A stretch of DNA of 64,000 nt from Ignavibacteriota bacterium (GTDB lineage: Bacteria; Bacteroidota; Ignavibacteria; UBA10030; UBA6906). Below are positions 1-64,000 of the stretch, piece by piece. The notes beneath the pieces are model-generated. The model was not told the DNA's origin. It saw nothing but the letters and a program-made list of their open reading frames with translations, and did not search any database. The position numbers and the translations under genes are program-made. How positions within the stretch are numbered: the first letter of the stretch is position 1; the number at the start of each line of letters is the position of its first letter. Location of the stretch: contig CAVVIT010000004.1 in assembly GCA_963748405.1 (NCBI GenBank), positions 84,171 through 148,170 of the forward strand. Reading direction: 5' to 3'.

Positions 1-102
1 ATTCTCCTGATGCTCGTGATGCTCCAGGTCGCGGCCATGGTCATCAATCTGATGACGATGGGCCTGCCTCCGCCCCTTCCCAAATTCTGACGGCGGCGGC
101 CG

Positions 103-1662
103 ATGAATGTTCTCACACGACGGACGCCGGGGGGCTGGCGGGAGGAGATTCGCGTCAGGCTGGAAGAGTTCCGCAGCGAACACAATCCGCTTGTCGTCGT
201 GTTTCTTGCTGCGGGGGTGTTCTGCGTTTCGCTCGTCATGGTGGGGACGAACGGCAACCTCTTCCTTGCGCTGGCCGCCGTCGCCGCGATCGGGCTCGCC
301 ATCGTCTCGCTGAAGAGGATCGACCTGGGATTTTCCCTCTTCGTCGGCGTCGTCCTCCTGTCCGATGTCGACAGGGTGCCGGGATTCTGGCCGATGACGT
401 TCACGCTCCGGTATTTCAACAATTTCAACGCAAACCCCTTCCTGCTGATCCCCGGCGGCGTCATCAGCCCGATGGAGCTGCACCTCATCCTGCTCTTCGC
501 GGTCTGGTTCGTCATGGTTGCGATACGGAAGCAGAGCGTCAGGTTCAACAGGGTCCCCGTCCCGTTTCCCGCGTTCATCCTCGCCGTCTGGATCGTCATG
601 ATGTTCGGCTACGGCCTCTCACGGGGGGGGGACCTCACGTGGGGGCTCTGGCAGACCCGGGCGCTGTTCTACCTTTTCATCCTTCTCGCCATCACGCCGC
701 AGATCATCCAGACGCGGGAACAGATCCAGACACTTCTCTGGATATGCATTGCGGCGATCACGTTCAAGGCGGTGCAGGGCGCCGAGCGGTTTGCGAGCCT
801 CGGGTTCTCCTTCCAGGGGTTCTTCACGCTCACCAATCACGATGACCCGGTCTACTTCATCACCCTGTTCATGCTCCTGGCCGGCTACCTGATGTGGCAC
901 GTGCGGACGGCCCAGCGCAAGGCGCTCCTCTGGCTCACGCCGGTGCTCGCGCTCGGGTTCTTCGCCGGCAACCGCCGGGCGACATACTCCTCGTGGCTGC
1001 TGACGATCATCGCGTTCACCGCGCTCATCGGCGACCGGGAGCGGAAGATCATGTTCCGGCTCATGAAATGGGGGGTCGTCGTCGCCGTGTTGTACCTCGT
1101 CGTGTTCTGGAACAGCTACGGGACGCTCGGCAACATCGCCCAGCAGGTGAAGGCCGAGATCACGGGGGAACAGGAGACCTCCCGCTCGAACCGCGACTAC
1201 ATGTCGGACCTGTACAGGAAGTGGGAGGACTACAATCTCGCGGTGACGTTCCGCGGAGTGCCGATCGAGGGACTCGGGTTCGGACGCAAGTATGAAACGC
1301 CCCTGGTGTGGTGGAATTTCCTGGAGGCGACCCCCATTATGGCCTATACGCCCCACAACCAGCTCGTGTGGATGGCGTCGACGATGGGGAGCGTGGGTTT
1401 CTTCTGGTTTCTCCTGTTTTTCAACACGTTCCTGTTCCAGGCGTCGCACGTGTTTTCCACGCTCAAAGAGCCGTTCCTGAAGGCGGTCTGCGCCCTCATC
1501 ATCGTGTCGGTCATCAACCAGCTCGTCGTGACGTATTTCGACATGCAGCTGACGTGGCCGCGCAACATGGTGTACCTGGGCGTGTTGATGGGACTGCTCT
1601 CGAGCGTCCACCAGATTGCCCATGCCGACGCCGGGCACGAAGCGGTTGCACCGCAGAACTGA
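103..1662 (+). CDS. O-antigen ligase / Wzy-like polysaccharide polymerase family membrane protein
   Basis: 519-aa ORF with ~10 hydrophobic TM segments. C-terminal PHNQLVWMASTMGSVGFFWF fits the Wzy_C/O-antigen-ligase H-N-x2-L...G-x2-G motif. First gene of the co-directional polysaccharide locus. Confidence 0.65.
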   Translation: MNVLTRRTPGGWREEIRVRLEEFRSEHNPLVVVFLAAGVFCVSLVMVGTNGNLFLALAAVAAIGLAIVSLKRIDLGFSLFVGVVLLSDVDRVPGFWPMTFTLRYFNNFNANPFLLIPGGVISPMELHLILLFAVWFVMVAIRKQSVRFNRVPVPFPAFILAVWIVMMFGYGLSRGGDLTWGLWQTRALFYLFILLAITPQIIQTREQIQTLLWICIAAITFKAVQGAERFASLGFSFQGFFTLTNHDDPVYFITLFMLLAGYLMWHVRTAQRKALLWLTPVLALGFFAGNRRATYSSWLLTIIAFTALIGDRERKIMFRLMKWGVVVAVLYLVVFWNSYGTLGNIAQQVKAEITGEQETSRSNRDYMSDLYRKWEDYNLAVTFRGVPIEGLGFGRKYETPLVWWNFLEATPIMAYTPHNQLVWMASTMGSVGFFWFLLFFNTFLFQASHVFSTLKEPFLKAVCALIIVSVINQLVVTYFDMQLTWPRNMVYLGVLMGLLSSVHQIAHADAGHEAVAPQN

Positions 1663-1668
1663 GAGCCG

Positions 1669-2448
1669 ATGATCAGAATCCTGATGTACCATAGGATCGT
1701 TCCCGACGGCATGCCGCTCGATTCCGCGTCCATCGACATGCCGGTCGGACTCTTCCGCCGCCAGATCCGGATGCTCGACCGGTGGGGGTTCACGAGCATC
1801 ACGTTCGAGGATTACCGGCTCTCGCTCGACGAGGGGATCGAGCTTCCCAGGCGTCCCGTGATCATCACGTTCGACGACGGGTATACCGAGACGTACGATC
1901 TCGCGTTTCCCGTCCTGAAGGAATTCGGCATGCGCGCCGTCGTGTTCGTCCTCGGCGACAGGACGATGACGGCGAACGACTGGGACATTCCGCTGGGCCT
2001 CCCCTCATCGCCCCTGATGAACGACAGCCAGATCCTGGAGATGCACGCCGCCGGGTTCGAGATCGGATCGCATTCGATGACGCATCCGCACCTGGTGAAG
2101 CTCGCGCGCGAGGAGGTGTGGGACCAGGTCTCCCGTTCGCGCATGCGCCTGGAGATCATGCTGAACTCCCCCGTGACAACGTTCGCCTACCCGTACGGGG
2201 AGCTGAACGCGCTCGTGAAGAGCCTTGTCACGGAGGCGGGGTACCGCTTCGCCTGCGCGTCGTGGTCGGGGCCGCCGGTGGCGCTGTCCGACCACTACGA
2301 GATCCGCCGGGCGATCATGGTCGCCAACGACGGTCCTCTCCGGATGGCGTTCAAGGTCCTTGCGCCGTACCGTCACTACCGCTGGCTCTGGTGGAAGCTC
2401 AAATCGGCGCTCCTGAGGGACCTGACGCCGGTCCGCGTGAAGCCGTGA
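1669..2448 (+). CDS. polysaccharide deacetylase (NodB/CE4 family; PEP-CTERM-locus-type, MYHRI N-terminus)
   Basis: Translation MIRILMYHRI..., ITFDDGYTETYD, GSHSMTHPHL are NodB-homology motifs (Asp/His metal and catalytic residues). ATG lies 7 nt after the upstream stop. Confidence 0.85.
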   Translation: MIRILMYHRIVPDGMPLDSASIDMPVGLFRRQIRMLDRWGFTSITFEDYRLSLDEGIELPRRPVIITFDDGYTETYDLAFPVLKEFGMRAVVFVLGDRTMTANDWDIPLGLPSSPLMNDSQILEMHAAGFEIGSHSMTHPHLVKLAREEVWDQVSRSRMRLEIMLNSPVTTFAYPYGELNALVKSLVTEAGYRFACASWSGPPVALSDHYEIRRAIMVANDGPLRMAFKVLAPYRHYRWLWWKLKSALLRDLTPVRVKP

Positions 2449-2459
2449 CCGGAAAACCG

Positions 2460-3551
2460 ATGAAAACACTGACGCTGCTTGCCGCCGGGTACGATCATCC
2501 CGACCTGGCGCAGCAGAAAAAGATCGAAGACGCGGACATGGGCCCCCGCCAGTCCCTGTACGGCTACACGCTGAATTCGACGCTCCTGAACGAGCGGTAC
2601 ATGACGACGGTCCCCCGCCTGCGGCGGATTCTCTACGCCCCGCTCCCGGTCTGGCTGGCGCAGGTGATCGAGGCGTACATCCTGAGGAAGAAGTTCGACG
2701 CGGTGCTGAGCTGGGACGCCAGGCTGGGGCTCCTGTTCGCGGCGCTCATGAAGCTGACGGGCGCGCGCGTGCCGCACATGGTCATGTTCTCGTGGATTTC
2801 GCGCCCCAAGAAGGCGATGGTCCTCCGGCTCGTCCATTCGCACATCGACAGGATGTTCGTCTGGTCCTCGTTCCAGAGGGATTTCCTCCTCGGGCGGATG
2901 CACATCGCGCCGCGCAAGGTGGTCTTCTGCAGCGGCAGGGTGGACCAGAAGTTCTTCCACCCGATGGCGCGGGAGACCGACATGATCTGCTCGGTCGGGC
3001 GTGAGATGCGCGACTACGTGACGCTCATACGCGCGATACGGGACCTGGACATCCCCTGTCACATCGCGGTGTCGGTCATCCCGGGGGTGAAGGACGCGTG
3101 GATGACCGAGATCGAGAAGGAGGGCGCTCTTCCCCCCCACATCACGGTCGGGAACAAGAACTATGCGGACCTCCGGGATCTGTACGCGCGGTCGAAGTTC
3201 GTCGTGACGCCGCTGATCCCGACCGACACCGACAACGGCATCACGAGCCTCCTCGAAGCGATGGCGATGGGGAAAGCGGTCATCTGCACGAGGACGGAGG
3301 GGCAGCGCGACATCGTGACGGACGGCGTGAACGGGCTGCTCGTCCCCCCCTTCGACGCGCCGGCGCTCCGGAGCGCGATCGACCGGCTCCTGGCGCACCC
3401 GGAGGAGGCCGCGCGGATGGGGAAGGCCGGGCGGGAATTCGTCGAGCGCTCGCACAACCTGGACCTCTTCGTGGAGCGCGTCCGGTCATCGACCGAGGAG
3501 GCCATCGCCGAATTCCGGCGGACGACTAAAAAGAACAACACGGCGCATTGA
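2460..3551 (+). CDS. glycosyltransferase family 1 (GT4-like)
   Basis: C-terminal EAMAMGKAVICTRTEGQRDIVTDGVNGLLV is the GT1/GT4 E-x7-E nucleotide-sugar binding motif. The in-frame upstream extension of ORF 1782..3551 is rejected as Arg/Pro-rich and overlapping the deacetylase. ATG at 2460 lies 12 nt after the upstream stop. Confidence 0.8.
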   Translation: MKTLTLLAAGYDHPDLAQQKKIEDADMGPRQSLYGYTLNSTLLNERYMTTVPRLRRILYAPLPVWLAQVIEAYILRKKFDAVLSWDARLGLLFAALMKLTGARVPHMVMFSWISRPKKAMVLRLVHSHIDRMFVWSSFQRDFLLGRMHIAPRKVVFCSGRVDQKFFHPMARETDMICSVGREMRDYVTLIRAIRDLDIPCHIAVSVIPGVKDAWMTEIEKEGALPPHITVGNKNYADLRDLYARSKFVVTPLIPTDTDNGITSLLEAMAMGKAVICTRTEGQRDIVTDGVNGLLVPPFDAPALRSAIDRLLAHPEEAARMGKAGREFVERSHNLDLFVERVRSSTEEAIAEFRRTTKKNNTAH

Positions 3552-4666
3552 GAATGCTCATACACACCGACTGCAGATACTACAGGGGGAGCATGCCCTG
3601 TCACTTTCACAAACGTGACGGGAGGCCCTGCGACGGATGTCCCGACTACGATCAGGTGCGGACGCGGATTCTCATCGTGAAGCTCGCCGCCGTGGGTGAC
3701 GTGCTGCGGACGACCTCGATCCTTCCGCCGCTTGCCGCGAAGTACCCGGGGGCGCACGTCACGTGGGTGACCCGGTCGGCTGCCGCGCCGCTGCTGGCCG
3801 GCAATCCTCTCGTCGACCGCGTCCTTCCGGTCGAGGACCAGTACGCCCTGTACCTGGCGAACGAAGAGTTCGACCTGGGCATCTGCCTCGACGCCGACCC
3901 GCTGAGCGCCACGATACTCTCCTCGGCCTCCTGCCGGGAGAGGTTCGGCTTCGCCGCCGACAGGGCCGGGCGCGTCCAGCCCGTCAACGACGGCGCACAG
4001 GAGTGGTGGCTTCTCGGGCTCAACGACGCCCTCAAGAGACAGAACCGGAAGACCTATCAGCGGATCATGTACGAAATCTGCGGCCTTCCGCTCCCGGTCG
4101 CACCTCCCCAGCTCCGGATGACGGAGACGGAGCGCCGGTTCGGCGAAGAGTTCGCCGCCAGAAAGGGTCTCGGAAAGTTCCGGCGCGTCCTCGGATTGAA
4201 TACGGGGGGGGGCGGCAGGTGGCAGTACAAGAAATGGACGTTCGACGGGTACCTGTCGTTCATTCGGTTGTTCGGGTCCCGTCATCCGGACGGCGCCATA
4301 CTCCTCCTGGGAGGTCCGGAGGAAGAGGAGCTCAACGCCGAGATCATCCGCCGGGTCGGCGGCGCGGTGATCGACGGGGGGTGCGGCAACTCCCTGATGC
4401 AGTTCGCGTCGCTTGTCGCCGCCGCCGACGCCGTCCTGACGTCGGACAGCCTGGCCATGCACATGTCGGTGGCCCTGGGCAAACCCACGGTGGTGCTCGT
4501 CGGTCCGACCTCTCCGTGGGAGCTCGACGTCTTCGGCAGGGGCGAGATCGTCCACAGCGACATCGAGTGCCTGGCGTGCTATCTCTCCCGCTGCGACAAG
4601 ACGGTGAACTGCATGAACACTCTTTCACCCGAGCACGTGCTTTCCAGGGTGGAGCCGTTCCTATGA
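3548..4666 (+). CDS. glycosyltransferase family 9 (heptosyltransferase-like) with Cys-rich N-terminal extension
   Basis: ILIVKLAAVGDVLRTTSILPPLAAKYPGAHVTWV and C-terminal LTSDSLAMHMSVALGKPTVVLVGPTSP match the GT9 (RfaF/WaaC-like) N- and C-terminal signatures. N-terminal CRYYRGSMPCHFHKRDGRPCDGCPDY carries 5 Cys. ATGA overlap with the upstream gene. Confidence 0.8.
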   Translation: MRMLIHTDCRYYRGSMPCHFHKRDGRPCDGCPDYDQVRTRILIVKLAAVGDVLRTTSILPPLAAKYPGAHVTWVTRSAAAPLLAGNPLVDRVLPVEDQYALYLANEEFDLGICLDADPLSATILSSASCRERFGFAADRAGRVQPVNDGAQEWWLLGLNDALKRQNRKTYQRIMYEICGLPLPVAPPQLRMTETERRFGEEFAARKGLGKFRRVLGLNTGGGGRWQYKKWTFDGYLSFIRLFGSRHPDGAILLLGGPEEEELNAEIIRRVGGAVIDGGCGNSLMQFASLVAAADAVLTSDSLAMHMSVALGKPTVVLVGPTSPWELDVFGRGEIVHSDIECLACYLSRCDKTVNCMNTLSPEHVLSRVEPFL

Positions 4667-5886
4667 ACGTCCTGATGATGTTTCCTTACGCGCCGCAGCC
4701 TCCGCCGAACGATCTGGGAGGGATGAAACGGAACATCCCGTTCTTCGCCCAGGCGGCGAAGCGGCACGCGGTGACCGTTCTCGCCTACGGGTCGCCGGAA
4801 GAGGAGAAGGTGTTCCGCGGGGCGTACGGGGCGCGGTGCGCCGCGGTGAGGTTCGTGGACAGGCGGCGGCCCCGGGTCATCAACGGCATCGAGGCCCTCT
4901 GGCTCCTGCTGACGTGGCGGAGCAACTACCGCCAGGTCTACCGGACGTCGATGCAGAAGGCGCTCGACGGCCTCTGCGCGCACACCCGCTTTGACGTCAT
5001 CCACACGTGCACGCAGATGTTCGGCTACTTCCGGTTTCCCGAAGGGGTGCCCGTCGTGACCGACACCCACGAGGTGGAATACGACCTCGCGCAGCGGACG
5101 TACCGCAAGACGAAGAACCTGTTCTGGAAGTTCTTCACGTACCTCTCCTACAGGGTGGGGCGGCGCGAGGAGATCGAGAACTGCGCGAAGTTTGACGCGC
5201 TCATCGCGACCACGGAACGCGACGCGGAGATATTCCGCCGTGACGTTCCCACCCAGCGCGTGGTCGTGATACAGAACGGGGTGGACCCGTCGTTCTACGA
5301 CGCCCCGGGCGTCCCCCGCGAACGGGGTGCCCTCGTGTTCACGGGGATGATGAGTTTCTACCCGAACGCCCACGGAATCACATGGTTCATCGACGAGGTG
5401 TTTCCCCTCGTCCTTGAGGCCGTCCCGGGCGCCCGGTTATACGTCGTCGGGAAGGATCCTCCCCGGGAGGTCGTGGAGCGGGCCTCGGACCGGGTGACCG
5501 TCACCGGGTTTGTCGACGACGTCAGGCCGTACATGGCGCGCGGCGAGATTTTCATCATCCCCCTCCACATCGGGGGGGGGATCCGAGGGAAGGCCCTCGA
5601 GGCGATGGCGATGAATCTGCCGATCGTCACGACGACGATCGGCTGCGAAGGAATTCACCTGAAAGACGGCGTCTCCTCGCTGTTCGCGGACACGCCGGCG
5701 GCATTCGCGGGAGCCGTCACGAGGCTCCTCGGGGACGGGAATCTCCGGGCACGCATCTCCGCAAGCGCGCTTTCCACCGTGCGCACGCTCTACGACTGGG
5801 ATGCGAAAGGGGAAGCCCTTGATGAGCTGTACCGTTCCGTTGCATATCATGATGTCACTCCTCCGAAAAAGAAAGAGAAACCATGA
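4663..5886 (+). CDS. glycosyltransferase family 1 (GT4-like)
   Basis: GGGIRGKALEAMAMNLPIVTTTIGCEGI E-x7-E-like motif and two Rossmann-like halves. Start ATG 4663 forms an ATGA overlap with the GT9 stop. The long upstream extension of ORF 3763..5886 is Arg/Pro-rich junk. Confidence 0.8.
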   Translation: MNVLMMFPYAPQPPPNDLGGMKRNIPFFAQAAKRHAVTVLAYGSPEEEKVFRGAYGARCAAVRFVDRRRPRVINGIEALWLLLTWRSNYRQVYRTSMQKALDGLCAHTRFDVIHTCTQMFGYFRFPEGVPVVTDTHEVEYDLAQRTYRKTKNLFWKFFTYLSYRVGRREEIENCAKFDALIATTERDAEIFRRDVPTQRVVVIQNGVDPSFYDAPGVPRERGALVFTGMMSFYPNAHGITWFIDEVFPLVLEAVPGARLYVVGKDPPREVVERASDRVTVTGFVDDVRPYMARGEIFIIPLHIGGGIRGKALEAMAMNLPIVTTTIGCEGIHLKDGVSSLFADTPAAFAGAVTRLLGDGNLRARISASALSTVRTLYDWDAKGEALDELYRSVAYHDVTPPKKKEKP

Positions 5887-6917
5887 CCAAGAATCCACAG
5901 GCACCATCATCCGCACCGCCTTCCCTCGCCCTTGTGGGCTGCGGGGCGATCGCAGATTCATTCTACCTCCCGGCCCTCGCGCACCATCCGGACGTGGCCG
6001 CCCGGATGGTGATCGTCGACCCGGACAGGAAGCGCGCGGAAGCCGCACGGGAGAAATACCGCTGCGCTTCGGTGGCCTCCGACTACCGCGAGGTGATCGG
6101 CGGGGTGCGGGGCGCGATCATCGCCGTCCCCCACCACCTCCATCACAGCATGTCGGGCGATTTCCTTGACGCCGGGGTGCACGTGCTCTGCGAAAAACCG
6201 ATCGCCGAAACCGCGGGCGAGGTCAGGGACCTGATCGCCCGGGCGGAACGGAAGGGAGTGACGATCGGCGTCAACAACACGCGGCGGCTCTATCCGTCAG
6301 CGATCAAAGTGAAGGAGCTCCTCGACGCCGGCGCGATCGGCGCCGTGCGCTCGATCGTCTATCTCGACGGCTCGGAGTTCGACTGGCCGACGGCGTCCGG
6401 ATTCTATTTCAACTCGGGCGCCTCCGCAAAGGGGATACTGCTCGACATCGGCGCGCACGTCGTGGACCTGGTCTGCTGGTGGCTGAAGGGGAAGCCGGAA
6501 GTCACGTCGTCGGAGAACGACTCGTTCGGCGGGACGGAGGCGGTTGCCTCGGTGAAGTTCACGCTCGGGGGCTGCACCGGCGAAATCCGGCTGAGCCGCC
6601 TGGCGAAGCTCTCCAACACGTACACGATCACGGGCGAGCGGGGAGTGATCGAAGGGGGAGCGTACGAAGGGGGGCGGATTTCGCTCACGGACGCGTCGGG
6701 GAAGAAGACCGACATCGCGTGTCACCCTCCCGCGGGGAGGCCGCCCGATTCATCGCGGGCGCTCGTCGACAATTTCCTGGGCGTCATCGAGGGGAAAGCC
6801 CGGCCGCTCATTCCGGCCGCGGAAGTCATCGACTCCATTGAAATGATCGGGCAGGCATATGAACGCGCAACGCGGTTCCCGATGCCGTGGTACGCGCGCG
6901 AGGAGGTGAACGCATGA
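5883..6917 (+). CDS. Gfo/Idh/MocA family NAD(P)-dependent oxidoreductase
   Basis: LALVGCGAIADSFYLPAL Rossmann N-terminus and the VLCEKPIA EKP motif typical of the Gfo/Idh/MocA family. Confidence 0.8.
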   Translation: MTKNPQAPSSAPPSLALVGCGAIADSFYLPALAHHPDVAARMVIVDPDRKRAEAAREKYRCASVASDYREVIGGVRGAIIAVPHHLHHSMSGDFLDAGVHVLCEKPIAETAGEVRDLIARAERKGVTIGVNNTRRLYPSAIKVKELLDAGAIGAVRSIVYLDGSEFDWPTASGFYFNSGASAKGILLDIGAHVVDLVCWWLKGKPEVTSSENDSFGGTEAVASVKFTLGGCTGEIRLSRLAKLSNTYTITGERGVIEGGAYEGGRISLTDASGKKTDIACHPPAGRPPDSSRALVDNFLGVIEGKARPLIPAAEVIDSIEMIGQAYERATRFPMPWYAREEVNA

Positions 6918-7981
6918 GCGACGCGAAGAGAATACTCGTGACCGGGGGGGGCGGATTCATCGGCGGGTGGATCGTTGATGCGCTGTACATGCAGGGAAGG
7001 AAGGACGTCCGGGCGGGAATCCGATCCTGGACGGGGGCGTCGCGCGTGGCGCGTCTCCCCGTGGACATCGTCCTGTGCAACGTCCTCGACAGGGCGCAGA
7101 TCGCGAAGGCCATGGAAGGGGTGGGCACCGTTGTCCACTGCGCCGTGGGCTCTCCGGCGGCGACCGTCCAGGGGACGGAAAACATGCTCGAGGCGTCCGC
7201 CAGGGCGGGCGTGCGGCGTTTCGTCCATCTGAGCACCGTGGATGTGTACGGCGACGCCCTGGGAGACGTCGATGAAACGGTGCCCTTCAAGAGGACGGGA
7301 AGCGACTACGGCGACACGAAGATCGACGCCGAGGAGCTCTGCTGGTCGTACCACAGGAAAGGGCTTCCCGTCGTCGTCCTGCGCCCCTCGGCGGTGTACG
7401 GGCCCTACAACAAGCTCTGGGTCGCCAAGTTCGCCGAGCGCATCCTCTCGGGCCGGTGGGGGACGTTCGGCCGTCTCGGGGACGGTGTGTGCAATCTCGT
7501 GTACATCACCGATCTCCTCCAGGCGGTCTTTCTTTCGATGAATGCGGACAGGGCGGTGGGGCAGGCCTTTAATGTGAACGGGACCGACGACATCACCTGG
7601 AACGACTATTTCACGAAATTCAACGCCGCGCTCGGGGGGGCGCCCCTTGTGGCAAAGCCCCCGGCCGCGTTCAGGGCGAGCTCGGTCGTGATGACCCCTC
7701 TCAAGGCGGGGGCCCGGTTCGTGATGGGGCATTTCAGCGCCCCCGTGACCACGCTCTACCAGCGGTCACCGTTCGTCCGGCGCCTGATGAAGCAGACGGA
7801 GGCAAGGATGAAGACGACACCGGGCGGGGAAGAAATCGCGATGTTCGCCCGGAAAACGCGCTACACGGTGAAGAAGGCCGGGGACGTGATCGGGTTCCGG
7901 CCGGCGGTCAACCTGGAGCACGGGCTTTCGATGAGCGTCCGGTGGCTTGATCACGAGGCCCAGATATTCAGAAAGCCGTGA
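6914..7981 (+). CDS. NAD-dependent epimerase/dehydratase (SDR family) nucleotide-sugar enzyme
   Basis: ILVTGGGGFIGGWIVDAL glycine-rich NAD motif and YGDTK (Y-x3-K) catalytic motif. AGGAGG RBS before ATG 6914, which overlaps the upstream stop (ATGA). Confidence 0.8.
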   Translation: MSDAKRILVTGGGGFIGGWIVDALYMQGRKDVRAGIRSWTGASRVARLPVDIVLCNVLDRAQIAKAMEGVGTVVHCAVGSPAATVQGTENMLEASARAGVRRFVHLSTVDVYGDALGDVDETVPFKRTGSDYGDTKIDAEELCWSYHRKGLPVVVLRPSAVYGPYNKLWVAKFAERILSGRWGTFGRLGDGVCNLVYITDLLQAVFLSMNADRAVGQAFNVNGTDDITWNDYFTKFNAALGGAPLVAKPPAAFRASSVVMTPLKAGARFVMGHFSAPVTTLYQRSPFVRRLMKQTEARMKTTPGGEEIAMFARKTRYTVKKAGDVIGFRPAVNLEHGLSMSVRWLDHEAQIFRKP

Positions 7982-8032
7982 GATGACGCCGACGCAAAGG
8001 GCTGCACGACAGGCATATTCCCCGCGGGGGGC

Positions 8033-9538
8033 GTGATGTTCAACGACATCATGAAACGGATCGCCAAGAACACGTCGATCCTTCTCTTCCAGCAGGTCAT
8101 CACGTGGGCATCGACGTTCCTGTTGATGCTCTTCCTGCCCCGCTATCTCGGACCGGTGGAATTCGGGAGGCTCTACCTCGCCCAGTCGGTCCGGGATATT
8201 TTCCTGATCTTCGTCACGTTCGGGGGAAACTACCTCGTGGCGAAGGCGGTGTCGCGGGAAAAGGAGAAGACCGGGCAGATACTGACGGACATCGTCGCCA
8301 TGAGGTTCACGTTCGCGCTGATCTCGCTGGCGGCGATGATGGCCTTCGCCTCGCTCGTGGGATACCCGGACGAGGTCCGCGTGATGGTCCTCATATTCGG
8401 CGTGGGGATGCTCTGGCAGGGGGCCCTGACGACGCTCTTCGGCTGCTTCATGGGGCACGAGCTCATCAAGTACACTTCCGTGGGGTCGATCACCGAGCGT
8501 ATCTTTGTGAGCATCGTTGCCGTCGCGGCGATCCTGTACGGCGCGGGGGGGACGGTGATCAGCATCATTATCGTTACCGGAACGCTCATCAATTTCATCA
8601 TCCTGATCCGGTATTCGAAGATCATCATCCCGTCGCTCCCGCCCCCCCGGTGGTCCGGCGTGAAACAGCAGGCGAAAAACGGCGTTCCCTATTTCATGTT
8701 CACCGTGTTTTCGACGATCTATTACAGGATCGACACGCTGATGCTCTCCAAGCTCGCCCCGGAAGCCGTCGTCGGCTGGTACGGGGGGGCGTACAGGCTG
8801 TTCGACGTCTGGAATTTCTTTCCGGCCATACTCACGACCACCGTGTACCCGGTCCTGTCGCGGCTCTGGTCGGAAGGTGAGGCACAGCACAAACGGACGA
8901 TGCACAAGAGCCTGGAGATCATGCTGATGGTCGGCGTTCCCTTGAGTTTTGGGGCTATTTTCTTCGCCGGGAACATCATCGGGCTCTTCTACGGGCTCCA
9001 GGCATATTCTCCCTCGATTCGTGTGCTCCAGATCCTATCGGCGGGATTGTTATTCCTGTATATTGACATGTCTTTAGGGACCACGCTCCTCTCGTCGGAC
9101 AAGCAGAAGCAAATGTCGCTGATTTCGCTTTTTGCCATACCGTTGAATATCGGCCTGAATTACATCCTGATCCCGTATTTCCAGAACGGGTACGGGAACG
9201 GCGGGCTGGGGTCGGCCCTGACGACGATGCTGACGGAGATGTTCGTCATGACCGCGATGCTCACGCAGCTCCCGAAGGGGATGCTCCGGGGCTTCCGGTT
9301 CTCCGTCCCCCTGAAGATCGCAGTGTCGGCGGGAGCAATGATCGGCCTTCTCGCGCTCGGGCAGATGGCCGGGATCCACTGGATCCTGCTCGTGGTGCTG
9401 GGGCCGGCGATTTACTTCCCGGCCGTGTACGCGCTGAAGACGTTCGAGCCGCAGGAAGAGGAGCTCATCCGCTCTCTCTTCAGCCGCGAAGGGCTCAGGA
9501 AGATCGGCAAAGTGCTGAAACCGGGGCACGTGAAGTAG
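8033..9538 (+). CDS. wzx: Wzx-type oligosaccharide flippase (MOP superfamily polysaccharide biosynthesis protein)
   Basis: 501 aa with ~12-14 TM helices and the N-terminal KNTSILLFQQVITWASTFLLMLFLPRYLGPVEFG pattern typical of PST/Wzx proteins. Confidence 0.75.
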   Translation: MMFNDIMKRIAKNTSILLFQQVITWASTFLLMLFLPRYLGPVEFGRLYLAQSVRDIFLIFVTFGGNYLVAKAVSREKEKTGQILTDIVAMRFTFALISLAAMMAFASLVGYPDEVRVMVLIFGVGMLWQGALTTLFGCFMGHELIKYTSVGSITERIFVSIVAVAAILYGAGGTVISIIIVTGTLINFIILIRYSKIIIPSLPPPRWSGVKQQAKNGVPYFMFTVFSTIYYRIDTLMLSKLAPEAVVGWYGGAYRLFDVWNFFPAILTTTVYPVLSRLWSEGEAQHKRTMHKSLEIMLMVGVPLSFGAIFFAGNIIGLFYGLQAYSPSIRVLQILSAGLLFLYIDMSLGTTLLSSDKQKQMSLISLFAIPLNIGLNYILIPYFQNGYGNGGLGSALTTMLTEMFVMTAMLTQLPKGMLRGFRFSVPLKIAVSAGAMIGLLALGQMAGIHWILLVVLGPAIYFPAVYALKTFEPQEEELIRSLFSREGLRKIGKVLKPGHVK

Positions 9539-9581
9539 GCGGTCCGGGACCACATTCTTTCACTATCGTTGTTCGGGGACT

Positions 9582-10517
9582 ATGACCACACAGACACGCG
9601 CCGGCGCGGCCGGGAAGAAATTGAACCTGCACGCGGGCGATCTCGTCCAGGTGAAGAGCTACGAGGAAATCCGCGCGATGCTCGATGCCGACGGAACGTA
9701 CGCGGGTCTCCCGTTCATGCCGGAGATGAGGAAATTCTGCGGGAGAACGGTCCGCGTCGCAAAACGCGCGAACCGGTTCTGCTACGAAGGCTCCCGGATG
9801 AGGATCATGAGCGACACCGTCTTCCTTGAAGGGATGCGGTGCGACGGGGAAGCGCACGACGGCTGCGACAAGGCCTGCATGGTATTCTGGAACGAGGATC
9901 TCCTCCGGCGCGCGGAGGGAGAGCCGACGAACGACCCCTACCCGCCCGAGTCCGCGCTCCCGCCGGCAAAGGACTGGGTGACGAAGGAGGGGGACAGGTA
10001 TTTCTGCCAGTCGTCGCAGCTCGTGAACGCGACGAAGGACTGGCGGCATTCCGATTTCAAGCCGTTCATCGAGGACGTGACGAGCGGGAACATGACCGTG
10101 TGGGAGCTCACGAAAGCCCTCTGGATCACGTTCGCCCGGATGTTCGGGACGCGCTCTTACCTGAAGGTCTGCGGCGACCTCTTCGGCGTCCTTTCGAAGA
10201 CGCCCGGGGTCAGCCTGGGGCTCGAGCCGGGTGACTGGGTCCAGGTCAAGAGCGCCGAAGAGATCATGGCGACGCTCGACAAGGCCGGGCGCAACCGGGG
10301 GATGCAGTTCGCCCCGGAGATGCTGGAGCACTGCGGGAAGAAGTACCAGGTGCTGCACCGCGTCGAGAAGATCATCCTCGAGCGGTCGGGCATGATGCAG
10401 AATCTCAAGGACACGGTGATACTGAAAAACGTCGGGTGCGGCGGCGCCTGCCGCAAGGGGTGCCCGCGCGACACGTACCCGTTCTGGCGCGAGGCGTGGC
10501 TGACCCGCATTCCCTGA
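9582..10517 (+). CDS. hypothetical protein with two tandem homologous Cys-containing domains (unknown function)
   Basis: Residues ~17-110 and ~215-311 align clearly: GDLVQVKSYEEIRAMLDADG...PFMPEM..FCG versus GDWVQVKSAEEIMATLDKAG...QFAPEM..HCG. I do not recognise a family. The coding frame is clean and in operon context. Confidence 0.55.
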   Translation: MTTQTRAGAAGKKLNLHAGDLVQVKSYEEIRAMLDADGTYAGLPFMPEMRKFCGRTVRVAKRANRFCYEGSRMRIMSDTVFLEGMRCDGEAHDGCDKACMVFWNEDLLRRAEGEPTNDPYPPESALPPAKDWVTKEGDRYFCQSSQLVNATKDWRHSDFKPFIEDVTSGNMTVWELTKALWITFARMFGTRSYLKVCGDLFGVLSKTPGVSLGLEPGDWVQVKSAEEIMATLDKAGRNRGMQFAPEMLEHCGKKYQVLHRVEKIILERSGMMQNLKDTVILKNVGCGGACRKGCPRDTYPFWREAWLTRIP

Positions 10518-10549
10518 GAAGCTGAACGAGAAAGGAACGATTGCCGCGC

Positions 10550-11206
10550 ATGCAGAAACTTTCATTCCGGATCCCCGACGGGGCGCCGCTCCGCGTCCTG
10601 GCCCTGGGCGCCCACGCCGATGACATCGAAATCGGGTGCGGGGGGACCATCCTCGAGCTCGCGAAGGCCCACCCGGACCTGAAGATCCACTGGGCCGTGT
10701 TCGGCTCCAACCCCACGCGCGCGGCCGAGGCCAGGGCGTGTGCGGCGCTCTTCCTGCGCGACGTGCATGACAGGAACGTCGTGATCCGGGCGCACCGGGA
10801 CGGCTTCTTCCCGGCGGAATGGGTCGCGATCAAGGAGGAGTTCGAGGAGATTCACCGCGAGTTCGAGCCGGACGTCGTCTTCACGCATTACAGGGACGAC
10901 CGTCACCAGGACCACCGGGTTCTGTCGGACCTCGCCTGGAACACGTTCCGGAACCACCTGATCCTGGAGTACGAGGTCCCGAAATACGACGGCGACCTCA
11001 GCTCGCCGAACTTCTTCGTCCCCCTGTCGGAGGCGAGCAGCGCGGCAAAGGTGAAATACATCCTGGAGTCGTTCCATTCGCAGAGCACGAAGCACTGGCT
11101 GACGGAGGATACGCTCACGGCGCTCCTGAGGCTCCGCGGCATCGAATCGGGAGGCGCATCGCGCCACGCCGAGGCATTTTACTGCAGAAAGGTCCTTCTC
11201 GGATGA
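10550..11206 (+). CDS. PIG-L/LmbE family N-acetylglucosaminyl deacetylase
   Basis: LALGAHADDIEIGCGGT is the PIG-L signature, and the HYRDDRHQDH His/Asp motif is present. An alternative TTG start at 10541 is possible. Confidence 0.8.
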   Translation: MQKLSFRIPDGAPLRVLALGAHADDIEIGCGGTILELAKAHPDLKIHWAVFGSNPTRAAEARACAALFLRDVHDRNVVIRAHRDGFFPAEWVAIKEEFEEIHREFEPDVVFTHYRDDRHQDHRVLSDLAWNTFRNHLILEYEVPKYDGDLSSPNFFVPLSEASSAAKVKYILESFHSQSTKHWLTEDTLTALLRLRGIESGGASRHAEAFYCRKVLLG

Positions 11207-12153
11207 GCACGCCGAGGATCAGCATAGGGATCCCCCTCTACAACGCCGAACGGTACCTCCGCGGCTGCCTCGACGCCGTGGCGGCGCAGACCTGCGGCGA
11301 TTTCGAAGCGGTGATCGCCGACAACGCTTCCACCGACTCCACCGGCGAGATCTGCCGGGAGTACGCCTCCCGTGACCCCCGGTTCCGGTACGTACGGAAC
11401 GAGAAGAACCTGGGCGCCGCGCGCAATTTCAACCTCGTCTTCCAGCTTGCGAAGGGGGAGTACTTCCGCTGGGCGGCCTACGACGACATCATGGCCCCGC
11501 GCGCCCTCGAGGCGTGCGCCGCGGCGCTCGACGCCGACCCGGCCGTCGCGCTTGCATACCCGAAAACCGTGATCATCGACTCCGACGGCGTGGAGATCGA
11601 GCGCTATGACGACTCGTACGTCTTCGCCGACGACGACCCGGCAACGAGGTTCGCTGCGTTTCTCCGGGTGGTCGACCTCCGGAACTGCAACCCGCTGTTC
11701 GGGTTGATGCGCCGTGCGACGCTCGCCAGGACGATGATGCTCGGGAGCTACCATTCGGCCGACAAGGTGCTCCTGGCGCAGATGGTCCTCCTCGGCAAGT
11801 TCGTCGAAGTCCCCGAATATCTCTTTTACCGCCGGTACCACGCGCTCGGCTCGGTCCGCGTGAACAGGACGGCGCAGGCGTTCGCCGCCTGGTTCGACAC
11901 CGGGCGGGCGGGACACAGGGCGTTCCCCCGCTGGCGCCGTCTCGCGGAGCTCCTGAAGTCCATCGGCCGCTCCCGGCTGACGTTCCTGCAGAAGGGGCGC
12001 TGCACGGCCTCGCTCTTTATGTTCTACATGCATCCGGAGAAATGGAAGATGCTCGTCGCCTCCGCGGCGGGGAACGTGGTGGGCCTTTTCTCGGGCAGGC
12101 ACGTGGTGCACGGCAAGCTCGCTGCGCCGGAAGAAACGGCAAAGGCCAAGTAG
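11203..12153 (+). CDS. glycosyltransferase family 2
   Basis: ISIGIPLYNAERYL...VIADNASTDST...YDDIM (DxD) is the GT-A fold GT2 pattern. ATGA overlap with the upstream stop. Confidence 0.8.
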   Translation: MSTPRISIGIPLYNAERYLRGCLDAVAAQTCGDFEAVIADNASTDSTGEICREYASRDPRFRYVRNEKNLGAARNFNLVFQLAKGEYFRWAAYDDIMAPRALEACAAALDADPAVALAYPKTVIIDSDGVEIERYDDSYVFADDDPATRFAAFLRVVDLRNCNPLFGLMRRATLARTMMLGSYHSADKVLLAQMVLLGKFVEVPEYLFYRRYHALGSVRVNRTAQAFAAWFDTGRAGHRAFPRWRRLAELLKSIGRSRLTFLQKGRCTASLFMFYMHPEKWKMLVASAAGNVVGLFSGRHVVHGKLAAPEETAKAK

Positions 12154-12258
12154 TGTGTTCTCCGTGCGGCGCCGGCTCCGGCCGTCCGTCGCGCGGATCG
12201 CTTCACCCGGCGGGGACCCCGCCGGTCCACATCAGGCTTCAACCTTAGGGGAAGGACA

Positions 12259-13374
12259 ATGATAAAATCGGGGAATGAGATCGTCCGTGAAGATCTGGAC
12301 TACATCTGCGCCAACCTTGGCGACGAGTTCGGCCGCATCGCCGGGAAGAACCTCCTCGTCACCGGGGGGGCCGGGTTCCTGGGATTCTACCTGGTGCAGG
12401 GGGCGCTCCACTGGAACACGAAGGTGCCGCCGGCGAAGAAAATCCGCGTGACGGTGTACGACAATTACATCAGGGGGGTTCCCGCGTGGCTGACGGCGCT
12501 CAAGGGGAATCCGGACCTTCGCCTGGTCACGCACAACATGATCCAGCCGCTTCCGCCGGACATGGGCGAGTTTCAGTACATCATCCACGCCGCGGGGATC
12601 GCCTCGCCGATCTACTACCGGCTGCATCCGATCGAGACGATGGACGCCAACATCACGGGCCTCCGGAACCTCCTGGACTATGCGGTCAGGCAGAACGACG
12701 CGGGGAAGACCGTTGAAGGATTCCTGTACTACTCGAGCAGCGAAATCTACGGCGATCCTTCCCCGGAGAACATCCCGACCCCCGAGGATTACCGGGGGAA
12801 CGTGTCGTGCACCGGGCCGCGCGCCTGCTACGACGAGTCAAAACGGTACGGGGAGACGCTCTGCGTCAATTTCGCCAGGCAGCACGGCGTCCACGTCACG
12901 ATGGCGCGCCCGTTCAACAACTACGGGCCGGGACTGAAAATCACCGACAAGAGGGTCCTGCCGGACTTCGCCGCGAACGTCCTGGCCGGGAAGGATATCG
13001 TCATGCTTTCCGACGGATCCCCGAAACGGACGTTCTGTTACTCCGCCGACGCGATCGTCGGCTACTACAAGGTCCTCGTCAGGGGACGGAGCGGTGAGCC
13101 GTACAACGTGGGGGTCGAAACCCCCGAGATCTCGATGTACGAGCTCGCGCAGAAGGTTGTCGCGACCGCGGCCGAGCTCTTCTCCTTCAAGGGGAAGATC
13201 GTCCGCCAGACGAGCGCCGAGAAGGACTACCTCGTCGACAACCCGAACCGCCGGTGCCCCGTCATCGCCAAAGCCAGGAAGGACCTCGCCTACAACCCGA
13301 CGATCCTCGTGGACGAAGGGCTGCGGCGCGCCATGCAGTGGTACAACGACAATCGCCAAGCGGAGGATGCGTAA
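12259..13374 (+). CDS. NAD-dependent epimerase/dehydratase, UDP-glucuronate decarboxylase (UXS/ArnA-C)-like
   Basis: LLVTGGAGFLGFYLV Rossmann, YYSSSEIYGDP, CYDESKRYGE (Y-x3-K), RPFNNYGPG. It lies immediately upstream of ugd, consistent with a UDP-GlcA-consuming enzyme. Confidence 0.65.
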   Translation: MIKSGNEIVREDLDYICANLGDEFGRIAGKNLLVTGGAGFLGFYLVQGALHWNTKVPPAKKIRVTVYDNYIRGVPAWLTALKGNPDLRLVTHNMIQPLPPDMGEFQYIIHAAGIASPIYYRLHPIETMDANITGLRNLLDYAVRQNDAGKTVEGFLYYSSSEIYGDPSPENIPTPEDYRGNVSCTGPRACYDESKRYGETLCVNFARQHGVHVTMARPFNNYGPGLKITDKRVLPDFAANVLAGKDIVMLSDGSPKRTFCYSADAIVGYYKVLVRGRSGEPYNVGVETPEISMYELAQKVVATAAELFSFKGKIVRQTSAEKDYLVDNPNRRCPVIAKARKDLAYNPTILVDEGLRRAMQWYNDNRQAEDA

Positions 13375-14712
13375 ATGAACGTCTCAGTCATCGGTACAGG
13401 CTACGTGGGGATCGTCACGGGCGTCTGCCTTGCGGACAAGGGGCACGCCGTGACGTGCGTGGACGTTGACGCGGAGAAGGTGGAGAGGATACGCAAGGGG
13501 GAACCGCCGATATTCGAAGCGGGACTCGAAGACATGCTGAAGAAAACGATCGGGAAGTCGCTCTTCGCGACGACCGACCTGCGCGCGGCGGTGCTGGAGA
13601 GCCAGGTGACGCTCATCGCCGTCGGCACGCCGTTCGACGGGAAAGAGATCGATCTGACGTTCGTCCGCGAGGTCGCCCGTCAGATCGGCGTCGTCCTGAA
13701 GGAGAAGGGCGCCTATCACGTCGTCGTCGTCAAGAGCACCGTCGTTCCGGGCACGACCGACACGGTCGTGCTGCCGATCCTCGAGGAGGCTTCCGGGAAG
13801 AAGGCCGGGAAGGATTTCGGCGTGGGAATGAACCCGGAGTTTCTCACCGAAGGGCAGGCGATCGACGACTTCATGAAGCCCGACAGGCTCGTGCTGGGCG
13901 GCTGCGATGCGCGCTCGCTGGAAACGCTCGACGCCCTGTACGAGCCGTTCCACGGCGTCCCCCGGCTCCGGACGAACTGCAAAACGGCGGAGATGATCAA
14001 GTACGCCTCCAACTGCATGCTCGCGGTGCAGATTTCGTTCGCCAACGAGCTGGGAAACCTCTGCGCCGCGCTGGGCGGCGTGGACATGGTCGACGTCACG
14101 AAGGGACTGCAGCTGGGATACTACCTCCGGCCCCTCCTGGCGGACGGCACGCCGGTCCAGGCCCCCATCTCCTCGTTCCTGGAGGCGGGGTGCGGGTTCG
14201 GGGGAAGCTGCCTCCCGAAGGACGTCAAGGCGCTCGTTGCCCACGGTGAGAAGGCCGGGCGGGCGATGCCGCTGCTGAACGCCGTCCTCGACATCAACAG
14301 GGAACAGCCGGGGCGCACCGTCGCGATCCTGAAGAAGCATTACCCGTCGCTCCGCGGCGTGCGCGTTGCGGTCCTGGGACTGGCGTTCAAGCCCGATACG
14401 GACGACATGAGGGAGTCTCCCGCGATACCGATCGTCCGGCAGCTCGCCGCCGAAGGCGCTGTGCTCCAGGCATACGACCCGGTCGCGATGAAGGAAGCCC
14501 GGAAGATCTTCCGCGACGTCCCGATCATGATGTGCTCCGGGCTCGAGGAGGCCCTGAAGAACGTCGATGCGGCGATCATCGTGACCCGGTGGAACGAATT
14601 CAAGCGCGTGCCGGAACTCCTCGCGCGTCTCCGGCCGCAGCCGCTCCTGATCGACGGGCGCCGGATGCTCGACAAGTCCGCGGTCGCCAGGTACGAGGGG
14701 ATCGGGGTCTGA
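13375..14712 (+). CDS. ugd: UDP-glucose 6-dehydrogenase / nucleotide-sugar dehydrogenase
   Basis: MNVSVIGTGYVGIVTGVCLA N-terminus, GGSCLPKD catalytic Cys motif, and the C-terminal UDP-binding domain. ATG immediately follows the upstream TAA. Confidence 0.9.
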   Translation: MNVSVIGTGYVGIVTGVCLADKGHAVTCVDVDAEKVERIRKGEPPIFEAGLEDMLKKTIGKSLFATTDLRAAVLESQVTLIAVGTPFDGKEIDLTFVREVARQIGVVLKEKGAYHVVVVKSTVVPGTTDTVVLPILEEASGKKAGKDFGVGMNPEFLTEGQAIDDFMKPDRLVLGGCDARSLETLDALYEPFHGVPRLRTNCKTAEMIKYASNCMLAVQISFANELGNLCAALGGVDMVDVTKGLQLGYYLRPLLADGTPVQAPISSFLEAGCGFGGSCLPKDVKALVAHGEKAGRAMPLLNAVLDINREQPGRTVAILKKHYPSLRGVRVAVLGLAFKPDTDDMRESPAIPIVRQLAAEGAVLQAYDPVAMKEARKIFRDVPIMMCSGLEEALKNVDAAIIVTRWNEFKRVPELLARLRPQPLLIDGRRMLDKSAVARYEGIGV

Positions 14713-14774
14713 TTTCCCCCTCCCGCACCGGCACCGCACACACCAGGAACAGGAAACCAGAAAAAAGGAGTACT

Positions 14775-16031
14775 ATGGCAGGACAGGCGTCATCCCCGGC
14801 ACGAGGCTGTTTATTCTGCGGCACACCCCTGCGCCACACGTTCGTGGACCTCGGGCTCTCACCCCTGTGCGAGACGTTCATCAGGGAAGACGAGCTTGAC
14901 AACAGGGAGCCGTTTTACCCTCTCCACGTGTTCGTGTGCGAGAAGTGCTTTCTCGTCCAGCTGCACGAGTACGTCAGTCCGGCCGACATCTTCACGGAAT
15001 ACGCGTACTTCTCCTCGTACTCCGACACGTGGGTCCAGCACGCGAAGAAGTACGTCGACATGATCACGGAGCGCCTGCACCTGGGTCCGAAGAGTTTCGT
15101 CGTCGAGCTGGCGAGCAACGACGGATACCTCCTGCAGCACTACCTGCCGAAGGGGATCCCCGTGCTCGGCGTCGAGCCCGCCGCCAACGTCGCGAAGGTC
15201 GCCGTGGAACAGCGGAAGGTCCCGACGCTCGTGAAGTTCTTCGGCGTGAACACCGCGAAGGAGCTCGTCGCGCAGGGGAAACAGGCGGATCTCATCTCGG
15301 GGATCAACGTCCTGGCCCAGGTGCCGGACATCAACGATTTCGTCGAGGGGATCAGGATCCTCCTGAAGCCGGGGGGCGTGATGACGATCGAATTCCCTCA
15401 CCTGCTCCGGCTCATGAACGAAAACCAGTTCGATACGATCTACCACGAACATTTCTTCTACTTCTCGTTCATGACGGCCGAAACGATCTTCGGGGCGCAC
15501 GGGCTGACGCTCTTCGACGTGGAAGAGCTCCCGTCGCACGGCGGCTCGCTCCGCATTTACGGCCGCCACGAGGCCGACGCGACGAAGCCGGTCACCGAGC
15601 GCGCGCTGGCGCTGAAGCAGCGGGAGCTCGCCGCGGGACTCAGGACGCTCGCGGCTTACGGCTCGTTCGCCGAACAGGTGAAGGAGACGAAGCGGGGGAT
15701 CCTGGATTTCCTGATCCGGGCGAAGCGCGAAGGGAAGAAGATCGTCGGGTACGGCGCGCCGGGGAAAGGGAACACGCTCCTGAACTACTGCGGGATCCGC
15801 GAGGATTTTCTCGATTTCACGGTGGACCGGAACACGTACAAGCACGGAAAATACACCCCGGGGACGCACATCCCGATCTTTGACCCTTCGAAGATCCGGG
15901 AAGCGAAACCGGATTATCTCTTCATCCTGCCGTGGAACCTGAAGTCCGAGATCGTCTCGCAGATGGGGTTCATCAGGGACTGGGGGGGGAAATTCGTGAT
16001 TCCCATTCCGCGCATCGAGGTGATCGATTGA
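14775..16031 (+). CDS. SAM-dependent sugar C-methyltransferase family protein (zinc-ribbon + class I MTase + C-methyltransferase C-terminal domain)
   Basis: N-terminal CLFCGTPL...C..C..C zinc-binding-like segment, an MTase fold (VVELASNDGYLL), and a C-terminal domain KIVGYGAPGKGNTLLNYCGI typical of TylCIII-like NDP-hexose C-methyltransferases. AAGGAG RBS before ATG. Confidence 0.7.
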   Translation: MAGQASSPARGCLFCGTPLRHTFVDLGLSPLCETFIREDELDNREPFYPLHVFVCEKCFLVQLHEYVSPADIFTEYAYFSSYSDTWVQHAKKYVDMITERLHLGPKSFVVELASNDGYLLQHYLPKGIPVLGVEPAANVAKVAVEQRKVPTLVKFFGVNTAKELVAQGKQADLISGINVLAQVPDINDFVEGIRILLKPGGVMTIEFPHLLRLMNENQFDTIYHEHFFYFSFMTAETIFGAHGLTLFDVEELPSHGGSLRIYGRHEADATKPVTERALALKQRELAAGLRTLAAYGSFAEQVKETKRGILDFLIRAKREGKKIVGYGAPGKGNTLLNYCGIREDFLDFTVDRNTYKHGKYTPGTHIPIFDPSKIREAKPDYLFILPWNLKSEIVSQMGFIRDWGGKFVIPIPRIEVID

Positions 16032-16065
16032 CCGCCCCTGTCCCGCGCAGAAGGGAGAGGTCCTC

Positions 16066-17346
16066 GTGATCGACACGGCGCTCGCCCTCCGTGAAAAGGA
16101 GGGGAAACCGATCCGCGTCGCCATGGTCGGGGCGGGGTTTGCCGGCCGGATGATCGCGCTCCATCTCGTCGCCGTTCCCGGCATCCGGCTCGCCGCCGTG
16201 GTCAACAGGAACCCCGCGCACGCGGAGGAAGCGTTCCGCGACGCGGGGGTCGCGCGCGTGAGGACGGTGGAGCGGAGCGACGAGCTCGACGCCGCCGTCG
16301 GGCGCGGAGAGTGCGCCGTGACGACGGACCACCGCGCGGTATGCGGCGCGAAGACGATCGACGCCGTCATCGAGGTGACGGGGACCGTCGAGTACGGGGC
16401 CCGGGTCGTTCTTGACGCGGTCGCCGGGAGGAAACACGTCATCCTCGTGAACGCCGAGCTCGATGCGACGCTCGGGCCGGTCCTGAAGCGCTATGCGGAC
16501 AAATCGGGGGTGATCCTGACGGACACGGACGGCGACGAGCCGGGGGTCGCGATGACGCTCCTGCGTTATCTCCGCTCCATCGGGCTCCGCACGGTCGCCG
16601 CGGGGAACCTTAAGGGGCTCCTCGACAGGCGGAGGACGCCGGCGACGCAGAAGGAGTTCGCGGAAAAGACCGGGCAGGATCCAATGAAGGTCACGTCGTT
16701 TGCCGACGGGACGAAGCTCTCGATGGAGGCGGCGGTCCTGGCGAACGCGGCGGGGTTCGGCGTCGGGGTGCGGGGAATGTTCGGACCGCGCGCGCAGCAC
16801 GTGAACGAGATGGCACGCCTGCTCCCGGCGGAGGCCATGCTGGCGGGCGGGATCGTCGATTTTGCGCTGGGCGCCGAGCCCCATACCGGGGCGTTCGTCG
16901 TCGTCCACGAAAGCGGCGCCCTGAAGGTGGAGCGCCTGAAGTACTTCAAGATGGGGGACGGGCCGTTTTTCGTCTTCTATACGCCGTTCCACCTTCCGCA
17001 GGTCCAGGTCGCTTCGACCGTGGCGCGGGCCGTCCTGTTTGCGGACGCCACCGTGGCGCCCGCGGGGCCGCCCCGCTGTGAGGTGATCACGATGGCAAAA
17101 CGGGACCTCCGGGAGGGGACGCGCATCGACGGCCTCGGGGGATACGACATATACGGCACGATCGATAATGCCTCCGTCGCGGCGGCGGGACGGCTCCTGC
17201 CGGCCGGCGTCGCCGAAGGGTGCACGCTCAGGCGTGACGTGGCGCGGGATGAGCCGTTGACCTACGACGACATCGCGCTCCCGGCGGGGCGCCTCTGCGA
17301 CAGGCTGCGCGGCGAACAGGAAGTATTGTCTCACTCCTCTCTGTGA
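16066..17346 (+). CDS. NAD-binding oxidoreductase with C-terminal SAF-like domain (COG4091, predicted homoserine-dehydrogenase-like)
   Basis: IRVAMVGAGFAGRMIALHL Rossmann N-terminus. Overall architecture resembles the homoserine-dehydrogenase-like/SAF proteins found in sugar loci. GTG start. Confidence 0.55.
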   Translation: MIDTALALREKEGKPIRVAMVGAGFAGRMIALHLVAVPGIRLAAVVNRNPAHAEEAFRDAGVARVRTVERSDELDAAVGRGECAVTTDHRAVCGAKTIDAVIEVTGTVEYGARVVLDAVAGRKHVILVNAELDATLGPVLKRYADKSGVILTDTDGDEPGVAMTLLRYLRSIGLRTVAAGNLKGLLDRRRTPATQKEFAEKTGQDPMKVTSFADGTKLSMEAAVLANAAGFGVGVRGMFGPRAQHVNEMARLLPAEAMLAGGIVDFALGAEPHTGAFVVVHESGALKVERLKYFKMGDGPFFVFYTPFHLPQVQVASTVARAVLFADATVAPAGPPRCEVITMAKRDLREGTRIDGLGGYDIYGTIDNASVAAAGRLLPAGVAEGCTLRRDVARDEPLTYDDIALPAGRLCDRLRGEQEVLSHSSL

Positions 17347-17362
17347 ACGAAAGGGACTGGCG

Positions 17363-18160
17363 ATGAAAGTAGTGCTCTTCTGCGGCGGGCTCGGCACGCG
17401 CATGCGCGATTTCTCCGAGTCGATCCCCAAGCCGATGGTGACGATCGGGTACCGTCCGATCATCTGGCACGTCATGAAATACTACGCGCACTTCGGCCAC
17501 AAGGATTTCATCCTCTGCCTGGGATACAAAGCCGACGTGATCAAGAATTATTTCCTGAAATACGACGAATGCATCTCGAACGACTTCGTCCTCTCCAACG
17601 GCGGGGGACAGGTCGACCTCCTGGCGCGCGATATCAGCGACTGGAAGATCACGTTCGTCGACACGGGAGTCCATTCCAACATCGGGATGCGGCTCAAGGC
17701 GGTGGAGAAGCACCTCGAGGGAGAGAAGGCGTTTTTCGCGAACTACACCGACGGCCTGACCGACCTGAACCTCAACGATGAGTACGCGTTCTTCGAGAAG
17801 CACGACAAGATCGCCTGTTTCGCGGGAGTCCGGCCGACACAGTCGTTCCATCTGGTGAACACGGACGGCCCGCTCGTCACCGGCATCCAGCACGTCGTCG
17901 ACTCCGGCGTCCGGATCAACGGCGGATTCTTCATATTCAAGCACGACATTTTCAAATATATGCGCGAAGGGGAGGAGCTCGTCATCACCCCGTTCCACCG
18001 CCTGATCGCCGAGAAGCAGCTTCTCGCCTATCCGTACGACGGCTTCTGGGCGTGCATGGACACGTTCAAGGAGCGGCAGATGCTCGACGACATGTACTCA
18101 CGCGGCGAAACGCCCTGGGAAGTCTGGAAGGGGCACGGGAAACAATCATTACAGAAATAA
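17363..18160 (+). CDS. rfbF: glucose-1-phosphate cytidylyltransferase (CDP-glucose pyrophosphorylase)
   Basis: MKVVLFCGGLGTRMRDFSESIPKPMVTIGYRPIIWHVMKYYAHFGHKDFILCLGYKADVIKNYF aligns closely along its length with RfbF/DdhA (MKAVILAGGLGTRL...KPKPMVEIGGKPILWHIM...). Confidence 0.9.
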   Translation: MKVVLFCGGLGTRMRDFSESIPKPMVTIGYRPIIWHVMKYYAHFGHKDFILCLGYKADVIKNYFLKYDECISNDFVLSNGGGQVDLLARDISDWKITFVDTGVHSNIGMRLKAVEKHLEGEKAFFANYTDGLTDLNLNDEYAFFEKHDKIACFAGVRPTQSFHLVNTDGPLVTGIQHVVDSGVRINGGFFIFKHDIFKYMREGEELVITPFHRLIAEKQLLAYPYDGFWACMDTFKERQMLDDMYSRGETPWEVWKGHGKQSLQK

Positions 18161-18241
18161 TCACCGCAGGCGGCCCGTGTTGTTCTTCAGGCACGGGCTG
18201 CGTATATTGACCGCCGTCAACGCACACAGGGAAGGGTTTTG

Positions 18242-19366
18242 ATGAGTCAGGCTTCATTCGAACAGAGCCGTGATCGGATCAATGAATTCTGCGTCGCCCG
18301 CCTCCGGGAGGCGCTGAACCCCGCGACGGGGCTGTTTGACAGGCAGCTCCGCGACAGGAAATGGGACGCCACGCTCGGCACGGAGGACATGACGAGCACC
18401 GCCATCTGCCTCATCGGCATTCACCGCCGGGGCGATGCGAAGTCCGTCGGGCTCGATCCCGCCAGGACCTCCGAAGCGCTCTTCCAGGTCGCCCGGCGGA
18501 GGATGTACGCCGGGGGAACGGGGCTCGTGCTCTGGGCGAACGCTGTCTGGAACGGGATCCCGTATCCCGAAGCGATGCGCGCCATGGGTCTCGGCAGCGC
18601 TGATCCCACGGTGCTTCCCCGCAGCCTGACGACGATGGAGGTGGCCTGGCTCGTCAGCGGGCTGCTGCACGAGCTGAAACGCTCGAAGGATGCCGCCGCA
18701 CGCGCGGCGTTTGACGGAGCGCTCGCGGAGCTCAGGCGCAGGTACCGGCGCGAGGCGGCGCTCGTGGACCACTGTTCCTCCGCGGCGCCCGCGGGGGACC
18801 GGCTCCGGCTCTGGATCCCCAATTTTGCCGACCAGGTGTATTCGCTCCAGGCGTTCTCGTTCGCCGCGCGTGAAGGCATGGGCGCGGAGAACCTCGACAC
18901 CGCCGCCGCCATCGCCGGCCGTCTCGTCGCACTGCAGGGGGAATCCGGGCAGTGGTGGTGGCACTACGACACGAGGAGCGGGAGCGTGGCCCAGCCCTAC
19001 CCGGTCTACGCGGTCCACCAGCACGGGATGGCCCCGATGGCCCTCCGCGCGCTCGCCGCGGCCGGGGGACCCGTTCACGAGGAGCCGATTCGCCGGAGCA
19101 AGGCGTGGCTGACGGGGAACGAGCTCGGTGCGGAGCTCATCGATGAAGCCGCCGGGACCGTCTGGCGGGACATCGAACACGCCGGGGGGAGATTCTCCTC
19201 CCTCGTCCGCCAGGCCAGGTCCGTCCTCGGCATCCCGGAAGGGCACACGGCGGCAAAGACACAGCAGCTCCGGGTGAACTACGAAACCCGTCCCTACGAG
19301 TGGGCGTGGTGCCTGTACGCTGCCGCGATCGAATCGGGAAAGGCCGGCGCGGGTCATGTCGTCTGA
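18242..19366 (+). CDS. hypothetical protein (possible alpha/alpha-toroid repeat fold)
   Basis: Coherent 375-aa ORF in operon context. Weak QxxxGxW-like repeats (GESGQWWWHYD). No confident family assignment. Confidence 0.45.
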   Translation: MSQASFEQSRDRINEFCVARLREALNPATGLFDRQLRDRKWDATLGTEDMTSTAICLIGIHRRGDAKSVGLDPARTSEALFQVARRRMYAGGTGLVLWANAVWNGIPYPEAMRAMGLGSADPTVLPRSLTTMEVAWLVSGLLHELKRSKDAAARAAFDGALAELRRRYRREAALVDHCSSAAPAGDRLRLWIPNFADQVYSLQAFSFAAREGMGAENLDTAAAIAGRLVALQGESGQWWWHYDTRSGSVAQPYPVYAVHQHGMAPMALRALAAAGGPVHEEPIRRSKAWLTGNELGAELIDEAAGTVWRDIEHAGGRFSSLVRQARSVLGIPEGHTAAKTQQLRVNYETRPYEWAWCLYAAAIESGKAGAGHVV

Positions 19367-20138
19367 ACACGATCGCGTTACGCTTCTCGGGTGCCCACTT
19401 GACCTCGTCGATTTCGAAGAGGCCGCCTCCTGGTGCTTCGACGCCGCGCGCGCGAAGGGGAGCCCGGCGCAGCTCGTCACCGTCAACGCACAGAGCCTCC
19501 TGATGATGCGCGACGATCCGGCGATGGATCGTGCGATCAGGGAGGCGGCGATGGTCGTCGCGGACGGCGCGTCGATGGCCCTGGCGGCCCGGATCCTCCG
19601 GCTTCCCTGGAAAGGGCGCGTCACCGGCGTCGACCTGATGGCGCGTCTTCTGCGCGACGGGTCGTCGCGCGGACTGAAGGTGTATTTTCTCGGCGCCACG
19701 GACGTCGTGCTCGACCGGCTGCTGGCCGTCACGCGCGAGCGGCACCCGGGTCTCGTCGTGGCGGGGTACCGGAACGGGTATTTCGACAGGGAAAAAGACG
19801 GGGAAGTCATCGACGCTATCCGCGCTTCGGGCGCGGACGTGCTGTTCGTGGGGATGCCGACCCCCTTCAAGGAGGTCTGGCTCCACAGGAATCTTTCCCG
19901 GTTCGGCGCCGGGCTCGTCATCGGCGTGGGGGGGACGTTCGACGTTCTCGCCGGGCTCGTGCCCCGCGCGCCCGTCTGGATGCAGCGGGCGGGACTCGAA
20001 TGGTCCTGGCGTTTGATGATGGAACCCCGTAAACTCTGGAAACGGAATCTCGTGTACAATTCGCGGTTCGTGGCCCTTCTCCTGCGGGAGAGGATCCTGC
20101 ACGGGCGGGCGCGCGTCGAAACGGCGGTGGGCAGGTGA
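19356..20138 (+). CDS. WecB/TagA/CpsF family glycosyltransferase (GT26)
   Basis: LLGCPLDLVDFEEA...LVTVNAQSLLMM...VADGASMALAARIL...GVGGTFDVLAG are GT26 signatures. Confidence 0.8.
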   Translation: MSSEHDRVTLLGCPLDLVDFEEAASWCFDAARAKGSPAQLVTVNAQSLLMMRDDPAMDRAIREAAMVVADGASMALAARILRLPWKGRVTGVDLMARLLRDGSSRGLKVYFLGATDVVLDRLLAVTRERHPGLVVAGYRNGYFDREKDGEVIDAIRASGADVLFVGMPTPFKEVWLHRNLSRFGAGLVIGVGGTFDVLAGLVPRAPVWMQRAGLEWSWRLMMEPRKLWKRNLVYNSRFVALLLRERILHGRARVETAVGR

Positions 20139-20512
20139 AAAAAGTCCTGATTATCGATGACGATGAGATGCACCTCGTCCTTGTCCGGCAGATACTGGAC
20201 AGGGAGGAATGCACCGTCCTTTCGACCGCCGACGGACCCCACGGCATTACCCTGTACAGGGACCACCGCCCGGAACTCGTCCTCCTGGATCTCGGGCTGC
20301 CGAGCATGAACGGCATCGACGTCCTGAAAGAGATCCGGAAGATCGACAGGAACGCGAAAGTCATCGTCGTGACGGGGTATGCCTCGAGCGAGACGGCCAA
20401 CATCGCCGAGCGCAACGGGGCACTGGAGGTACTGCAGAAGCCGATCGAATTCAGAACGTTTCTCGAGAAGATCAGACGCGCGCTGAATCTGCCCGAGGCG
20501 CAGGATCAATAA
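20135..20512 (+). CDS. single-domain response regulator receiver (CheY-like)
   Basis: KVLIIDDDEM...LVLLDLGLPSMNGIDVLKEIRK...KVIVVTGYAS carries the conserved Asp pocket and Lys of REC domains. There is no output domain and no kinase nearby. GTG start overlaps the upstream stop. Confidence 0.8.
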   Translation: MKKVLIIDDDEMHLVLVRQILDREECTVLSTADGPHGITLYRDHRPELVLLDLGLPSMNGIDVLKEIRKIDRNAKVIVVTGYASSETANIAERNGALEVLQKPIEFRTFLEKIRRALNLPEAQDQ

Positions 20513-20566
20513 GGTTCTCCCCAGTCATCAGTCGTCTGTCCCCCCCGGATTGATCCCGAGAAAATC

Positions 20567-21889
20567 ATGGTATCGCATTCCGGAACGCCAGGTCAGGATT
20601 CGCCGCAGCTTCGGATCTCGGTGGTTTCCGCCGATGCCGACCTTGCCAGCCTGGAGGGGGAATGGAATGCCCTGTTCGCATCGGCGAACTCGTCCGTGTT
20701 CCAGTCGTACGAGTGGGCGGCGGCGTGGTGGAAGCACTTCCGGAACGGCCGCGAGCTCTACTGCCTCTGCTTCCGGTCCGGGGAGCGCCTCGTGGGGCTC
20801 GCGCCTCTCTGCCGGAGGACCGTCACGTTCCTCGGCATCCCGCTCTTCCGTCTCCTGGAATTCCTCGGACGGCCGCACGCCGACTATCTCGACATCATCG
20901 TCCTTCCGGGGTTCGGCGTTCCCGTCGTCGAAGCTTTCGTCGCCCATATCGCCTCCGGGGAGGCACACATCGACCTCCTCGACCTCGAAGAGATCCCCCC
21001 CTGGTCGCTTCTGAAAGAGCACATCGCGGCGCCGGCCGCGGCCTCCGGGATGAAGGCCGTCGTCGACAGGGGCCCGGCCTGCCCGTATATCCCCCTCCCC
21101 GGGACGTTCGATGAATTCCTCGCCGCGCTCGGCCCCAACACGCGGTACAACTACAGGCGCAAGTGGACGCGCCTGAGGGGGGGACACGCCGTCACCGAGC
21201 GCCTCGTGCGGGGAAGCGGCGAAGACGTGCCGGCCGCCCTCCGTTCGTTCATGAAGATCCACGGGGACCGGTGGAAGGGACTCGGATTTCCGAGCGCGTT
21301 CGACAATCCCATCGAGAGAGGTTTCTTCGAGGACATGACGCGCGGATTCGCCCGGAGGGACTGGCTCCGCATATTTCTCCTGGAGGTGGACGGCGTCGAC
21401 GTGGCGGCCAGCCTGGAATTTCTGTACCGGGGGCGCGCCTACATGTACCACTGCAACGCCACGGGCCCCGACGACGTGATGCGCTGCAGCCCGGGCCTTC
21501 TCGTGAAGATCTTCGCCATCCGCTCCGACATAGGGGAGGAGATGCGCGAGTACGACATGCTCAGGGGGGAGGAGAGCTACAAGTACGAGCACCTGAAAGC
21601 TCTCGAGCGGTTCAACAGCACGCTCCGGATGCCCGCGCTCCTTCCCGGGAGCAGCCTCCGGTTCCGCGTGTTCCTCCTCTGGCTTCTCGCCAGAAAATCG
21701 TTCGGCCGCACGAAGCTCGAGTATTATCAATGGCGCCGGTTCACGATTACGAAGAACCCGGGGGGGAAGGAGAAACTGGACTACCTCTTCCGCAGGATCG
21801 CCGAGGTCGGGCACATGGCGCTGCACTTCATCCGCGTCTATTTTGCCGGGGCCCCGCCCGCCGGCGAAAGCCCCGATGCTCACGATTGA
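20567..21889 (+). CDS. FemAB/CelD-like GNAT acyltransferase family protein (paralog 1)
   Basis: VFQSYEWAAAWWKHF..., the LDLEEIP middle region and YMYHCNATGPD resemble BioF2/CelD/FemAB-like (PEP-CTERM-associated FemAB-type) proteins. Unlike paralogs 2-4 it lacks the SELTRSDQ tail. Confidence 0.7.
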   Translation: MVSHSGTPGQDSPQLRISVVSADADLASLEGEWNALFASANSSVFQSYEWAAAWWKHFRNGRELYCLCFRSGERLVGLAPLCRRTVTFLGIPLFRLLEFLGRPHADYLDIIVLPGFGVPVVEAFVAHIASGEAHIDLLDLEEIPPWSLLKEHIAAPAAASGMKAVVDRGPACPYIPLPGTFDEFLAALGPNTRYNYRRKWTRLRGGHAVTERLVRGSGEDVPAALRSFMKIHGDRWKGLGFPSAFDNPIERGFFEDMTRGFARRDWLRIFLLEVDGVDVAASLEFLYRGRAYMYHCNATGPDDVMRCSPGLLVKIFAIRSDIGEEMREYDMLRGEESYKYEHLKALERFNSTLRMPALLPGSSLRFRVFLLWLLARKSFGRTKLEYYQWRRFTITKNPGGKEKLDYLFRRIAEVGHMALHFIRVYFAGAPPAGESPDAHD

Positions 21890-23066
21890 ACCGGTGACCA
21901 CAGACCGGGAGTTCTCCGCGCTGGCTCCCGACTGGAACTCCGTCCTCGCCGCTTCCGGCCGGCGGTCTCTCTACCTGACGCACGAATGGCTCGACGCCTG
22001 GTGGCGCACGCACGGGGCCCCGGGGAGCGAGCTGTGCATACTCGTCGTCCGGGACGAACAGGGGATCGCCGCGCTGGCGCCGCTCGTCCGTGTGACCCGC
22101 CGGTACCTCGGCGTCCCGGTGCGGATGATCGAATTCCTCTCGATGTCGATGTATGCCGACCATCCCGCTGCGGTGACAGGAACGCTTGACTGGATCATCC
22201 GGAGGGATCCCCTCCCGGTGATCGGCGCGCTCATCGACCACCTCCTCCGCGGGAGAGACACCTGGCAGGCCCTCCGGCTCCATCCCGTCCCTTCCGACTC
22301 GCCGTACCTGCCGCTCCTGGTCGGCGAGGCGGCGCGCCGCGATTGCACCGTCGACCGGCGGCACGTGCTCGATAACGCGGTGATCGACTGCGGCCAGGGG
22401 TGGGACCGGTTCTTCGGCGGCCTCACCGGGGACTTCCGCCGTACGCTCAGGCGGAGGGGTGAGAACCTGGCGAAGATTGGAGCGGTCGCCTTCAGCAGGA
22501 TCGACGCACTGGAGACCGCCGGTATGTTCCGCCGGCTGCTCGACGTCGAGCGGCGGAGCTGGAAGTGGGAGAGGGGGGTGAGTCTCAATTCCGCCGCGTA
22601 CGGCGATTTCTTCCCGGAGTTCGCGCGCACGGCGGCCGGGCGCGGGTGGCTTCGCACGTGGGTTCTCTCGCTCGGGGAGGAGGACATCGCCTACGAGCTC
22701 TGCGTAACATTCCAGGGCGAGCTTCACTGCCTGAAAAAGAGCTACGATGCGCGCTACAGCACTGCATTTCCGGGGGGGCTTCTCGAGCGCCGCATTTACG
22801 AGGATGCGTTCCGGGACGGGATCATCCGCATTCACACGCTCTGGGGAGATGAAGCTCACAAGCTCCGCTGGCACTCGGCGCTCGAGCCCCACGAAGAACT
22901 CCTCCTCTTCCACGATGCTCCCGCCTCCCGGAGCGCGCGAGCGTTCCTGCTCGGCGCAAAAGCCCCGCGCTTACACAGAGAGGTGGCCGAAGCGGGCAAA
23001 CGCGCTCTCCGGCGGGCCGGTCTTCACCCGCGGTGTTCCGAACTGACGCGAACGGACCAGCTGTGA
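21876..23066 (+). CDS. FemAB/CelD-like GNAT acyltransferase family protein (paralog 2)
   Basis: LYLTHEWLDAWWRTHG..., ERRSWKWERG, and the C-terminal ...PRCSELTRTDQL tail. Start chosen at MLTIEP, overlapping the paralog-1 stop by 14 nt. Confidence 0.7.
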   Translation: MLTIEPVTTDREFSALAPDWNSVLAASGRRSLYLTHEWLDAWWRTHGAPGSELCILVVRDEQGIAALAPLVRVTRRYLGVPVRMIEFLSMSMYADHPAAVTGTLDWIIRRDPLPVIGALIDHLLRGRDTWQALRLHPVPSDSPYLPLLVGEAARRDCTVDRRHVLDNAVIDCGQGWDRFFGGLTGDFRRTLRRRGENLAKIGAVAFSRIDALETAGMFRRLLDVERRSWKWERGVSLNSAAYGDFFPEFARTAAGRGWLRTWVLSLGEEDIAYELCVTFQGELHCLKKSYDARYSTAFPGGLLERRIYEDAFRDGIIRIHTLWGDEAHKLRWHSALEPHEELLLFHDAPASRSARAFLLGAKAPRLHREVAEAGKRALRRAGLHPRCSELTRTDQL

Positions 23067-24292
23067 GCGCCGCCGGTGCACACGGTACGGACGCACCGCC
23101 GCTCACCGTGACGGAGTATGGAACGGCGGACGGGTTCGCGCAACTCGAGGGTGTATGGAACGGGCTCCTTCGCTCCTCTCCCGCCCCTTCGCTCTACATG
23201 TCGTTCGAGTGGCTGCGGGCGTGGTGGGAGTGCTTCGGCGGCGGAAAGAGACGGCTCAGAATCCTCGGCGTGTCGGCGGGTGAGCGGACGATCGCGATCG
23301 CGCCGTTCATGGAGGTGCGGAGGCGGTTTCTCGGGATGCCCTACAGGACGATCGAGTTCATCTCGTCGCGCGATTACGCATTCTCGCACCTGACGATGTC
23401 GGGCATACTCGACGTCATTGCCCCCCCTGACGCCGAAGAAGCGGTCGACGCGGTCCTGCGTCACCTGCTCTCCGCCGGGGAGGACTGGGCGTTCATGAGG
23501 CTGGAGCCTCTTGCCGGTGAAGGGGTCGTCCGGCGCGTCCTCGAGGCGCGGGCGGCGGCCTTCGGGCTTCATGTGAAGGAGGGAGATACATTCGAGGCGT
23601 ACGAGGCGGAACTCGGTCCGGGGTGGGAAGCCCGCCGGATGGGGCCGGAGTCGCACCGCCGGGATCCGTCAGGGGCATTGAATGAGAAGCTCAGAAAGCA
23701 GGGGGAGATCACGTGGGAGGACACAGACGGGAGCGGCGGCCCGGAATTGCTGTTCGGGACGCTCCTCGACATCGAGCGGAGAAGCTGGAAGTGGAACCGC
23801 GGCCTGAGCATCAACGCGCTCGGCTACGGGGGGTTTTATCCCCTCTTCCTGCAATCCGCCGCCGGGAACCGCACGCTGAGGGTCACGCTCCTGAACATCG
23901 ACGGGCGCCCCGTGGCATATGTCTTCAGCGCACTGTTCGGCGGAACGCTGGAGGCGCTGAAGACCGCATATGACGGCTCGTTCGCCCGGAGTTCGCCCGG
24001 ACGTGCGGCTCTCTGGCACCACGTGCAGCAGGCCGCCGCCGAAGGGATCTCTCGCGTGAACCTGCACATCGGATCGAAGGAGTATAAATCCGAGTGGGCC
24101 ACCGGCTCCCGGATGTACACCGAGCTTTTCCTCCTTCGAACGTCAGCGCGGGGAAAGATCATCGGATTCCTTCTCTTCACGCTCGGTCTGTACGGCAGGT
24201 TTCGATTCATCCCGGATCTCACAAAGCGGGTCCTGCGGCGGCTCGGGTTCACGCCCCGCTGGTCGGAGCTCACGCGCTCAGATCAGGTCTGA
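23033..24292 (+). CDS. FemAB/CelD-like GNAT acyltransferase family protein (paralog 3)
   Basis: LYMSFEWLRAWWECFG, ERRSWKWNRG, and the C-terminal ...PRWSELTRSDQV tail. An alternative GTG start at 23063 overlaps the paralog-2 stop (GTGA). Confidence 0.7.
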   Translation: MFRTDANGPAVSAAGAHGTDAPPLTVTEYGTADGFAQLEGVWNGLLRSSPAPSLYMSFEWLRAWWECFGGGKRRLRILGVSAGERTIAIAPFMEVRRRFLGMPYRTIEFISSRDYAFSHLTMSGILDVIAPPDAEEAVDAVLRHLLSAGEDWAFMRLEPLAGEGVVRRVLEARAAAFGLHVKEGDTFEAYEAELGPGWEARRMGPESHRRDPSGALNEKLRKQGEITWEDTDGSGGPELLFGTLLDIERRSWKWNRGLSINALGYGGFYPLFLQSAAGNRTLRVTLLNIDGRPVAYVFSALFGGTLEALKTAYDGSFARSSPGRAALWHHVQQAAAEGISRVNLHIGSKEYKSEWATGSRMYTELFLLRTSARGKIIGFLLFTLGLYGRFRFIPDLTKRVLRRLGFTPRWSELTRSDQV

Positions 24293-24293
24293 C

Positions 24294-25412
24294 ATGCCAA
24301 GAGTCTCGGTGGTTCTTCCGACATACAACAGGGCGTCGACGCTCGCCCGGGCGGTGGGGAGCGTCCTTGCACAATCGTGGTCCGATTTTGAGCTGATCGT
24401 CGTCGACGACGGCTCGACGGACGGCTCGGTCGACGGGATCGCGGAGCTGGACCGCCGCATTTGCGTCCTCCGCAGGGAGAACGGCGGAGTGTCCGCCGCG
24501 CGGAACAGCGGACTCTCCCGGGCCTCCGGCGATCTCATCGCGTTCATCGATTCGGATGACGAGTGGCGCCCGTTCTACCTCCGGCTGGCGTGCGCTTTTT
24601 TTGACGCATTCCCGGCCGAGGATCTCTTCAGTACCGAGATACTCGTCCGGCTTCCCGGCGGGGAGGAGACGATTTTTCCCCGCGAGGAGGTTGCCCGGTG
24701 GTACCCCCGTCTCGCCTCCCGCGTGGGATCGCGCCTGCTCGATCTCCCTGCGGGAGAACGGGACCCGTACAGGAGGCTCTTCGGCCGGAAGATGAGCGCG
24801 GACTGGTCGAAGGGGATCGGACCGGAACCCGGCGTTGCAGGCGCAAGCCACTACCGGGGTGCCGTGTACCCGCATTTGCGCTGGGGATACATTGCCGGTC
24901 TCCAGGCGATGGTCATGACGAAGAGGGCGTCGCTTGCGGCCGGCGTCTTCGACACGAATCTCAGGACGGCCGAGGATTTCGCGTACATCGGGCGCCTCCT
25001 GAGAGCGTTTCCGCTGAACCTGGTCTCGTGCCAGGGTTGCATCAAACACGAGGAGGAGACCGAGGAGCACCTGGCAACGGGAAAACACGCTCTGGAATTC
25101 AGGGAAAACCTCTACGGCCAGTTTAAGCACATGATAGGTTCGGTCGCTCCCGAAAGAAGCGATCAGCGCATTCTTCTCGGGTTCAAGGCCTTCGACGTGG
25201 CTGTGGCTGCTCTTGACGCGGGGGACCGACTGAAGGCCCTCCGGTATCTCGATACGGCCTGCGCTTCGATAGGCGGGTTCCGGCGCGGGGCCATCCTCCG
25301 GTTCATTCTCCGCACGGTCCGTTCTACGCGCCTGACCCGGTTTTTCTACCGGCTGATGAATGGGATCGAGCACAGGCTCCGTTCCCGCGTTCCATCGGGC
25401 GGGGGTGCGTGA
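24294..25412 (+). CDS. glycosyltransferase family 2
   Basis: VSVVLPTYNRASTL...LIVVDDGSTDGS...IAFIDSDDEW is the canonical GT2 DxD architecture. It sits between FemAB-like paralogs 3 and 4. Confidence 0.8.
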   Translation: MPRVSVVLPTYNRASTLARAVGSVLAQSWSDFELIVVDDGSTDGSVDGIAELDRRICVLRRENGGVSAARNSGLSRASGDLIAFIDSDDEWRPFYLRLACAFFDAFPAEDLFSTEILVRLPGGEETIFPREEVARWYPRLASRVGSRLLDLPAGERDPYRRLFGRKMSADWSKGIGPEPGVAGASHYRGAVYPHLRWGYIAGLQAMVMTKRASLAAGVFDTNLRTAEDFAYIGRLLRAFPLNLVSCQGCIKHEEETEEHLATGKHALEFRENLYGQFKHMIGSVAPERSDQRILLGFKAFDVAVAALDAGDRLKALRYLDTACASIGGFRRGAILRFILRTVRSTRLTRFFYRLMNGIEHRLRSRVPSGGGA

Positions 25413-25414
25413 CG

Positions 25415-26605
25415 ATGTATGAGGTGCGCGAACATACGGCGTTCGAGGAGATGCTCCCGATTGCCGGCGAGTGGACCCGGCTGGCGCTCGCGCCGGGGGG
25501 GCCGGGGATATTCGGGACGTTTGAGTGGGCTGCAACCTGGTGGAAATGCCACGCCGGGGAAGGTCGGAGTCTCATGGTTCTCTCCGCCTGGCTTGACGGG
25601 AAGATCGCGTGCATCGCTCCTCTTATGACAGGGAGATCGTGGTTCGGACCGTTTCCCGTCTTGACGGTGGAATTCATCTCGACGTGGAAGTTCGCGGGGT
25701 CTGCCGCCAGCGTCCTCGGATCGATGGACTTCGTCGCAGACCCGGCTCACAGGGGGGAAGCCATTGATGCGACGCTTCTTTATATTGAAGAGAAGGAGTG
25801 GGATCTCCTCCGGCTTCACCCGATTCCCGAAGATTCAACGGCAATACCCGCGCTGAAACGCTGGGGCTCCTCCGGAGGGAGATCGGTCGTCGTGCAGCAC
25901 GTGTTCGACAACGCCGTCCTCCGGTCGGGGGGCGGAGATGAAGGTTTCCGGTCGCACCTCTCTTCGAAGTTCAAGGCCAGGCTCCGCCAGGCCGGGGACA
26001 AGCTCGGACGGCGCGGCGCGGTGGACTTCGTCGAATACACGTCTCCGGGGGATGTCCCCCGGTCGTTCGAGCGAATCACCGCCATCGAACGGGGAAGCTG
26101 GAAATGGGAGAAGGGGATCGCCATTAGCTCTGCGGCCTACCGGGAGTTCTTTCCCGCGATCGCGCTTTCGGCTGCCGGCAGGGGCTGGCTGAAGCTGGGG
26201 TTCCTCCGGCTGGATGGGAGGGAGATCGCGTATTCTGTTATGGTGGTCACGGGGGAGACCGCCACGTTCCTCAAGACGGGATACGATGACGCGCACGACG
26301 ACTGCTCTCCCGGGAGCCTGCTGATGGACTGGACATTCGCCCGACTCGCGCGCGAAGGTGTGCGCCGGATCGACATGTTTTCCGGCGACTGGGGATACAA
26401 GCAGCGCTGGCAGGCGGTGCCGGAACCTCACTGCGAGGTGCAGGTCTTCAGAGGCAGTGCGTATGCCCGGTTCCTCCGATTCATGTACTGGAATCTTGGA
26501 TTGTACGGCAAAGCGAGAACGCCGGTCCTCCTGTTCAAGCGCGTTCTGAGGAAATGCGGCATCCCCTGGAGGCATTCTGAGCTCACACGGTCCGATCAAC
26601 TCTGA
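25415..26605 (+). CDS. FemAB/CelD-like GNAT acyltransferase family protein (paralog 4)
   Basis: IFGTFEWAATWWKCHAG, ERGSWKWEKG, and the C-terminal ...WRHSELTRSDQL tail. ATG at 25415; an alternative GTG at 25409 overlaps the GT2 stop. Confidence 0.7.
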   Translation: MYEVREHTAFEEMLPIAGEWTRLALAPGGPGIFGTFEWAATWWKCHAGEGRSLMVLSAWLDGKIACIAPLMTGRSWFGPFPVLTVEFISTWKFAGSAASVLGSMDFVADPAHRGEAIDATLLYIEEKEWDLLRLHPIPEDSTAIPALKRWGSSGGRSVVVQHVFDNAVLRSGGGDEGFRSHLSSKFKARLRQAGDKLGRRGAVDFVEYTSPGDVPRSFERITAIERGSWKWEKGIAISSAAYREFFPAIALSAAGRGWLKLGFLRLDGREIAYSVMVVTGETATFLKTGYDDAHDDCSPGSLLMDWTFARLAREGVRRIDMFSGDWGYKQRWQAVPEPHCEVQVFRGSAYARFLRFMYWNLGLYGKARTPVLLFKRVLRKCGIPWRHSELTRSDQL

Positions 26606-26617
26606 GGCGGAAATCCT

Positions 26618-27817
26618 ATGATGGAATTCATCGAGGTGACCGAGGCAGTCTTCCTTCTTTTTCTGGGGATCAGTCTCGTGTATCTCGCCACACTGACCGT
26701 CCTGGCCCTGATCATGCGCGGCCGTTCCGTCCCCCCGGCCGCACGTGAACGCCGGTTCGCCGTCGTCGTCCCGGCCCACAACGAAGAGGCGGGAATCGCC
26801 GCGACGCTCGCCTCCCTCGCTTCGGTCGACTATCCCGCCGGGCTGCGGGAGATCATCGTGATTGCGGACAACTGCACCGACCGGACGGCCGCAATCGCGC
26901 GCTCCTCCGGTGCGACCGTCCTGGAGAGAAACGATGCGGAGCATCGGGGGAAGGGGTTCGCGCTCCGCTGGTGCTTCGACCGTCTTGTGGCCGCGGAGAG
27001 GCCGTACGACGCTGTCGTCGTCATCGACGCGGACACCGAAGCGCCGAAGAATCTCCTGCGCGCGATGAACGACCGGCTCGCTCTCGGCGCAGAGGTCCTG
27101 CAGTGCAATGACATGGTCAAGCCGCTTCCCGGCGCGTGGAGTTCCGAGATGACGCGTCTCGGCTTCACGCTGTACAACTATGTGCGCCCCCTGGGGCGGA
27201 CGGCGTTCGGGGGCTCGGCGGGACTCAAGGGGAACGGCATGTGTTTCACGACCCGTATTCTCCGGGACCACCCGTGGAGGGCCTACTCGCGCGCCGAGGA
27301 TCTCGAGTACGGACTCCAGCTTCTTGTCGAAGGGGTCCCCGTCGGGTTCGCCCCCGAAGCGACGATACTGGCGACGATGCCGGGCGAGGCTGCGAACGCC
27401 GAAAGCCAGCGCGCACGATGGGAGGGGGGGAGGCTTCCGCTGATCAGGACGTACTGGCGGCCTCTCCTTGCGCGATTCCTCCGGAGCGGATCGCTCGTTC
27501 CGCTGGACGCACTCCTCGAGCTGTGTTCGCCCGCGCTCGTAAACATGCTCGCCCTCTCGCTTCTGCTGGCGGCGTTGAACTTCGTCCTTCTCCTGACGGG
27601 AGTCGGGCACGCCGCGTATTTCTTTGCAGGCTGGACGCTTCTTGTGTGCCTTGGGCTGGTGCACCTGTTTCTCGGTATTCTCGTTGCACGGGACTCAGGC
27701 CTCCTCCGGGTTCTTGTCCACCTGCCCCGATTTATCGTCTGGAAAGGCTTCCTTTACGTAAAGCTTCTCTTCAGGAAGAAGAAGACCACGGAATGGGTCA
27801 GAACGACACGGGAATGA
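26618..27817 (+). CDS. membrane glycosyltransferase family 2 (synthase-type, TM-flanked GT-A domain)
   Basis: N-terminal TM, then FAVVVPAHNEE...IIVIADNCTD...VVIDADT (DxD) and a Q-x2-RW-like ESQRARWEGG, followed by 3-4 C-terminal TM helices. Confidence 0.75.
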   Translation: MMEFIEVTEAVFLLFLGISLVYLATLTVLALIMRGRSVPPAARERRFAVVVPAHNEEAGIAATLASLASVDYPAGLREIIVIADNCTDRTAAIARSSGATVLERNDAEHRGKGFALRWCFDRLVAAERPYDAVVVIDADTEAPKNLLRAMNDRLALGAEVLQCNDMVKPLPGAWSSEMTRLGFTLYNYVRPLGRTAFGGSAGLKGNGMCFTTRILRDHPWRAYSRAEDLEYGLQLLVEGVPVGFAPEATILATMPGEAANAESQRARWEGGRLPLIRTYWRPLLARFLRSGSLVPLDALLELCSPALVNMLALSLLLAALNFVLLLTGVGHAAYFFAGWTLLVCLGLVHLFLGILVARDSGLLRVLVHLPRFIVWKGFLYVKLLFRKKKTTEWVRTTRE

Positions 27818-28062
27818 GGATTCAGGGCCGGGCAATGCATAGAGATCGGTGAAAAATTCTCAAAAATTGCGATTCTGTGATGGGAATCATAAATTGACAT
27901 CGCATAAACGCTACATTGCGTACGAACCGTTTCTCTCGTTTCACTCCCCCCCCGGACCATCCCGCCCCCAGGCAGGATGAACGCGGCTTTATGTTTCCGG
28001 CTTTGAGATTGTCCCCGCTTCACCGAACGAAGTTGCACTGCCATCCACACAATGAGGAACAT

Positions 28063-30624
28063 ATGAACACATTGTCTCGATATACGTTACTGTTGGGTCT
28101 GCTCCTTGTCCTGGGAGTGTCGCTTTCCCTGGCACAGCCTACGATTTCGGGTCTCAGTGCACAGAGCGGAAAGGCGGGCACATCGTTCACGATCACGGGT
28201 ACAAACTTTGACGGCTCCGCGTCGAACGATGTGGTGCGGATCGGCGGGGTGAAAGCAGCTGTGACCGGTGCGACCGCGACGTCGCTGACGGTCACCGTAC
28301 CGACGAATGCAGTTTCGGGAATTGTCACTGTCACCGTCACGCCTCTTCACCTGACGGCATACTGGTCGCTTCCCTTCAGCGTGACGTATGTGTTCCCCGG
28401 CCCGATTGACACGGCTTCGTTTGCACCCTCCGTTGGATTTGCGGCGGGGACAGCGGCGAGCATCGCGTTCGCCGGCGATTTCGACGGTGACGGCAAAACC
28501 GATATCGGGGTCGTCAACAACGGTGACAACACGATCTCCTTGTATCTGAACACGAGTTCGGTGGGATCGATAACCTCGGCTTCGTTCGGTTCACAGTTTG
28601 TGCTGACGACGGGGCAGCATCCCTGGGGTGTTGCCGTCGCGGATATCGACGGCGACGGGAAACTCGATATCGTCGTCTGCAACGGCTTGGACAGCACCAT
28701 CTCGGTATTCAGGAACACGAGTTCGCCCGGTTCGTTCAGTTTCGATCCGAAGGTGGATTTCAAGACCGGCTACGGTCCGCACGACATCGTCGTCGCCGAT
28801 TTCAATCTCGACGGCCGGCCGGACGTCGTCGTCTCCGACTACGCAGGCGGGACCTCCGGCCTGGGGACGATCTCGGTCCTCCGCAACGTTTCCACGGGAT
28901 CCACGATCGCCTTCACGAAGCACATCGACATACCGGTTGGTGACGGCCCGAGAGGGATCGCCGCCGCGGACATGGACGGTGACGGTTACCTTGACCTTGC
29001 AGTCGCTAATTTCGACGGCGGCTCGATTTCGCTGTTCCAGAACCAGTCAAAATCCACCCCGGATTCGATCGCGTTTATTATCCAGCACACGGAAAATGGA
29101 TTCCTTTCTCCGGACGCGGTGGCGTTCACCGACGTTGACGGCGACGGCGTTCCGGACGTGATTGCCGGCGGAGCCGGTGACGGACTCTGGCTGTATCGCG
29201 GTGATGCAACCTGGTCGTTCGAAAGCGCCGTGCTCTACCACAAAGGGAGCGGGCAGGGGAACGTGCTGGGTATCGATATGAACGGGGACGGGAAGCCTGA
29301 CGTCGTGACCGGGAACGCGCTGGAATCTCCTGTCCGCGTCGGGACCGTTTCGATCCTCCAGAATGCGACCGTGGGGATCGGAACGTTCTCGTCGGCATCA
29401 CTGCGCGATTCGGTGAATTACCTCGTGCCGAGCCTCAACTACGGCGTCGCCGTGGCGGATGTCGACGGTGACGGACGGCCCGATCTCATCAGTGCCAATT
29501 ACTACACGAAGCAGGTCGGCGTCCTCAGGAGCCGGCTCAGCGACGCGCACACGATCACGCCGACGGTGACCGGGCCGGGCGCGATTTCTCCGCCGGCAAC
29601 GTTCACCATCTACCACGGACATGATACGACGTTCACGATCACCGCAAACGGCGGATCGCACGTCGACAGCGTGGTTGTGGACGGCGTGAACCAGTATGTC
29701 CTCCCGACCTACACGTTCACGAACGTGACGTCGAATCATACGATCAAGGCGTACTTCTCGTCGGGAGCGGTCTTTGCCATCACCTCGAGTGCGGGAGCCA
29801 ACGGCACAATTTCGCCGAATGGCACGGTCAATGTTCCCTCGGGAGGCACGCAGGCGTACACGATCACGCCGAACTCCGGGTACGGCATTGCGACGGTGCT
29901 TGTCGACGGGTCGCCCGTCGCCAATACCGCAAAGTATACATTTACCAACGTGCTGCTGTCGCACACGATCAGCGCGACGTTCTCTGTGGGCGTAAACATC
30001 CCGCTGAAGGTCTTTCTGCAGGGTCCGGCTGCAGCGTCGCCGGACACAATGTTGCCGACGCTCAGGACATCGGGCACTCTTGCTGCTCATTTTACATCGG
30101 TCCCGATTCCCTCGAATGCAATCGACAGCATCAATGTGGAGCTCAGGAACGCCCAGACGACTGCCGGATCGACAACAAGGAAGTTCCAGCCGGCGTGGCT
30201 CCTTTCCAACGGCACGATCACGAGCTTCACCGATACGACAAAGAACTACGTCCGGTTTGACACAAGCGCCGGTTCGTACTATATTGTCGTGCGGCACCGG
30301 AACCACCTTGCGGTCATGAGCGCGGCCGCGATCGCGCTGACGTCGACGGACACCCTCGCCTACGACTTCACGACGGGACAGGCAAAGGCATTCGGGACAA
30401 ACCCGATGGCACAGGTGGGGACGAAGTTTTGCATGATCGCTGGCGACGCGAATGCGGATGGTCAGATTACAACTCTTGATTTTAGTCCTTGGCTGGCAAA
30501 CGCAAAGGCAGCTCTTACCGGTTACTATAGCACCGATATGAATTGCGACGGACAGAATACTACGCTGGATTTCACGCTGTGGCTGGCAAATGCAAAGAGC
30601 GCTCCGACGAGTCAGGTTCCGTGA
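28063..30624 (+). CDS. secreted IPT/TIG + 7x FG-GAP beta-propeller + Ig-like repeat protein with C-terminal dockerin-like domain
   Basis: Signal peptide MNTLSRYTLLLGLLLVLGVSLSLA. IPT-like PTISGLSAQSGKAGTSFTITGTNFDG. Seven D-x-D/N-G-D-G-x-x-D FG-GAP repeats (FDGDGKTDIGVV ... VDGDGRPDLISAN). Two Ig-like repeats ending YTFTNV..HTI.A.F. C-terminal DANADGQITTLDFSPWLANAK / DMNCDGQNTTLDFTLWLANAK are two dockerin type-I Ca-binding segments. GAGGAA RBS. Confidence 0.75.
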   Translation: MNTLSRYTLLLGLLLVLGVSLSLAQPTISGLSAQSGKAGTSFTITGTNFDGSASNDVVRIGGVKAAVTGATATSLTVTVPTNAVSGIVTVTVTPLHLTAYWSLPFSVTYVFPGPIDTASFAPSVGFAAGTAASIAFAGDFDGDGKTDIGVVNNGDNTISLYLNTSSVGSITSASFGSQFVLTTGQHPWGVAVADIDGDGKLDIVVCNGLDSTISVFRNTSSPGSFSFDPKVDFKTGYGPHDIVVADFNLDGRPDVVVSDYAGGTSGLGTISVLRNVSTGSTIAFTKHIDIPVGDGPRGIAAADMDGDGYLDLAVANFDGGSISLFQNQSKSTPDSIAFIIQHTENGFLSPDAVAFTDVDGDGVPDVIAGGAGDGLWLYRGDATWSFESAVLYHKGSGQGNVLGIDMNGDGKPDVVTGNALESPVRVGTVSILQNATVGIGTFSSASLRDSVNYLVPSLNYGVAVADVDGDGRPDLISANYYTKQVGVLRSRLSDAHTITPTVTGPGAISPPATFTIYHGHDTTFTITANGGSHVDSVVVDGVNQYVLPTYTFTNVTSNHTIKAYFSSGAVFAITSSAGANGTISPNGTVNVPSGGTQAYTITPNSGYGIATVLVDGSPVANTAKYTFTNVLLSHTISATFSVGVNIPLKVFLQGPAAASPDTMLPTLRTSGTLAAHFTSVPIPSNAIDSINVELRNAQTTAGSTTRKFQPAWLLSNGTITSFTDTTKNYVRFDTSAGSYYIVVRHRNHLAVMSAAAIALTSTDTLAYDFTTGQAKAFGTNPMAQVGTKFCMIAGDANADGQITTLDFSPWLANAKAALTGYYSTDMNCDGQNTTLDFTLWLANAKSAPTSQVP

Positions 30625-30656
30625 TTGACAAATAACCACAGAGTGAGGAGTATATC

Positions 30657-31826
30657 ATGAAAAACTTTCTATTCACGATAGCAGTTATTGTCCTGAGCAT
30701 CTCGATGGCGACAGCTCAGACCTCTATTCAACAGCAACTCGTGGTATCTCAAAACGGTGCCCAAAATGGTCAACCGTTCAAGGTTGACATTCAGCTCAAG
30801 GGATCAACTCTAACCGGGGCAAACACCATAAACTCACTCACGATCGACGTGAAGTACGAAACTGCCAAACTGAGCTTTCCGACAGTGGCAGGATCGATTA
30901 TCGCGGCGACCGCGTGGAATGCAGGCATCAATGCCCTTGCCTACACCCGGACACCAAGTAACCCCGGCACAGGGTTCGTCCGACTGCTTCTCACAGGAAA
31001 CAACGTCAACGGAAATGCTGATGGTACGCCCGCTGGTTTTGATGTTACGACCTCATATCAGACTATTGCGACGCTGACCTTCACAATTCTTGACCAAACG
31101 CAGTTGGCGACCCTGTCCATTGATGGATCTTCCAATGCGTTTGCTTTTTTCTCGACAGAGAATAACGGCGACAACTCGAACGGATTTGTGAGCATTTCCG
31201 GTGCGAATCTGACTGCGACGGGGATCAATAATCAGCCCCTCCCCATCCAGCTCGCAACATTCCAGCCGACGTCCGTGTCGTCGAAGTCGGTGACGCTCTC
31301 CTGGGCGACGCTGAGCGAAACGAACAACTACGGATTCGAAGTGCAGCGCTCTGCCGCGAAGACGACAGGGTTCGCGACGATCCCCGGGAGCTTCACGAAG
31401 GGGAACGGGACGACGACCGCACGCCACACGTATTCGTACACGGATGCGGCACCGACGACATCCCAGCCGTACTACCGGCTCCGCCAGATCGACCTGAACA
31501 ACGCGGACCATTACAGTGACGTGCTTGACGTCACGGGCGTTGCGATTGCGCCTGTGATCCCGACGGAGTTTGCGATGCGTCAGAACTATCCGAACCCGTT
31601 CAACCCGACGACGATCGTGGAGTTCGACCTTCCGAAAGATTCTCACGTGACGCTCGAGCTCTACAACATACTCGGACAGAGAGTCATGGAGATACTCAAC
31701 GAGGTCCGTCTCGCGGGAACACAGCGGGTCCAGGTGGATGCCTCACGGCTCGCGAGTGGTGTATATCTCTACAGGCTTGCGGCTGGGGATAAGGTGTTCA
31801 TGAAAAAGATGACACTGATCAAGTAG
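30657..31826 (+). CDS. secreted cohesin-like domain + FN3-like protein with T9SS C-terminal sorting domain
   Basis: Signal peptide MKNFLFTIAVIVLSISMATAQ. FKVDIQLKGSTLTGANTINSLTIDVKYETAKLSFPTVAGSII resembles cohesin beta-sandwich strands. FN3-like SVTLSWATLSETNNYGFEVQR. The C-terminus NYPNPFNPTTIVEFDLPKDSHVTLELYNILGQRV...SGVYLYRL...KKMTLIK is a T9SS (Por) sorting-domain signature. Confidence 0.7.
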   Translation: MKNFLFTIAVIVLSISMATAQTSIQQQLVVSQNGAQNGQPFKVDIQLKGSTLTGANTINSLTIDVKYETAKLSFPTVAGSIIAATAWNAGINALAYTRTPSNPGTGFVRLLLTGNNVNGNADGTPAGFDVTTSYQTIATLTFTILDQTQLATLSIDGSSNAFAFFSTENNGDNSNGFVSISGANLTATGINNQPLPIQLATFQPTSVSSKSVTLSWATLSETNNYGFEVQRSAAKTTGFATIPGSFTKGNGTTTARHTYSYTDAAPTTSQPYYRLRQIDLNNADHYSDVLDVTGVAIAPVIPTEFAMRQNYPNPFNPTTIVEFDLPKDSHVTLELYNILGQRVMEILNEVRLAGTQRVQVDASRLASGVYLYRLAAGDKVFMKKMTLIK

Positions 31827-31853
31827 GGAATCCTCCTGATGCATCTCGCATCA

Positions 31854-31889
31854 CACCCCGGTCCGGATTACGGACCGGGGTGTTTCATT
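31854..31889 (+). terminator. rho-independent terminator (12-bp GC stem CACCCCGGTCCG/CGGACCGGGGTG + TTTCATT)
   Basis: Perfect inverted repeat 28 nt after the stop at 31826, followed by a T-rich tract. It is followed by an AT-rich intergenic region before the next gene. Confidence 0.7.
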
Positions 31890-32256
31890 GATCGGATGTC
31901 CAAACTTTTTGTATGGCAAAAAACTGCGAGCCGTGTGACTCGACTCACCCGCGCGCCGTTTTCAAGGCAATTCGTTCCAAATGTATTGACATTCTCGCTC
32001 TGCACTAGTAAGTTGACTGGCACAATGATGTTCGCTGAGAGAGTTCATCCGGTGCTTTCAAGATCCATCATCCGCAGACACACTTCAGCCGCACAACGAA
32101 CAAACGTCATCTGATCAAGCGTCCGGTATTTTCCCATCGGACGTGTCATCCGCGAATCGTTGAACTTATTCGCGAGTCCGCCGTTGAGGTCCGGGGGGGC
32201 CAAATGAAACTCTGCACTCGTGCTTGGTTTCACGGTCGACAGCAAGGGGAGTTCCA

Positions 32257-34224
32257 ATGATCGAACAACTGGTTGTCGCCTTCGGGGTGGCCGCCGCCGC
32301 CGCCCTACTGTTCACACCGATCGTCATCCGGATCGCACACGTCGTCAACGCGGTCGACCTTCCCGGTGAGAGGAAGATCCACACGCAACCGATACCGCGA
32401 CTCGGAGGTCTTGCCGTCGCAGCATCCTTCGCCGTTACCGCACTCCTGGTGTTCCTCACCCGCTCCGACATCGTGTCCCCTCCCTGGGAGTCGTCCGTGC
32501 AGGGGATAGGTCTGGCGCTGACGGGGATTCTCGTTCTCGGACTCGGGATGTGGGATGACATCCGGCAGCTCGGACCGGGGAAGAAGTTCGTCCTCCAGGT
32601 CGCCATCGCATCGATCGTGTTTCTCGCGGGGATCAGGATCTCCATCGTGTCGCAGCCGCTGGGCGGGGGTTTCTTCGACCTGGGCTGGATCAGCTACCCG
32701 GTGACCGTCCTCTGGATCGTCGGCATCATGAACGCACTGAACCTCATCGACGGTCTGGACGGACTAGCCTCGGGCGTTGCCATGGTCGCCCTGCTGACAA
32801 TCGCGGCCGTCGGGTTCGTGAAGTTCAACGACAGCGGAACCGCGATGCTCGCCGTGATCCTGGCGGGTTCTCTCCTCGGGTTCCTTCGATATAATTTCAA
32901 TCCGGCGAGAATATTCCTCGGAGATTCCGGGAGCCTCTTCATCGGGTTTTCTCTCGCGATCCTTTCGATGCTGAGTTCGACGAAAGGGTCGGCGGCGTTC
33001 GCCGTCCTCATCCCCGCGCTGTCGCTCGGCCTGCCGATACTCGATACTGCGCTGGCAATGCTCCGGCGGCTCCTCAGGCCGTTTATGAAATCGGAAGGGA
33101 ACGGGGAATCGACGCTCCGGCGCCTCCGGTCGATGTTCCTCCCCGACAGGGACCATATCCATCACCGGCTTCTCGCGCTCGGGCTTTCCCAGAAGGAGGC
33201 GGTGATCCTCCTGTATTTCGTCTCGTCCGCGCTCGGCTGCAGCGCATTCGGGCTGACGGTAGCCGACAATGTCAGCGGGGTCATGATTCTCGCCGTGGCC
33301 GGGATCGCGATGTTCGCGGGGATTCACCGTCTGCGCTACCGCGAATTCGCCATATTCCGGAGGGGAGTGCTTCTCCCGCTGTATGATCGCCCGTTCGTCC
33401 ACAACCCCGCGTTCCAGATCGCCATGGATCTCGGGTTCACCAGCGTGGCATTCGTACTTGCCTACGCCCTGTCGCAGGACGGCAGGACAGTGGACTTTTC
33501 GTACGACGCATTCCGCTGGCTTCTCGTGGGTGTGACGGCCGTGCAGATGACCGTCTTCTTCTTCTCCGGGGTGTACAAAGGGATCATGCGCCACGCGGGG
33601 GTCGAGGACGCCGTCCGCATCATGAAGGCGCTCGTGATTTCTTTGGCAATCGGCGTCGGGGCGCACTATGTCGGCGGGTTCGACCTGTCCGGCGCCATGA
33701 CGAAGACGTTCCTTCTCGACTTCTACTTCCTGCTCACGCTTCTCGTGATGTCACGGTTCTCGTTCGCGGTCCTGAACCGCATTGCGCACGAGACGCAGGA
33801 GGGGAAGGATCCCGTCGTGATTTACGGTACAGGCGAGCGCGCGGTCGTTGTGGCCCGGCTTCTCCTGAACTCTCCCGAGCTCAAGATGCGCCCGGTCGGG
33901 TTCATGGACGACGTCCGCTCCATGGAGGGAAAGTCGATACACGGACTGCCCGTCTTCGGCGGCATATGGAAGATCGAGCCCCTGATCAAGACCGCCGGCA
34001 TCAGGGGGGTCATCATTGCAACCGATGACATCAAGCCCGGGGTGCTCTCGAGGCTTCGCAAGCTTTCCCGCGTCCACCGTTTGCCGGTGAAGACATTCAG
34101 CCCGCTATTCCAGGACCTGTCGCCAGAGCCGGAATCCCAGCCGGCGTTTCACCCTGCCTTTGTCAACGAGGCGGGCGAAGTGGTGATTTCCCGCTCCTCC
34201 TACAGGGGCGGAAATCAGGCCTGA
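32257..34224 (+). CDS. polyprenyl-phosphate N-acetylhexosamine-1-phosphate transferase (WecA/MraY-like GT4 PNPT) fused to an extra TM region and a CoA-binding-like C-terminal domain
   Basis: GIMNALNLIDGLDGLASG and RIFLGDSGSLFIGF are MraY/WecA family motifs. The C-terminal ~250 aa (VVIYGTGERAVVVARLL...GIRGVIIATDD) resembles the NAD/CoA-binding linker domain found N-terminal in WbaP/PglF-type proteins. Total 655 aa. Confidence 0.7.
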   Translation: MIEQLVVAFGVAAAAALLFTPIVIRIAHVVNAVDLPGERKIHTQPIPRLGGLAVAASFAVTALLVFLTRSDIVSPPWESSVQGIGLALTGILVLGLGMWDDIRQLGPGKKFVLQVAIASIVFLAGIRISIVSQPLGGGFFDLGWISYPVTVLWIVGIMNALNLIDGLDGLASGVAMVALLTIAAVGFVKFNDSGTAMLAVILAGSLLGFLRYNFNPARIFLGDSGSLFIGFSLAILSMLSSTKGSAAFAVLIPALSLGLPILDTALAMLRRLLRPFMKSEGNGESTLRRLRSMFLPDRDHIHHRLLALGLSQKEAVILLYFVSSALGCSAFGLTVADNVSGVMILAVAGIAMFAGIHRLRYREFAIFRRGVLLPLYDRPFVHNPAFQIAMDLGFTSVAFVLAYALSQDGRTVDFSYDAFRWLLVGVTAVQMTVFFFSGVYKGIMRHAGVEDAVRIMKALVISLAIGVGAHYVGGFDLSGAMTKTFLLDFYFLLTLLVMSRFSFAVLNRIAHETQEGKDPVVIYGTGERAVVVARLLLNSPELKMRPVGFMDDVRSMEGKSIHGLPVFGGIWKIEPLIKTAGIRGVIIATDDIKPGVLSRLRKLSRVHRLPVKTFSPLFQDLSPEPESQPAFHPAFVNEAGEVVISRSSYRGGNQA

Positions 34225-34470
34225 TTCTGCCGTGTCAACGGGGCGCCGTCCGGCGTCCCGTTGACATTTCCGGCCGAAATCCGTAGATTCATTCCGAACT
34301 TGCAGGCAGTGCCTGTCCTGTCCCGAAAGGAATCGATACCCGCCCCGTTGCTACGAAATCTCCCCGCTGCACCTCCCCGGCGCCGGGTTTTGAGGGTGCC
34401 GGTGTCGTCCATTTCACGTCCGCATCCACATGCGGCCGAACACTCGTTATGTCGCATATTGAGGTGACTG

Positions 34471-34944
34471 ATGTTCAAAAACGGAACAATTCAGGGCGTC
34501 GTGGTGCGAAACCTCACGAAATTCATCGATGACAGGGGCTGGCTGAGCGAGCTCTACCGCGGGGACGAACTGGAGAAGGAGTACATGCCCGCGATGGGGT
34601 ACGTTTCCATGACTGCTGCGGGCATTGCCAGGGGGCCCCACGAGCACGTCGACCAGGCGGATTGTTTCGCATTCATCGGCCCGTCGAATTTCAAGGTCTA
34701 TCTCTGGGACAACAGGAAGGGATCCCCCACGTACCAGACAAGGCAGATCCTCTACGCGGGCGAAGACGCTCCGCGTTCGCTGATCATCCCGAAAGGGGTG
34801 GTCCACGCCTACAGGAACATCGGGAGTTCCCAGGGGATGGTCCTGAATTTCCCCAACCGCCTCTACGCGGGATCGGGCAAGAAGAGCCCGGTGGACGAGA
34901 TCCGGCACGAGGGGGTACCCGATTCCCCATTCCGTCTCGATTGA
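34471..34944 (+). CDS. rmlC: dTDP-4-dehydrorhamnose 3,5-epimerase (RmlC) family cupin protein
   Basis: RGPHEH..., KVYLWDNRKGSPTYQTRQILYAGEDAPRSLIIPKGVVHAYRN matches the RmlC core (vDlRkgSpTfGkw...iPpGfaHGf). It is shorter (157 aa) than canonical RmlC. Directly upstream of rmlB. Confidence 0.7.
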   Translation: MFKNGTIQGVVVRNLTKFIDDRGWLSELYRGDELEKEYMPAMGYVSMTAAGIARGPHEHVDQADCFAFIGPSNFKVYLWDNRKGSPTYQTRQILYAGEDAPRSLIIPKGVVHAYRNIGSSQGMVLNFPNRLYAGSGKKSPVDEIRHEGVPDSPFRLD

Positions 34945-34947
34945 CGT

Positions 34948-35961
34948 ATGAAATCCCTCCTTGTCACAGGCGGTGCGGGATTCATCGGAAGCAACTTCAT
35001 CAGGTACTTCCTTGAGTCCCATGCCGACATCCGCGTTGTGAATTACGACAAGCTGACGTACGCAGGCAACCTGGACAATCTCCGGGACATCCAGGACCAC
35101 GGCAGGTACGTATTCGTCCGCGGCGACATCTGCGACAGGGACGAAGTCGCCGGCGTCCTGAAGAAATACGACATCAGCACCGTCGTCCACTTTGCCGCGG
35201 AGTCGCACGTCGACAGGAGCATCGCCGGGGCGTCGGTCTTCGTGACGACGAACGTCCTGGGCACCCAGGTCCTTCTGGATGCGGCACGGGAACGGAAGGT
35301 CGAGCGGTTCCTCCATGTCTCGACGGACGAGGTCTACGGGTCGCTGGGTGCGTCGGGAAAGTTCACCGAGTCGACCACGGTGCACCCGAACAGCCCCTAC
35401 GCCGCGAGCAAGGCCTCGTCCGACCTCCTTGTCCTTGCCGCAGTTCATACGTTCGGCTTTCCCGCGATCGTCACACGGTGCTCGAACAACTACGGGCCCT
35501 ACCAGTTTCCGGAGAAGCTCATCCCGCTGATGATCGCCAACGCGATGGACGATAAGCCGCTCCCCGTGTACGGCGAGGGGGCGAACGTCCGCGACTGGCT
35601 CTTCGTCCGCGATCATTGCACGGCGCTCGATGCCGTGCTCGGCCGGGGCCGGCCGGGGGAGGTGTACAACATCGGCGGGAACAACGAATGGCGGAACATC
35701 GACATCGTGAAGCTCCTGCTCTCGATGGTCGGCAAGCCGGAGAGCCTCATCACGTTCGTGAAGGACCGTCCCGGGCACGACCTGCGCTATGCGATCGACG
35801 CCTCGAAGATCACGAGCGAGCTCGGCTGGGCGCCGTCGGTCACGTTCGAGCAGGGACTCAGGCAGACGGTGGAGTGGTACATCAAACATGAGCCCTGGTG
35901 GCGCGGGATCATCAGCGGGGCATACAAGCAGTACTACAGGGAGATGTATGAAGACCGGTAA
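34948..35961 (+). CDS. rmlB: dTDP-glucose 4,6-dehydratase
   Basis: MKSLLVTGGAGFIGSNFIRYFL, HFAAESHVDRS, PYAASKASSD (Y-x3-K), and NYGPYQFPEKLIPLMI give a full-length match to the RmlB/RfbB family. Confidence 0.9.
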   Translation: MKSLLVTGGAGFIGSNFIRYFLESHADIRVVNYDKLTYAGNLDNLRDIQDHGRYVFVRGDICDRDEVAGVLKKYDISTVVHFAAESHVDRSIAGASVFVTTNVLGTQVLLDAARERKVERFLHVSTDEVYGSLGASGKFTESTTVHPNSPYAASKASSDLLVLAAVHTFGFPAIVTRCSNNYGPYQFPEKLIPLMIANAMDDKPLPVYGEGANVRDWLFVRDHCTALDAVLGRGRPGEVYNIGGNNEWRNIDIVKLLLSMVGKPESLITFVKDRPGHDLRYAIDASKITSELGWAPSVTFEQGLRQTVEWYIKHEPWWRGIISGAYKQYYREMYEDR

Positions 35962-37372
35962 TCACCAGAGCTACTTTCGGCGAAACGTTGTCGCGGCAAA
36001 CCTCCTTGCTCTCCTTGCCTGTCACACGCTGTCGCCCGGCCAACAGGAGTCGCGTCAATCAACGACCGCCCCCGAATTTCCGAAAGCCGCTCCGATCAGC
36101 GTGACGATCGGAGGCGGGTTTCCCGTCAACGGAACGTTCGCGGCATCCCCTTCGGAGCGTGTCGACCAGTTCGTCACCCGGGTCTATACCGGCGCCATGG
36201 ACGCCATGGCGGGAAGGTACGAACGTCTTCCGGCCCCGCAGCCTTGGAGCACGGCAGGGCAGTCGGCCGAGGAGCTGGCTGGATACCCCCTGCGCAATAT
36301 CAGGCTGAAGAGGATTTCGGGAGAGGAGATCGTCATCGACATTCAGAAATTCCGGCTCACGGGGGATTTCAGCGACAACCCGTACCTCAAGAACGACGAT
36401 GTCGTGATTTTTCCTGTTGTCGACAGGGATCATGATTTCGTCTCCATCTCGGGGGGTGTTACCCGCCCGACAAGATTTCAGTTCGTTCCTGGAGACCGGC
36501 TTTCGGTGGCCGTCCTTTTCGGAGGAGGCCTGCTGTCGACGGCCGACAGCGCCGGCAGGGTGACGATCTCCCGTCTCGATCCGACAGGCCAGATCGAGAC
36601 GCGGATCGAGGCAACACTTCATGGAAATCCGACGTTGGTGCAGGGAGACCGCGTCGTTGTCTGGCTCGGCGAAAACGAAAAATTTGACTACCGGGTCAAC
36701 GTTTCGGGCGAGATCCTCAGACCGGGTTTCGTTCCGATCACGAAGAATTCGACGACCCTCCGGGATGTCATCAGCAAGGTGGGCGGGTTCAAGCCCAACG
36801 CCGATCTGGATCGCGCTGAGCTCATCCGCGGGGCGAACGTCTTCCGCTCTCTTTTCTATACTGAAACGTTCGAGGACCTGATGATGACCCGGACCGCGAA
36901 CATCGCTCCGGAAGACTCGCTGGTCCTCTTCATCGACAACAAGCTGAGGTTCCAGAGGGGGAACGGGCTGATTGACTTCACGAAGATCGACTCCACGTCG
37001 GAAGGAGATTTCATCGTCCGGGACGGCGACTTCATCTTTGTGCCGGAACGCCTGAACCTCGTCTATGTGTTCGGTCAGGTCAAGACTCCCGGCTATGTTC
37101 AGTTCGAGCCGGGGAGAGGTTACTCGTTCTACCTCGATAAATCCGGAGGCCCCGCGGAGACGGCCCGGGACGAAGTGTTCCTCATCAAGGGAAAAACGAG
37201 GACCTGGAAGCGGTTGAGCGATCCGGAGGCGGGAGGAATAGAAGCCGGGGACTTCCTCTGGGTGCCCAAGATCATACGCAGGGACTTTGACTACTATTTC
37301 GTCCGGGTGGGTGCCACCGCGCAGATTGTCGGGGCGATCGCAACGCTGATTATTCTCATCAAGCAGTTCTGA
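35948..37372 (+). CDS. polysaccharide export outer-membrane protein (Wza/KpsD-like, SLBB domains), lipoprotein
   Basis: Lipobox signal peptide ...NLLALLACHT. Polysaccharide-export N-domain plus repeated SLBB-type beta-grasp segments (GDRVVVWL, GDFIFVPER, GDFLWVP). Start ATG 35948 overlaps the rmlB end by 14 nt (alternative frame). The upstream part of ORF 35789..37372 is rejected as Arg/Ser-rich. Confidence 0.7.
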   Translation: MKTGNHQSYFRRNVVAANLLALLACHTLSPGQQESRQSTTAPEFPKAAPISVTIGGGFPVNGTFAASPSERVDQFVTRVYTGAMDAMAGRYERLPAPQPWSTAGQSAEELAGYPLRNIRLKRISGEEIVIDIQKFRLTGDFSDNPYLKNDDVVIFPVVDRDHDFVSISGGVTRPTRFQFVPGDRLSVAVLFGGGLLSTADSAGRVTISRLDPTGQIETRIEATLHGNPTLVQGDRVVVWLGENEKFDYRVNVSGEILRPGFVPITKNSTTLRDVISKVGGFKPNADLDRAELIRGANVFRSLFYTETFEDLMMTRTANIAPEDSLVLFIDNKLRFQRGNGLIDFTKIDSTSEGDFIVRDGDFIFVPERLNLVYVFGQVKTPGYVQFEPGRGYSFYLDKSGGPAETARDEVFLIKGKTRTWKRLSDPEAGGIEAGDFLWVPKIIRRDFDYYFVRVGATAQIVGAIATLIILIKQF

Positions 37373-37445
37373 CCCGCCCGAACCCGCCGGGTGGGATCGT
37401 GCGCAAGTTGACTTCACACTTCGTTGCTCACACACATCAAAGCCA

Positions 37446-38702
37446 ATGACATCGTCGAATAGTGCCGCCCCCGCTGAAGGGGGGACGGAGGGGCGTCCCT
37501 CAGCGCTTCTCGTTCTCGTGGAGATTCTGACGCAATGGTGGAAGCTCATCGCGGGATCGGTCCTCGTGTGCGGCATCGCGGCGGGCGTCGCCGCCTTTCT
37601 TATCCACCCGCAGTTCAAATCGGTCACGGCAGTGTTTCCCTCTCAGCCGGCGGACCTCTTTGGCGCCTCCGAGGGGGTTTCGGGTCTCGTCAAGTCTCTT
37701 ACGCCCAAGGGGATCCCCGGGTTGAGCGCCAACACCGAACTCGACAGGTACCTCGCCATACTGAAGAGCGGACGTGTGGTGGGGGACGTGATCAAGAAGT
37801 TCGACCTTGTGAAGGTGTATGACATTACGTCGTATCCCGCGGAGATGACGGCGAAGAAGCTGATGGAGAACACGGAGTTTGTGGAGGAGCCGGAAGGTGA
37901 CCTTACGATCGCCGTGTATGACGAGGACCCGCAGCGGGCCGCCGACATGGCAAACTTCTTCGTCGAAGACCTGAACATCACCAATACGGAGCTGCAGAGC
38001 CAGAACGCCCGCGCCAACCGTGCCTTCATTGAAGAGAGGTACAACAAGAACATTCAGGATATCGACGCTGCCCAGGAATCTCTCCGCGTGTTCCAGAAGC
38101 GGTACGGTGTCATTGCGCTCCCCCAGCAAACCGAGGCCACGATCAAGGCGGGAGCGGAGATCGCGGCCCAGCTTGCGTTGAAGGAAGTGCAGCTCAACGT
38201 GGCGCGTCGGACGCTGGCGGACGATAATCCCGCCGTCCAGCAGCTGCGCATCGAGATGCAGGAGCTACGCCGGAAAATCTCCGAGATGAACACTGCGGAG
38301 GCCGCCCCGGGCGAGCTGAACATCTTCGTCCCGTTCGCCTCAATTCCCGACCTGGGCTCGACGTATCTCCGCCTGTACAGGGAAGGGGAGATGCAGTATA
38401 AGATCCTGCAGTTCATCGCCCCGCTGTACGAACAGGCCAGGGTCGAAGAGCGCCGCCAGACCCCTTCCGTCATCGTGCTCGACAGGGCGGGTCCCGCAGA
38501 ACGCAAGTCACGGCCGAAGCGATTGCCCATCATCATCGGTGGAATGCTCGTGGGACTCATCGGGTCGCTCGGGTTCATCGCGCTTGCCCGCCGCTGGAGG
38601 ATGGAGAAGGAGCGCGATTCCCCCCTGTATTTTGCGGTGGGACGGCTCGCCGCGGTCCTTCGGACCGATCTTCGCCGGCCCTTCGGGCGCTCATCGCGCT
38701 GA
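37446..38702 (+). CDS. polysaccharide co-polymerase / chain-length determinant protein (Wzz-like)
   Basis: N-terminal TM (LIAGSVLVCGIAAGVAAFLI), a long coiled-coil periplasmic region (ELQSQNARANRAFIEERY...LRIEMQELRRKISEM), and a C-terminal TM (LPIIIGGMLVGLIGSLGFIAL). This is the PCP-1/Wzz architecture. Confidence 0.7.
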   Translation: MTSSNSAAPAEGGTEGRPSALLVLVEILTQWWKLIAGSVLVCGIAAGVAAFLIHPQFKSVTAVFPSQPADLFGASEGVSGLVKSLTPKGIPGLSANTELDRYLAILKSGRVVGDVIKKFDLVKVYDITSYPAEMTAKKLMENTEFVEEPEGDLTIAVYDEDPQRAADMANFFVEDLNITNTELQSQNARANRAFIEERYNKNIQDIDAAQESLRVFQKRYGVIALPQQTEATIKAGAEIAAQLALKEVQLNVARRTLADDNPAVQQLRIEMQELRRKISEMNTAEAAPGELNIFVPFASIPDLGSTYLRLYREGEMQYKILQFIAPLYEQARVEERRQTPSVIVLDRAGPAERKSRPKRLPIIIGGMLVGLIGSLGFIALARRWRMEKERDSPLYFAVGRLAAVLRTDLRRPFGRSSR

Positions 38703-38706
38703 AGAC

Positions 38707-40155
38707 ATGGAACAAGCCACCGGTCGCTCGCCGCTCGGGTCCGTTTCCCTGGAACTGCCGGACTATTCCGTCCGCCTCGGCGCGCTTCTGTGCGTCACGG
38801 TTCTGATCGGGGCGTACATCGCGAGCGTGGCCCTGGATTCCGCCGGGCTCTATTTCATCATCCTCCTCGGACTGGTCGTGCTGGGAACGGCCCTGATCCG
38901 GTTCGAAAGCGCCCTTCTGTTCGTCCCGATAACCATCACCAATCCCTACGTCCTCAAAGAGACGGGGACCAACATGAGCCTCTCGGAATACGTTCTCCTC
39001 ATCCTCTACATCGTCTGGTTCATACGACTGATCCCGTCGCGGGAGCGATTGCACTACCCGAAGGCGTTCGCCCTCCCGGTCATTCTGATCATCGGCACCG
39101 GCGTGCTTTCGCTGGCAGCGGCGCATTACCCCGGCACAAGCGCCCTGCAGGATATCCGGTATATTGAAGTCCTCGGGGTCCTGTTTTTTGTCATCGTCAA
39201 TGAGTGCCGGACTGAGAAACAGATCAAGTCGATGGTCTTCTTTCTCATGATCGGGGGGCTCATTGCCTCGCTCATCGGCATCGGGCAGTTCATCTTCTTT
39301 GCGGGGACGATGGGGGAGGTCCACCGCGTGTCGGGATTGCTCGGCGGCGCGTTCGGCGGCGTTGCCGGGACCACGGTGTGCCTCGCCTTTGGCATGCTCC
39401 TGTTTGACCCGTCACGTGGAAAGAAAACCTTCGCCGTCGTCGTCCTCGGCATCGCCCTGACGGCCCTTATCATGAGCCAGACGAGAGCCTGGATCGGCGG
39501 GGCGGCCATCGGTCTTCTGACCGTGATGCTGCTGGGGCGGGCGAAGGCGGCCCGATCCCTGATCCTGCTCGCGTGTGCAGGTTCGTTCGTCATCTACATT
39601 TTCACCCAGACCGGTGTCTTCGGCGCGTCCGGGAGCGGCGCATTGAGAGGGGCCCTGTCGAAAGCGTTCCGCTATGAGTCTCCGGCAGGAGGAGTGTCGG
39701 TGGGCGACCTCGCGCTGTACGAACGTCTCATCGTCTGGCGCAAAGCCGTCAGTCTCACCGCGCAAAACCCGCTGTTCGGGATCGGCGCAGGGAACCTCCG
39801 GTTCGACGACTACCTCCGCGCGCACCTCACCGCGCCGGTGCAGTCCGCCGGTTACGTGGACAACCAGTACCTGAATTTCTTTGCCGAAGCCGGACTCCTG
39901 GCAGGCATCGCGTGGCTGGCGTACATGTTTGTCTCGGTCCGGGCAGGACTGAGAGGACTGAGGAATTCCGCGGGGACGGCGTTGCACGCCGACGCCTACG
40001 GGCTGTTTCCCTCGCTCCTGCTGTTCGTCGTCGGATCGGTCTTCTGGGTGGTGACCGCCCAGCATGATTACTTTGCCGTGGTGGTCGTGCAGATCGCGCT
40101 TCTGTACAACGTGAGCCGCGGTGTCCCGGCGGCCGATCCCGCCGGAGCGGGCTGA
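38707..40155 (+). CDS. O-antigen ligase / Wzy-like polymerase family membrane protein (second copy)
   Basis: IMSQTRAWIGGAAIG and VDNQYLNFFAEAGLLAGIAWL match Wzy_C family motifs, with ~10-12 TM helices. Start ATG 38707 lies 5 nt after the upstream stop. Confidence 0.7.
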   Translation: MEQATGRSPLGSVSLELPDYSVRLGALLCVTVLIGAYIASVALDSAGLYFIILLGLVVLGTALIRFESALLFVPITITNPYVLKETGTNMSLSEYVLLILYIVWFIRLIPSRERLHYPKAFALPVILIIGTGVLSLAAAHYPGTSALQDIRYIEVLGVLFFVIVNECRTEKQIKSMVFFLMIGGLIASLIGIGQFIFFAGTMGEVHRVSGLLGGAFGGVAGTTVCLAFGMLLFDPSRGKKTFAVVVLGIALTALIMSQTRAWIGGAAIGLLTVMLLGRAKAARSLILLACAGSFVIYIFTQTGVFGASGSGALRGALSKAFRYESPAGGVSVGDLALYERLIVWRKAVSLTAQNPLFGIGAGNLRFDDYLRAHLTAPVQSAGYVDNQYLNFFAEAGLLAGIAWLAYMFVSVRAGLRGLRNSAGTALHADAYGLFPSLLLFVVGSVFWVVTAQHDYFAVVVVQIALLYNVSRGVPAADPAGAG

Positions 40156-41690
40156 TGCACGAACCGGGCGGACAATCGCACACTGCGCGGATGCTCGCGA
40201 AGAACACGCTGAACAACCTCGCGACGCAGGTTGTTCTCGTCCTGATTTCCTTTGTGAGCTTTCCCATACTTGTCCGGGGGATTTCCGCGGAGGGATTCGG
40301 ACTGCTGTCGCTCGTCTGGGTGCTGATCGGCTATTTCAGCATTCTCGATCTGGGCGTGAGCAGGGCGATTACAAAGTTCGTCGCGGAGTTCCTTGCACGT
40401 GATGATCAGGCACGGATACGGGAGATTACGTGGACGTCCCTTTCACTCAGCGCCGTCTTCGGAAGCGCCGTAGGCCTCCTGATCGTCGTCACGCGCGGGT
40501 ATGTCGTGACAGAGTTGTTCCACGTCTCGGACGCGATGAGCGCGGAGGCTCGCACCTCGCTGGTCATCGCAGCGGTGGGGATACCCTTCATGCTGGCGCA
40601 GGGGATCCTCCGGGGCGTTCAGATCGCGTACCAGCGGTTCGATCTCGCGAACGGATTCCAGGCGGCGACGGGCGCAATCCAGTGGGTGGGCTCATCCCTT
40701 CTCGTTGCGTTCGCCGGAGGGGGAGTGCGGGAGGTCGTTCTGCTCACCGTCGTGTCGCGCGTTCTCGCCGTGGCCGCATCGCTCGCCGTGCTGCCCGGCA
40801 TGATGCCGGGTGCGTACAGGAACGTGCGCGTCTGGGATCGGTCGCATGCGCGGACTCTCCTTTCCTTCGGGGGATGGGTCTCCCTGACGCAGGTCCTCGC
40901 GCCCCTGTTCACGTATGTGGACCGGCTGATGATTGCGTCGTTCATGGCGCTCACGTCTGTCGCGTACTATACCGTGCCCCAGGAGTCGGTCAACAGGCTG
41001 ATCATCCTGCCGATGAGCCTGACCACCGCCCTGTACCCGGTCCTGAGCGGGTGGTCAACGGGGATGCCGGGCTCAGAAAAGGCGGGCGCGATGTACACGC
41101 GCGCTGTCAAATACGTCGCGGCCCTGATTCTCCCGGTGGCCGTGGTCCTGTTTGTTTTTTCACGTGAGATCCTCCGGCTGTGGATGGGCGAGGAATTCTC
41201 GGCGCACGGGAGTCTTCCGCTGCAGATTCTCCTCGTCGGCCTCTTTTTTAACGCGGTCTCGCAAATTCCCGTGACGGCACTGCACGCCAACGGGCGCCCT
41301 GACCTCCCGGCGAAGTTCAATCTGGTGGAGCTTCCATTCATGATCGGGCTGAATCTGCTGCTGATCCCCCTGCTCGGCATCGCCGGTGCGGCGATTACCT
41401 GGACGCTCAGGGTCATGCTCGACGCCGTGCTCCTTTTTCGTGCCGCGAGAACGTACAGCCGGGGTTCGGAGTATTTCAGCGGCACGGAAAAGGCTCCCCG
41501 CACGCTTGTCATGCTCGCAACCGGACTGTGTCTTCTCGTCGCCCTGATGTGTTCCGTCCGGAATGAGCCGCTCCGTCTCGCCGCCGCCGCCGTGTTTGTC
41601 GCGGGATACGTCTACGGCGTCTGGAGGCACGGGTTTGACGACACGGACAGGGGGTTCGTGTTTGCATTGAAGAGCAAGTTTCTCGGATGA
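40155..41690 (+). CDS. wzx: Wzx-type oligosaccharide flippase (MOP superfamily), second copy
   Basis: AKNTLNNLATQVVLVLISFVSFPILVRGISAEGFGLLSLVW is a typical PST-family N-terminus. 12-14 TM helices. TGATG overlap with the upstream stop. An alternative start is MLAKNT at ~40191. Confidence 0.75.
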   Translation: MHEPGGQSHTARMLAKNTLNNLATQVVLVLISFVSFPILVRGISAEGFGLLSLVWVLIGYFSILDLGVSRAITKFVAEFLARDDQARIREITWTSLSLSAVFGSAVGLLIVVTRGYVVTELFHVSDAMSAEARTSLVIAAVGIPFMLAQGILRGVQIAYQRFDLANGFQAATGAIQWVGSSLLVAFAGGGVREVVLLTVVSRVLAVAASLAVLPGMMPGAYRNVRVWDRSHARTLLSFGGWVSLTQVLAPLFTYVDRLMIASFMALTSVAYYTVPQESVNRLIILPMSLTTALYPVLSGWSTGMPGSEKAGAMYTRAVKYVAALILPVAVVLFVFSREILRLWMGEEFSAHGSLPLQILLVGLFFNAVSQIPVTALHANGRPDLPAKFNLVELPFMIGLNLLLIPLLGIAGAAITWTLRVMLDAVLLFRAARTYSRGSEYFSGTEKAPRTLVMLATGLCLLVALMCSVRNEPLRLAAAAVFVAGYVYGVWRHGFDDTDRGFVFALKSKFLG

Positions 41691-42640
41691 AACAGACCGA
41701 CCTCACCATCATCGTCGTAACGTACAGGCAGTGGGACCGGGTGCGGGTGTGCCTTCAATCGGTGTTCAGGGAATGCGCAGGTCTGGACGCCGACGTTATT
41801 GTCGTTGACAACGCGTCCGGAGACGGCACGGCCGGGAGGGTCCGGAATGAATTCCCTGCGGTGCGGATCATCGCCAACGAACGCAACAGGGGCTTTGCCG
41901 CTGCGAACAACCAGGGGATCGGGGAGGCACGGGGTCGCAACATCCTCCTGTTGAACCCGGACACGGAGGTGCACAGCGGAGCAATACGCGCCGTGCTGGC
42001 ATTTCTTGACGAACACCCTCTCGCCTGGGTTGCGGGCTGCAGGCTCAATTCCGCCGACGGTTCGCTCCAGGCTTCCGTCGGCGCGTTCCCGTCGATCCTG
42101 GAAGGAGTGCTCAGGGCGAGTTTTCTCTATCTCCTTCTGCCGGCGAACGCCGTGATCGGCAGCCGGAGCGTCCGGAAGTTCGACTATACACGGCCGGCTG
42201 CCGTGGATTGGGTCATGGGCGCGTTTCTGATGGTCCGCCGGGAGGCCATCGGGCGGATCGGAGCTCTTGACGAGCGGTTCTTCATGTACTCGGAGGAGGT
42301 CGATTTCTGCAGGCGTGTGTGGGAGGAGGGGCACGAGGTGTGGTACACCCCCGCAGGAACCGTCACCCATTTCTGGGGAGGGCAGAACGCCGTGAGCGCC
42401 AGGACCTATGTGTGGCTTCACGCAAGCCAGATCCTCTATTTGAAGAAGCACTACAGCGGGCCCGGCTTGGCCGTCATGGTGATGGTGAAGTATGCCGGAT
42501 TGGCGCTTCGCGTGGTCGTCTACGCGGCCGTCGGCTGCCTGAGAATGGACCGGAGGTTCATCGCGAAGTCGGCGTATGCCCTCAGAGCCATCCGGCGGCT
42601 TCTCCTGACGCCGGTTCCGGCGTTGTGGGAGGCCGATTGA
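41687..42640 (+). CDS. glycosyltransferase family 2
   Basis: LTIIVVTYRQWDRV...VIVVDNASGDGT...LLLNPDTEV, FMYSEEVDFCRRV are GT2 (rhamnosyltransferase-like) motifs. ATGA overlap with the upstream stop. Confidence 0.8.
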   Translation: MKQTDLTIIVVTYRQWDRVRVCLQSVFRECAGLDADVIVVDNASGDGTAGRVRNEFPAVRIIANERNRGFAAANNQGIGEARGRNILLLNPDTEVHSGAIRAVLAFLDEHPLAWVAGCRLNSADGSLQASVGAFPSILEGVLRASFLYLLLPANAVIGSRSVRKFDYTRPAAVDWVMGAFLMVRREAIGRIGALDERFFMYSEEVDFCRRVWEEGHEVWYTPAGTVTHFWGGQNAVSARTYVWLHASQILYLKKHYSGPGLAVMVMVKYAGLALRVVVYAAVGCLRMDRRFIAKSAYALRAIRRLLLTPVPALWEAD

Positions 42641-42678
42641 TGGGGCGGGAAATGTCGAATGCAAAGGAGATCTGACAG

Positions 42679-43860
42679 GTGGGCGGGGGATCTGCATACT
42701 GGTTTCTGAGAGTCGCCGAATTCGTCTTCTGGGGTTCGCTGGGAATAGTGGCGTATTCCTACCTGCTGTACCCGCTCATTGTCGCCGCGCTCGTGAGGGT
42801 GAGGGGGCCCCGGCCCGTATTCAGGGATGAGGCGTATTGCCCGGTCGTTTCAATGGTCATATCGATATACAACGAGGAGGCGGTGCTGCCCGAGAAACTC
42901 CGCAACCTGGAGGCGACAACGTATCCCGCGGAAAAGCTGAGGTTCGTCCTCGGATCGGACGGTTCTTCGGACGGCACGAACAGGATTCTCGCCGCGTGGA
43001 GCCATCCTTCGAAGCGGGTCATCGAATTCAAGACGCGGAGGGGGAAGGGGCCGGTGCTGAACGACCTGGTGCACGCAGCCGAGGGCGAAGTCGTCGTCTT
43101 CTCGGACGCAAACACGATGTACGATCCCCTGACCGTCGCCAGGCTCGTTCAGCCGCTGGCGGATCCCGCCGTGGGCGCAGTCTGCGGTGAGCTTGTGCTC
43201 GTCTCGGAAGGATCGGAAGCGGGGGGAACCGGAGAGGTCTCGTACTGGTCGTATGAGAACTGGCTCAAGCGGATGGAGAGCGAGGTTCATTCCATGCTGG
43301 GGGCCACCGGTCCCCTGTACGCGATCCGGAAATCGTTGTTTGTCCCGCTGCCGGTTCACAAGTCCGTCACCGATGATTTTCTGATTCCCATGAACATCAT
43401 CATGAAGGGGTACCGGTTCATCTATTCGCGGGACGCGACAGCCTACGAGAAGACCTCGGGATCGATGAAGGGGGAATTCCGCCGGAAAGCGCGGATCGGG
43501 GCACAGAATTTCGCCGGCATTGCTGATCTCAAGCCCCTTCTTCTTCCGGGAGCGGGTTTTACGGCGTTTGCGCTCTGGTCGCACAAGATCATACGGTGGT
43601 TTGTGCCGTTTCTGGCGATACTGGCATTCGTGGCGACCGCCGTCCTTGCTCCCGGCTCGCTCTTCTTCTCGATTGTTTTCGCACTGGAGATTGCGTTCCT
43701 TGTGATCGGGGGAGTGGGCTTCATCGCCGACAGATCGCACGTGCACCTGCGCAACGGCGGGCTTCCGTACTACGTCCTTGCGATGAACGCCGCTCTGCTC
43801 GTCGGATTCTTCCGCTGCGTCCTGAAGCGACAGCGAACGACCTGGGAGGTCTTCCGGTAA
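42679..43860 (+). CDS. membrane glycosyltransferase family 2 (synthase-type with flanking TM helices)
   Basis: N-terminal 2 TM, VVSMVISIYNEE...FVLGSDGSSDGT...VVFSDANT (DxD), EFRRKARIGAQNF, and 3-4 C-terminal TM helices. GTG start. Confidence 0.75.
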   Translation: MGGGSAYWFLRVAEFVFWGSLGIVAYSYLLYPLIVAALVRVRGPRPVFRDEAYCPVVSMVISIYNEEAVLPEKLRNLEATTYPAEKLRFVLGSDGSSDGTNRILAAWSHPSKRVIEFKTRRGKGPVLNDLVHAAEGEVVVFSDANTMYDPLTVARLVQPLADPAVGAVCGELVLVSEGSEAGGTGEVSYWSYENWLKRMESEVHSMLGATGPLYAIRKSLFVPLPVHKSVTDDFLIPMNIIMKGYRFIYSRDATAYEKTSGSMKGEFRRKARIGAQNFAGIADLKPLLLPGAGFTAFALWSHKIIRWFVPFLAILAFVATAVLAPGSLFFSIVFALEIAFLVIGGVGFIADRSHVHLRNGGLPYYVLAMNAALLVGFFRCVLKRQRTTWEVFR

Positions 43861-43861
43861 G

Positions 43862-45256
43862 ATGTCCAACCGCCGCGAAATCTTCGTCCTGCTGATTTCG
43901 GACCTGCTGATGATCTCGGCCGGGTGGACGCTCTATTTCATATTCCGCGTCCGGAGCGGGCTGTTCGAAGTGAGCGGCCAGCCCGATTTCTGGGCGCCGA
44001 TGTTCGCGGTAACGGCGTTCTGGCTTCTCCTTTTTTTCGTTGTCGGGCTGTACCGGCCCTGGTACGCGGCCTCCCGGTTTGACGAGCTGGCTCTTCTGTT
44101 CAAGACCGTGGTGATGGGATCGCTGATCGTGTTCTTCGCGGTGTTCCTTGACGACGCCGGGAGGCCCACCGGGACGAATTCCCGGCTCCTGATCGCGGTG
44201 TACTGGGCCGACGTGCTCCTCATGGTGTCACTGGGACGCATGGTCCTCCGCAGCATCCAGCGCCGGATGCTCATCGCGGGGATCGGAGTGCACAACACGC
44301 TCATCGTCGGGAGCAGCGCCCGGTCGCGCGAGCTCTGCAGTGAGGTGGAGAAGTATCCGGCGCTGGGATACAAGGTCGTGGGCTTCGTCGGGCTCGACCG
44401 CCGCAGGTCCGGGCAGAATTATCGAAAGATCCGGGTCATGGGGGGGATCGACGACCTCTCGGAAATCATCCGCCGGGAGGATGTCCTCGAGGTGCTTGTC
44501 GCGCTCGACTCCGCCGATCACGGGCGCCTTCTCGAGATTATGAGCAAATGCAACGGGCACAAGGTCAGCATCAAGATCATGCCCGACCTGTACGACATCA
44601 TCAGCGGCCAGGCCAGGACGAATCAGATCTATGGGTTCCCGCTGATCGAGATCACCCCTCAGCTGATGCCCGCCTGGGAGGAATCGACGAAACGGCTTCT
44701 CGACGTTGCGGTGTCGGTGGCGATCCTCGTGGTGGGACTTCCTGTGTGGATCCTCATCGCCGTGGTCATCAAGCTGGAATCCCCGGGTCCGGTGCTGTAC
44801 CGCCAGGAACGGGTGGGCAAGGACGGCGCCGTGTTCAACATCGTGAAATTCCGGTCGATGGAGAGGGACGCGGAAAAAAGCGGACCGAAGTGGGCGGGAA
44901 GACGGGACCCGCGCATTACGGGCTTCGGCAGGATCCTGCGCCAGCTCCATCTCGATGAGATTCCGCAGATGGTCAACGTCCTGAAAGGCGACATGAGCCT
45001 GATCGGGCCGAGGCCTGAACGACCGGTGTTCGTCGAACGGCTGTCGAAGGAGATCCCCCTGTACCAGAGGCGCCTGAAAGTCAGGCCGGGGATCACCGGG
45101 TGGGCGCAGGTGAAACAGCGGTACGACGATACGATCGAGGACGTGAAAAAGAAAGTGCAGTACGACCTGTTTTACATCGAGAACATGTCTCTCAGGATGG
45201 ACTTCAAGATTTTGCTCAATACAGCGTACCACGTGCTCCTCGGCCGCGGAAGGTAG
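43862..45256 (+). CDS. undecaprenyl-phosphate hexose-1-phosphate transferase (WbaP/EpsB-like polyprenyl glycosylphosphotransferase, priming enzyme)
   Basis: 4-5 N-terminal TM, a CoA-binding-like linker (NTLIVGSSARS...), and a complete Bac_transf domain: KRLLDVAVSVAIL...PGPVLYRQERVGKDGAVFNIVKFRSM...DPRITGFGRILRQLHLDEIPQMVNVLKGDMSLIGPRPE...PGITGWAQV. Confidence 0.9.
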   Translation: MSNRREIFVLLISDLLMISAGWTLYFIFRVRSGLFEVSGQPDFWAPMFAVTAFWLLLFFVVGLYRPWYAASRFDELALLFKTVVMGSLIVFFAVFLDDAGRPTGTNSRLLIAVYWADVLLMVSLGRMVLRSIQRRMLIAGIGVHNTLIVGSSARSRELCSEVEKYPALGYKVVGFVGLDRRRSGQNYRKIRVMGGIDDLSEIIRREDVLEVLVALDSADHGRLLEIMSKCNGHKVSIKIMPDLYDIISGQARTNQIYGFPLIEITPQLMPAWEESTKRLLDVAVSVAILVVGLPVWILIAVVIKLESPGPVLYRQERVGKDGAVFNIVKFRSMERDAEKSGPKWAGRRDPRITGFGRILRQLHLDEIPQMVNVLKGDMSLIGPRPERPVFVERLSKEIPLYQRRLKVRPGITGWAQVKQRYDDTIEDVKKKVQYDLFYIENMSLRMDFKILLNTAYHVLLGRGR

Positions 45257-45301
45257 CGCCGCGGAGCGCGTTCCCATATCACGATGCAGAAAGAAGAATC
45301 C

Positions 45302-46420
45302 ATGAAACTTCAGATGGTTGACGTGGTCGGGCAGTACAAACACATTAAGCCGGAAGTCGATGCCGCGGTGCTCGCGGTGCTTGATTCCGGGATGTTCATC
45401 CAGGGGAAAGAAGTCGGGGAACTCGAACGCGATGTGGCCGGTTACCTTGGAGTGAAGCATGCCGTCGGGTGCGCCTCGGGCACCGATGCCCTGCAGATTG
45501 CGATGATGGCTCTCGGTATCGGCCCCGGGGACGAGGTGATCACGACGCCGTTCACGTTCGTGGCGACGGCGGAAACGATCGCGATCCTCGGCGCGAAGCC
45601 CGTCTACGTGGACATCGACCCCCGGACCTTCAATATCGACCCGTCGCTTGTCGAGGCTGCCGTCACCCCGCGCACGAAGGCGATCATCCCGGTCCATCTC
45701 TACGGTCAGCCCGCGGACATGGACCCCCTCCTGGCGGTTGCCCGGACGCATGCGATTCCCGTGATCGAGGACGCCGCCCAGGCGATGGGTGCATCGTACG
45801 GAGGTCGAAAGGTCTGCTCGCTCGGCACTATCGGCTGCATCAGCTTCTTTCCCAGCAAGAACCTCGGGTGCTTCGGCGACGGCGGAATGGTGGTGACGGA
45901 CGACCCCGCCCTTGCGGAGTCGATGAAGGTGATTGCCGCCCATGGATCCAGGGTCCGTTATTATCACGAAGTCCTCGGGCTGAACAGCCGGCTGGATACG
46001 ATCCAGGCCGCCATCCTGAAGACGAAACTGCCGCACCTGGGGGCGTACAACGCCGCACGGCAGAAGGCGGCCGCACGTTACAACGAGCTGCTGGCGGGAC
46101 TTCCCGTGACGGTCCCGTTTGTGGCCCCCGGGGCGGAGCATATTTTCCACCAGTACACGCTGCGCGTGCCGAAGCGCGATGCCCTCGCTGCGTCACTCAG
46201 GGAGAAAGGCATTCCTCACGGAGTCTATTATCCGGTGCCGCTCCATCTTCAGAAAGCATTTGCCATGTCAGGCGGGAAGAAGGGAGACTTCCCGGTGACA
46301 GAGCGCGCGTGCGAAGAGGTTATCTCGCTCCCCATGCACACGGAGCTCACCGAGGAGCATCTCGGGTTCATCACGAGGGCGATACGTGAATTCTACGCCG
46401 ACAAGTCTTCCGCCCACTAA
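45302..46420 (+). CDS. DegT/DnrJ/EryC1/StrS family PLP-dependent nucleotide-sugar aminotransferase
   Basis: FIQGKEVGELERDVAGYLGVKHAVGCASGTDAL, ISFFPSKNLGCFGDGG (Schiff-base Lys context), GLNSRLDTIQAAIL are the family signatures. Confidence 0.85.
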   Translation: MKLQMVDVVGQYKHIKPEVDAAVLAVLDSGMFIQGKEVGELERDVAGYLGVKHAVGCASGTDALQIAMMALGIGPGDEVITTPFTFVATAETIAILGAKPVYVDIDPRTFNIDPSLVEAAVTPRTKAIIPVHLYGQPADMDPLLAVARTHAIPVIEDAAQAMGASYGGRKVCSLGTIGCISFFPSKNLGCFGDGGMVVTDDPALAESMKVIAAHGSRVRYYHEVLGLNSRLDTIQAAILKTKLPHLGAYNAARQKAAARYNELLAGLPVTVPFVAPGAEHIFHQYTLRVPKRDALAASLREKGIPHGVYYPVPLHLQKAFAMSGGKKGDFPVTERACEEVISLPMHTELTEEHLGFITRAIREFYADKSSAH

Positions 46421-46438
46421 CAGGAGCCGGATCGTACA

Positions 46439-47155
46439 GTGCCAAGGACCCTCGTCGTCATCCCGACATTCAATGAATCGGAGAATATTCCGCGGCTGAT
46501 CCCTCTGATCCTCCAGCAGGGTGAAGGGATCGAAGTGCTCGTCGTCGACGACAGCTCTCCCGACGGTACGGGGGACCTCGTCCGGAAGATCGGGGAGAAG
46601 GACCCCCGCGTGCACCTGATGGAGCGCGCCGCCAAAATGGGGCTCGGCACCGCGTATGTCGCCGGGTTCCGGTACGCGCTTGAGGGAAATTACGACTTCG
46701 TGTTCGAGATGGATGCGGACTTTTCCCACAACCCGAAGGAGATCCCCGCGTTTCTCCGGAAGACCGCCGAAGCGGACCTTGTTGTCGGATCCCGGTACAC
46801 GAACGGCGTGCGGGTGCTGAACTGGCCGATGCAGAGGCTTCTCCTGAGCTGGACGGCAAATATCTGGACAAGGTTCTGGACCGGCCTTCCGCTGAACGAT
46901 GCAACGGGCGGTTTCAAGTGCTACCGCATCGAGGTCCTCAGGGGCATCAACCTGGACAAGATCCGCTCGAACGGTTATGCGTTTCAGATCGAAATGAGCT
47001 ACATGGCCTGGCGCAAGGGTTTCCGTCTGCGGGAGATCCCGATCGTGTTCCTGGACCGGAACGCCGGGCAGTCGAAGATGTCGAAGCACATCGTCTACGA
47101 AGCGTTTTTCATGCTGTGGAAACTGAGGTTTCGTGGTATGCTGAACAGGCTCTGA
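46439..47155 (+). CDS. polyprenol-phosphate glycosyltransferase (GT2, DPM1/ArnC-like)
   Basis: LVVIPTFNESENIPRLI...EVLVVDDSSPDGTGDLVRKI...FVFEMDADFSHNP, GGFKCYRIEVL give the DPM1-like architecture. GTG start. Confidence 0.8.
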   Translation: MPRTLVVIPTFNESENIPRLIPLILQQGEGIEVLVVDDSSPDGTGDLVRKIGEKDPRVHLMERAAKMGLGTAYVAGFRYALEGNYDFVFEMDADFSHNPKEIPAFLRKTAEADLVVGSRYTNGVRVLNWPMQRLLLSWTANIWTRFWTGLPLNDATGGFKCYRIEVLRGINLDKIRSNGYAFQIEMSYMAWRKGFRLREIPIVFLDRNAGQSKMSKHIVYEAFFMLWKLRFRGMLNRL

Positions 47156-47159
47156 CGGC

Positions 47160-49145
47160 GTGATGGAACTCTCCGTGGTTATCGTCAACTACAATGTCCG
47201 TCAGTTCCTCGAGAATTCGCTGACCTCGATCTTCCGGGCGCTCGAAGGGATTGAAGGGGAAGTCTTTGTCGTCGACAATGCATCCGATGACGGGAGCCCG
47301 GACATGGTGAAGTCGAAGTTCCCGTCGGTCCATCTCATCGAGAACGCGAACAACGTCGGGTTCGCGAAGGCGAACAACATCGCGCTCCGCGAGGCGCGGG
47401 GGAGCTTCCTTCTTCTCATCAATCCGGATACCGTCGTCCAGGAAGACACGTTCCGTGTGATGCTCGCCTTCTTCCGGGAAGTCCCGGACGCCGGGCTCGC
47501 CGGATGCCGGATCCTGAATCCCGATGGCTCGTTCCAGCTTCCGTGCCGCAGGAGCTTTCCGACCCCCTGGGTCGCGTTCACGAAGATCTTCGGTCTCGCG
47601 AGTCTCTTCCCCGGATCGAGGGTTTTTGGAAAGTACAACCTGACGTATCTGAGTGAGGATGAGACCTATCCGGTCGACGCGGTGAGCGGTTCGTTCATGA
47701 TGGTACGGCGGGAGGCGTATGCACAGGTGGGGGGGCTGGACGAGAGCTTCTTCATGTACGGGGAAGACCTGGACTGGTGCTACAGGATCGGGAGGGCGGG
47801 GTTCAGGGTATACTACGTGCACACGACCAAGATCATCCATTTCAAAGGGGAAAGCACCAAGAGAAGCGACATCGACGAGATCAGGCTCTTTTACAGGGCG
47901 ATGCAGCTGTTTGTCCGGAAGCACTTCAGCCGTTCGCGCATCGTCCTTCTTTTCCTGAATCTCGGCATCATCGTCCGGGGGTCCGCGGCGTCGCTCGCCC
48001 GTCTCGCGCGGCCGATGGAGCTCGCCCTGCTGGACGGCCTGCTCGTCATCGGGGCGCTTCTGGCCGGAGAGTTCATCTACCGTGGGGGGTTGTTTCGCTT
48101 TCCGGCATATGCGTATCCGGTGATCTGGCTGGTACCCGCTTCGCTGATCGTCCTCCTCTCGGCTGCGGCGGGATTGTACACGACTGCCCGTTATGCCGTG
48201 AACCGCTCGTTCGGCGCGGTCGCGGCGGGGTACGTGCTTGTCTCCGCGACGGTGTTTTTCGTGAAGGACTTCGCATTCAGCAGGGCGGTCGTCCTCCTGG
48301 CCGGGATTTTCAGTCTGCTGTTTCTTCCCGGATGGCGGTTCGGGGTCCGGCTGTTCGGGCGGGGGGGGGCGCGGAAAACGGTCTTCGGACGGCGGACAGT
48401 CATCGTGGGCACGGGGCCGTCTGCACAGGAGGTGCTCAGAAAGCTCCGGGCCCGGGTCGATGACGGGTATGATGTGCTGGGCTTCATCGATACGAGCCTC
48501 CGGAGGGTCGGCGAAAAAGTGGCGGGCGTGGAAATCATCGGGAGCATCGACAATGCGGGAAAAGTGATCGATGAACGCCGCGTGGGAGAGGTGATCTTCT
48601 CGACGGACGGGCTCTCGTATGAGAACATCCTCTCCGTCATCGCGCGGAGCAGGAACAGGGCCATCAACTTCCGCCTTGTTCCGGGGAGCCTGGAATCGAT
48701 CATCGGGAAGACGAGCGTCGATGAGCTCGATACCCTCCCCCTGGTGGACATCGAGTACAACATCCACCGGCCGGGGAACAGATTCGTGAAGCGGCTCTTC
48801 GACCTGACGGCCGCGTGCATCCTCCTTGTCACGGTCTATCCCTTCAGCCGCGCGTTTCGCGGTGCCGATCCGGGAGCAAAGCCCCGCCTGTCCCGTCTTC
48901 CGGACGTGTTCCGCGGCCGGTTGAGCATCGTGGGGCTCCCCCCGGGGGACGCGCAGGCCGCGGGGGGCGGTCCCGACGTGAACGGTTACCTGGGACCCGA
49001 GGGACTCACCGGGCTCCTGCAGATCCACACGCACGAAGACCTCGACATGCAGGAACGCGAGCAGTACAAGCTCTACTACGCAAAGAACCAGTCCTTGATG
49101 CTCGATTTGCAGATCATCGCGAAATCGCTTTTCAGCCGGCGCTGA
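47160..49145 (+). CDS. fusion protein: N-terminal GT2 + TM/CoA-binding-like linker + degenerate C-terminal sugar-transferase (PHPT-like) remnant
   Basis: N-terminal [14 protein letters not shown]...[12 protein letters not shown]...[23 protein letters not shown] is GT2. The middle has 4-5 TM plus [17 protein letters not shown]...YDVLGFID (WbaP-like linker). The C-terminus [14 protein letters not shown] ... then only ...[27 protein letters not shown]. The PHPT catalytic core (KFRSM...DELPQ...PGITG) is absent. Confidence 0.65.
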
Positions 49146-49174
49146 GCGCACCACATTTTTACAGGAGAGGCCTT

Positions 49175-50125
49175 ATGGCGAAATCGGTACTGGAATTCGA
49201 GAAGCCCATCATCGAGCTCGAACAGAAGATGGAAGAGATGCGGCGGTACGCCGACAATCCCGACATCGCGATCGAAATCGGCAAAATCGAGAAACGCGTG
49301 AACCAGCTCCAGCTCACCGTCTACGCGGGGCTCACCCGCTGGCAGAAGGTTCAGCTTGCGCGCCATCCGGACCGTCCGTACACGCTCGACTACATCGGCA
49401 TGATCACGAAGGATTTTATCGAGCTCCACGGCGACCGGTACTTCAGGGACGACAAGGCGATCGTCGGGGGCTTCGCCCACATCGACGACAGGAAGGTGAT
49501 GCTCATCGGCCACCAGAAGGGGCGCGACACGAAGTCCAACGTCTACCGGAATTTCGGGATGCCGAACCCCGAGGGGTACCGGAAGGCCCTCAGGCTCATG
49601 AAGCTGGCGGAAAAATTCAAGATTCCGGTCGTCACCCTTCTGGATACTCCGGGCGCATTTCCGGGCCTGGAGGCCGAAGAACGGGGGCAGGCCGAGGCGA
49701 TCGCGCGGAACCTCCTGGAGATGGCACGCCTCCGCGTCCCCATCGTCGTGGCGATCATCGGCGAAGGGGCATCCGGGGGAGCCCTGGGGCTTGGTGTCGG
49801 CGACAGAATACTCATGATGGAGAATTCCTGGTATTCCGTGATCTCGCCGGAGTCCTGCTCCAGCATACTCTGGAGAAGCTGGGATTTCAAGGAACAGGCG
49901 GCCGAGGCTCTGCAGCTCACGGCGCCTGATCTGAAAAAGCAGGGGATCATCGACGAGATCATGCCTGAACCGCTCGGGGGCGCTCACCGCAACCCCGAAC
50001 AGGCCGCGCGGGTACTCAAAGACGCAATCCTGCAGGAACTCAAAGTCCTGGCGAAAGTCAAACCCGAAAAACTCCTGGAACGCCGCATCGAGAAGTTCAG
50101 CAAGATGGGCGTCTGGGTCGGTTAA
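49175..50125 (+). CDS. accA: acetyl-CoA carboxylase carboxyltransferase subunit alpha
   Basis: Full-length AccA: [61 protein letters not shown]. The upstream in-frame part of ORF 48815..50125 is rejected as Arg/Pro-rich. Confidence 0.9.
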
Positions 50126-50140
50126 GTAAAGGAAAGGACC

Positions 50141-50566
50141 ATGGTCAAACATACCTCCGAAATCCGCATCCGCTACGCCGATACGGACCAGATGAAATTC
50201 GCCTACTACGGTAAGTTTTTCGAGTACTTCGAACAGGGTCGTTCCGACCTCCTGCGGAGCATCGGCCTCCCCTACACGCGGGTCGAGGAGATGGGTCTCT
50301 TCCTCCCGGTCATCGAGGCGCACGCCTCGTACAAGCGCGCCGCCAGGTATGACGACCTCCTGCAGGTCGTGACGATCCTTCGCGACGCCCCCGTTGCGCG
50401 CGTCCGGCTCGACTACGAGATTTACAAGGAGGGGGAAAAGGAGATCCTCGCGGACGGCTACACGATACACAGTTTCGTGAATGCGGAGACCGGGAAACCG
50501 ACCCGTGCGCCGGCGCAGTTCGTCGAGGCCATTGAAAAGGCGATCGCAAAATCAGCGAAAGGGTAG
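50141..50566 (+). CDS. acyl-CoA thioesterase, YbgC/4HBT hotdog-fold family
   Basis: IRIRYADTDQMKFAYYGKFFEYFEQGRSDLLRSIG is the classic 4HBT/YbgC N-terminal motif with catalytic Asp. 141 aa. Confidence 0.8.
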   Translation: MVKHTSEIRIRYADTDQMKFAYYGKFFEYFEQGRSDLLRSIGLPYTRVEEMGLFLPVIEAHASYKRAARYDDLLQVVTILRDAPVARVRLDYEIYKEGEKEILADGYTIHSFVNAETGKPTRAPAQFVEAIEKAIAKSAKG

Positions 50567-50569
50567 CCG

Positions 50570-50731
50570 ATGCTGCGGAAAGAGCTGCTCGATGTCCTCT
50601 GCTGCCCGAAGTGCAGGGGGGCGCTGTCCTATAAGACTGATCCGGAGACGCTCACGTGCCTGAAATGCGGGGCGGTTTACCAGGTCAGAAACGACATCCC
50701 GATCATGGTGGCCTCCGATGAGCGCAAATGA
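50570..50731 (+). CDS. Trm112/UPF0434 (YcaR-like) family small protein
   Basis: MLRKELLDVLCCPKCRGALSYKTDPETLTCLKCGAVYQVRNDIPIMV matches the UPF0434 pattern (LLEILVCPVCKGKL...L.C..C...YPI.DGIPVLL). It is under 60 aa, so absent from the ORF track. It overlaps the nadC start. Confidence 0.75.
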   Translation: MLRKELLDVLCCPKCRGALSYKTDPETLTCLKCGAVYQVRNDIPIMVASDERK

Positions 50732-51602
50732 CACGCTGAACGACAGCCGCATCAGCCGGATGGTGGAGCTCGCGCTGATGGAGGACATCGGCCTCGGCGA
50801 CATCACGGGCGAGGCGATCCTCGGGGAGGACGATCTCGGTGCGGCGGAGTTCCTCTGCAAGGGGGAGGGCATCGTCGCGGGGATCGAGGTTGCCGGAATC
50901 GTGTTCGGATATTGCGACCACAGCATCACGCTGCACAGCCTGGCGAGCGACGGGAGCGCCGTGAAGCCAGGCCAGGTGCTCGCCAGGATTGACGGGAACG
51001 CAAAGGGGATTCTCCGCGGCGAGCGCACGGCTCTCAACTTTCTCCAGCGGATGAGCGGCATCGCGACGCTGACGGGGGAGTTTGTGCGGGCGGTGGCCGG
51101 AACGGGCGCAAAGATCACCGACACCCGCAAGACCGCCCCCGGTCTCCGGGCCCTCGACAAGATGGCCGTCCGTCTGGGCGGGGGCGTGAACCACCGGTTC
51201 GGCCTCGACGACATGGTTCTCGTCAAGGACAACCACATCGTGGCGGCAGGGGGGATCGCCGCCGCCGTGACGCGCTGCCGGAGCTATCTCCAGGAACACC
51301 GGATCGACGCGAGGATCGAAGTGGAGACGAAGAACATTCCCGAGGTGGATGAAGCGCTCACGTGCACGGGGGTCCACAGGATCATGCTGGACAATTTCTC
51401 CCCGGAACTTATGAAGAAAGCCGTGGAGAGGATCGCGCACCGCGTGGAGGTGGAAGCCTCCGGAGGGATTACGCTCGGAACGGTCCGTGCGTATGCGGAA
51501 ACCGGCGTCGATTTCATTTCTGTCGGCGCGCTGACGCACTCGGTCAGGGCGCTGGACATTTCTCTCGAACTCACCCAGACCGCGCGCGCCCGCGCGCACT
51601 GA
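50718..51602 (+). CDS. nadC: nicotinate-nucleotide pyrophosphorylase (quinolinate phosphoribosyltransferase)
   Basis: ALMEDIGLGDITGEAI, LRGERTALNFLQRMSGIAT, TRKTAPGLRALDKMAV, MVLVKDNHI and LDNFSPE are NadC signatures. Confidence 0.9.
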   Translation: MSANDTLNDSRISRMVELALMEDIGLGDITGEAILGEDDLGAAEFLCKGEGIVAGIEVAGIVFGYCDHSITLHSLASDGSAVKPGQVLARIDGNAKGILRGERTALNFLQRMSGIATLTGEFVRAVAGTGAKITDTRKTAPGLRALDKMAVRLGGGVNHRFGLDDMVLVKDNHIVAAGGIAAAVTRCRSYLQEHRIDARIEVETKNIPEVDEALTCTGVHRIMLDNFSPELMKKAVERIAHRVEVEASGGITLGTVRAYAETGVDFISVGALTHSVRALDISLELTQTARARAH

Positions 51603-51616
51603 TCCCGGGACCACAC

Positions 51617-53071
51617 ATGCTTGCACAGATCAGACGCCTGGGGACGGACACCGCGATTTACGGGATCAGCACCGTCGTCGGGAGATTCCTCAGCTTCCTC
51701 CTCGTCCCGTTCTACACGAATGTCATCCGTCCCGGCGAATACGGTATCGTCGCGAACGTCTATTCCATCATCGCCTTCCTGAACGTGATCTGGGTGTACG
51801 GGATGGAATCGGCGTACTTCAAGTACTCCTCCACGGGAGAAATCGGCACCCCGCGGCAGAATTTCAGCACCCCGTTCATCTCCCTGTGTGCGACGTCCCT
51901 GCTCCTTTCGGGGGCCCTTGCCGCTCTTGCTCCCGCCGCCGGGAGATGGATGGCCATCCCGCCCGGACACGGATCCATCGTGCCGTACACCGCGGGAATA
52001 CTCTTTCTCGATACGCTCGCAATCGTCCCGTTCGCTTCGCTCAGGATGGACCGCAAGCCTTTTCTCTTTGCGTCCCTGAAGGTCCTCAATATCGGCGTGA
52101 ACGTGGCGTGCAACCTTGTGTTCCTCCTCGTGTTTCACGCCGGTGTGGAGGGGATATTCATGAGCGGGCTTATCGCATCGGGGGTGACGGTCATAGCGCT
52201 GGTCCCCACGATCGTCCGGCAGTTCACAGGCGAGTTCTCCGTTCCCTTGTACAGGGCGCTCCTGAAATTCGGGCTCCCGTACATACCCGCGGGGCTTGCC
52301 GCCATCGTCATCCAGGTGATCGACAGGCCGATCATGCTTCTCCTGACGAGCCTCGCGGTGGTGGGGGTGTACCAGGCGAATTACCGTCTCGGCATATTCA
52401 TGATGCTCATCGTCTCGATGTACGATTACGCCTGGCGGCCGTTCTTTCTCTCCCACGCTGCAGAGCCGGGAGCGAAGGCTCTCTTCGCGCGCGCTCTGAC
52501 GTACTCCGTGGCCGCAATGGCGGGCGTTTTCCTTGCCGTCTCAATGTTCATCGGCGACGTCGTCAGGATGCGGATCTTCGGCAGGTACATCATCCACCCC
52601 GACTACTGGGGAGGGCTGTCAATCGTCCCCGTCGTCCTGATTGCCTACATGTTCCTCGGCGTCTACAACAACCTCGTGGCGGGAGTCTACATCGAGAAGA
52701 GGACGCAACGGCTGCCGGCGATCACGCTGGCGGGAGCCCTCGTCAACATCGGTGCCAATTTCCTGCTGATCCCCGTCATGGGAATGATGGGAGGAGCACT
52801 TGCGACGCTCCTCGCCTACGCCGTTATGGCGATCGTGCTGTATGTTGACGTTCAGAGATTCTACCCCGTCCGCTATGAATGGGGAAGGATCGCCCGCCTG
52901 GCGGCGATCGGCTCGCTGACTTATTTCCTGTTCCTCTTCGTGAATGCCGGGGCGTATCACATCGCGTGGAAGAGCTTCCTTCTCCTTTTCTTCTGCGCTT
53001 CCCTCTTCCTCACGCGGTTCTTCCTGCCTGAAGAAATCACCGCCCTCCGCAGGCTTATCCGCAAATCGTAA
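51617..53071 (+). CDS. MOP-superfamily oligosaccharide flippase family protein (Wzx/MurJ-like)
   Basis: 484 aa with ~14 TM helices. N-terminal TAIYGISTVVGRFLSFLLVPFYTNVIRPGEYG is the polysaccharide-biosynthesis-protein family pattern. Located among housekeeping genes. Confidence 0.65.
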   Translation: MLAQIRRLGTDTAIYGISTVVGRFLSFLLVPFYTNVIRPGEYGIVANVYSIIAFLNVIWVYGMESAYFKYSSTGEIGTPRQNFSTPFISLCATSLLLSGALAALAPAAGRWMAIPPGHGSIVPYTAGILFLDTLAIVPFASLRMDRKPFLFASLKVLNIGVNVACNLVFLLVFHAGVEGIFMSGLIASGVTVIALVPTIVRQFTGEFSVPLYRALLKFGLPYIPAGLAAIVIQVIDRPIMLLLTSLAVVGVYQANYRLGIFMMLIVSMYDYAWRPFFLSHAAEPGAKALFARALTYSVAAMAGVFLAVSMFIGDVVRMRIFGRYIIHPDYWGGLSIVPVVLIAYMFLGVYNNLVAGVYIEKRTQRLPAITLAGALVNIGANFLLIPVMGMMGGALATLLAYAVMAIVLYVDVQRFYPVRYEWGRIARLAAIGSLTYFLFLFVNAGAYHIAWKSFLLLFFCASLFLTRFFLPEEITALRRLIRKS

Positions 53072-53171
53072 ATGAATCATCGCGAAGCGCGCTCTCCGCG
53101 ACCCGCCGCAGGCGGGGCAATCTGGCATCTGGCCCCAAAAACCTGTATCTTTCAATATTTTACAGGACCTC

Positions 53172-54182
53172 ATGAGCGGTCAACCGCTGAAATACAGATT
53201 CGATGCTGAACACCCCATGGTCGTCGGAGGCCAGGCGGTGATCGAAGGGGTCATGATGCGCGCCCCGGGGATGGTCGCGACTGCGGTGCGGAGACCGGAC
53301 GGAACCATCGCCGTGCGAAAAGAGCCGTATGTTTCGCTGGCGGAAAAGAGCAAGATCTTCCGGCTCCCCGTACTCCGGGGAGCAGTCGGCCTCATCGAGA
53401 TGCTCATCATCGGCCTCCGCTCGCTCAACTACTCCGCCGAAGCGGCCATGGGGACGGACACGCAGGAAGAGCAAGGGAATGACGGCCGCGGGGATTCGCC
53501 GAAGCGGAGCGCGGGAGAGACATTCAGTCTCGCTCTCGCCCTTGGAGGAGCACTCCTTGCCGGGGTGGCGATATTCTTCCTGACGCCTCTGGTGATCACG
53601 ACAGCCCTGTTTCACGTCGACCAGCAGCCGCTGGCGTTCAATCTTATCGCAGGTGCAATACGATTGGCGCTGTTCCTGGGGTATCTCCTCGTGATTTCGA
53701 TGATGAAGGATGTCCGCCGTCTTTTCGAATACCACGGGGCGGAGCACAAGGTGGTCTTCACCTTCGAGCGCGAGGACGCGCTGTCGGTCGAGTGCGCGGC
53801 AAAGCAGACCCGGTTCCATCCACGGTGCGGAACGAGCTTTCTCCTCATCGTCATGCTCGTGGCGATCGTCCTTTTCGGGCTCCTCGATACGGCCTTGATG
53901 TACTGGCTCGGCGCACTTTCTCTCCCTCTTCGGATCGCGACGCATCTGCCTCTGATCCCCGTCCTCGGGGGCGTTTCGTACGAGTTCATCAGGATCTCCG
54001 CCCGGAAATCGGGGACGGCGATCGGGCGCATGATCGTCGCTCCCGGGCTCTGGCTTCAGAAGATCACCACGAAAGAACCCGACGCCGGCGAGCTTGAAGT
54101 CGCCCTCGAAGCCCTCAGGGCCGCCCTCGGTGAAGAGCCCGCCGACATCCCCGTGTTTGCGCAGCAGGCAGCCGCAAGGTGA
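53172..54182 (+). CDS. DUF1385-domain membrane protein (YqhQ-like)
   Basis: [38 protein letters not shown] are the DUF1385 conserved motifs. Commonly encoded upstream of prfA. Confidence 0.75.
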
Positions 54183-54183
54183 C

Positions 54184-55248
54184 ATGATGCTTGACCGACT
54201 GGAAAAAGTCCGTGAGCGCTACGATGAGCTGACCCGCCTGCTGAGCGATCCTGCAGTTCTGGAAAACCAGGAAAGGATCCGCCAGCTCAGCAAGGAACAC
54301 AGCGACCTCGCCCCCCTTATCCGGGTGTACAATCTCTACACGAAAGAGAAACAGAACCTCGCGGGGTTGAAGGAGATCACCGAAACCTCCTCCGACCCCG
54401 AAATGAAGCAGCTTGCGTACGGGGAGATGGAAGAAGCCCGGGGGAAGGTCTCCCGCCTCGAGGACGAGCTGAAGACCCTCCTGATTCCCAAGGATCCCAA
54501 TGACAGCAGGGACGTGATTCTGGAGATCCGGGCGGGAACAGGAGGCGACGAAGCCGCCCTGTTCGCCGCGGACCTCTACAGGATGTATTCCAGATTTGCG
54601 GAACGCCAGAAATGGAAGGTGGAGATCCTCGATCTCAACGACACCGGCATCGGCGGGGTCAAGGAGATCTCCTTCGCCCTGAGCGGGGACGACGTTTACG
54701 GGACGATGAAGTTCGAAAGCGGCGTGCACAGGGTGCAAAGGGTCCCGGAAACGGAAACACAGGGGCGCGTGCACACTTCCGCAGCGACCGTGGCGGTCCT
54801 CCCGGAAGTTGAACCGGTCGACGTGGAAATCAATCCGGCGGACCTGGAAATGGACACGTTCCGTTCGGGGGGAAAGGGGGGGCAGAACGTCAACAAAGTG
54901 GAGACCGCCGTCCGAATCACGCACCGTCCGAGCGGCATCATCGTCGTCTGCCGCCAGGAGCGTTCACAGTTTCAGAACCGCGAACGGGCGATGAAGATGC
55001 TGCGGGCCAGGTTGTACGACAGGATGGTGGAACAGCAGGTCGGTGACGTGGCCGCCCGGAGGAAATCCATGGTCAAAAGCGGCGACAGGAGCGACAAAAT
55101 CAGGACGTACAATTTTCCCCAGAACCGGGTGACCGACCACCGCATCGGGCTGACGCTGTACAATCTCGCGGAGATCATCGATGGGAAGCTCGAAGAGCTC
55201 CTGGAAGCCCTGAAGATTGCCGACCGCGCCGAGAAGCTTAAAGCGTAA
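54184..55248 (+). CDS. prfA: peptide chain release factor 1
   Basis: Full-length RF1: the PVT-type recognition region ...[13 protein letters not shown] motif in [21 protein letters not shown], and C-terminal RIGLTLYNL. Confidence 0.95.
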
Positions 55249-55743
55249 CTAGCCCCCGTTCCCCTTCTCCCTCATCGCCGCAAAGAACTCCGAGAGCAGC
55301 CCGCCACACTGTTCCGCGCTGATCCCCCCCACAAGCTCAACCCGGTGGTTCAGTCTTGAGTCCTGGACGATGTTGAAGAGCGTTCCGCACGCGCCGGCCT
55401 TTGGATCGAATGCTCCGAAGACGAGCCTGGGGATCCTGGCGAGAACGATCGCCCCCGCGCACATCGCGCAGGGCTCGAGCGTCACGTAGAGCGTGCAGCC
55501 CTCAAACCGCCTGCTACCAAGGCCCGCCGCCGCCGCGGTTATGGCGATCATCTCGGCGTGTGCCGTCGGGTCCTGAAGGGTCTCGATCTGGTTGTACCCC
55601 TTGCCGATGATGCGGCTGTTGTGGACGACCACCGCGCCGACAGGGACCTCTTTCCGTTTTTTTGCCTGCTCCGCTTCTCGCAGAGCAGATTCCATCCACC
55701 TCTCGTCTTCAGTCATGCGATCAATATCGGGGAACTCCTCCAT
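55249..55743 (-). CDS. tadA: tRNA-specific adenosine deaminase
   Basis: WMESALREAEQA...VPVGAVVVHN...HAEMIAI (zinc His-Ala-Glu), LYVTLEPCAMCAGAI (P-C-x2-C). Start codon is uncertain: MEEF at 55743, MTEDERW at 55716, or the long ORF start at 55869. Convergent with prfA. Confidence 0.85.
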   Translation of the reverse strand: MEEFPDIDRMTEDERWMESALREAEQAKKRKEVPVGAVVVHNSRIIGKGYNQIETLQDPTAHAEMIAITAAAAGLGSRRFEGCTLYVTLEPCAMCAGAIVLARIPRLVFGAFDPKAGACGTLFNIVQDSRLNHRVELVGGISAEQCGGLLSEFFAAMREKGNGG

Positions 55744-55848
55744 GGAATCAAGATGAAATCGGGCTGTGGTGCGTTGTATCACATGCTGTCCGTGTATTGC
55801 CGGGTCCCGGGCCGTTGCGTCCGACGGCGGGGTTCCGTATAATGAAAA

Positions 55849-56760
55849 ATGCAAACCCCGCCGGGTCATTACGAACTTGCAGTTGCATACCGCGTGTGCC
55901 CGCGACTCTCACGTGCGGCCGAACCGTTCGGGCTGTCGAAGCTCGATTTCACATCTCTCTGTCTCCGGTCTTTCCGGGAAAGCCTGGGACCGCTGCGGAC
56001 AAAAATCTGGGCGATTCTGGACGATTGCCCGGCGGAATATGAAGACCTTTTTCGCGGGCATTTCCGGGAGGAGGATCTCGAGATCGTGCGCTTTCCGCAC
56101 GCAGGGAATGCAAAGACGTTTATGGCGCAGGTCGACATCCTCACGCGTCAGAAGGATGCACCGCTCGTCTATTTTGCCGAGGATGACTATCTCTACCGGC
56201 CGGGGATGTTGGCCGTGATGGCGGGCTTCATTGCGTCGCACCCGGATGTGGATTTTGTCTCGCCGTTCGATCACCCGGACTACTACTCGCTCCCCCTCAC
56301 GCGCCCCCGCACCGTCCTCAGGGTTTACGGGTCCTCGCACTGGCGCACGGCGGGTTCGACGTGCCTGACGTTTCTGACGCGCCGGGAGACCCTCGAGCAC
56401 ACGCGTTCCATCTTCGGGACGTACGCACGGAGAAACTATGACTCGAGCCTCTGGCTGATGCTGACGAAACAGCGGATCCTGAATCCCTTTGCCTTGCTCC
56501 GCCTCCTCGGCGGCACCAGGGTTGAACGGATGACCGCCGCAAAGGCCTGGTTCTTCGGTTGGCGCCAGTTGCTCTTCGGGCGGGCGTGGAAGTTGTGGAC
56601 ACCCGTTCCCTCAATGGGAACCCACGTCGTATCGGGCGGGCTTGCGCGGGGGGTGGATTGGACCCTCTACGGACTCCCTGAATCGCGGGTGACGGCCCGG
56701 CCGGAGGCGCGCGACAGTCTGAACATCGAGACAGCGGGAGAGAGAAAGGGAGTACGGTGA
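55849..56760 (+). CDS. hypothetical protein (possible GT-A-like nucleotide-sugar transferase fold, DxD-like YFAEDDYLY)
   Basis: Clean 303-aa ORF in high-GC host DNA. No confident family. TATAAT hexamer 5 nt upstream of the ATG. Confidence 0.45.
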   Translation: MQTPPGHYELAVAYRVCPRLSRAAEPFGLSKLDFTSLCLRSFRESLGPLRTKIWAILDDCPAEYEDLFRGHFREEDLEIVRFPHAGNAKTFMAQVDILTRQKDAPLVYFAEDDYLYRPGMLAVMAGFIASHPDVDFVSPFDHPDYYSLPLTRPRTVLRVYGSSHWRTAGSTCLTFLTRRETLEHTRSIFGTYARRNYDSSLWLMLTKQRILNPFALLRLLGGTRVERMTAAKAWFFGWRQLLFGRAWKLWTPVPSMGTHVVSGGLARGVDWTLYGLPESRVTARPEARDSLNIETAGERKGVR

Positions 56761-56793
56761 CGAGGGGGGCTCAGATGAGCCCCCCGGCTTTTG

Positions 56794-56867
56794 TGCGCCT
56801 GGAGGGATTTGAACCCCCAACCCTCAGATCCGAAGTCTGATGCTCTATCCAGTTGAGCTACAGGCGC
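56794..56867 (-). tRNA. tRNA-Arg (anticodon TCG)
   Basis: The reverse complement GCGCCTGTAGCTCAACTGGATAGAGCATCAGACTTCGGATCTGAGGGTTGGGGGTTCAAATCCCTCCAGGCGCA folds as a cloverleaf: acceptor 7 bp, D-stem GCTC/GAGC, anticodon stem TCAGA/TCTGA with loop CTTCGGA (U33, anticodon TCG, purine at position 37), T-loop TTCAAAT. No encoded CCA. Confidence 0.85.
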
Positions 56868-57068
56868 TGCATATTCGAGCTGTTTTAGCCGATTCCTGGC
56901 CGGAAGAACCTCTCCGTGGACAGGTTTACGTCCAATACTTGTTACAATTTGGTAACAATTGGTATTAGGCCTTGCCGGCTTGGATTGGCTTATGCGACAA
57001 TAAGGTAACAAGTGTTGACCGGGAATTCAAGGAGGAAAGAATCAGGCACGGTCACGTATATGATAGAG

Positions 57069-57101
57069 GAGCCCAATGAAATTTGTCGGGCTCTTTTTTT
57101 T
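57069..57101 (+). terminator. intrinsic terminator-like hairpin (GAGCCC...GGGCTC) followed by T8
   Basis: Seen in sequence: 6-bp GC stem, 13-nt loop, then TTTTTTTT. Orientation suits plus-strand transcripts entering the island from the host side. It abuts the 3' end of the minus-strand repressor gene. Confidence 0.5.
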
Positions 57102-57528
57102 ACGTCACGAGCGCCGTCACCACTCGCACGATCCTCTCCCGTTCCTCTTGGCTGAAGCGCTTCTTCCCTGATGCGACCAGGACCGAGGCTATATCTGAGA
57201 GAATCAAACTGAGTTCCTTTTCCGGACGCCAGTCGATATCCTGCAATAAGGCAAACCGGTTCTTTTTGCTGTCAAAGTGCACTCTTGCTCCCATTGATCT
57301 CGCTAAGGAGGCAAGAGTCGATCTTCGAGGTGGTCTCGTGACCTGTTTCTCCGATTTGTTCAGGATTTGGAAGATCGTCGCGGCACTGAGCTCGGCTCTC
57401 TTGGATAGGGTGAACTGGGATATTCCCTTTTCATCCATGATCCAGCGAATGAGCTTCTGGACGCCGGACTGTGAATAGGGGGCCGCAAAGATGGCTTTTA
57501 CTGCTCGGGCGGTGATCTTGGGTTTCAT
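57100..57528 (-). CDS. XRE-family helix-turn-helix transcriptional regulator (phage-repressor-like)
   Basis: GISQFTLSKRAELSAATIFQILN is a canonical HTH_XRE (helix-turn-helix) motif. 142 aa. Divergently arranged from the island replication genes. Low-GC codon usage. Confidence 0.75.
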   Translation of the reverse strand: MKPKITARAVKAIFAAPYSQSGVQKLIRWIMDEKGISQFTLSKRAELSAATIFQILNKSEKQVTRPPRRSTLASLARSMGARVHFDSKKNRFALLQDIDWRPEKELSLILSDIASVLVASGKKRFSQEERERIVRVVTALVT

Positions 57529-57554
57529 AGGGGTTACTTGGGCTTTTATTGTTT

Positions 57555-57583
57555 AATATAGTTTTTTTATTTGACTTTATCAA
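57555..57583 (-). promoter_or_regulatory. sigma70-like promoter for the repressor gene (-35 TTGATA, 17-nt spacer, -10 TATATT on minus strand)
   Basis: The reverse complement of the plus-strand sequence reads TTGATAaagtcaaataaaaaaacTATATT. It lies ~25 nt upstream of the repressor ATG at 57528 and overlaps the rightward promoter P1. Confidence 0.5.
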
Positions 57584-57599
57584 TGGAATTGCATATAGT
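57571..57599 (+). promoter_or_regulatory. sigma70-like promoter P1 (TTGACT, 17-nt spacer, TATAGT), rightward
   Basis: Seen in sequence: TTGACTttatcaatggaattgcaTATAGT. It is followed by the 12-bp palindrome ACGGGATCCCGT at 57610-57621, a candidate operator. Confidence 0.5.
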
Positions 57600-57630
57600 A
57601 GACTTGGGGACGGGATCCCGTTGAAACCCC

Positions 57631-57659
57631 TTGACAGAGAGCCTGATTTTGAATAGAAT
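57631..57659 (+). promoter_or_regulatory. sigma70-like promoter P2 (TTGACA, 17-nt spacer, TAGAAT), rightward
   Basis: Seen in sequence: TTGACAgagagcctgattttgaaTAGAAT, ~150 nt upstream of the gene at 57809. Confidence 0.5.
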
Positions 57660-57808
57660 AGGGTAGGGGTCATTCGATCCCCCCAGCCTTCCGAAAAATG
57701 ATCGGTCGGCACGTGGAGTTGGATGAAGAGATGGATGCTGACGATGGTCATCGATTGACGTACCCGCCTTTTCTACCCAATCCCTAAGAAGCCAAAGGAA
57801 CAAGAATC

Positions 57809-58078
57809 ATGAAGCATTTTCTCACTAAAGATCTATATCTATCCAGCTACCTCGCTTCTTCAGGTTGCCCGCTGGAGTCGCACAACCGAGTTGACGGAAT
57901 AACGATGTTCTCCTTCCTCCGCACTCGCGAGCTGGAGATGCTCGTTGAATCGTACTTCTCATTGAAGGCATCCGTAAATCCGATAAAGTATGATGAAGCC
58001 ATGAGGAACCTACGAACCCTGGCAATCGGTCCCAAGTCTCGACACGAAAATACTCTATCCAGCCGGGTGGCTGTGTGA
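57809..58078 (+). CDS. hypothetical small protein (89 aa) of the mobile element, first gene of the rightward operon
   Basis: AAGGAA RBS 6 nt before ATG. Low-GC codon usage consistent with neighbouring island genes. No recognisable family (positionally Cro/excisionase-like). Confidence 0.5.
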   Translation: MKHFLTKDLYLSSYLASSGCPLESHNRVDGITMFSFLRTRELEMLVESYFSLKASVNPIKYDEAMRNLRTLAIGPKSRHENTLSSRVAV

Positions 58079-58153
58079 GTTGAGAGCGACGGTAGTCGGC
58101 TCTATTTGAATGTGAGTCTGAAATGGCTCACCTAAAGACCAATATGTTCAACA

Positions 58154-60286
58154 ATGTTAAATGATGAAGATGTAAAACAAACTGACGCATCTGTTTCTGC
58201 GACACCCAATGACCAGGCACCGCCTGGGATCCTCGATTCAATCCTCGTTTCATATTCTGAACGCGTTACAGAACCGCAGACCACGCGCGTAACACTTGGT
58301 TCGATACTTACTGAGATTCAATCATCACCGGATCTTCAGCACAAGATTGCCGCTGTCCGTAGCCTTTCCGAACCTAAAGAACGGCAGGATCTGAAGAGGA
58401 AGACCCTCCCGTGGTTTTCGATGGCCGAGTACAAGAACAACCATCGGGACAACCTCTCCTTTCTATCGACGAAATATGTCATCCTCGATCCAGATCACAT
58501 CGCTGGACACCTCAGTGACCTGCTGGTCAAGGTCAGAACCGATCCAAAAATCTTTGTTGCCTTCGTCTCTCCATCGGGAGATGGGCTCAAATTGATTGTC
58601 GAGCTCGAGAATGCCGTGACCGCCGCAGAGGACTTCCGGGGGGCGTTCGGCTACCTTCGGGACATCATCGAGAAGGAATACGGAATTGCTATCGATGGGG
58701 ACGACGACCCTGCCCGAGCGTGCTATCTGTCATATGATCCTGAGCTATGGGTCAATCTGAACAGAAAAGCCATGCAAATACCCACGGTAACAAAGGTGGA
58801 TTCGTTACAGGTTAGGATTGATCTCTCTCGCACATCGTCGATGCTGGAAGCTCTTTCCGGTTCAACGTCACCTGGGCGAACCCATAAGGCAACGCAAATC
58901 ATTGGGCGTTTCATCGAGAGAGGAATCCGACTGGATGAGGCCATGGAATTGGTAAGGATCTGGGACCAGTCGAAGAATACCCCTCCTCTTGGGGAGCAGA
59001 AGATTGCGTCGACCGTGCGAGACATGTATAAGCGGTACAATGACGGAGGGTTCGCGCAAAAGCTGGATCGTTTCTACTCCTACCGGAGCGATATCTACGA
59101 TGTCGGAATCGTCGGAGAGAACTTCTTTCTGGAGAATGTCGGACAGAGAAAGTTCTTTATCCAGACAGATGCCGCGGATGTTGAGACGCAGAAGCGGTTC
59201 CTGGAACATGTTGTGAAGGAGAAACACATACGCCACCTACAGCGAATCGATCATCTCGGGGACATGAATGCCGAGAAATCTGTCGTTGAATACGTCTCCG
59301 ACAAGGGTCTCTTTGAAGTGCACTATTCGCCTGTCGCGGTAAGGGTCAGGGGCAACGATTTCGTTGAAACCTGGCTGTCGTCAACTTTTGGAATCCATAA
59401 GGATTTCATCAAGGAGTGGCTCGCGATGTACTGCTACACGAATTACCGCAAGCTCCCGACATTGGTTCTGAAAGGTGATCGTGGAACCGGAAAGAACACA
59501 TTTGCGGAGTCAGTCCTCTCCATCTTTCCATCGATATCTCAGTTCTGGCACGGGGAAGAGAAGGGCTTTACCCCCGAAGTGCAAAAGAAATTGCTCATTG
59601 CAGATGAGTCGGTTTCGGCTAATGAAAAGCAATACCGAATGCTGAAGCAGAGATCGGGCCAGAAGATGTCAGTCGTCAATCAGAAATTCCTCCCGGAGTA
59701 CCAGGTCCTCAACAACATGAACATCATCATCATGTCGAACGAACACACGCCGATATTCGTGCAGAAGGACGAGGAGCCCACGAGCGTGAAAAACAACCAG
59801 TTCTTCGTCTACACGTTGCCGAAGCTGGAAGGGGAGATTGACCCTGATTTCGGCCAAAAAATCGAAGATAGGATGGGGCACTATGTAAGGACGGAACTAA
59901 GGAATGTCTACATGAAGGCTCAGGCATATGCCGGTTGTCGGTACTCCATACCGACGCCCATCACGGATGACGAGAAGGCTCTCTTCAACGTGAACATGAC
60001 TGGGCTGGAAGCCGAAGGCATGAAATTCCTCCAGAAAATGGTGGAGGCGAGCGGTTCGGCCTATACGAGTTTCTTCGAGAATGGGCTGTTCCCATCGTCA
60101 TTCATCGATGCCTTTACGATCTCAAAGGGCTACACGAAGAATGGAGTTATCCGAAACCTTAAGGAGAAGGATTACCTGGTGCCTGCCGATCCAGCCAGGA
60201 AAATGGTCAAAGGGGAGAGGCAATACTGCTACCAGATGACCGACAAACTGAAATCGTGGTACGAAAACCAGAAGCTTGCCCAGTGA
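58154..60286 (+). CDS. replication protein: N-terminal primase-polymerase (AEP/VirE_N, BT4734-like) domain fused to a C-terminal D5/P4-type SF3-helicase-like P-loop NTPase
   Basis: N-terminus: YVILDPDH (DxD), FVSPSGDGLKLIV (sGxGxH/K-type motif), ACYLSYDPE (third acidic motif) are archaeo-eukaryotic primase-like. C-terminus: VLKGDRGTGKNTFAES (Walker A variant) and KKLLIADES (Walker B), with the domain organisation of phage/plasmid primase-helicases. Confidence 0.7.
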   Translation: MLNDEDVKQTDASVSATPNDQAPPGILDSILVSYSERVTEPQTTRVTLGSILTEIQSSPDLQHKIAAVRSLSEPKERQDLKRKTLPWFSMAEYKNNHRDNLSFLSTKYVILDPDHIAGHLSDLLVKVRTDPKIFVAFVSPSGDGLKLIVELENAVTAAEDFRGAFGYLRDIIEKEYGIAIDGDDDPARACYLSYDPELWVNLNRKAMQIPTVTKVDSLQVRIDLSRTSSMLEALSGSTSPGRTHKATQIIGRFIERGIRLDEAMELVRIWDQSKNTPPLGEQKIASTVRDMYKRYNDGGFAQKLDRFYSYRSDIYDVGIVGENFFLENVGQRKFFIQTDAADVETQKRFLEHVVKEKHIRHLQRIDHLGDMNAEKSVVEYVSDKGLFEVHYSPVAVRVRGNDFVETWLSSTFGIHKDFIKEWLAMYCYTNYRKLPTLVLKGDRGTGKNTFAESVLSIFPSISQFWHGEEKGFTPEVQKKLLIADESVSANEKQYRMLKQRSGQKMSVVNQKFLPEYQVLNNMNIIIMSNEHTPIFVQKDEEPTSVKNNQFFVYTLPKLEGEIDPDFGQKIEDRMGHYVRTELRNVYMKAQAYAGCRYSIPTPITDDEKALFNVNMTGLEAEGMKFLQKMVEASGSAYTSFFENGLFPSSFIDAFTISKGYTKNGVIRNLKEKDYLVPADPARKMVKGERQYCYQMTDKLKSWYENQKLAQ

Positions 60287-60292
60287 GGAGAC

Positions 60293-60501
60293 GCATTGCC
60301 CATCGATTGCCTGTAGTTGGGCAATCCTTGGGCAGTGTTTTGAGTAGGAATAGCAATGCTTTTCATATGATTTGCCCATTTACCTGTAAGAGATTCAGTT
60401 AGAGAAAGAAAAGAAAGTGGTGAAAGAGAATATAGCGTTGAACCTTCAGCGCACGGGGTATAGGTGAAAATTGAAAATGGGCAGGCAAATGGGCAATTGC
60501 G
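60293..60501. repeat. iteron-like array: at least 6 copies of TGGGCA(A/G)/TGCCCA in both orientations, with an adjacent AT-rich tract (putative replication origin)
   Basis: Seen in sequence: ATTGCCCA (60295), TTGGGCAAT (60317), TTGGGCAG (60328), TTTGCCCAT (60371), AATGGGCAG (60476), AATGGGCAATTGC (60487), then an AT-rich tract at 60570-60600. A further copy CTTGGGCAATTG lies at 61181. Confidence 0.5.
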
Positions 60502-60847
60502 AGGCCAAAAACAAAAAGATAAAAGCCCAAAAGCCTGAACGACGGGGGGAGGGGCTTTCCGCGAAGCAGATCTTTTCTTTTAGTTTTTATTTTGGATCCG
60601 CCCGCTGGCTCGCGTTATTCGGAGAAGATTAGAAAGCACTCTCCCTCTGTGGTGGATCTCGGGGATAATATGTCGAAATCCGGTCAATCTGAAGCCGATT
60701 CAGGGAAAAGGTGACGGCAACACAAGAAAAATAAACAGGGCGCTCGGTAACGACCACAGTTCCGGAAAAGACTCGGGCCAGTGAAAACGTATCACCATCT
60801 TCAGGATGAACGGCTCGAGACTCGAAGACATTACAAAGGAGAGCTAT

Positions 60848-61024
60848 ATGACAACTGAGAAAGCACAGAAGATCCTCAACGCCATCAAGAAACGAGACCG
60901 TCTCGCCAGCAAGCACTGGACCCCCTACCAAGGTCCAGCGGATTGGGACTTCATTGTACTGAACTCATCAAAAGAGGAACTGGAAGAAGGGAAGGAGGAG
61001 AAGTCGGAGGTCAGCAATGGATGA
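60848..61024 (+). CDS. hypothetical small protein (58 aa)
   Basis: AAGGAGAG RBS 5 nt upstream of ATG 60848 (MTTEKAQKILNAIKK...). The longer ORF from 60806 lacks an RBS. Confidence 0.35.
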   Translation: MTTEKAQKILNAIKKRDRLASKHWTPYQGPADWDFIVLNSSKEELEEGKEEKSEVSNG

Positions 61025-61193
61025 GGATATGCTGGCTCGGATGAATGACAATCAGAACAGGGACCGCATTCTCGAAGATCTCAACCGCTCAACTCTGGAC
61101 GACGTCGGGCCGGTGGGCAAAACGCAGGCGGCAAAAATGCTGCAGGAGATGAACAATCTCTCAAGTGAGGAGTCCCGACTCTTGGGCAATTGA
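61017..61193 (+). CDS. hypothetical small protein (58 aa)
   Basis: ATG overlaps the upstream stop (ATGGATGA), which suggests coupling. MDEDMLARMNDNQNRDRILEDL... Followed by the terminator hairpin. Under 60 aa, so not in the ORF track. Confidence 0.3.
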   Translation: MDEDMLARMNDNQNRDRILEDLNRSTLDDVGPVGKTQAAKMLQEMNNLSSEESRLLGN

Positions 61194-61198
61194 AAAGC

Positions 61199-61235
61199 CG
61201 TCCCAATTTCTTGGCCGTTGGGACTTTGTAATCCC
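61199..61235 (+). terminator. rho-independent terminator-like hairpin GTCCCAA(n11)TTGGGAC + TTTGT
   Basis: Seen in sequence immediately after the stop at 61193: ccGTCCCAAtttcttggccgTTGGGACtttgtaat. Confidence 0.5.
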
Positions 61236-61688
61236 CCCTCAAAGAATTCCCGAGAATTACCGTGGTTGACAGATTTGCTGCTCGAAAATCTCGGTTGAGA
61301 ATTCTCCAAAATCTCGATCCCTGGGGTATATATGATGAAGGTGCCATTCCTGCGAAACATCAAAATATACTTGCGATAAAGGCAAATGAGTGACTTGACA
61401 CGAAAGTTGCAGACAATAGGAAGAAATTCGTCAGGTTCTGGCGTAGACTTCTCGGGACTGACAGATTTTATTAGGTTTGCGAATCGCGGATCAAGGGGAT
61501 ATATTAGGTGACATTGATAGCCGCCTCGTTTGATTGCATCGTATCTGATCGATGATAACTAAGTCCTGTTTGCTCAGCCGAATGGCCAGTTGAGCGATTG
61601 GATCCGATGCAGCGAGTCAATCCTCGCTATTCCGTTCTTACACCCTTCATCTGTTTTTCACAATTCCTCTCTGACTCGGAGTTGGATC

Positions 61689-63185
61689 ATGCGAACAAAC
61701 ATCGCGGTAGTGTTTCTCTTGTTCTCATTCTTCGAAAGTTTTGTGACGTTGTTGTCTCCAGCCGAATGCAACGCGCAAGTGATCGTCAAAGAACGCGTCT
61801 CAATATTCCCAGACATTGTGACGGGCTCATATCGGAAGAATCCACGGGACACGCCTCCAAATCTGTTTATCGTTGCCCCAAGATCGGGTCTCATGCAGTT
61901 TGAAATTTCATACGGCTGGAAACTCAACTCGGCGATTCCATCCTCTGCCACTTTTAGGGTTGCCCTTCCTGAGACGACTTATACCACAACCGTCACCGAC
62001 TTCTTCAACCGATTTACGAGCTTCCCGGTTTATAACACGAACATCTGCCAAAGTCCGCCGACGTCAAACAACTATGTCAGGTTCTCTGACATGCGAAACA
62101 CGCCATATCCATTCAAGCTGCTCTTTATCAGGGTCCCTCGGCCAGGTGATACATTGCGATTTACGTTGCACGATGGAGCAGATATTCCCAGCACGACCCT
62201 CAGCGGCGACTCGTCAACTGGTTGGACTGTCTTCAATTCGATAGACCCGCCCAATGTGCAATGCTGGTCGTCACCGGACAACCAAGAGGCAACCAGTGCC
62301 GTATTGAAATTCGCAGATACTGCAATCGCCGGTTTCCGCGTGAAAGGAGATTATGACACCGTTTTCTACGGTCATGCTACCCCAGTTAGGGTGACTGCCA
62401 TTAACAGCGCAGGTAATGAAGTCTATTACAGCGCTTCAAATCAGATTTCCCTATCCTATACTCCTACGATATACGGCAGATTCATTAACGCAGCTTGGGA
62501 CACAGTCGCCTCCCCGATAACCCAGAATTATTCTGATGCAAGAAATGGAAAAGTGTGGTATGTTTCTGATCCTGGTAGGCTCTCGGATTCTGTTCACCCA
62601 ATTACATTGACAGCGAAGAACATACAGGACACTTCGAAGCATGGGACGGGTACGGTCACAATAAAGAACGAATGGACTATATTTAACCAATGGAATACGC
62701 TTTGGAGGGACAGCGCTTATGATTTTGAACCAGGCGCTACTATCTGGGGTAAAGGTTGTGCTCTGACGTGTTTTGCTATGATTTTGAAGAGATATGGTTA
62801 CAACGTCACCCCTGGTACTCTTAATTCATGGATGAAAAATAGTGATCACTTAGGGTTCGACCCAGGGGGAAATGTTCATTGGGTAGTTCCGGAAGAGTAT
62901 TCAGGTGGAGTGTCACTTGCATTCATGGGCCTAGTGGCGAACCCAAACGGCTCACCATTAAGCCTCTCGGTAATAGATAATTGCCCAGAGCCTAATTGGT
63001 CGCTCATGGCACAGGTTGATGATGGAGCTTCGACTCACTATATCATCATCGTCGGAAAGAATCTTGCTGGTGAATACGTGACATTAGACCCCATCTATTC
63101 CACGCCGAGGACACTTGTCGATTACGGTACGCCAGCTTACCCTCATGGCCGAATTCGTAAACTGATTAAGTACTGGAAGAACTGA
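61689..63185 (+). CDS. secreted protein with C-terminal papain-like (C39-like) cysteine peptidase signature
   Basis: Signal peptide MRTNIAVVFLLFSFFESFVTLLSPAECNA. C-terminal GKGCALTCFAMILKRYGY (candidate nucleophile Cys in a G-x-C-[AG]-x-[TA]-x2-A-M-[IV]-L context) and downstream THYIIIVG (candidate His). GGAG RBS. The TTG-start ORF from 61590 is rejected in favour of ATG 61689. Confidence 0.5.
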   Translation: MRTNIAVVFLLFSFFESFVTLLSPAECNAQVIVKERVSIFPDIVTGSYRKNPRDTPPNLFIVAPRSGLMQFEISYGWKLNSAIPSSATFRVALPETTYTTTVTDFFNRFTSFPVYNTNICQSPPTSNNYVRFSDMRNTPYPFKLLFIRVPRPGDTLRFTLHDGADIPSTTLSGDSSTGWTVFNSIDPPNVQCWSSPDNQEATSAVLKFADTAIAGFRVKGDYDTVFYGHATPVRVTAINSAGNEVYYSASNQISLSYTPTIYGRFINAAWDTVASPITQNYSDARNGKVWYVSDPGRLSDSVHPITLTAKNIQDTSKHGTGTVTIKNEWTIFNQWNTLWRDSAYDFEPGATIWGKGCALTCFAMILKRYGYNVTPGTLNSWMKNSDHLGFDPGGNVHWVVPEEYSGGVSLAFMGLVANPNGSPLSLSVIDNCPEPNWSLMAQVDDGASTHYIIIVGKNLAGEYVTLDPIYSTPRTLVDYGTPAYPHGRIRKLIKYWKN

Positions 63186-63207
63186 AACCCCGAGAGAAGG
63201 AGAAAAG

Positions 63208-64000
63208 ATGAACTCCAAGTCAGTTTGTGGAAGATTTCTGGTCGGCCTCCTCGTGCTCGTTAGGCCGTTATCCGCCGTTATGGGTCAATCGTCGGGAATG
63301 GAAGTTCACTCCTCAATGAACATTCAATTCCTTGTAGTAGACCCGATTGGTCGAAAGACTGGCATAGACGGCCAGAGCAATACATTTTTTGGGGATATCC
63401 CGTCGTCCGTCTACGATACACTTTCAAGTGGTGACATCGATACATCAAAGCCAAATACATTGTCTCGCGAATGCATATTTGGGTGGGGTGCTGATTCTTT
63501 GATCCAAGGCAATTACTACATCAAGGTTTACGTCCTACAAAGCGGCAATTTCTGGATAGACAACGTTGTCACTCGGGTTCCGACTTTTTACCACCAAGCA
63601 GTCAACCACGTTGGGACCGCTGGTGATACATATCTGTACAGAATCCCATACAGCTACAATCCTACAAGCCCAATAACGCTTGACACTTTGACAACCACAA
63701 GAGAAGTGCAGGGTGGCATATTTAATCCAACAGGAACAAGTACATTGTCCATCAAAGTGAAGGCATCACAAAACCAAGGCACGCGGGACACCCTGACAGG
63801 AGGCACTGTGACGGTCCGTTGGCGGTCAAGGTATACGTTGTCTATAGGGACAGTCTCTTCGCCGACTTACGGCTTCTCCGCATTCGGGCCAGTTGATTCT
63901 CAGGGTAGCTATAAGTATCAGACGTTTCGGACAACAAACCACGTTCCTGTTGCTTGGACCGCTGGAACGGAGTATGAGATTCTTACTGTAAGCATAATTG
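63208..64000 (+). CDS. secreted hypothetical protein (3'-partial, runs off window)
   Basis: GAGAAGGAG RBS 8 nt before ATG. Signal-peptide-like MNSKSVCGRFLVGLLVLVRPLSAV. Open frame to the window end. Thr/Ser-rich, predicted beta-rich. Confidence 0.5.
   Translation, partial: MNSKSVCGRFLVGLLVLVRPLSAVMGQSSGMEVHSSMNIQFLVVDPIGRKTGIDGQSNTFFGDIPSSVYDTLSSGDIDTSKPNTLSRECIFGWGADSLIQGNYYIKVYVLQSGNFWIDNVVTRVPTFYHQAVNHVGTAGDTYLYRIPYSYNPTSPITLDTLTTTREVQGGIFNPTGTSTLSIKVKASQNQGTRDTLTGGTVTVRWRSRYTLSIGTVSSPTYGFSAFGPVDSQGSYKYQTFRTTNHVPVAWTAGTEYEILTVSII

Follow-up and report, generated by a model that had tools for sequence, protein, structure and literature searches.

A candidate CDP-linked 3-C-methyl sugar cassette containing a DXR-II-like oxidoreductase in a polysaccharide locus of an Ignavibacteriota bacterium

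In the window, by which we mean the whole 64 kb stretch of DNA that was analysed, positions 12259 to 18160 appear to make up a single operon-like module whose product, a CDP-activated sugar with a methyl branch at C3, would feed the surrounding Wzx-dependent polysaccharide locus. We put this best explanation, taken as a whole, a little short of an even chance. What is established is which protein families are present, that their catalytic motifs are conserved, and how often the cassette genes occur together; the chemical steps, the nucleotide and the regiochemistry are predicted from homology and context. The genes of the module, and two that lie upstream of it, are as follows.

9582-10517, + strand: cassette-associated protein of 311 aa, soluble, internally duplicated and Cys-rich (sequence features)
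10541-11206, + strand: PIG-L/LmbE-family deacetylase that constantly accompanies CT in relatives (PF02585, 62.6 bits)
12259-13374, + strand: UXS/ArnA-type NDP-glucuronate decarboxylase-like SDR (SDR1), candidate 4-keto-sugar generator (UXS1 match, motifs)
13375-14712, + strand: Ugd-like nucleotide-sugar 6-dehydrogenase, cassette component (three UDPG_MGDP_dh domains)
14775-16031, + strand: NDP-sugar 3-C-methyltransferase (CMT) of the TylC3/TcaB9/MtmC/KijD1 family (PF08421, class I methyltransferase domains, PF08484; PDB matches)
16066-17346, + strand: DXR-II-like oxidoreductase (DLO), PF21135 DRL_cat plus SAF-like C-terminal domain, putative NADPH-dependent C4 ketoreductase on CDP-4-keto sugars (domain and structure matches, orthologue cassette context)
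17363-18160, + strand: RfbF-like sugar-1-phosphate cytidylyltransferase (CT), probably glucose-1-phosphate-specific (TIGR02623, RfbF 1tzf, orthologue context)

The last three genes were the subject of the original prediction, and all three are real plus-strand ORFs in the window sequence. Each has a Shine-Dalgarno-like sequence and a short gap, with 34 nt between CMT and DLO and 16 nt between DLO and CT. The prediction also held that no CDP-glucose 4,6-dehydratase is adjacent, and a profile search found none there or anywhere else in the 64 kb.

CMT (418 aa) matches the PF08421 zinc-binding domain at 81.8 bits and the PF08484 C-methyltransferase C-terminal domain at 216.6 bits, along with class I methyltransferase domains. 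Among solved structures, its closest relatives are without exception NDP-sugar 3-C-methyltransferases: MtmC (4rv9, 287 bits), KijD1 (5t64, 228 bits) and TcaB9 (3ndi, 223 bits). In TcaB9 numbering, the four zinc cysteines, Tyr76 and Tyr222-x-Glu224-His225 are kept, and Gln stands in place of His181. By structure matches and active-site residues the protein groups with sugar 3-C-methyltransferases and not with lipid or small-molecule ones, which bears out the earlier call of a TylCIII-like sugar C-methyltransferase. Of 45 metagenome loci with its orthologues (64-72% identity), 37 have the same cytidylyltransferase beside them and only 5 show a link to RmlB.

CT (265 aa) aligns with TIGR02623, the glucose-1-phosphate cytidylyltransferase model, along its whole length (positions 1-255 of 255); the score, 215.5 bits, is below the cut-off of 300.25. 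Salmonella RfbF (1tzf) matches at 170 bits, and the aligned Thr14, Arg15, Lys25, Arg111, Asp131 and Asp236 are kept. The gene had been called a clear RfbF; it is RfbF-like over its full length, but "clear" was slightly overstated for a sub-threshold score on sequence alone. The CT orthologues adjoin a bona fide, TIGR02622-positive CDP-glucose 4,6-dehydratase in 33 genomes, so a CDP-activated C-methylated sugar is the best reading. The predicted hexose could be a pentose. Two points weigh against the pathway that we propose: the change of His181 to Gln in CMT, and the score of CT below the curated RfbF threshold.

DLO (426 aa) matches PF21135 DRL_cat best, at 138.5 bits. Two weaker matches, to the homoserine-dehydrogenase NAD-binding domain (NAD_binding_3, 23.7 bits) and to SAF (20.5 bits), fall slightly below their cut-offs, so the original description, a homoserine-dehydrogenase-like NAD-binding protein with a SAF domain (COG4091), was right in outline, and DXR-II/DRL-like oxidoreductase is the better name. 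The protein scores 226 bits against the Brucella DRL structure 3upl, and an AlphaFold model of DLO (pLDDT 90) superposes on that structure with a TM of 0.93 over the whole-length fold. Core residues Asp143, Asp167, Asp225, Lys228 and Glu232 are common to DLO and DXR-II, and Arg48 follows beta-strand 2, as expected of an NADP(H) enzyme. In DLO, Asn181, Leu218 and Phe239 take the places of Lys191, Thr229 and His250, which anchor the substrate in DXR-II. Judged by its sequence, the window DLO is a separate subfamily, 33% identical to Brucella DXR-II and about 32-33% to Coxiella DLO1. We know of no member of the DLO family with an assigned function or substrate. DLO1 and DLO2 are the uncharacterised clades of Carretero-Paulet et al. 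2013, and the DLO representatives tested gave no dxr complementation (PMC3847144).

We collected DLO orthologues (53-61% identity) from 82 species-representative genomes, with 84 fetched loci. These show a recurrent cassette of RmlC-like epimerase, DLO, cytidylyltransferase and PIG-L, to which is added either a CDP-glucose 4,6-dehydratase or a pair of genes for Ugd and a UXS-like protein. The co-occurrence statistics come from loci that are not phylogenetically independent, and the DLO tree was built by neighbour joining without bootstrapping. An RmlC-like gene occurs in 77/84 fetched loci and ends at most 300 nt upstream of DLO in 61/82; three Latescibacteria/Krumholzibacteria genomes have the epimerase-DLO pair on its own, an arrangement that is also common for rmlC-rmlD pairs. 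A cytidylyltransferase gene accompanies DLO in 72 of the 84 loci. PIG-L is found in 65/84 DLO loci and 33/45 CMT loci, and immediately adjoins CT in 41/71. The 311 aa protein had zero Pfam or NCBIfam matches in a profile search; 18 DLO loci and 7 CMT loci carry a homologue.

C-methyltransferases of this kind and RmlC-like epimerases both act at C3 of NDP-4-keto sugars. The four complete DLO loci with no epimerase (the window, L005, L051 and L069, placed at three points of the DLO tree) all have a C-methyltransferase, against 2/76 of the epimerase-bearing loci (Fisher p = 9e-6, uncorrected for phylogeny). Since epimerase and methyltransferase coexist in 33/45 CMT-type cassettes, this replacement is specific to DLO cassettes. 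The gene combination had been called unusual, and it is: a methyltransferase is present in about 6/82 DLO loci, and DLO is next to CMT orthologues in 0/45 metagenomic loci, which makes the window a rare hybrid.

In 33 DLO loci the adjoining SDR reaches 465 bits against TIGR02622 (CDP-glucose 4,6-dehydratase; cut-off 278). The Ugd and SDR1 genes, directly upstream of the three-gene set in the window, have counterparts in 25 other DLO loci, and the 26 loci with the pair and the 33 with the dehydratase show zero co-occurrence (p = 2e-8, with phylogenetically non-independent loci). The pair sits between DLO and CT, in the same slot as the 4,6-dehydratase, in three loci (L021, L036, L071), and the two types of locus interleave at least 4 times on the DLO tree. 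Because of this mutual exclusion, the pair may supply the otherwise missing 4-keto sugar, and the product could then be a pentose. The original prediction took these genes as a separate UDP branch, which is probably wrong, as the pair is a fixed part of the cassette in relatives.

The Ugd-like protein scores 418 bits on TIGR03026 but does not reach the equivalog cut-offs for AglM and TuaD; it has 291 bits against the UDP-glucose dehydrogenase BceC and 258 bits against the GDP-mannose dehydrogenase AlgD. SDR1 matches human UXS1 at 164 bits and has motifs of the decarboxylase type, SSSEIYG (S-S-E) and YDESK. The best scores of both are to UDP-sugar enzymes and, to our knowledge, CDP-glucuronate has never been described, so the keto-generation step is the weakest link. 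Neither the 4,6-dehydratase nor the pair lies within 8 kb in 21 DLO loci, so the generator can be encoded elsewhere or be another enzyme (e.g. SDRc25 or an FAD oxidase).

The pathway that we propose, to which we would give slightly less than an even chance, would start with CT joining CTP and glucose-1-phosphate to give CDP-glucose. The Ugd/UXS-like pair would then stand in for the CDP-glucose 4,6-dehydratase of sister cassettes, and we favour 6-oxidation followed by UXS/ArnA-like oxidative decarboxylation to a CDP-4-keto-pentose. CMT, with SAM, would methylate C3 through the enolate beside the 4-keto group, filling the place held by the RmlC-like epimerase in nearly all related cassettes. Finally, DLO with NADPH would reduce C4, doing the work of RmlD or the C. 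jejuni C4-reductase HS41.18 without being an SDR. The type B cassette (the 33 loci with the 4,6-dehydratase) matches the C. jejuni HS:41 pathway and DLO is the sole candidate for its reductase slot; on this ground we infer that C4 ketoreduction in the CDP-sugar pathway is the task of DLO, which is related to an alternative isoprenoid enzyme. The product would be a D-series CDP-3-C-methyl sugar, a pentose by this route or a 6-deoxyhexose if a 4,6-dehydratase is encoded elsewhere.

That last variant keeps the same CDP, C-methyl and DLO logic but makes the Ugd/UXS-like pair an independent supply of UDP-xylose or UDP-uronate, with a CDP-glucose 4,6-dehydratase outside the window and a CDP-3-C-methyl-6-deoxyhexose of the evalose/virenose type as product. 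The best matches of Ugd and SDR1, to UDP-glucose dehydrogenases and UXS, fit it, as do the 21 DLO cassettes with no keto generator in cis. We also know of no characterised 3-C-methyltransferase of this family whose substrate is other than a 6-deoxy-4-keto sugar. We nevertheless consider it unlikely, though a serious candidate, because the pair and the 4,6-dehydratase are strictly exclusive and positionally equivalent across 59 loci and the CDP-type dehydratase is absent from all 64 kb. A dTDP-sugar substrate for CMT can also be imagined, since the window has two further genes in a different block 17 kb downstream of the three-gene set:

34471-34944, + strand: small RmlC-like cupin (PF00908, 42.3 bits)
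34948-35961, + strand: true dTDP-glucose 4,6-dehydratase RmlB (TIGR01181, 504 bits, cut-off 365)

These are a possible alternative source of 4-keto sugar. The original prediction counted three nucleotide carriers; the dTDP-type genes are indeed present, but the count is more than sequence alone can establish. If CMT methylated dTDP-4-keto-6-deoxyglucose from this RmlB, as TylC3, MtmC and TcaB9 do, its position by DLO and CT would be incidental. All of its solved homologues use dTDP sugars. However, its orthologues lie beside CT in 37/45 loci and near RmlB in 5/45, a search of the 64 kb window found no RmlA, and the gaps from CMT through CT are 34 and 16 nt, so we hold this to be very improbable.

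The remaining alternatives concern DLO. It might keep DXR-like reductoisomerase chemistry, with a retro-aldol/aldol or alpha-ketol shift of an NDP-4-keto sugar and reduction of the new exocyclic carbonyl, to give a ring-contracted branched furanose (cf. dihydrostreptose, dihydrohydroxystreptose, apiose). Its sole solved relative is a DXP reductoisomerase with the same catalytic-domain core residues, and by chemical reasoning the formation of streptose from a 4-keto sugar is formally equivalent to the rearrangement of DXP to methylerythrose phosphate. The Coxiella DLO lies beside CBU1838, a 3,5-epimerase assigned to dihydrohydroxystreptose synthesis, a pathway to which no ring-contracting enzyme has yet been assigned (PMC9095892; 2026 review). 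On the other side, DLO is the only possible C4 reductase in type B cassettes and plain reduction is enough there, the tested representatives fail to complement dxr (PMC3847144), and the Coxiella protein is only 32% identical to the window DLO. No sequence feature separates a rearranging enzyme from a plain reductase, and we regard rearrangement as improbable. Still less credible is the view that DLO belongs with the homoserine dehydrogenases as a paralogue or serves as a functional DXR-II in the MEP pathway, for which the weak NAD_binding_3 match, a PRK06349 score of 34.9 bits and the 33% identity to Brucella DXR-II might speak. The PRK06349 cut-off is 205, and His250 is replaced along with Lys191 and Thr229, the fosmidomycin/phosphate anchors of DXR-II (residue roles from PMC3847144). 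All 82 orthologue loci have a polysaccharide or NDP-sugar context, and no Thr/Met or MEP genes were seen near the orthologues, including the Thr/Met context that the original prediction had raised for COG4091-like relatives. The window DLO is not a homoserine dehydrogenase, and it is not a DXP reductoisomerase either.

The closest known system to the C4-reduction pathway that we prefer is C. jejuni HS:41 (HS41.17-HS41.21), which makes CDP-6-deoxy-L-altrofuranose and CDP-D-fucofuranose with a biochemically proven cytidylyltransferase, 4,6-dehydratase, 3,5-epimerase, NADPH C4-reductase and FADH2 mutase (Simons, Narindoshvili and Raushel 2025, PMC12369002). The proposed pathway would share the RfbF-type start, a CDP-4-keto sugar tailored at C3/C5 and NADPH reduction of C4, and type B, with cytidylyltransferase, dehydratase, epimerase, DLO and flavoprotein, is an enzyme-for-enzyme match. 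The window differs in having a DRL_cat protein and not an SDR in the C4-reductase slot, a C-methyltransferase for the epimerase, and the Ugd and decarboxylase-like pair with neither 4,6-dehydratase nor mutase-like flavoprotein. SDR1 shares the S-S-E and YxxxK decarboxylase signature of UXS, ArnA and Ralstonia U4kpxs and is translationally abutted to the 6-dehydrogenase, but it has only 164 bits to UXS1, a 30-residue N-terminal extension, and a place inside a 4,6-dehydratase-exclusive CDP-sugar cassette.

CMT has the three-domain architecture, zinc site and Tyr/Glu/His motif of TylC3, TcaB9, MtmC and KijD1 (223-287 bits), but its context suggests a CDP-linked substrate, it lies in an exopolysaccharide locus and not an antibiotic cluster, and TcaB9 His181 is Gln. 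DLO shares the whole-length fold and core residues of Brucella DXR-II/DRL (3upl, 3upy) but has neither the phosphonate anchors Lys191 and Thr229 nor a MEP context; like the DLO1 clade (PMC3847144), it has a hydrophobic residue at position 229. In the Coxiella burnetii O-antigen region, the candidate dihydrohydroxystreptose genes cbu1834-cbu1838 form a block with an NTP-transferase, the RmlC-like CBU1838, an SDR, flavoproteins and a DRL_cat protein, but the transferase is RmlA-like (dTDP), the DLO is only 32% identical, and there is no C-methyltransferase or PIG-L. The Deinococcus ficus plasmid pDFI2 has a Coxiella-like DAO/SDR/RmlC/DLO set plus rfbF. By annotation, the Anabaena PCC 7120 HEP island (alr2825-alr2841) has the glucose-1-phosphate cytidylyltransferase alr2825, the epimerase/dehydratase alr2827, rfbC alr2830 and, immediately following, the NAD(P) oxidoreductase alr2831 (PMC4390870); it differs in having no C-methyltransferase. 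A DLO1 is listed for Nostoc sp. PCC 7120, and accession numbering and gene order suggest that it is alr2831.

The window has a GC content of ~62%, and its stretch from 1.7 to 27 kb is a single co-directional polysaccharide locus with glycosyltransferases, a Wzx flippase, a PIG-L deacetylase, sugar-nucleotide enzymes, WecG and four FemAB-like genes. The closest relative is a locus from a Bacteroidota MAG (L005), whose proteins are 84–96% identical; this relative and a T9SS sorting-domain protein in the window point to Bacteroidota as the source. The original prediction had singled out three consecutive genes here as a CDP-hexose branch, and we found them at exactly the coordinates it gave; we call them CMT, DLO and CT. 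The features discussed below are:

9582–10517, 311-aa soluble protein
10541–11206, PIG-L/LmbE deacetylase
12259–13374, UXS/ArnA-type decarboxylase-like SDR (the window SDR)
13375–14712, 6-dehydrogenase (Ugd)
14775–16031, C-methyltransferase (CMT)
16066–17346, DXR-II-like oxidoreductase (DLO)
17363–18160, RfbF-like cytidylyltransferase (CT)
20135–26605, receiver-only response regulator, then four FemAB-like (PF13480) paralogues interleaved with a GT2
30657–31826, T9SS sorting-domain protein
34471–35961, small RmlC-like cupin (PF00908, 42 bits), then a bona fide dTDP-glucose 4,6-dehydratase (504 bits)
35789–49145, second polysaccharide gene block
56793–56867, minus strand, tRNA-Arg(tcg)
58154–60286, BT4734-like_N/DUF5906 protein, after the tRNA

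CMT, DLO and CT are separated by gaps of 34 and 16 nt, with Shine-Dalgarno-like sequences. A promoter and terminator scan of window positions 9–21 kb gave the same counts as shuffled sequences and is uninformative on operon structure. As predicted, a CDP-glucose 4,6-dehydratase is not adjacent, and we found none anywhere in the 64-kb window. RmlA and RmlD were not detected within the window either. The second polysaccharide block holds an SLBB export protein, Wzz, a Wzy_C ligase/polymerase, a flippase, a DegT-type aminotransferase, two Bac_transf initiating transferases and several GT2 genes. GC falls from ~0.61 to 0.48–0.54 at the tRNA, and 56793–64000 is probably a mobile element integrated at tRNA-Arg(tcg).

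CT aligns with TIGR02623 over its full length (1–255 of 255) and scores 215.5 bits, under the equivalog cut-off of 300.25. In an alignment with 1tzf, it keeps Thr14, Arg15, Lys25, Arg111, Asp131 and Asp236 of Salmonella RfbF, residues with catalytic, phosphate-binding and Mg-binding roles. It differs from RfbF at positions 178–179, which are Glu-Lys in RfbF. The prediction of a "clear" RfbF was therefore slightly too strong on sequence grounds.

CMT had been called a sugar C-methyltransferase, and we agree. Its zinc ribbon matches PF08421 (81.8 bits) with a CxxC...CxxC pattern aligned to the zinc cysteines of TcaB9, its SAM domain matches PF13489 (46.8 bits), and its C-terminal domain covers PF08484 completely (216.6 bits, profile positions 1–160 of 160). 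The best solved relatives are MtmC, KijD1 and TcaB9. Of the TcaB9 active-site residues Tyr76, His181, Tyr222, Glu224 and His225, CMT keeps Tyr76 and the Tyr-x-Glu-His in the alignment but has Gln at the His181 position. From its solved relatives and the TcaB9 alignment, we rejected a non-sugar methyltransferase. Enzymes of this family methylate an NDP-4-keto sugar at C3, and for CMT the gene context indicates that the substrate is CDP-linked.

A metagenome search from the CMT side gave 575 confirmed relatives, and we counted neighbors in the best 45 loci that span 6 kb or more, where CMT is 64–72% identical. These had an RmlC-like gene in 33 loci, PIG-L in 33 and RmlB in 5. Because CT occurs in 37 of the 45, a GalE/RmlD-like SDR ("SDRc25") in 29 and DLO in none, we conclude that the CMT lineage is a regular part of CDP-sugar cassettes with an SDR as its normal partner. 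The pairing of CMT with DLO in the window is a rare recombinant. In CMT-type cassettes the space between epimerase and CT often holds a DUF4910/DUF2172/HTH_47 protein together with a classical short-chain dehydrogenase, as at 11321–13881 of locus L114.

DLO had been described as homoserine-dehydrogenase-like; we rejected the reading as an actual homoserine dehydrogenase. It reaches 34.9 bits on NF004976, whose cut-off is 205, in an alignment limited to the N-terminal Rossmann part, and no Thr/Met gene context was seen in 82 orthologue loci. The best description is PF21135 (DRL_cat, 138.5 bits). The AlphaFold model (pLDDT 90) has a Foldseek TM of 0.93 to 3upl, the next PDB neighbors are at about TM 0.4, and the Brucella DXR-like enzyme is the sole close solved relative. 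Lys191, Lys193, Thr229 and His250 of Brucella DXR-II correspond to Asn181, Lys183, Leu218 and Phe239 in DLO; the first three are invariant across 12 aligned orthologues, and the His250 position is Phe, His, Tyr or Leu. In DXR-II, Lys191, Lys193 and Thr229 are substrate and fosmidomycin anchors and His250 is conserved (PMC3847144). Carretero-Paulet et al. gave Leu/Ile/Val at position 229 as the signature of an uncharacterised "DLO1" clade, and the DLO clade representatives that were tested did not complement a dxr mutant (PMC3847144). We also rejected a DXR-II function for DLO, since the Lys191 and Thr229 anchors are changed and all 82 of 82 orthologue loci have a polysaccharide or NDP-sugar context, with no MEP genes seen. 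DLO is ~33% identical to Brucella DXR-II and equally to Coxiella DLO1, and therefore forms its own subfamily. Like the NADPH-dependent enzyme of Brucella, DLO has an arginine (Arg48) at the end of beta-strand 2, consistent with a reductase in biosynthesis.

The subfamily is large. A word-indexed search with DLO gave 7814 proteins with E <= 1e-10 (the best 120 of them 57–100% identical), from Acidobacteriota, Verrucomicrobiota, Gemmatimonadota, Alphaproteobacteria, Chloroflexota, Bacteroidota and Deinococcus, and the whole superfamily totals 345 clusters (50% identity, E <= 1e-30). DLO1 and DLO2 were reportedly split from the Brucella isoprenoid enzyme in 2010–2013 and have been "uncharacterised oxidoreductases" since; the S. 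griseus DLO1 may lie in the streptomycin cluster. In the literature on COG4091, DLO1, CDP-linked C-methyltransferases and vinelose, we found no functional study of the DLO family.

Our context scan for DLO, with one genome per species, gave 80 loci with orthologues 53–61% identical plus L005 at 84%. The hosts are Acidobacteriota, Verrucomicrobiota, Gemmatimonadota, Chloroflexota, Planctomycetota, Bacteroidota and Alpha-, Beta-, Gamma- and Deltaproteobacteria. We mapped the window proteins onto 84 fetched DLO loci and found an RmlC-like epimerase in 77, CT (52–76% identical) in 72 and PIG-L in 65, but a C-methyltransferase in only 5. In 61 of 82 loci, DLO follows the end of the epimerase gene by at most 300 nt. 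Unsupervised clustering of all neighboring ORFs resolved two main cassette versions. Type A (25 loci and the window) has a UXS-like SDR, Ugd, epimerase, DLO, CT and PIG-L, whereas type B (33 loci) has epimerase, DLO, another SDR, a flavoprotein, CT and PIG-L. With 465 bits on TIGR02622 (cut-off 278) and a TSDKCY motif, the SDR of type B proves to be a genuine CDP-glucose 4,6-dehydratase, so that CT orthologues sit with this enzyme in 33 loci; the window has no such gene. The dehydratase of type B is the strongest evidence that CT, despite its score, makes CDP-glucose and that DLO acts on CDP-sugars. The c8 flavoprotein, SDRc25 and DAO-type oxidase of sister cassettes are absent from the window.

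Other genes recur with these cassettes. PIG-L is a near-constant partner of CT and directly adjacent in 41 of 71 loci; the inferred CDP-sugar pathway has no step calling for a de-N-acetylase. The 311-aa protein at 9582–10517 had no match in Pfam or NCBIfam. Its two halves resemble each other, and both contain a Cys cluster (CDGEAHDGCDKAC in one and CGGACRKGCPRD in the other). Homologues recur in 18 of the DLO loci and in 7 of the C-methyltransferase loci, and the protein may belong to CDP-sugar cassettes as a component or transferase that has so far gone unnoticed. FemAB-like and exosortase (XrtC) genes recur near DLO cassettes of other phyla, a hint that these exopolysaccharides contain an aminoacylated amino sugar.

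The methyltransferase appears to take the place of the epimerase. The window, L005 and two Acidobacteriota loci (L051 and L069) have CMT and no epimerase, and they are all four of the complete epimerase-less DLO loci; only L050 and L028 have both genes (Fisher's test p = 9e-6, with relatedness ignored). The four lie at three places on a neighbor-joining DLO tree. RmlC-type epimerases and TylC3-type methyltransferases both act via the C3 enolate of a 4-keto sugar. Because of this swap and the shared use of the enolate, we argue that the common intermediate is a CDP-4-keto sugar. L028, a Bacteroidota type B cassette that retains the epimerase, has its divergent C-methyltransferase-like gene (11279–12505) between DLO and CT, with Methyltransf_23 and a partial PF08484; Pfam finds no zinc domain in it.

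Where the 4-keto group comes from in the window is less certain. The window SDR carries the S-S-E and YxxxK residues that mark UDP-glucuronate decarboxylases, has human UXS1 as its best match and abuts Ugd, which scores 291 bits to UDP-glucose dehydrogenase versus 258 bits to GDP-mannose dehydrogenase, a difference not decisive for the nucleotide. The Ugd/SDR pair (26 DLO loci) and the CDP-glucose 4,6-dehydratase (33) never occur together (p = 2e-8), in L021, L036 and L071 the pair lies between DLO and CT, the slot of the type B dehydratase, and the two types interleave at least 4 times on the neighbor-joining DLO tree. These three observations suggest that the pair functionally replaces the dehydratase. 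We therefore favour a route in which Ugd and the window SDR would carry out a 6-oxidation followed by a decarboxylation to a 4-keto-pentose, and the window product would be a CDP-3-C-methyl-pentose. We regard this route and product as uncertain, since we know of no CDP-glucuronate, xylose is a common exopolysaccharide sugar, and 21 DLO loci have neither the 4,6-dehydratase nor the Ugd/SDR pair nearby. The main alternative is that a 4,6-dehydratase is encoded elsewhere and the product is a 3-C-methyl-6-deoxyhexose.

No NDP-4-keto sugar can act as a donor until it has been reduced or transaminated, and type B cassettes hold no candidate reductase besides DLO. We therefore infer from this comparison that DLO is probably a C4 ketoreductase, which would reduce the C4 keto group of a CDP-4-keto sugar. 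In three Latescibacteria/Krumholzibacteria MAGs (L063, L064 and L026, ~9440–11284), an RmlC-like gene and DLO stand alone as a pair between rsmG and parAB, among the housekeeping genes mnmE, mnmG, rsmG, parA and parB, and no cytidylyltransferase or SDR lies within 8 kb. Such a lone pair, as rmlC-rmlD pairs can be, fits a C4 ketoreductase. The DLO sequence by itself does not separate a reductase from a reductoisomerase, and we kept the second role in view because ring contraction of the streptose type amounts formally to the DXR rearrangement. We think it unlikely that the DRL_cat proteins of these cassettes are DXR-like reductoisomerases that turn nucleotide-4-keto sugars into ring-contracted branched furanoses. 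If they were, the Coxiella homologue would be the long-sought dihydrohydroxystreptose synthase, DLO acting on a C3-methylated keto sugar in the window would give a CDP-sugar with a two-carbon (1-hydroxyethyl-type) branch, and exopolysaccharide loci of soil bacteria would, in their thousands, specify sugars of the streptose or apiose kind that composition analyses have overlooked.

In Coxiella burnetii (L085, 8765–15518), a DRL_cat gene (11621–12877) lies between an RmlD-like SDR (cbu1837-type) and an amine-oxidase-fold flavoprotein, in the order CBU1838, SDR, DRL_cat, flavoprotein, with a DAO-type oxidase upstream and an RmlA-like transferase downstream. CBU1838 is a demonstrated 3,5-epimerase, probably for a 6-hydroxylated substrate on the way to dihydrohydroxystreptose, and the 4-oxidase and ring-contracting synthase still lack assigned genes (PMC9095892). 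A 2026 review gives the genes of this region no function. The Coxiella DRL_cat gene is a new candidate for one of these two steps, the 4-oxidation or the ring contraction, in a pathway to a virulence-linked O-antigen sugar. Deinococcus ficus plasmid pDFI2 (L166, 5307–10302) has rfbF, a DAO-type FAD oxidase (annotated lhgO), an SDR, rfbC and DLO, the last annotated as "SAF domain-containing protein" by the NCBI annotation pipeline. It shares DAO, SDR, RmlC and DLO with the Coxiella block, differs in being led by rfbF, and is a cultured carrier convenient for experiments. The annotation of the Anabaena HEP island lists a G1P cytidylyltransferase, rfbC and, next to rfbC, an NAD(P) oxidoreductase that may be the listed Nostoc DLO1.

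The window and its relatives thus place a large DLO subfamily inside CDP-sugar tailoring cassettes. This context predicts reduction of CDP-4-keto sugars, with substrates obtainable with published C. jejuni enzymes, and nominates a non-SDR protein for a step that textbooks give to SDRs. It also suggests a decarboxylative route to CDP-4-keto-pentoses, which is not known to have been described before. The CDP-linked C-methyl sugar of the original prediction is still the best reading of the window module, with every step drawn from homology and comparative context; what changes is that DLO would be the C4 reductase and that the Ugd/UXS-like pair, predicted to be a separate UDP branch, is probably part of the same CDP-sugar module. 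The window itself would yield a CDP-linked 3-C-methyl sugar, a type for which we know of no gene assignments.

A characterised template is C. jejuni HS:41, for which the Raushel laboratory described in 2025 the synthesis of CDP-6-deoxy-L-altrofuranose and CDP-D-fucofuranose by five enzymes: a glucose-1-phosphate cytidylyltransferase, a CDP-glucose 4,6-dehydratase, a 3,5-epimerase, an NADPH C4-reductase and an FADH2 mutase (PMC12369002). Type B cassettes match this set with one gene per step, provided that DLO serves as C4-reductase and the amine-oxidase-fold flavoprotein as mutase. The window cassette has only CT of the five and no dehydratase, epimerase, SDR reductase or mutase, so it is like HS:41 in logic but not a member. 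It is a form of NDP-4-keto-sugar tailoring, which is itself already known.

Follow-up and report, generated by a model that had tools for sequence, protein, structure and literature searches.

Four genes for tandem-GNAT proteins of the PF13480 family (par1 to par4) stand together in a cassette within a Wzx/Wzy-type polysaccharide cluster, and three of their products, par2 to par4, end in a shared, conserved C-terminal tail with the consensus SELTR(S/T)DQ(L/V). To our knowledge, exopolysaccharide loci often contain PF13480/FemAB-like genes, while substrates are known for almost none of them. The enzyme family itself is a known one; what is new here is the tandem cassette and the shared end-piece, predicted to be flexible, and not a new kind of system. 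We favour, with a probability of roughly 55%, the reading that these FemX-like enzymes decorate a lipid-linked polysaccharide and that the tail of par2, par3 and par4 is a shared handle.

Gene layout, family and fold

The window, that is the whole 64-kb stretch of DNA that was analysed, contains the open reading frames reported by the first-pass annotation, with four PF13480 genes, the last two of which are separated by a GT2 gene (Table 1). The overlaps of par1 with par2 (14 nt) and of par2 with par3 (4 or 34 nt) are present as described, but par3 and the GT2 gene are separated by a 1-nt gap, and the overlap of 4 nt between the GT2 gene and par4 exists only with the start at GTG 25409. For par3 an alternative start at GTG 23033 gives a protein of 419 aa; the gene caller picks 23063 on the same contig. 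A promoter and terminator scan of the region from 17 to 32.5 kb is uninformative, because its counts equal the shuffled expectation, and a database cluster look-up returned no names for the window proteins.

Table 1. Features of the GNAT cassette and its cluster (positions in the window).
Feature	Position	Strand	Evidence
Polysaccharide deacetylase PF01522, same co-directional cluster	1669..2448	+	PF01522 E 7e-30
WecG/TagA/CpsF-family glycosyltransferase, same gene cluster	19356..20138	+	PF03808 E 1e-55
Response regulator, stand-alone receiver domain, 125 aa	20135..20512	+	PF00072 E 9e-26
par1, PF13480 tandem-GNAT, 440 aa	20567..21889	+	PF13480 E 1.2e-20
par2, PF13480 tandem-GNAT with tail, 396 aa, ATG 21876	21876..23066	+	PF13480 E 2.9e-20
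par2 C-terminal module KRALRRAGLHPRCSELTRTDQL: basic helix, then SELTRxDQ	22998..23063	+	
par3, PF13480 tandem-GNAT with tail, 409 aa, GTG 23063	23063..24292	+	PF13480 E 1.2e-19
par3 C-terminal module KRVLRRLGFTPRWSELTRSDQV	24224..24289	+	
GT2 glycosyltransferase, 372 aa, between par3 and par4	24294..25412	+	PF00535 E 1.7e-32
par4, PF13480 tandem-GNAT with tail, 396 aa, ATG 25415 (or GTG 25409)	25415..26605	+	
par4 C-terminal module KRVLRKCGIPWRHSELTRSDQL	26537..26602	+	
EpsU-like integral-membrane GT2, 399 aa	26618..27817	+	NF041865, PF13641, PF13632

The four GNAT proteins match PF13480 (Acetyltransf_6) with 71–82 bits (E 1e-19 to 7e-23), above the gathering score of 22 bits, and are true members of this family, like the CelD/BcsL/BioF2-like acetyltransferases. 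Of the mid-motif that had been ascribed to all of them, par2 and par3 show the form ERRSWKW and par4 the form ERGSWKW; par1 has only a degenerate version (HGDRWK-GLG). Membership of TIGR03019, the PEP-CTERM-associated FemAB-like family a search against which had been suggested, is rejected, as an NCBIfam search at E<=0.01 gave no match for the four proteins and the sorting domain encoded in the window is of the T9SS type, not PEP-CTERM. BspF, a crotonyltransferase effector of a T4SS, is matched weakly, with NF047385 scores of 21–48 bits against a cutoff of 775, and was discarded as well; PF02388 and PF04339 gave no match to the four proteins at E<=0.01. Homologs carry the JGI label CelD/BcsL, but an assignment to that system by operon context fails, since a BcsA-type synthase was not found and the other genes are of the Wzx/Wzy type. 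PADLOC returned zero anti-phage matches for the GNATs.

AF2 models, which are confident for two of the paralogs (pLDDT of 85.7 for par3), predict two GNAT domains in tandem, with FemX/FemA as the closest structures in a Foldseek search. Approximately 45 residues, including a basic helix, run beyond the FemX-aligned core. The proteins differ from FemX, FemA, FemB and FemX(Wv) (PDB entries 6snr, 4ii9 and 1lrz), the aminoacyl-tRNA transferases for peptidoglycan branches, in that PF02388 is unmatched, the identity is only 8–15%, the model lacks the coiled-coil tRNA arm and the genes lie in a Wzx/Wzy polysaccharide context instead of one of cell-wall synthesis; use of tRNA is hypothetical here. Single-sequence and profile searches against the PDB gave no significant match, so that the donor type cannot be read from the sequence; BspF and HfsK, relatives in PF13480, are described as acyl-CoA-type acyltransferases. 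The profile search aligned the SPG motif weakly with the acetyl-CoA loop of RimI (E 0.009), and Sba18 was matched below significance. There is no sequence-level relationship to the tRNA-dependent peptide synthases Sba18/Sbb17, whose acceptor is streptothrisamine, or to the C-terminal domain of MprF/aaPGS (DUF2156), which is fused to a flippase in MprF and has phosphatidylglycerol as its acceptor. Signal peptides and transmembrane (TM) segments are absent from the GNAT proteins.

The pairwise identities among the four proteins are 27–34%. Rather than the four equal paralogs initially described, a neighbour-joining tree (calculated without support values) groups par2, par3 and par4 in one tail-bearing clade and places par1 in a separate PF13480 lineage. 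In this tree par2 to par4 go back to a single ancestor that gained the C-terminal module, and the par1 lineage never carried the tail. Instead, par1 possesses a conserved C-terminal module of its own of ∼75 aa (EYYxWRRFxITKxP...), which is kept in proteins P0032-34 and in loci L003, L005, L018 and L019. A scan of genome contigs yielded only three loci, all of them distant and without the tail.

The shared C-terminal tail

The near-identical C-termini noted for par2, par3 and par4 are real (PRCSELTRTDQL, PRWSELTRSDQV and WRHSELTRSDQL, respectively), as is the absence of the tail from par1, and a six-frame scan of the 64-kb window locates the motif only at these three sites. The DNA of the three tails varies at synonymous positions and the tail is therefore conserved at the protein level, which indicates that it is under selection as protein. 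Within the last 22 residues 9 positions are invariant among 15 sequences of 31–73% identity, and the motif is retained in orthologs of 37–73% identity, including par2 orthologs P0022-P0030 (51–73% identity; SELTR[MSA]DQ) and par3 orthologs in loci L002, L003 and L012, plus P0064. Conservation in orthologs, on which the first-pass annotation had staked the tail, thus holds for all three tail-bearing paralogs.

A 40-aa profile of the tail, searched against 1.84 billion representatives, retrieved 21 clusters, and all real matches align with C-terminal regions of proteins from this GNAT subfamily. The tail is thus confined to one small clade of the wider PF13480 family, and the idea of a portable motif on other families was dropped, the matches being subfamily C-termini and one spurious repeat protein (P0065). 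A literature search for the motif strings found nothing. The motif does not need to be terminal: 1–253 residues come after it in homologs, and in several it is internal, with long extensions or whole domains behind it. It is absent from one member of the clade, GNAT401 of locus L018, and from a Planctomycetota homolog of 34% identity.

The basic amphipathic segment described in front of each tail was recovered. Par2 to par4 have 7 Lys and Arg residues within their last 30, and the helical hydrophobic moment reaches 0.6–0.8 ahead of the tail in par2 and par3, while the top windows of par4 are located further upstream than the segment before the tail. This basic helix, KRxLR[KR]xG, is family-wide, whereas SELTRxDQ is specific for the clade. 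In both AF2 models the pLDDT is 65–74 for the basic helix and falls to 42–63 in the tail; residues 401–409 of par3 are below 50, and over the last 26 residues of par4 the value drops through 74, 63 and 49. Distant homologs end at the basic helix, before the tail. Both observations agree with the original proposal that the tail is not part of the catalytic fold, and SELTRxDQ is predicted to be flexible and outside the FemX-like core. Low AF2 confidence is no proof of disorder, and the tail might fold back onto the core or the substrate.

Conservation of the cassette in polysaccharide loci

Matches to neighbouring genes bear out the polysaccharide-locus setting of the GNAT genes, as the locus carries Wzy, Wzx, GT4 glycosyltransferases, a WecG-family glycosyltransferase, sugar-nucleotide enzymes and a PF01522 deacetylase. 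The 64-kb window showed neither a cellulose synthase nor PEP-CTERM/exosortase genes. A T9SS substrate with a T9SS-type sorting domain is encoded nearby.

Related metagenomic loci show the gene order response regulator-par1-par2-par3-GT2-par4 as well, kept at 50–80% identity even with differing flanks. Wherever the flanks of a locus are long enough, the tail-bearers are joined by a par1-type gene and a response regulator. The regulator, which in the window retains the canonical residues D9/D10, D52, T80 and K102 as read from the translation, lies directly upstream of par1 in L002, L003/L013, L012 and L005, and adjoins the EpsU-like GT2 in L018-L020. The soluble GT2 between par3 and par4, with zero TM windows in a TM scan, has an equivalent position in L002, L003, L004, L010 and L013. 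The EpsU-like GT2 contains TM segments at its N- and C-terminus; it matches the EpsU model NF041865 with E 8e-87, under the cutoff of that model, and CelA only at E 0.008. Most related loci (L002, L005 and L018-L020) have it together with the GNAT genes and the regulator, but in L003 it is not adjacent. The window deacetylase is 18 kb distant from the GNATs and is 47% identical to a deacetylase of L018 whose gene immediately precedes one for a PF13480 protein; in L018-L020 the deacetylase directly adjoins a PF13480 gene. The window enzyme could be what provides the GNATs with free sugar amines.

Possible roles of the enzymes and the tail

The closest precedent is Caulobacter HfsK, a soluble yet membrane-associated protein that depends, both for its localisation and for its activity, on a short Arg-containing C-terminal extension past the FemX core; this extension controls membrane association and activity. 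The likeness, drawn from the description of HfsK and not from a sequence alignment, comprises a tandem-GNAT fold with FemX as the closest solved relative, several paralogs of ∼30% identity, linkage to exopolysaccharide genes (holdfast in Caulobacter), a polysaccharide deacetylase (HfsH in Caulobacter) and a modelled C-terminal extension past the FemX core, the function of which is putative here. Unlike the present tandem cassette, the HfsK paralogs are dispersed over the genome; moreover, the HfsK extension has no reported SELTRxDQ, and the HfsK regulator is c-di-GMP, whereas the conserved neighbour here is a phospho-receiver.

In the preferred reading, the four proteins would be soluble, peripherally acting transferases whose most likely substrate is the lipid-linked repeat unit, reached from the cytoplasmic side of the membrane. 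They would put acyl or aminoacyl groups onto sugar amines, possibly exposed by the PF01522 deacetylase of the cluster, with one position or donor per paralog, like FemX, FemA and FemB in peptidoglycan. By analogy, the basic helix would occupy a position equivalent to the HfsK extension, and SELTRxDQ would most likely be a common handle by which par2 to par4 are recruited to one partner or assembly site, or come under one form of control. The candidates for such a partner are its constant companions, namely the par1-type GNAT, the single-domain response regulator and the membrane GT2. The earlier suggestions of a docking motif and of sequential substituents are plausible in this light. The four enzymes, the GT2 and the receiver form a compact testable unit for polysaccharide additions, which permits testing of tRNA-dependent aminoacylation outside peptidoglycan and lipids, and the shared tail offers a route to a controlling partner or signal that would extend HfsK, the single experimental precedent. 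Should the cassette do no more than ordinary N-acylation, with a tether peculiar to the lineage, what is gained is a useful refinement of annotation for polysaccharide loci of the Bacteroidota or Ignavibacteria type.

Alternatively, the tail could be a substrate-binding lid or active-site element that is disordered in the apo monomer and closes during catalysis over the donor (CoA or the acceptor end of a tRNA) or over the lipid-linked acceptor at its pyrophosphate. Its conservation is as strong as that of the catalytic-core motifs, its invariant Lys, Arg, Ser, Glu and Asp residues suit contacts with phosphate or Mg2+, and truncated HfsK is inactive despite artificial membrane tethering. Most PF13480 proteins, however, work without the tail, including par1 and the Planctomycetota homolog; clade member GNAT401 lacks it, and whole domains or long extensions may come after it, which makes a lid unlikely.

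That the tail is a switch operated by a nucleotide second messenger, on the HfsK model, is improbable; c-di-GMP or a related ligand, bound by the Arg/Lys-rich helix and the invariant Glu, Arg, Asp and Gln of SELTRxDQ, would then toggle membrane association and activity. The module is Arg-rich and predicted to be mobile, and the C-terminal 25 residues and RR352 of HfsK, known here by description, are required for c-di-GMP binding and localisation. However, the known c-di-GMP motifs (RxxD, RxxxR...DxSxxG) are unmatched, c-di-GMP genes (diguanylate cyclase, PilZ or others) were not seen in the cassette, and its conserved regulator is a phospho-receiver.

A Fem system for a polysaccharide is also a rather improbable reading of the cassette. 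Here the par1-type enzyme and the three tail-bearing ones would draw on aminoacyl-tRNAs and assemble, one residue at a time, a short peptide branch on a de-N-acetylated sugar within the lipid-linked exopolysaccharide repeat; the tail would be a docking peptide by which a single partner, either the phosphorylated response regulator or the par1 C-terminal module, gates the three steps jointly. Relatives with fusions to domains resembling an ATP-grasp 'D-aspartate ligase' or spermine synthase (P0089, P0075, L020) would fit a family for amino-acid or polyamine decoration. A literature search for tRNA-dependent polysaccharide decoration found nothing.

The tail could specifically be the docking peptide for the single-domain response regulator, in the way that short FliM and CheZ peptides are recognised by CheY-P, and phosphorylation of the regulator would then switch the three enzymes together. 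A single motif is common to all three, and a receiver with all phospho-acceptor residues occurs in every tail locus with enough flank (the window, L002, L003/L013, L012, L005 and L018-L020). This is co-occurrence, however, and the regulator may equally control the membrane GT2, its neighbour in L005 and L018-L020; we regard such docking as very doubtful.

Finally, a secretion or sorting signal, suggested by the extreme C-terminal position in the window, by the nearby T9SS substrate and by the first-pass annotation, or a nucleotide-level feature (gene conversion, a translational-coupling signal or an RNA element), suggested by neighbouring genes that overlap or abut, is effectively refuted: the tail is not a sorting signal because many homologs continue past the motif by 2–253 residues, the fold is that of a cytoplasmic enzyme with neither signal peptide nor TM segment, the tail is unlike the ∼75-aa T9SS C-terminal domain, the codons differ among copies and orthologs, and the downstream junctions are unlike one another (a 4-nt overlap, a 1-nt gap and a 12-nt gap).

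Family and fold of the four GNAT proteins

The four genes, here called par1 to par4, encode proteins that by sequence all belong to Pfam family PF13480 (Acetyltransf_6), with E values of 1e-19 to 7e-23, far over the gathering score, in line with their initial description as FemAB/CelD-like. Their pairwise identities are 27–34%. Membership of TIGR03019, which the first-pass annotation had also put forward, was checked with the NCBIfam models and does not hold; par1–4 are unmatched, with only weak BspF matches far below threshold. The proteins are likewise not members of PF02388 at the sequence level, nor of CelD/BcsL in the functional sense, and PDB sequence searches gave nothing significant. 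Transmembrane segments and signal peptides were found in none of the four.

AlphaFold2 models built on homolog alignments are confident for both par4 (pLDDT 90.5, pTM 0.88) and par3 (pLDDT 85.7, pTM 0.86). The fold-similarity ranking is headed by FemX from S. aureus (6snr, 23.7), followed by Weissella FemX and FemA (both 21.6), Sbb17 (19.7), 2hqy, which has no annotated function, and L-PGS (both 18.9), and three MprF entries (17.4–18.3), with the best acyl-CoA tandem GNAT (2wpw) at 13.5. Since Foldseek agrees with this FemX-topped ranking, the models place the proteins in the FemABX-type tandem GNAT fold. By fold similarity only, the ranking leans towards aminoacyl-tRNA-dependent enzymes, whereas a weak profile alignment to RimI, in which the SPG motif of the family falls on the acetyl-CoA loop, and the description of characterised PF13480 relatives as acyltransferases suggest acyl transfer. 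The donor may therefore be either aminoacyl-tRNA or acyl-CoA.

The C-terminal tail

In the translations, par2, par3 and par4 end in PRCSELTRTDQL, PRWSELTRSDQV and WRHSELTRSDQL, respectively, and par1 lacks this tail, both as first described. A six-frame scan for SE[LY][ST]RxDQ yields three sites only in the window, which are these three ends. The underlying DNA varies synonymously among the copies (TCC GAA CTG ACG CGA, TCG GAG CTC ACG CGC and TCT GAG CTC ACA CGG), so the conservation is at the protein level; nucleotide-level explanations are rejected, since the codon differences rule out gene conversion as well as a signal in the DNA or RNA. The basic amphipathic segment reported before each tail is indeed basic in par2–4, the last 30 residues holding seven Lys and Arg; its helical hydrophobic moment is 0.6–0.8 in par2 and par3, while in par4 the windows of highest moment sit further upstream.

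Homolog searches and related metagenomic loci were used to survey the motif in orthologs. It is kept in those of par2 (SELTR[MSA]DQ, 51–73% identity), of par3 (SELTR[EM]DQ, about 50–71%) and of par4, down to 37% identity (SELSRMDQV in the homolog P0010); tail loss in orthologs, named beforehand as refuting, is thus not the case. In an alignment of 15 tail-bearing PF13480 proteins (31–73% identity) the final 22 positions include nine that never vary (K, R, R, G, S, E, R, D, Q), and the tail module ranks, together with ERxSWKW, among the best-conserved parts of the protein. The motif is rare and absent from other families: a 40-residue profile of the module recovers only 21 clusters at E<=1e-3 among 1.84 billion representative proteins, and except for one spurious repeat protein all of these matches align with the C-terminal region of this GNAT subfamily. 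The motif strings have no occurrence in the searchable literature.

Distant PF13480 homologs stop at or soon after a basic helix aligning with KRxLR[KR]. The helix is therefore family-wide, and G-x5-SELTRxDQ was added to it in this clade alone. The two models give the helix pLDDT values of about 65–74 and the tail values of 42–63, and the module is predicted without confident packing on the core. The low tail pLDDT and the distant homologs that end before it support the proposal that the tail lies outside the catalytic fold; that it acts instead as a catalytic lid is an alternative. In homologs the motif is followed by 1–253 further residues, in P0075 by a whole spermine-synthase-like domain, and a free C-terminus is unnecessary for it. 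The sorting role first suggested for the tail is rejected, as par1–4 have no signal peptide or transmembrane segment and the motif is internal in homologs.

History of the copies and related loci

In a neighbour-joining tree of PF13480 sequences, calculated without support values, the tail-bearers group together in a single clade, in which the par2-, par3- and par4-type subclades each hold orthologs from other loci. The duplications are therefore older than the lineage splits, and the tail has a single origin. Par1 groups with its orthologs in a separate PF13480 clade that also holds Acidobacteria-type sequences; par1 and its orthologs share a conserved C-terminal module of their own (EYYxWRRFxITKxP...). 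Of the set of four paralogs with one lacking the tail, as originally reported, the three tail-bearing paralogs stand and par1 is a member of a second lineage. P0038 (409 aa), which branches beside the tail-bearing clade, ends in RALRRPGGRRGGTEVKVAD, possibly a degenerate or ancestral version of the G-x5-SELTRxDQ module. An Ignavibacteriales locus, L018, encodes a 401-aa PF13480 protein (14518–15723) equally 28–30% identical to par2, par3 and par4; its C-terminus is an Arg/Tyr-rich helix lacking SELTRxDQ, so that it seems to have lost the tail secondarily.

The order response regulator–par1–par2–par3–GT2–par4 is conserved in the related loci L002 (70–95% identity) and L003/L013 and L012 (49–73%), and the cassette is partly conserved in L004, L005, L010 and L011, even with different flanks. 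In L018–L020, labelled Ignavibacteriales and Chlorobi, a single tail-bearer immediately precedes a par1-type gene; the surrounding cluster holds a deacetylase adjoining another PF13480 gene, an AMP-binding enzyme, a spermine-synthase-like gene, an EpsU-like GT2, a response regulator and an ATP-grasp-like gene, the last being fused to a tail-bearing GNAT in P0089. Wherever the flanking sequence is long enough, tail-bearers occur together with a par1-type GNAT and a receiver domain. Three natural fusions in relatives are a hint that the broader system involves amino-acid or polyamine chemistry: P0089 (859 aa), whose ATP-grasp domain is labelled 'D-aspartate ligase'; P0075 (653 aa), a tail-bearing GNAT followed by the spermine-synthase-like domain; and a par1-type GNAT fused to such a domain in L020 (11302–13416).

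Proposed function and genomic setting

The closest functional precedent is HfsK, an exopolysaccharide N-acyltransferase of Caulobacter. HfsK requires its basic helix both to associate with the membrane and to be active, and with HfsH it follows a deacetylase-then-transferase logic (PMC5362036). HfsK and the present cassette are alike in paralog set, exopolysaccharide link, deacetylase partner and C-terminal extension (essential in HfsK), but differ in genomic arrangement, motif and associated regulator. The tail-bearing subclade, the SELTRxDQ motif and the conserved cassette of response regulator, four GNATs and GT2 appear undescribed.

In the best-supported reading, par1–4 would be cytoplasmic, membrane-peripheral transferases decorating a lipid-linked repeat unit, each with a position or donor of its own. 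The acceptors would, by analogy with HfsH/HfsK, probably be sugar amines freed by the PF01522 deacetylase. The module, combining the family-wide basic helix with the clade-specific flexible motif, would put the three tail-bearing enzymes under one control or link them to one partner, for which the candidates are the par1 module, the response regulator and a membrane GT2. A c-di-GMP-type switch is an alternative role for the tail. It is unlikely that the proteins constitute a tRNA-dependent 'Fem system' building a peptide branch on the polysaccharide, gated via the shared tail.

Genes of the GNAT cassette and its surroundings
Feature	Position	Orientation	Remarks
Wzy	103-1659	co-directional
PF01522 polysaccharide deacetylase	1669-2448	co-directional
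GT4s	in polysaccharide region	co-directional
Wzx	8033-9538	co-directional
GT2, epimerases	in polysaccharide region	co-directional
445-aa ORF	13375-14712	co-directional
C-methyltransferase (PF08421/PF08484), DRL_cat oxidoreductase, nucleotidyltransferase	14790-18160		same trio in L002
375-aa ORF	18239-19366		between nucleotidyltransferase and WecG-family GT; Pfam, NCBIfam unmatched
WecG-family GT	19356-20138	co-directional
Stand-alone response regulator	20135-20512		directly upstream of GNAT genes
par1	20567-21889	+ (co-directional)	ORF list, 440 aa, PF13480
par2	21876-23066	+ (co-directional)	ORF list, 396 aa from ATG, PF13480
par3	23033 or 23063 to 24292	+ (co-directional)	419 or 409 aa, PF13480
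GT2 between par3 and par4	24294-25412	+ (co-directional)	ORF list
par4	25415-26605	+ (co-directional)	ORF list, 396 aa, PF13480
Second GT2, EpsU-like, membrane	26618-27817	+ (co-directional)	ORF list
902-aa FG-GAP/TIG protein and 389-aa protein with T9SS C-terminal sorting domain	27916-31826
Second export and assembly gene set	downstream of FG-GAP/T9SS genes
Two assembly sets	103-1659, 8033-9538, 38539-40155, 40155-41690, 35789-37372, 37446-38702, 32224-34224, 43862-45256

The ATG start of par2 is supported by orthologs beginning MLxIE, and the later start of par3 is the one annotated in the public version of this contig. Of the overlaps noted at first, those of par1 with par2 (14 nt) and of par2 with par3 (4 or 34 nt) agree with the ORF list; par3 and the GT2 are separated by a 1-base gap.

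The window is a long co-directional polysaccharide region. The names attached to homologs, together with the T9SS sorting domain, indicate a MAG of the FCB group (Bacteroidota-like). The C-methyltransferase trio suggests that the polymer contains an NDP-linked C-methyl branched sugar. The 375-aa ORF is 80% identical in L002 and absent from L003. Between the two polysaccharide sets lie the FG-GAP and T9SS proteins; the FG-GAP protein is, in its C-terminal part, 35% identical to a 692-aa protein after the response regulator in L018 (17393–19471), so this large secreted protein belongs to the conserved neighbourhood. Among the window genes are two Wzy/Wzx pairs, a Wza-like SLBB protein, a Wzz-like protein, a WecA-like GT4-family initiating transferase and a PHPT (Bac_transf). 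Their layout resembles a pair of gene sets for polysaccharide assembly, placed back to back on the same strand. Further downstream, a 661-aa ORF (47160–49145) combining GT2, CoA_binding_3 and partial Bac_transf overlaps an AccA-like carboxyltransferase ORF (48815–50125) by about 330 nt. In the last 8 kb (56001–64000) the G+C content drops from about 0.60–0.66 to 0.48–0.54, possibly because DNA of another origin begins there.

Follow-up and report, generated by a model that had tools for sequence, protein, structure and literature searches.

Clostridial type II cohesins anchor proteins that end in an X-module-dockerin (XDoc): the XDoc of CipA pairs with SdbA, OlpB or Orf2p in C. thermocellum, and that of ScaA with ScaB in A. 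cellulolyticus. In glycoside hydrolases of C. perfringens (GH84C/NagJ with cohesin-FN3, GH33 with a cohesin) the pair is used outside cellulosomes: the modules there belong to large enzymes secreted by a Gram-positive pathogen, and the complexes join enzyme to enzyme. Cargo of the T9SS with a type-A C-terminal sorting domain (CTD), such as the P. gingivalis gingipains, T. forsythia mirolase and F. johnsoniae NucA, combines a Sec signal peptide with a C-terminal Ig-like sorting domain. In the Cloacimonadota 'Ca. Stygibacter', it was proposed that dockerin-tagged enzymes are kept at the cell surface by a cohesin protein with a T9SS-type CTD, a single scaffoldin of 3,755 aa that has CBM2/CBM3 and tandem cohesins detectable by InterPro (Williams et al., 2021, PMC8542988).

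We analysed two adjacent genes in a stretch of 64,000 nucleotides (the window) from an Ignavibacteriota bacterium. Both open reading frames are on the + strand, gene A at 28063–30624 and gene B at 30657–31826, and the public source calls exactly the same 853-aa product from 28063. Sequence data and structural models make it fairly probable that genes A and B are an operon-like cassette for a cognate cohesin-dockerin pair, in which the anchor (B) would hold the docked propeller cargo (A). The preliminary description had put forward this core idea of a cohesin-bearing T9SS protein and a dockerin-tagged FG-GAP propeller as a self-contained, non-cellulosomal module, and it is supported by fold, sequence, adjacency and co-variation. 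The pair is one copy of a widespread and apparently undescribed system of cellulosome-like attachment in bacteria of the Ignavibacteria type.

By analogy, the arrangement resembles CipA-XDoc/SdbA anchoring, with a T9SS CTD that would substitute for the SLH anchor. As in the clostridial type II systems, the docked protein carries a C-terminal X-module-dockerin and the cohesin sits on a dedicated anchor protein, with a single cohesin in both SdbA and gene B; adaptor proteins combining cohesin and XDoc are also present in the window-type family, and the predicted modules of A and B match both chains of 2b59, 4u3s and 4wi0. The differences are the anchor module, here a type-A CTD of the T9SS in what is presumably a diderm instead of SLH repeats on a Gram-positive wall, a non-cellulolytic cargo (FG-GAP propeller here; lipases, peptidases and deacetylases in relatives) and an X module of a different, larger family with a RHRNHL motif; identity of the window modules to known cohesins and XDocs is 9–19%. 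The C. perfringens system shares the non-cellulosomal use of the pair but has no dedicated anchor gene adjoining the cargo and no T9SS. 'Ca. Stygibacter' is likewise a bacterium of the FCB group and both systems were inferred from genomes alone (PMC8542988), whereas the window anchor is a minimal 389-aa protein with a single Pfam-undetected cohesin, its gene directly follows that of the cargo to form a two-gene cassette, and the X-module-dockerin architecture and co-varying specificity types are found on the window side. Gene B has the signal peptide and sorting domain of T9SS type-A cargo, but its passenger is a protein-protein docking module rather than an enzyme or adhesin, which implies that a second protein, lacking a CTD, would provide the function in trans.

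Domain structure of the two proteins

Gene A (28063–30624, + strand) encodes an 853-aa secreted cargo protein composed of a signal peptide, a TIG domain, a seven-repeat FG-GAP propeller, two tandem repeats, an X module and a dockerin. A Sec signal peptide of the SPase I type (MNTLSRYTLLLGLLLVLGVSLSLA ahead of QP; 28063–28134) was read from the sequence, and inspection revealed no lipobox cysteine in it. The IPT/TIG domain and seven-bladed propeller recognised in the preliminary description were both recovered by Pfam, the former (residues 26–93; 28138–28341) as PF01833 with 37.4 bits (cut-off 20.9, E 2.7e-9), and the latter, an FG-GAP/VCBS beta-propeller (28393–29544), as FG-GAP_3 (E 1.3e-44) and FG-GAP (E 6e-28) over seven stretches apiece. 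A motif scan placed one DxDxDG in each of the seven repeats (at residues 139, 194, 246, 303, 357, 405 and 466), and a PDB sequence search with the propeller gave weak matches to the CRTAC1 and integrin alpha propellers. The two tandem repeats of ~72 aa noticed earlier (residues 496–568 and 569–643; 29548–29991) are 42% identical to one another (E 1e-12, BLASTP of repeat against repeat); they had no match in Pfam and are presumed to be small beta domains.

An AlphaFold2 model of the last 209 residues of gene A (645–853; pLDDT 96.2, pTM 0.92) contained an X module (29992–30438), a beta-sandwich packed on the dockerin. The X module was also identified by Foldseek and by alignments A2 and A5, in both of which its KVFLxGP...RHRNHLAxMS motif is conserved. 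The dockerin (30439–30621), supported by family profile and model and by a borderline Pfam match, has two EF-hand-like Ca-binding loops (DANADGQITTLD, residues 795–815; DMNCDGQNTTLD, residues 825–845), each followed by a helix (model residues 160–171 and 190–200), and its repeats are near-identical to each other, which recalls dual-binding type I dockerins. The six best Foldseek matches of this tail in the PDB were X-dockerin chains of type II cohesin-XDoc complexes (among them 4u3s_B, 4wi0_B, 2b59_B, 4fl4 and 5g5d_B). As modelled, the tag of gene A is a dyad of a ~150-aa X module and a dockerin, as in type II XDoc, and not a bare type I dockerin: the two loops described earlier as 'canonical dockerin type I' segments were located, but the dockerin packed on its X module is type II-like. 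The match to Pfam Dockerin_1 is borderline because its 22.4 bits (E 1.4e-4) fall 0.5 bit short of the cut-off of 22.9. Dockerin_1 was matched by 18 of 61 relatives (best E 6e-9), and 33 of the 34 top matches of a dockerin family profile in the PDB were dockerins. Across 82 relatives the EF-hand loop positions were 89–100% conserved, the exceptions being G6 (84/74%) and position 8 of repeat 2 (79%).

Gene B (30657–31826, + strand) encodes the 389-aa putative anchor protein, with a signal peptide, a cohesin-like beta-sandwich (residues 23–193; 30723–31235), an FN3-like domain (residues 194–295; 31236–31541) and a T9SS type-A CTD (residues 311–389; 31587–31823). The sorting domain, as predicted beforehand, scored 43 bits with Por_Secre_tail (cut-off 27) and 46.2 bits with TIGR04183 (cut-off 23), and its fold matched the CTDs of mirolase and NucA. 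Two independent methods recovered the cohesin fold. Foldseek matches of the gene B model included 4u3s_A, 4wi0_A and 2b59_A, the partner chains in three complexes matched by the gene A tail; the best match was 2w1n, a cohesin+FN3 construct from the Clostridium perfringens cohesin-FN3 proteins, and 2bm3, the SdbA cohesin, was also among them. By fold, the FN3-like domain matched the cohesin+FN3 of 2w1n, titin FnIII and Ihog FNIII, and the FN3+CTD module is common to many T9SS proteins of the lineage (>590 genome stretches). Sequence searches with gene B detected neither Cohesin nor fn3 in Pfam at E<=1 and gave no match in the PDB, where the cohesin-family profile of gene B also found no cohesin. 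Among 34 cohesin-family domains, Pfam Cohesin was the sole recurrent family (8 matches, best E 2.4e-4), and the Coh+XDoc proteins above the Pfam Cohesin cut-off also matched the cohesin-family HMM, weakly. The HMM matches anticipated for the pair were thus obtained above cut-off for the sorting domain, while the dockerin stayed below threshold and the window cohesin had no match; the cohesin and dockerin calls stand because of structural and family-level evidence only.

Pairing and co-variation among relatives

All six cohesin-family loci reached via homologues had an XDoc gene immediately upstream, in differing neighbourhoods, and the pairing held down to 36–44% identity (38% for locus L085, relative to the first sequence of alignment A1). 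Among 83 XDoc genes from metagenomes, sampled regardless of cohesins, 30 were directly followed by a cohesin-family gene and a further 10 by a gene for FN3+CTD whose N-domain was unassigned. Co-conservation, which the preliminary description had proposed to check, was therefore found in 30–40 of the 83 genes and in all six loci reached via homologues. In some 40–47% the neighbour was not a cohesin gene (33 were followed by nothing recognisable, six by another XDoc gene), so adjacency is frequent, not obligatory. A set of 80 loci was seeded with FN3+CTD modules, no seeding-module protein matching the cohesin-family HMM; an XDoc gene lay immediately upstream of the seeding protein in only two. 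The median gap from stop to ATG was ~35 nt (34 homologous pairs). The XDoc was placed C-terminally, with <=33 residues after it in 104 of 105 proteins, and its passengers varied, including GDSL lipases, M14 peptidases, polysaccharide deacetylases and BNR propellers. Coh+XDoc adaptors and multi-cohesin XDoc proteins also occur in the family.

A mirror-tree test on 25 adjacent pairs showed that cohesin distance correlated with dockerin distance in the neighbouring gene (r=0.77, Mantel p about 5e-4), also among pairs of <40% identity only (r=0.46), and dockerin sequence types grouped according to cohesin cluster. Such correlations are inflated because neighbouring genes are inherited together; the low values between the cohesin and the CTD of the same protein (r=0.23) and between the cohesin and the X module (r=0.17) suggest that joint inheritance is not the sole cause of the signal. 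From the computed domain identities, recurring adjacency and co-variation we infer Ca-dependent binding between the two proteins. According to Peer et al. (2009), as cited in PMC8542988, modules resembling dockerins and cohesins occur widely with no partner demonstrated, and Pfam does not see the window cohesin; the EF-hand pair of gene A might then be merely structural in its Ca binding, or have a partner encoded elsewhere, and gene B might be an unrelated T9SS-secreted beta-sandwich, for example a carbohydrate binder, adjacent through co-regulation. We consider this very improbable, as the gene order recurs in unrelated neighbourhoods, cohesin divergence follows the dockerin specifically and not the X module or CTD, and the models of A and B match the two chains of shared crystal complexes.

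Proposed export and surface attachment

In the proposed mechanism, the gene B protein would reach the periplasm via Sec, be routed through the T9SS by its type-A CTD and probably be attached at the cell surface, as for other type-A CTD proteins, presenting its single cohesin outward on the FN3-like spacer. The cargo, gene A, would bind this cohesin non-covalently through the two Ca2+-loaded EF-hand repeats of its X-module-dockerin dyad, and the displayed propeller could plausibly serve in adhesion or in the binding or modification of polysaccharide; in this genome the cassette lies within an exopolysaccharide (EPS) locus. In some Bacteroidota, however, type-A CTD proteins are set free and not anchored; as is generally known of the T9SS, many such proteins are released in Bacteroidota other than Porphyromonas, and the C. 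perfringens cohesin-FN3 proteins, including that of the best Foldseek match 2w1n, form secreted enzyme complexes. The CTD might accordingly only direct secretion and then be removed, A and B being released into the matrix or EPS. We think this improbable: the minimal Coh-FN3-CTD build, a binding module and spacer alone, makes best sense as an anchor, and the Coh+XDoc adaptors and multi-cohesin XDoc proteins imply a hierarchy with an anchored final component.

Surface docking of A on an anchored B, the reading that we prefer, needs an extra step in its simple form, since gene A has a Sec signal peptide only, with no T9SS CTD, no lipobox and no recognisable outer-membrane export signal. It is possible, if on balance unlikely, that the complex forms in the periplasm and that the gene B CTD takes the gene A protein, which has no CTD, through the T9SS in trans; the cohesin protein would then double as anchor and secretion adaptor. 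XDoc proteins indeed have SPase I-type Sec signals (53 of 64 5'-complete ORFs, with a possible lipobox in two), and just 2 of 122 relatives have a CTD of their own; the enzymes that they carry are of typically extracellular kinds, the XDoc occupies the extreme C-terminus, the usual CTD site of T9SS cargo, and the CTD is supplied by a translationally close partner gene. In addition, the T9SS transports its cargo in folded form, and the CTD must be folded as well (PMC9251779). Against this, our literature search gave no precedent for T9SS hitch-hiking, many XDoc genes are without an adjoining cohesin-CTD gene, and steric hindrance may be a problem for an 853-aa cargo on a carrier of 389 aa. The absence of a CTD from gene A, with a Sec signal peptide alone, had gone unmentioned in the preliminary description.

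Probable transcription unit and genomic setting

The pair is preceded by an intergenic region of 245 bp (27818–28062, + strand; GC 0.51), the presumed promoter region; a scan upstream of the pair found no sigma-70 consensus promoter, so the promoter is presumed only. The 32-nt spacer between the genes (30625–30656), with GAGGAG 8 nt ahead of the gene B ATG, suggests co-transcription. Downstream lies a GC-rich hairpin of 13 bp with a 5-nt loop (about 31852–31882) and a weak U tract, UUUCAUU, the whole spanning 31852–31889 (dG -36.4 kcal/mol, z -6.1), which is likely the terminator of the two-gene unit. These results agree with the terminator and the AT-rich flanks noted earlier, the flanking intergenic regions having a GC of 0.51 and 0.52 compared with 0.62 window-wide. 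Upstream neighbours are GT2 and Acetyltransf_6 genes; downstream comes a priming enzyme of the GT4/WecA-like kind that carries CoA_binding_3, followed by RmlC, RmlB and an SLBB export protein. Glycosyltransferase and priming-enzyme genes thus flank the pair, as had been described, but the EPS link is lineage-specific and not family-wide: this setting was found only in the window lineage (the window, L001/L002, L003 and perhaps L085), and other cohesin-XDoc pairs occupy unrelated neighbourhoods.

The gene pair and its neighbourhood

Genes A (28063-30624, +) and B (30657-31826, +) lie on the same strand and are separated by 32 nt; the 853-amino-acid product of gene A is identical to the one called in the public source. 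The pair is bounded by a 5' spacer of 245 bp (GC 0.51) and a 3' spacer of 397 bp (GC 0.52), against a window average of 0.62. Downstream of gene B, at about 31852-31882, a GC-rich hairpin of 13 bp (dG -36.4 kcal/mol, z -6.1) is directly followed by a weak U tract. A sigma-70 promoter scan upstream of gene A returned no site. The 5' neighbours are four Acetyltransf_6 genes and two GT2 genes, and those on the 3' side encode a GT4 (WecA-like) protein with CoA_binding_3, RmlC, RmlB and an SLBB/Wza-like export protein, an exopolysaccharide (EPS)-type locus. The ORF coordinates, spacer composition, hairpin and neighbouring genes therefore all agree with the position assigned to the pair in the preliminary description. 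The four Acetyltransf_6 (FemAB/GNAT-like) paralogues (20567-26605), about 400 amino acids each and interleaved with a GT2 gene, are an unusual number within one EPS cluster.

Domain architecture of the two proteins

The TIG domain and FG-GAP repeats earlier ascribed to gene A were both confirmed by curated HMMs, with TIG at E 2.7e-9 and with FG-GAP_3 (151 bits, E 1e-44) and FG-GAP (96.7 bits, E 6e-28) each matching seven stretches. Seven DxDxDG motifs spaced 48-61 residues apart were found, predicting an FG-GAP/VCBS domain of seven repeats with Ca-binding DxDxDG motifs. Gene A also contains two tandem repeats of about 72 amino acids (42% identity, E 1e-12).

The dockerin HMM check proposed in the preliminary description had a divided outcome. 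Pfam Dockerin_1 (PF00404) scored gene A at 22.4 bits (E 1.4e-4), below the gathering threshold of 22.9, and at 19-21.8 bits in scans of other gene A fragments, but it matched 18 of 61 sequences related to the last 209 residues (E<=0.01; best 6e-9). The borderline score was settled by these relatives together with two further lines of evidence. Dockerins accounted for 33 of the top 34 matches when the profile of the X-module-dockerin (XDoc) family was searched against all PDB sequences, the matches covering both Ca-binding repeats. The EF-hand-like loops, DANADGQITTLD (residues 795-806) and DMNCDGQNTTLD (825-836), were also conserved when examined for the pattern D1, N/D3, D/N5, G6, hydrophobic 8 and D12 with a helix after the loop. 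Among 82 non-identical relatives, conservation in repeat 1/repeat 2 was 93/100% for D1, 89/93% for N/D3, 99/100% for D/N/S5, 84/74% for G6, 97/79% for I/V8 and 99/99% for D12. A helix follows each loop in the dockerin model, and the repeats are near-identical at helix positions (TTLDFSPWLANAK and TTLDFTLWLANAK). Gene A carries a dockerin of two loop-helix segments of about 22 residues, each with a 12-residue EF-hand-like Ca2+ loop.

An AlphaFold2 model of residues 645-853 (pLDDT 96.2, pTM 0.92) folded as a single compact unit, in which two loop-helix repeats come after a beta-sandwich. The six best Foldseek matches in the PDB (4u3s_B, 4wi0_B, 2b59_B, 4fl4_I, 4fl4_C and 5g5d_B) were without exception XDoc chains from type II cohesin-XDoc complexes, with alignments of about 214 columns and E values of 6e-5 to 1.4e-3. 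TM scores were 0.51-0.59 on normalisation to five of these chains (156 residues each) and 0.32 for 4fl4_I, which has 309 residues. The model thus places an Ig-like X module directly N-terminal to the dockerin and packed with it as one unit, so the tag of gene A is an XDoc dyad and not a bare type I dockerin. The dockerin assignment in the preliminary description stands, and its designation as canonical type I does not. Where XDoc proteins reach as far as gene A residues 851-853, most of them terminate in a conserved (Q)VP motif. Conservation of V208 and P209 is 90% or higher in alignment A2, and about one third of the 82 relatives placed by hmmalign carry a residue in the final (Q)VP columns. 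The terminal motif possibly packs against the X module or is a recognition element.

Gene B has an N-terminal signal peptide (MKNFLFTIAVIVLSISMATA, followed by Q). Residues 311-385 of 389 scored 46.2 bits with TIGR04183 (cut-off 23) and 43 bits with PF18962 (cut-off 27) and gave fold matches to solved T9SS C-terminal sorting domains (CTDs). This is an unambiguous type-A CTD, at the extreme C-terminus of a Sec-signal-peptide protein, and it bears out the T9SS sorting domain previously described.

The cohesin domain of gene B cannot be called from sequence alone. Pfam Cohesin (PF00963) gave no match to gene B at E<=1 or to the isolated domain at E<=10, so the corresponding HMM check was negative. 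No cohesin was recovered from all PDB sequences by phmmer with gene B or by hmmsearch with a 34-member profile of its N-domain, and a local phmmer probe with a CipA cohesin sequence gave no match and was set aside as evidence. Pfam fn3 (PF00041) likewise gave no match at E<=1. An AlphaFold2 model based on a 57-sequence alignment (pLDDT 82.9) contained three beta domains. Its top Foldseek match was 2w1n, a cohesin-FN3 construct from C. perfringens (E 3.9e-8), and most of the matches ranked after it were cohesins of types I and II; in the model, the N-domain adopts a cohesin beta-sandwich (jelly-roll) fold of about 140 residues. At the family level, Pfam Cohesin matched 8 of the 34 N-domain members (best E 2.4e-4) and was the only recurrent family. 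Relatives combining cohesin and XDoc scored 94.9, 37.4, 33.9 and 25.9 bits (cut-off 24.1), and these Pfam-positive proteins also match the gene B N-domain HMM weakly, linking the gene B family to canonical cohesins. It is this structural and family-level evidence that bears out the reading of gene B as cohesin, FN3-like domain and CTD.

A single-sequence search of 1.84 billion cluster representatives with the window cohesin domain returned 70 clusters at E<=1e-3; this subtype is therefore modest in size, within a larger superfamily. The closest named relatives are Ignavibacteriae/Bacteroidota MAGs, rich in CTD proteins. The FN3-like and CTD half of gene B (31236-31823) is a highly conserved module with the motifs LPIQLASF...SETNNYGFEVQ...QNYPNPFNP. 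In Ignavibacteriota-type genomes (loci L005-L084 among them) the module is joined to many N-terminal passengers, and one genome scan recovered more than 590 stretches, often several per locus. Three contigs with CTD-type proteins (L012, L051 and L083) are labelled as Actinomycetota, Chromatiales and Heimdallarchaeota MAGs and are probably mis-binned or mislabelled.

Conservation of the pair and co-variation of its modules

Homologues of gene B were identified at 76% (L001/L002), 44% (L003), 41% (L004) and 36-38% identity (L085; 36% by BLASTP, 38% in alignment A1), and in all of these loci an XDoc gene lies directly 5' of the homologue; the neighbourhood of L004 is free of polysaccharide genes. 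For an unbiased sample, 80 metagenome loci were fetched by the X-module motif HRNHL[AGP][VI]M[ST] only and scanned with HMMs of the cohesin domain, the FN3+CTD module and XDoc built in this analysis. Of the XDoc ORFs, 83 had 450 bp or more of sequence on their 3' side. In these 83, the next same-strand gene was a cohesin-family ORF in 30, an FN3+CTD ORF with an unassigned N-domain of 150-260 amino acids in 10, an FN3+CTD ORF of other N-terminal length in four, another XDoc gene in six and nothing recognisable in 33. The median stop-to-ATG distance in pairs was about 35 nt. Among the control loci (80 genome loci seeded by the FN3+CTD module), just two had an XDoc gene directly 5' of the protein used as seed; no protein matched the cohesin HMM, and no cohesin-family gene was present across about 0.85 Mb. 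Because it was seeded by the most conserved peptides, the control scan yielded mainly unrelated FN3+CTD T9SS proteins. The XDoc and cohesin-CTD genes form a conserved operon-like cassette, the co-conservation for which the preliminary description had proposed a search. At L085 (4204-11835), downstream of an MBOAT gene, a GDSL-lipase-XDoc gene is followed by a Coh-FN3-CTD anchor and two XDoc proteins; several cargo genes may therefore share one anchor gene.

Distance matrices were compared for 25 complete adjacent pairs. Cohesin distances correlated with those of the neighbour's dockerin (last 70 amino acids; r 0.77, Mantel p ~5e-4), compared with r 0.23 for the cohesin's own CTD and 0.17 for the neighbour's X module, and the partial correlation with the dockerin, controlled for the CTD, was 0.76. 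When restricted to pairs below 40% cohesin identity, the correlation was 0.46 with the dockerin (p ~5e-4) and about 0 with the CTD. Dockerins sorted by the cohesin cluster of their pair form visibly distinct sequence types. If linked inheritance were the only cause, every module would be affected to the same degree; the signal is specific, which points to cohesin and neighbouring dockerin being co-diversifying recognition pairs.

XDoc is a C-terminal module, with at most 33 residues after it in 104 of 105 cases, and only 2 of 122 relatives carry their own CTD beside it. An SPase-I-type signal peptide was found in 53 of 64 5'-complete XDoc ORFs, and a possible lipobox in two of the 64. Passengers comprise BNR, FG-GAP, GDSL lipases, Laminin_G_3, M14 peptidases, polysaccharide deacetylases and beta-helix domains. 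XDoc is also combined with four Pfam cohesins (94.9 bits) in L147 (3213-5633), with one in each of L119 (614-1771), L130 (1288-2466) and L137, and with two window-type cohesins in each of the proteins P0241 and P0253. Such proteins, with one, two or four cohesins and a C-terminal XDoc, imply hierarchical or chain-forming assemblies. The protein at L116:1762-2934 is also among these adaptor- or scaffoldin-like proteins. Cohesin-bearing XDoc proteins are mid-sized, and none of seven of the largest XDoc proteins contained a cohesin. Anchors occur as Coh-FN3-CTD (about 370-400 amino acids), Coh-CTD (about 285-300 amino acids) and larger forms such as Coh-FN3-3xF5/8C-CTD. In one protein (L125:2-5035), the sole case in which XDoc is not C-terminal, another module comes after it, the Fibrobacter succinogenes major domain (PF09603, E 5e-34), a C-terminal module linked to surface proteins of Fibrobacter.

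Proposed assembly, related systems and the EPS link

Building on the module identities, the conserved cassette and the co-variation, we infer that gene B is probably exported by Sec and then T9SS and becomes attached at the cell surface, and that gene A, with its propeller as the displayed part, docks onto the gene B cohesin by its Ca-loaded XDoc. Ca2+-dependent binding is predicted here from the adjacency of the dockerin to the neighbouring cohesin and their co-variation. Gene A has neither a CTD nor a lipobox, and so no known route across the outer membrane. T9SS moves folded proteins and requires a folded CTD (PMC9251779); assembly in the periplasm, with gene A then exported together with gene B, is on this basis a reasonable if less likely hypothesis, and one without precedent. 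A more general and rather doubtful proposal is that Coh-FN3-CTD proteins act as trans-acting T9SS adaptors for CTD-less XDoc proteins. These would bind their cognate cohesin in the periplasm, and the folded hetero-complexes would pass the T9SS translocon and then remain surface-tethered; the cargo would be the FG-GAP propeller here and lipases, peptidases, deacetylases or multi-cohesin adaptors elsewhere. If so, the dockerin would serve indirectly as a sorting tag for the T9SS, and this tag would exist in several specificity types that co-evolve. Literature searches for a precedent of T9SS hitch-hiking gave nothing relevant.

Knowledge of cohesin-dockerin assembly comes almost wholly from Gram-positive cellulosomes. 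The nearest known counterparts are type II Coh-XDoc anchoring (CipA/SdbA, ScaA/ScaB), the non-cellulosomal cohesin-FN3 proteins of C. perfringens and a CTD-bearing multi-cohesin scaffoldin of Cloacimonadota, the last proposed purely from genomes (PMC8542988). By analogy, cargo, adaptor and anchor would form the hierarchy of the cellulosome, gene-B-type anchors carrying a T9SS CTD in place of the SLH repeats of clostridial anchors. In the literature searched we found no description of a two-gene XDoc/Coh-FN3-CTD cassette and nothing relevant on cohesin-dockerin systems in Ignavibacteria; in a 2025 cellulosome review, Gram-negative bacteria appear for engineered display only. The pair appears to be part of a natural, modular cohesin-XDoc system in diderm Ignavibacteriota/Bacteroidota-type bacteria, with anchors ending in a T9SS signal, sampled here in dozens of metagenomic loci and with cargo spanning many enzyme classes. 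Most of its cohesins escape the Pfam cohesin model, and MAG annotation has therefore probably passed the system over. The system raises for T9SS biology the question of how CTD-less dockerin proteins reach the surface, and its naturally diversified, apparently orthogonal cohesin-dockerin types, compatible with a Gram-negative secretion and anchoring route, could be useful for surface-display engineering.

The EPS locus is common to the window, L001 and L002. L003 adjoins a flippase, methyltransferases and GT4s, and L085 adjoins MBOAT and GDSL genes; other pairs have neighbours of many kinds (OHCU decarboxylase, VTC, XdhC, GH25, TPP enzymes, single Bac_transf and SLBB), and a family-wide EPS role was rejected on this ground. 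The EPS context recurs within the window's lineage and not in other pairs; a role in adhesion, or in binding or modifying polysaccharide, is therefore plausible here and not a family property. With this restriction, and with XDoc in place of type I, the preliminary reading of a cohesin anchor and dockerin cargo is supported.

Two compositional features were noted in the window. GC3 is 0.67-0.68 in gene B and the XDoc-coding end of gene A (29995-31826) and higher, 0.76-0.87, in the flanking biosynthesis genes, compatible with insertion into the EPS locus or with other codon usage of secreted proteins. Beyond a tRNA-Arg(TCG) gene at 56793-56867 (-), GC falls from about 0.60 to about 0.48 through the window end (64000). 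This part contains a primase/helicase-like ORF (58154-60286; BT4734-like_N, DUF5906 and weak PriCT_1) and an ORF with a weak Peptidase_C39_2 match (61590-63185), and 56793-64000 looks like a mobile element integrated at the tRNA gene.
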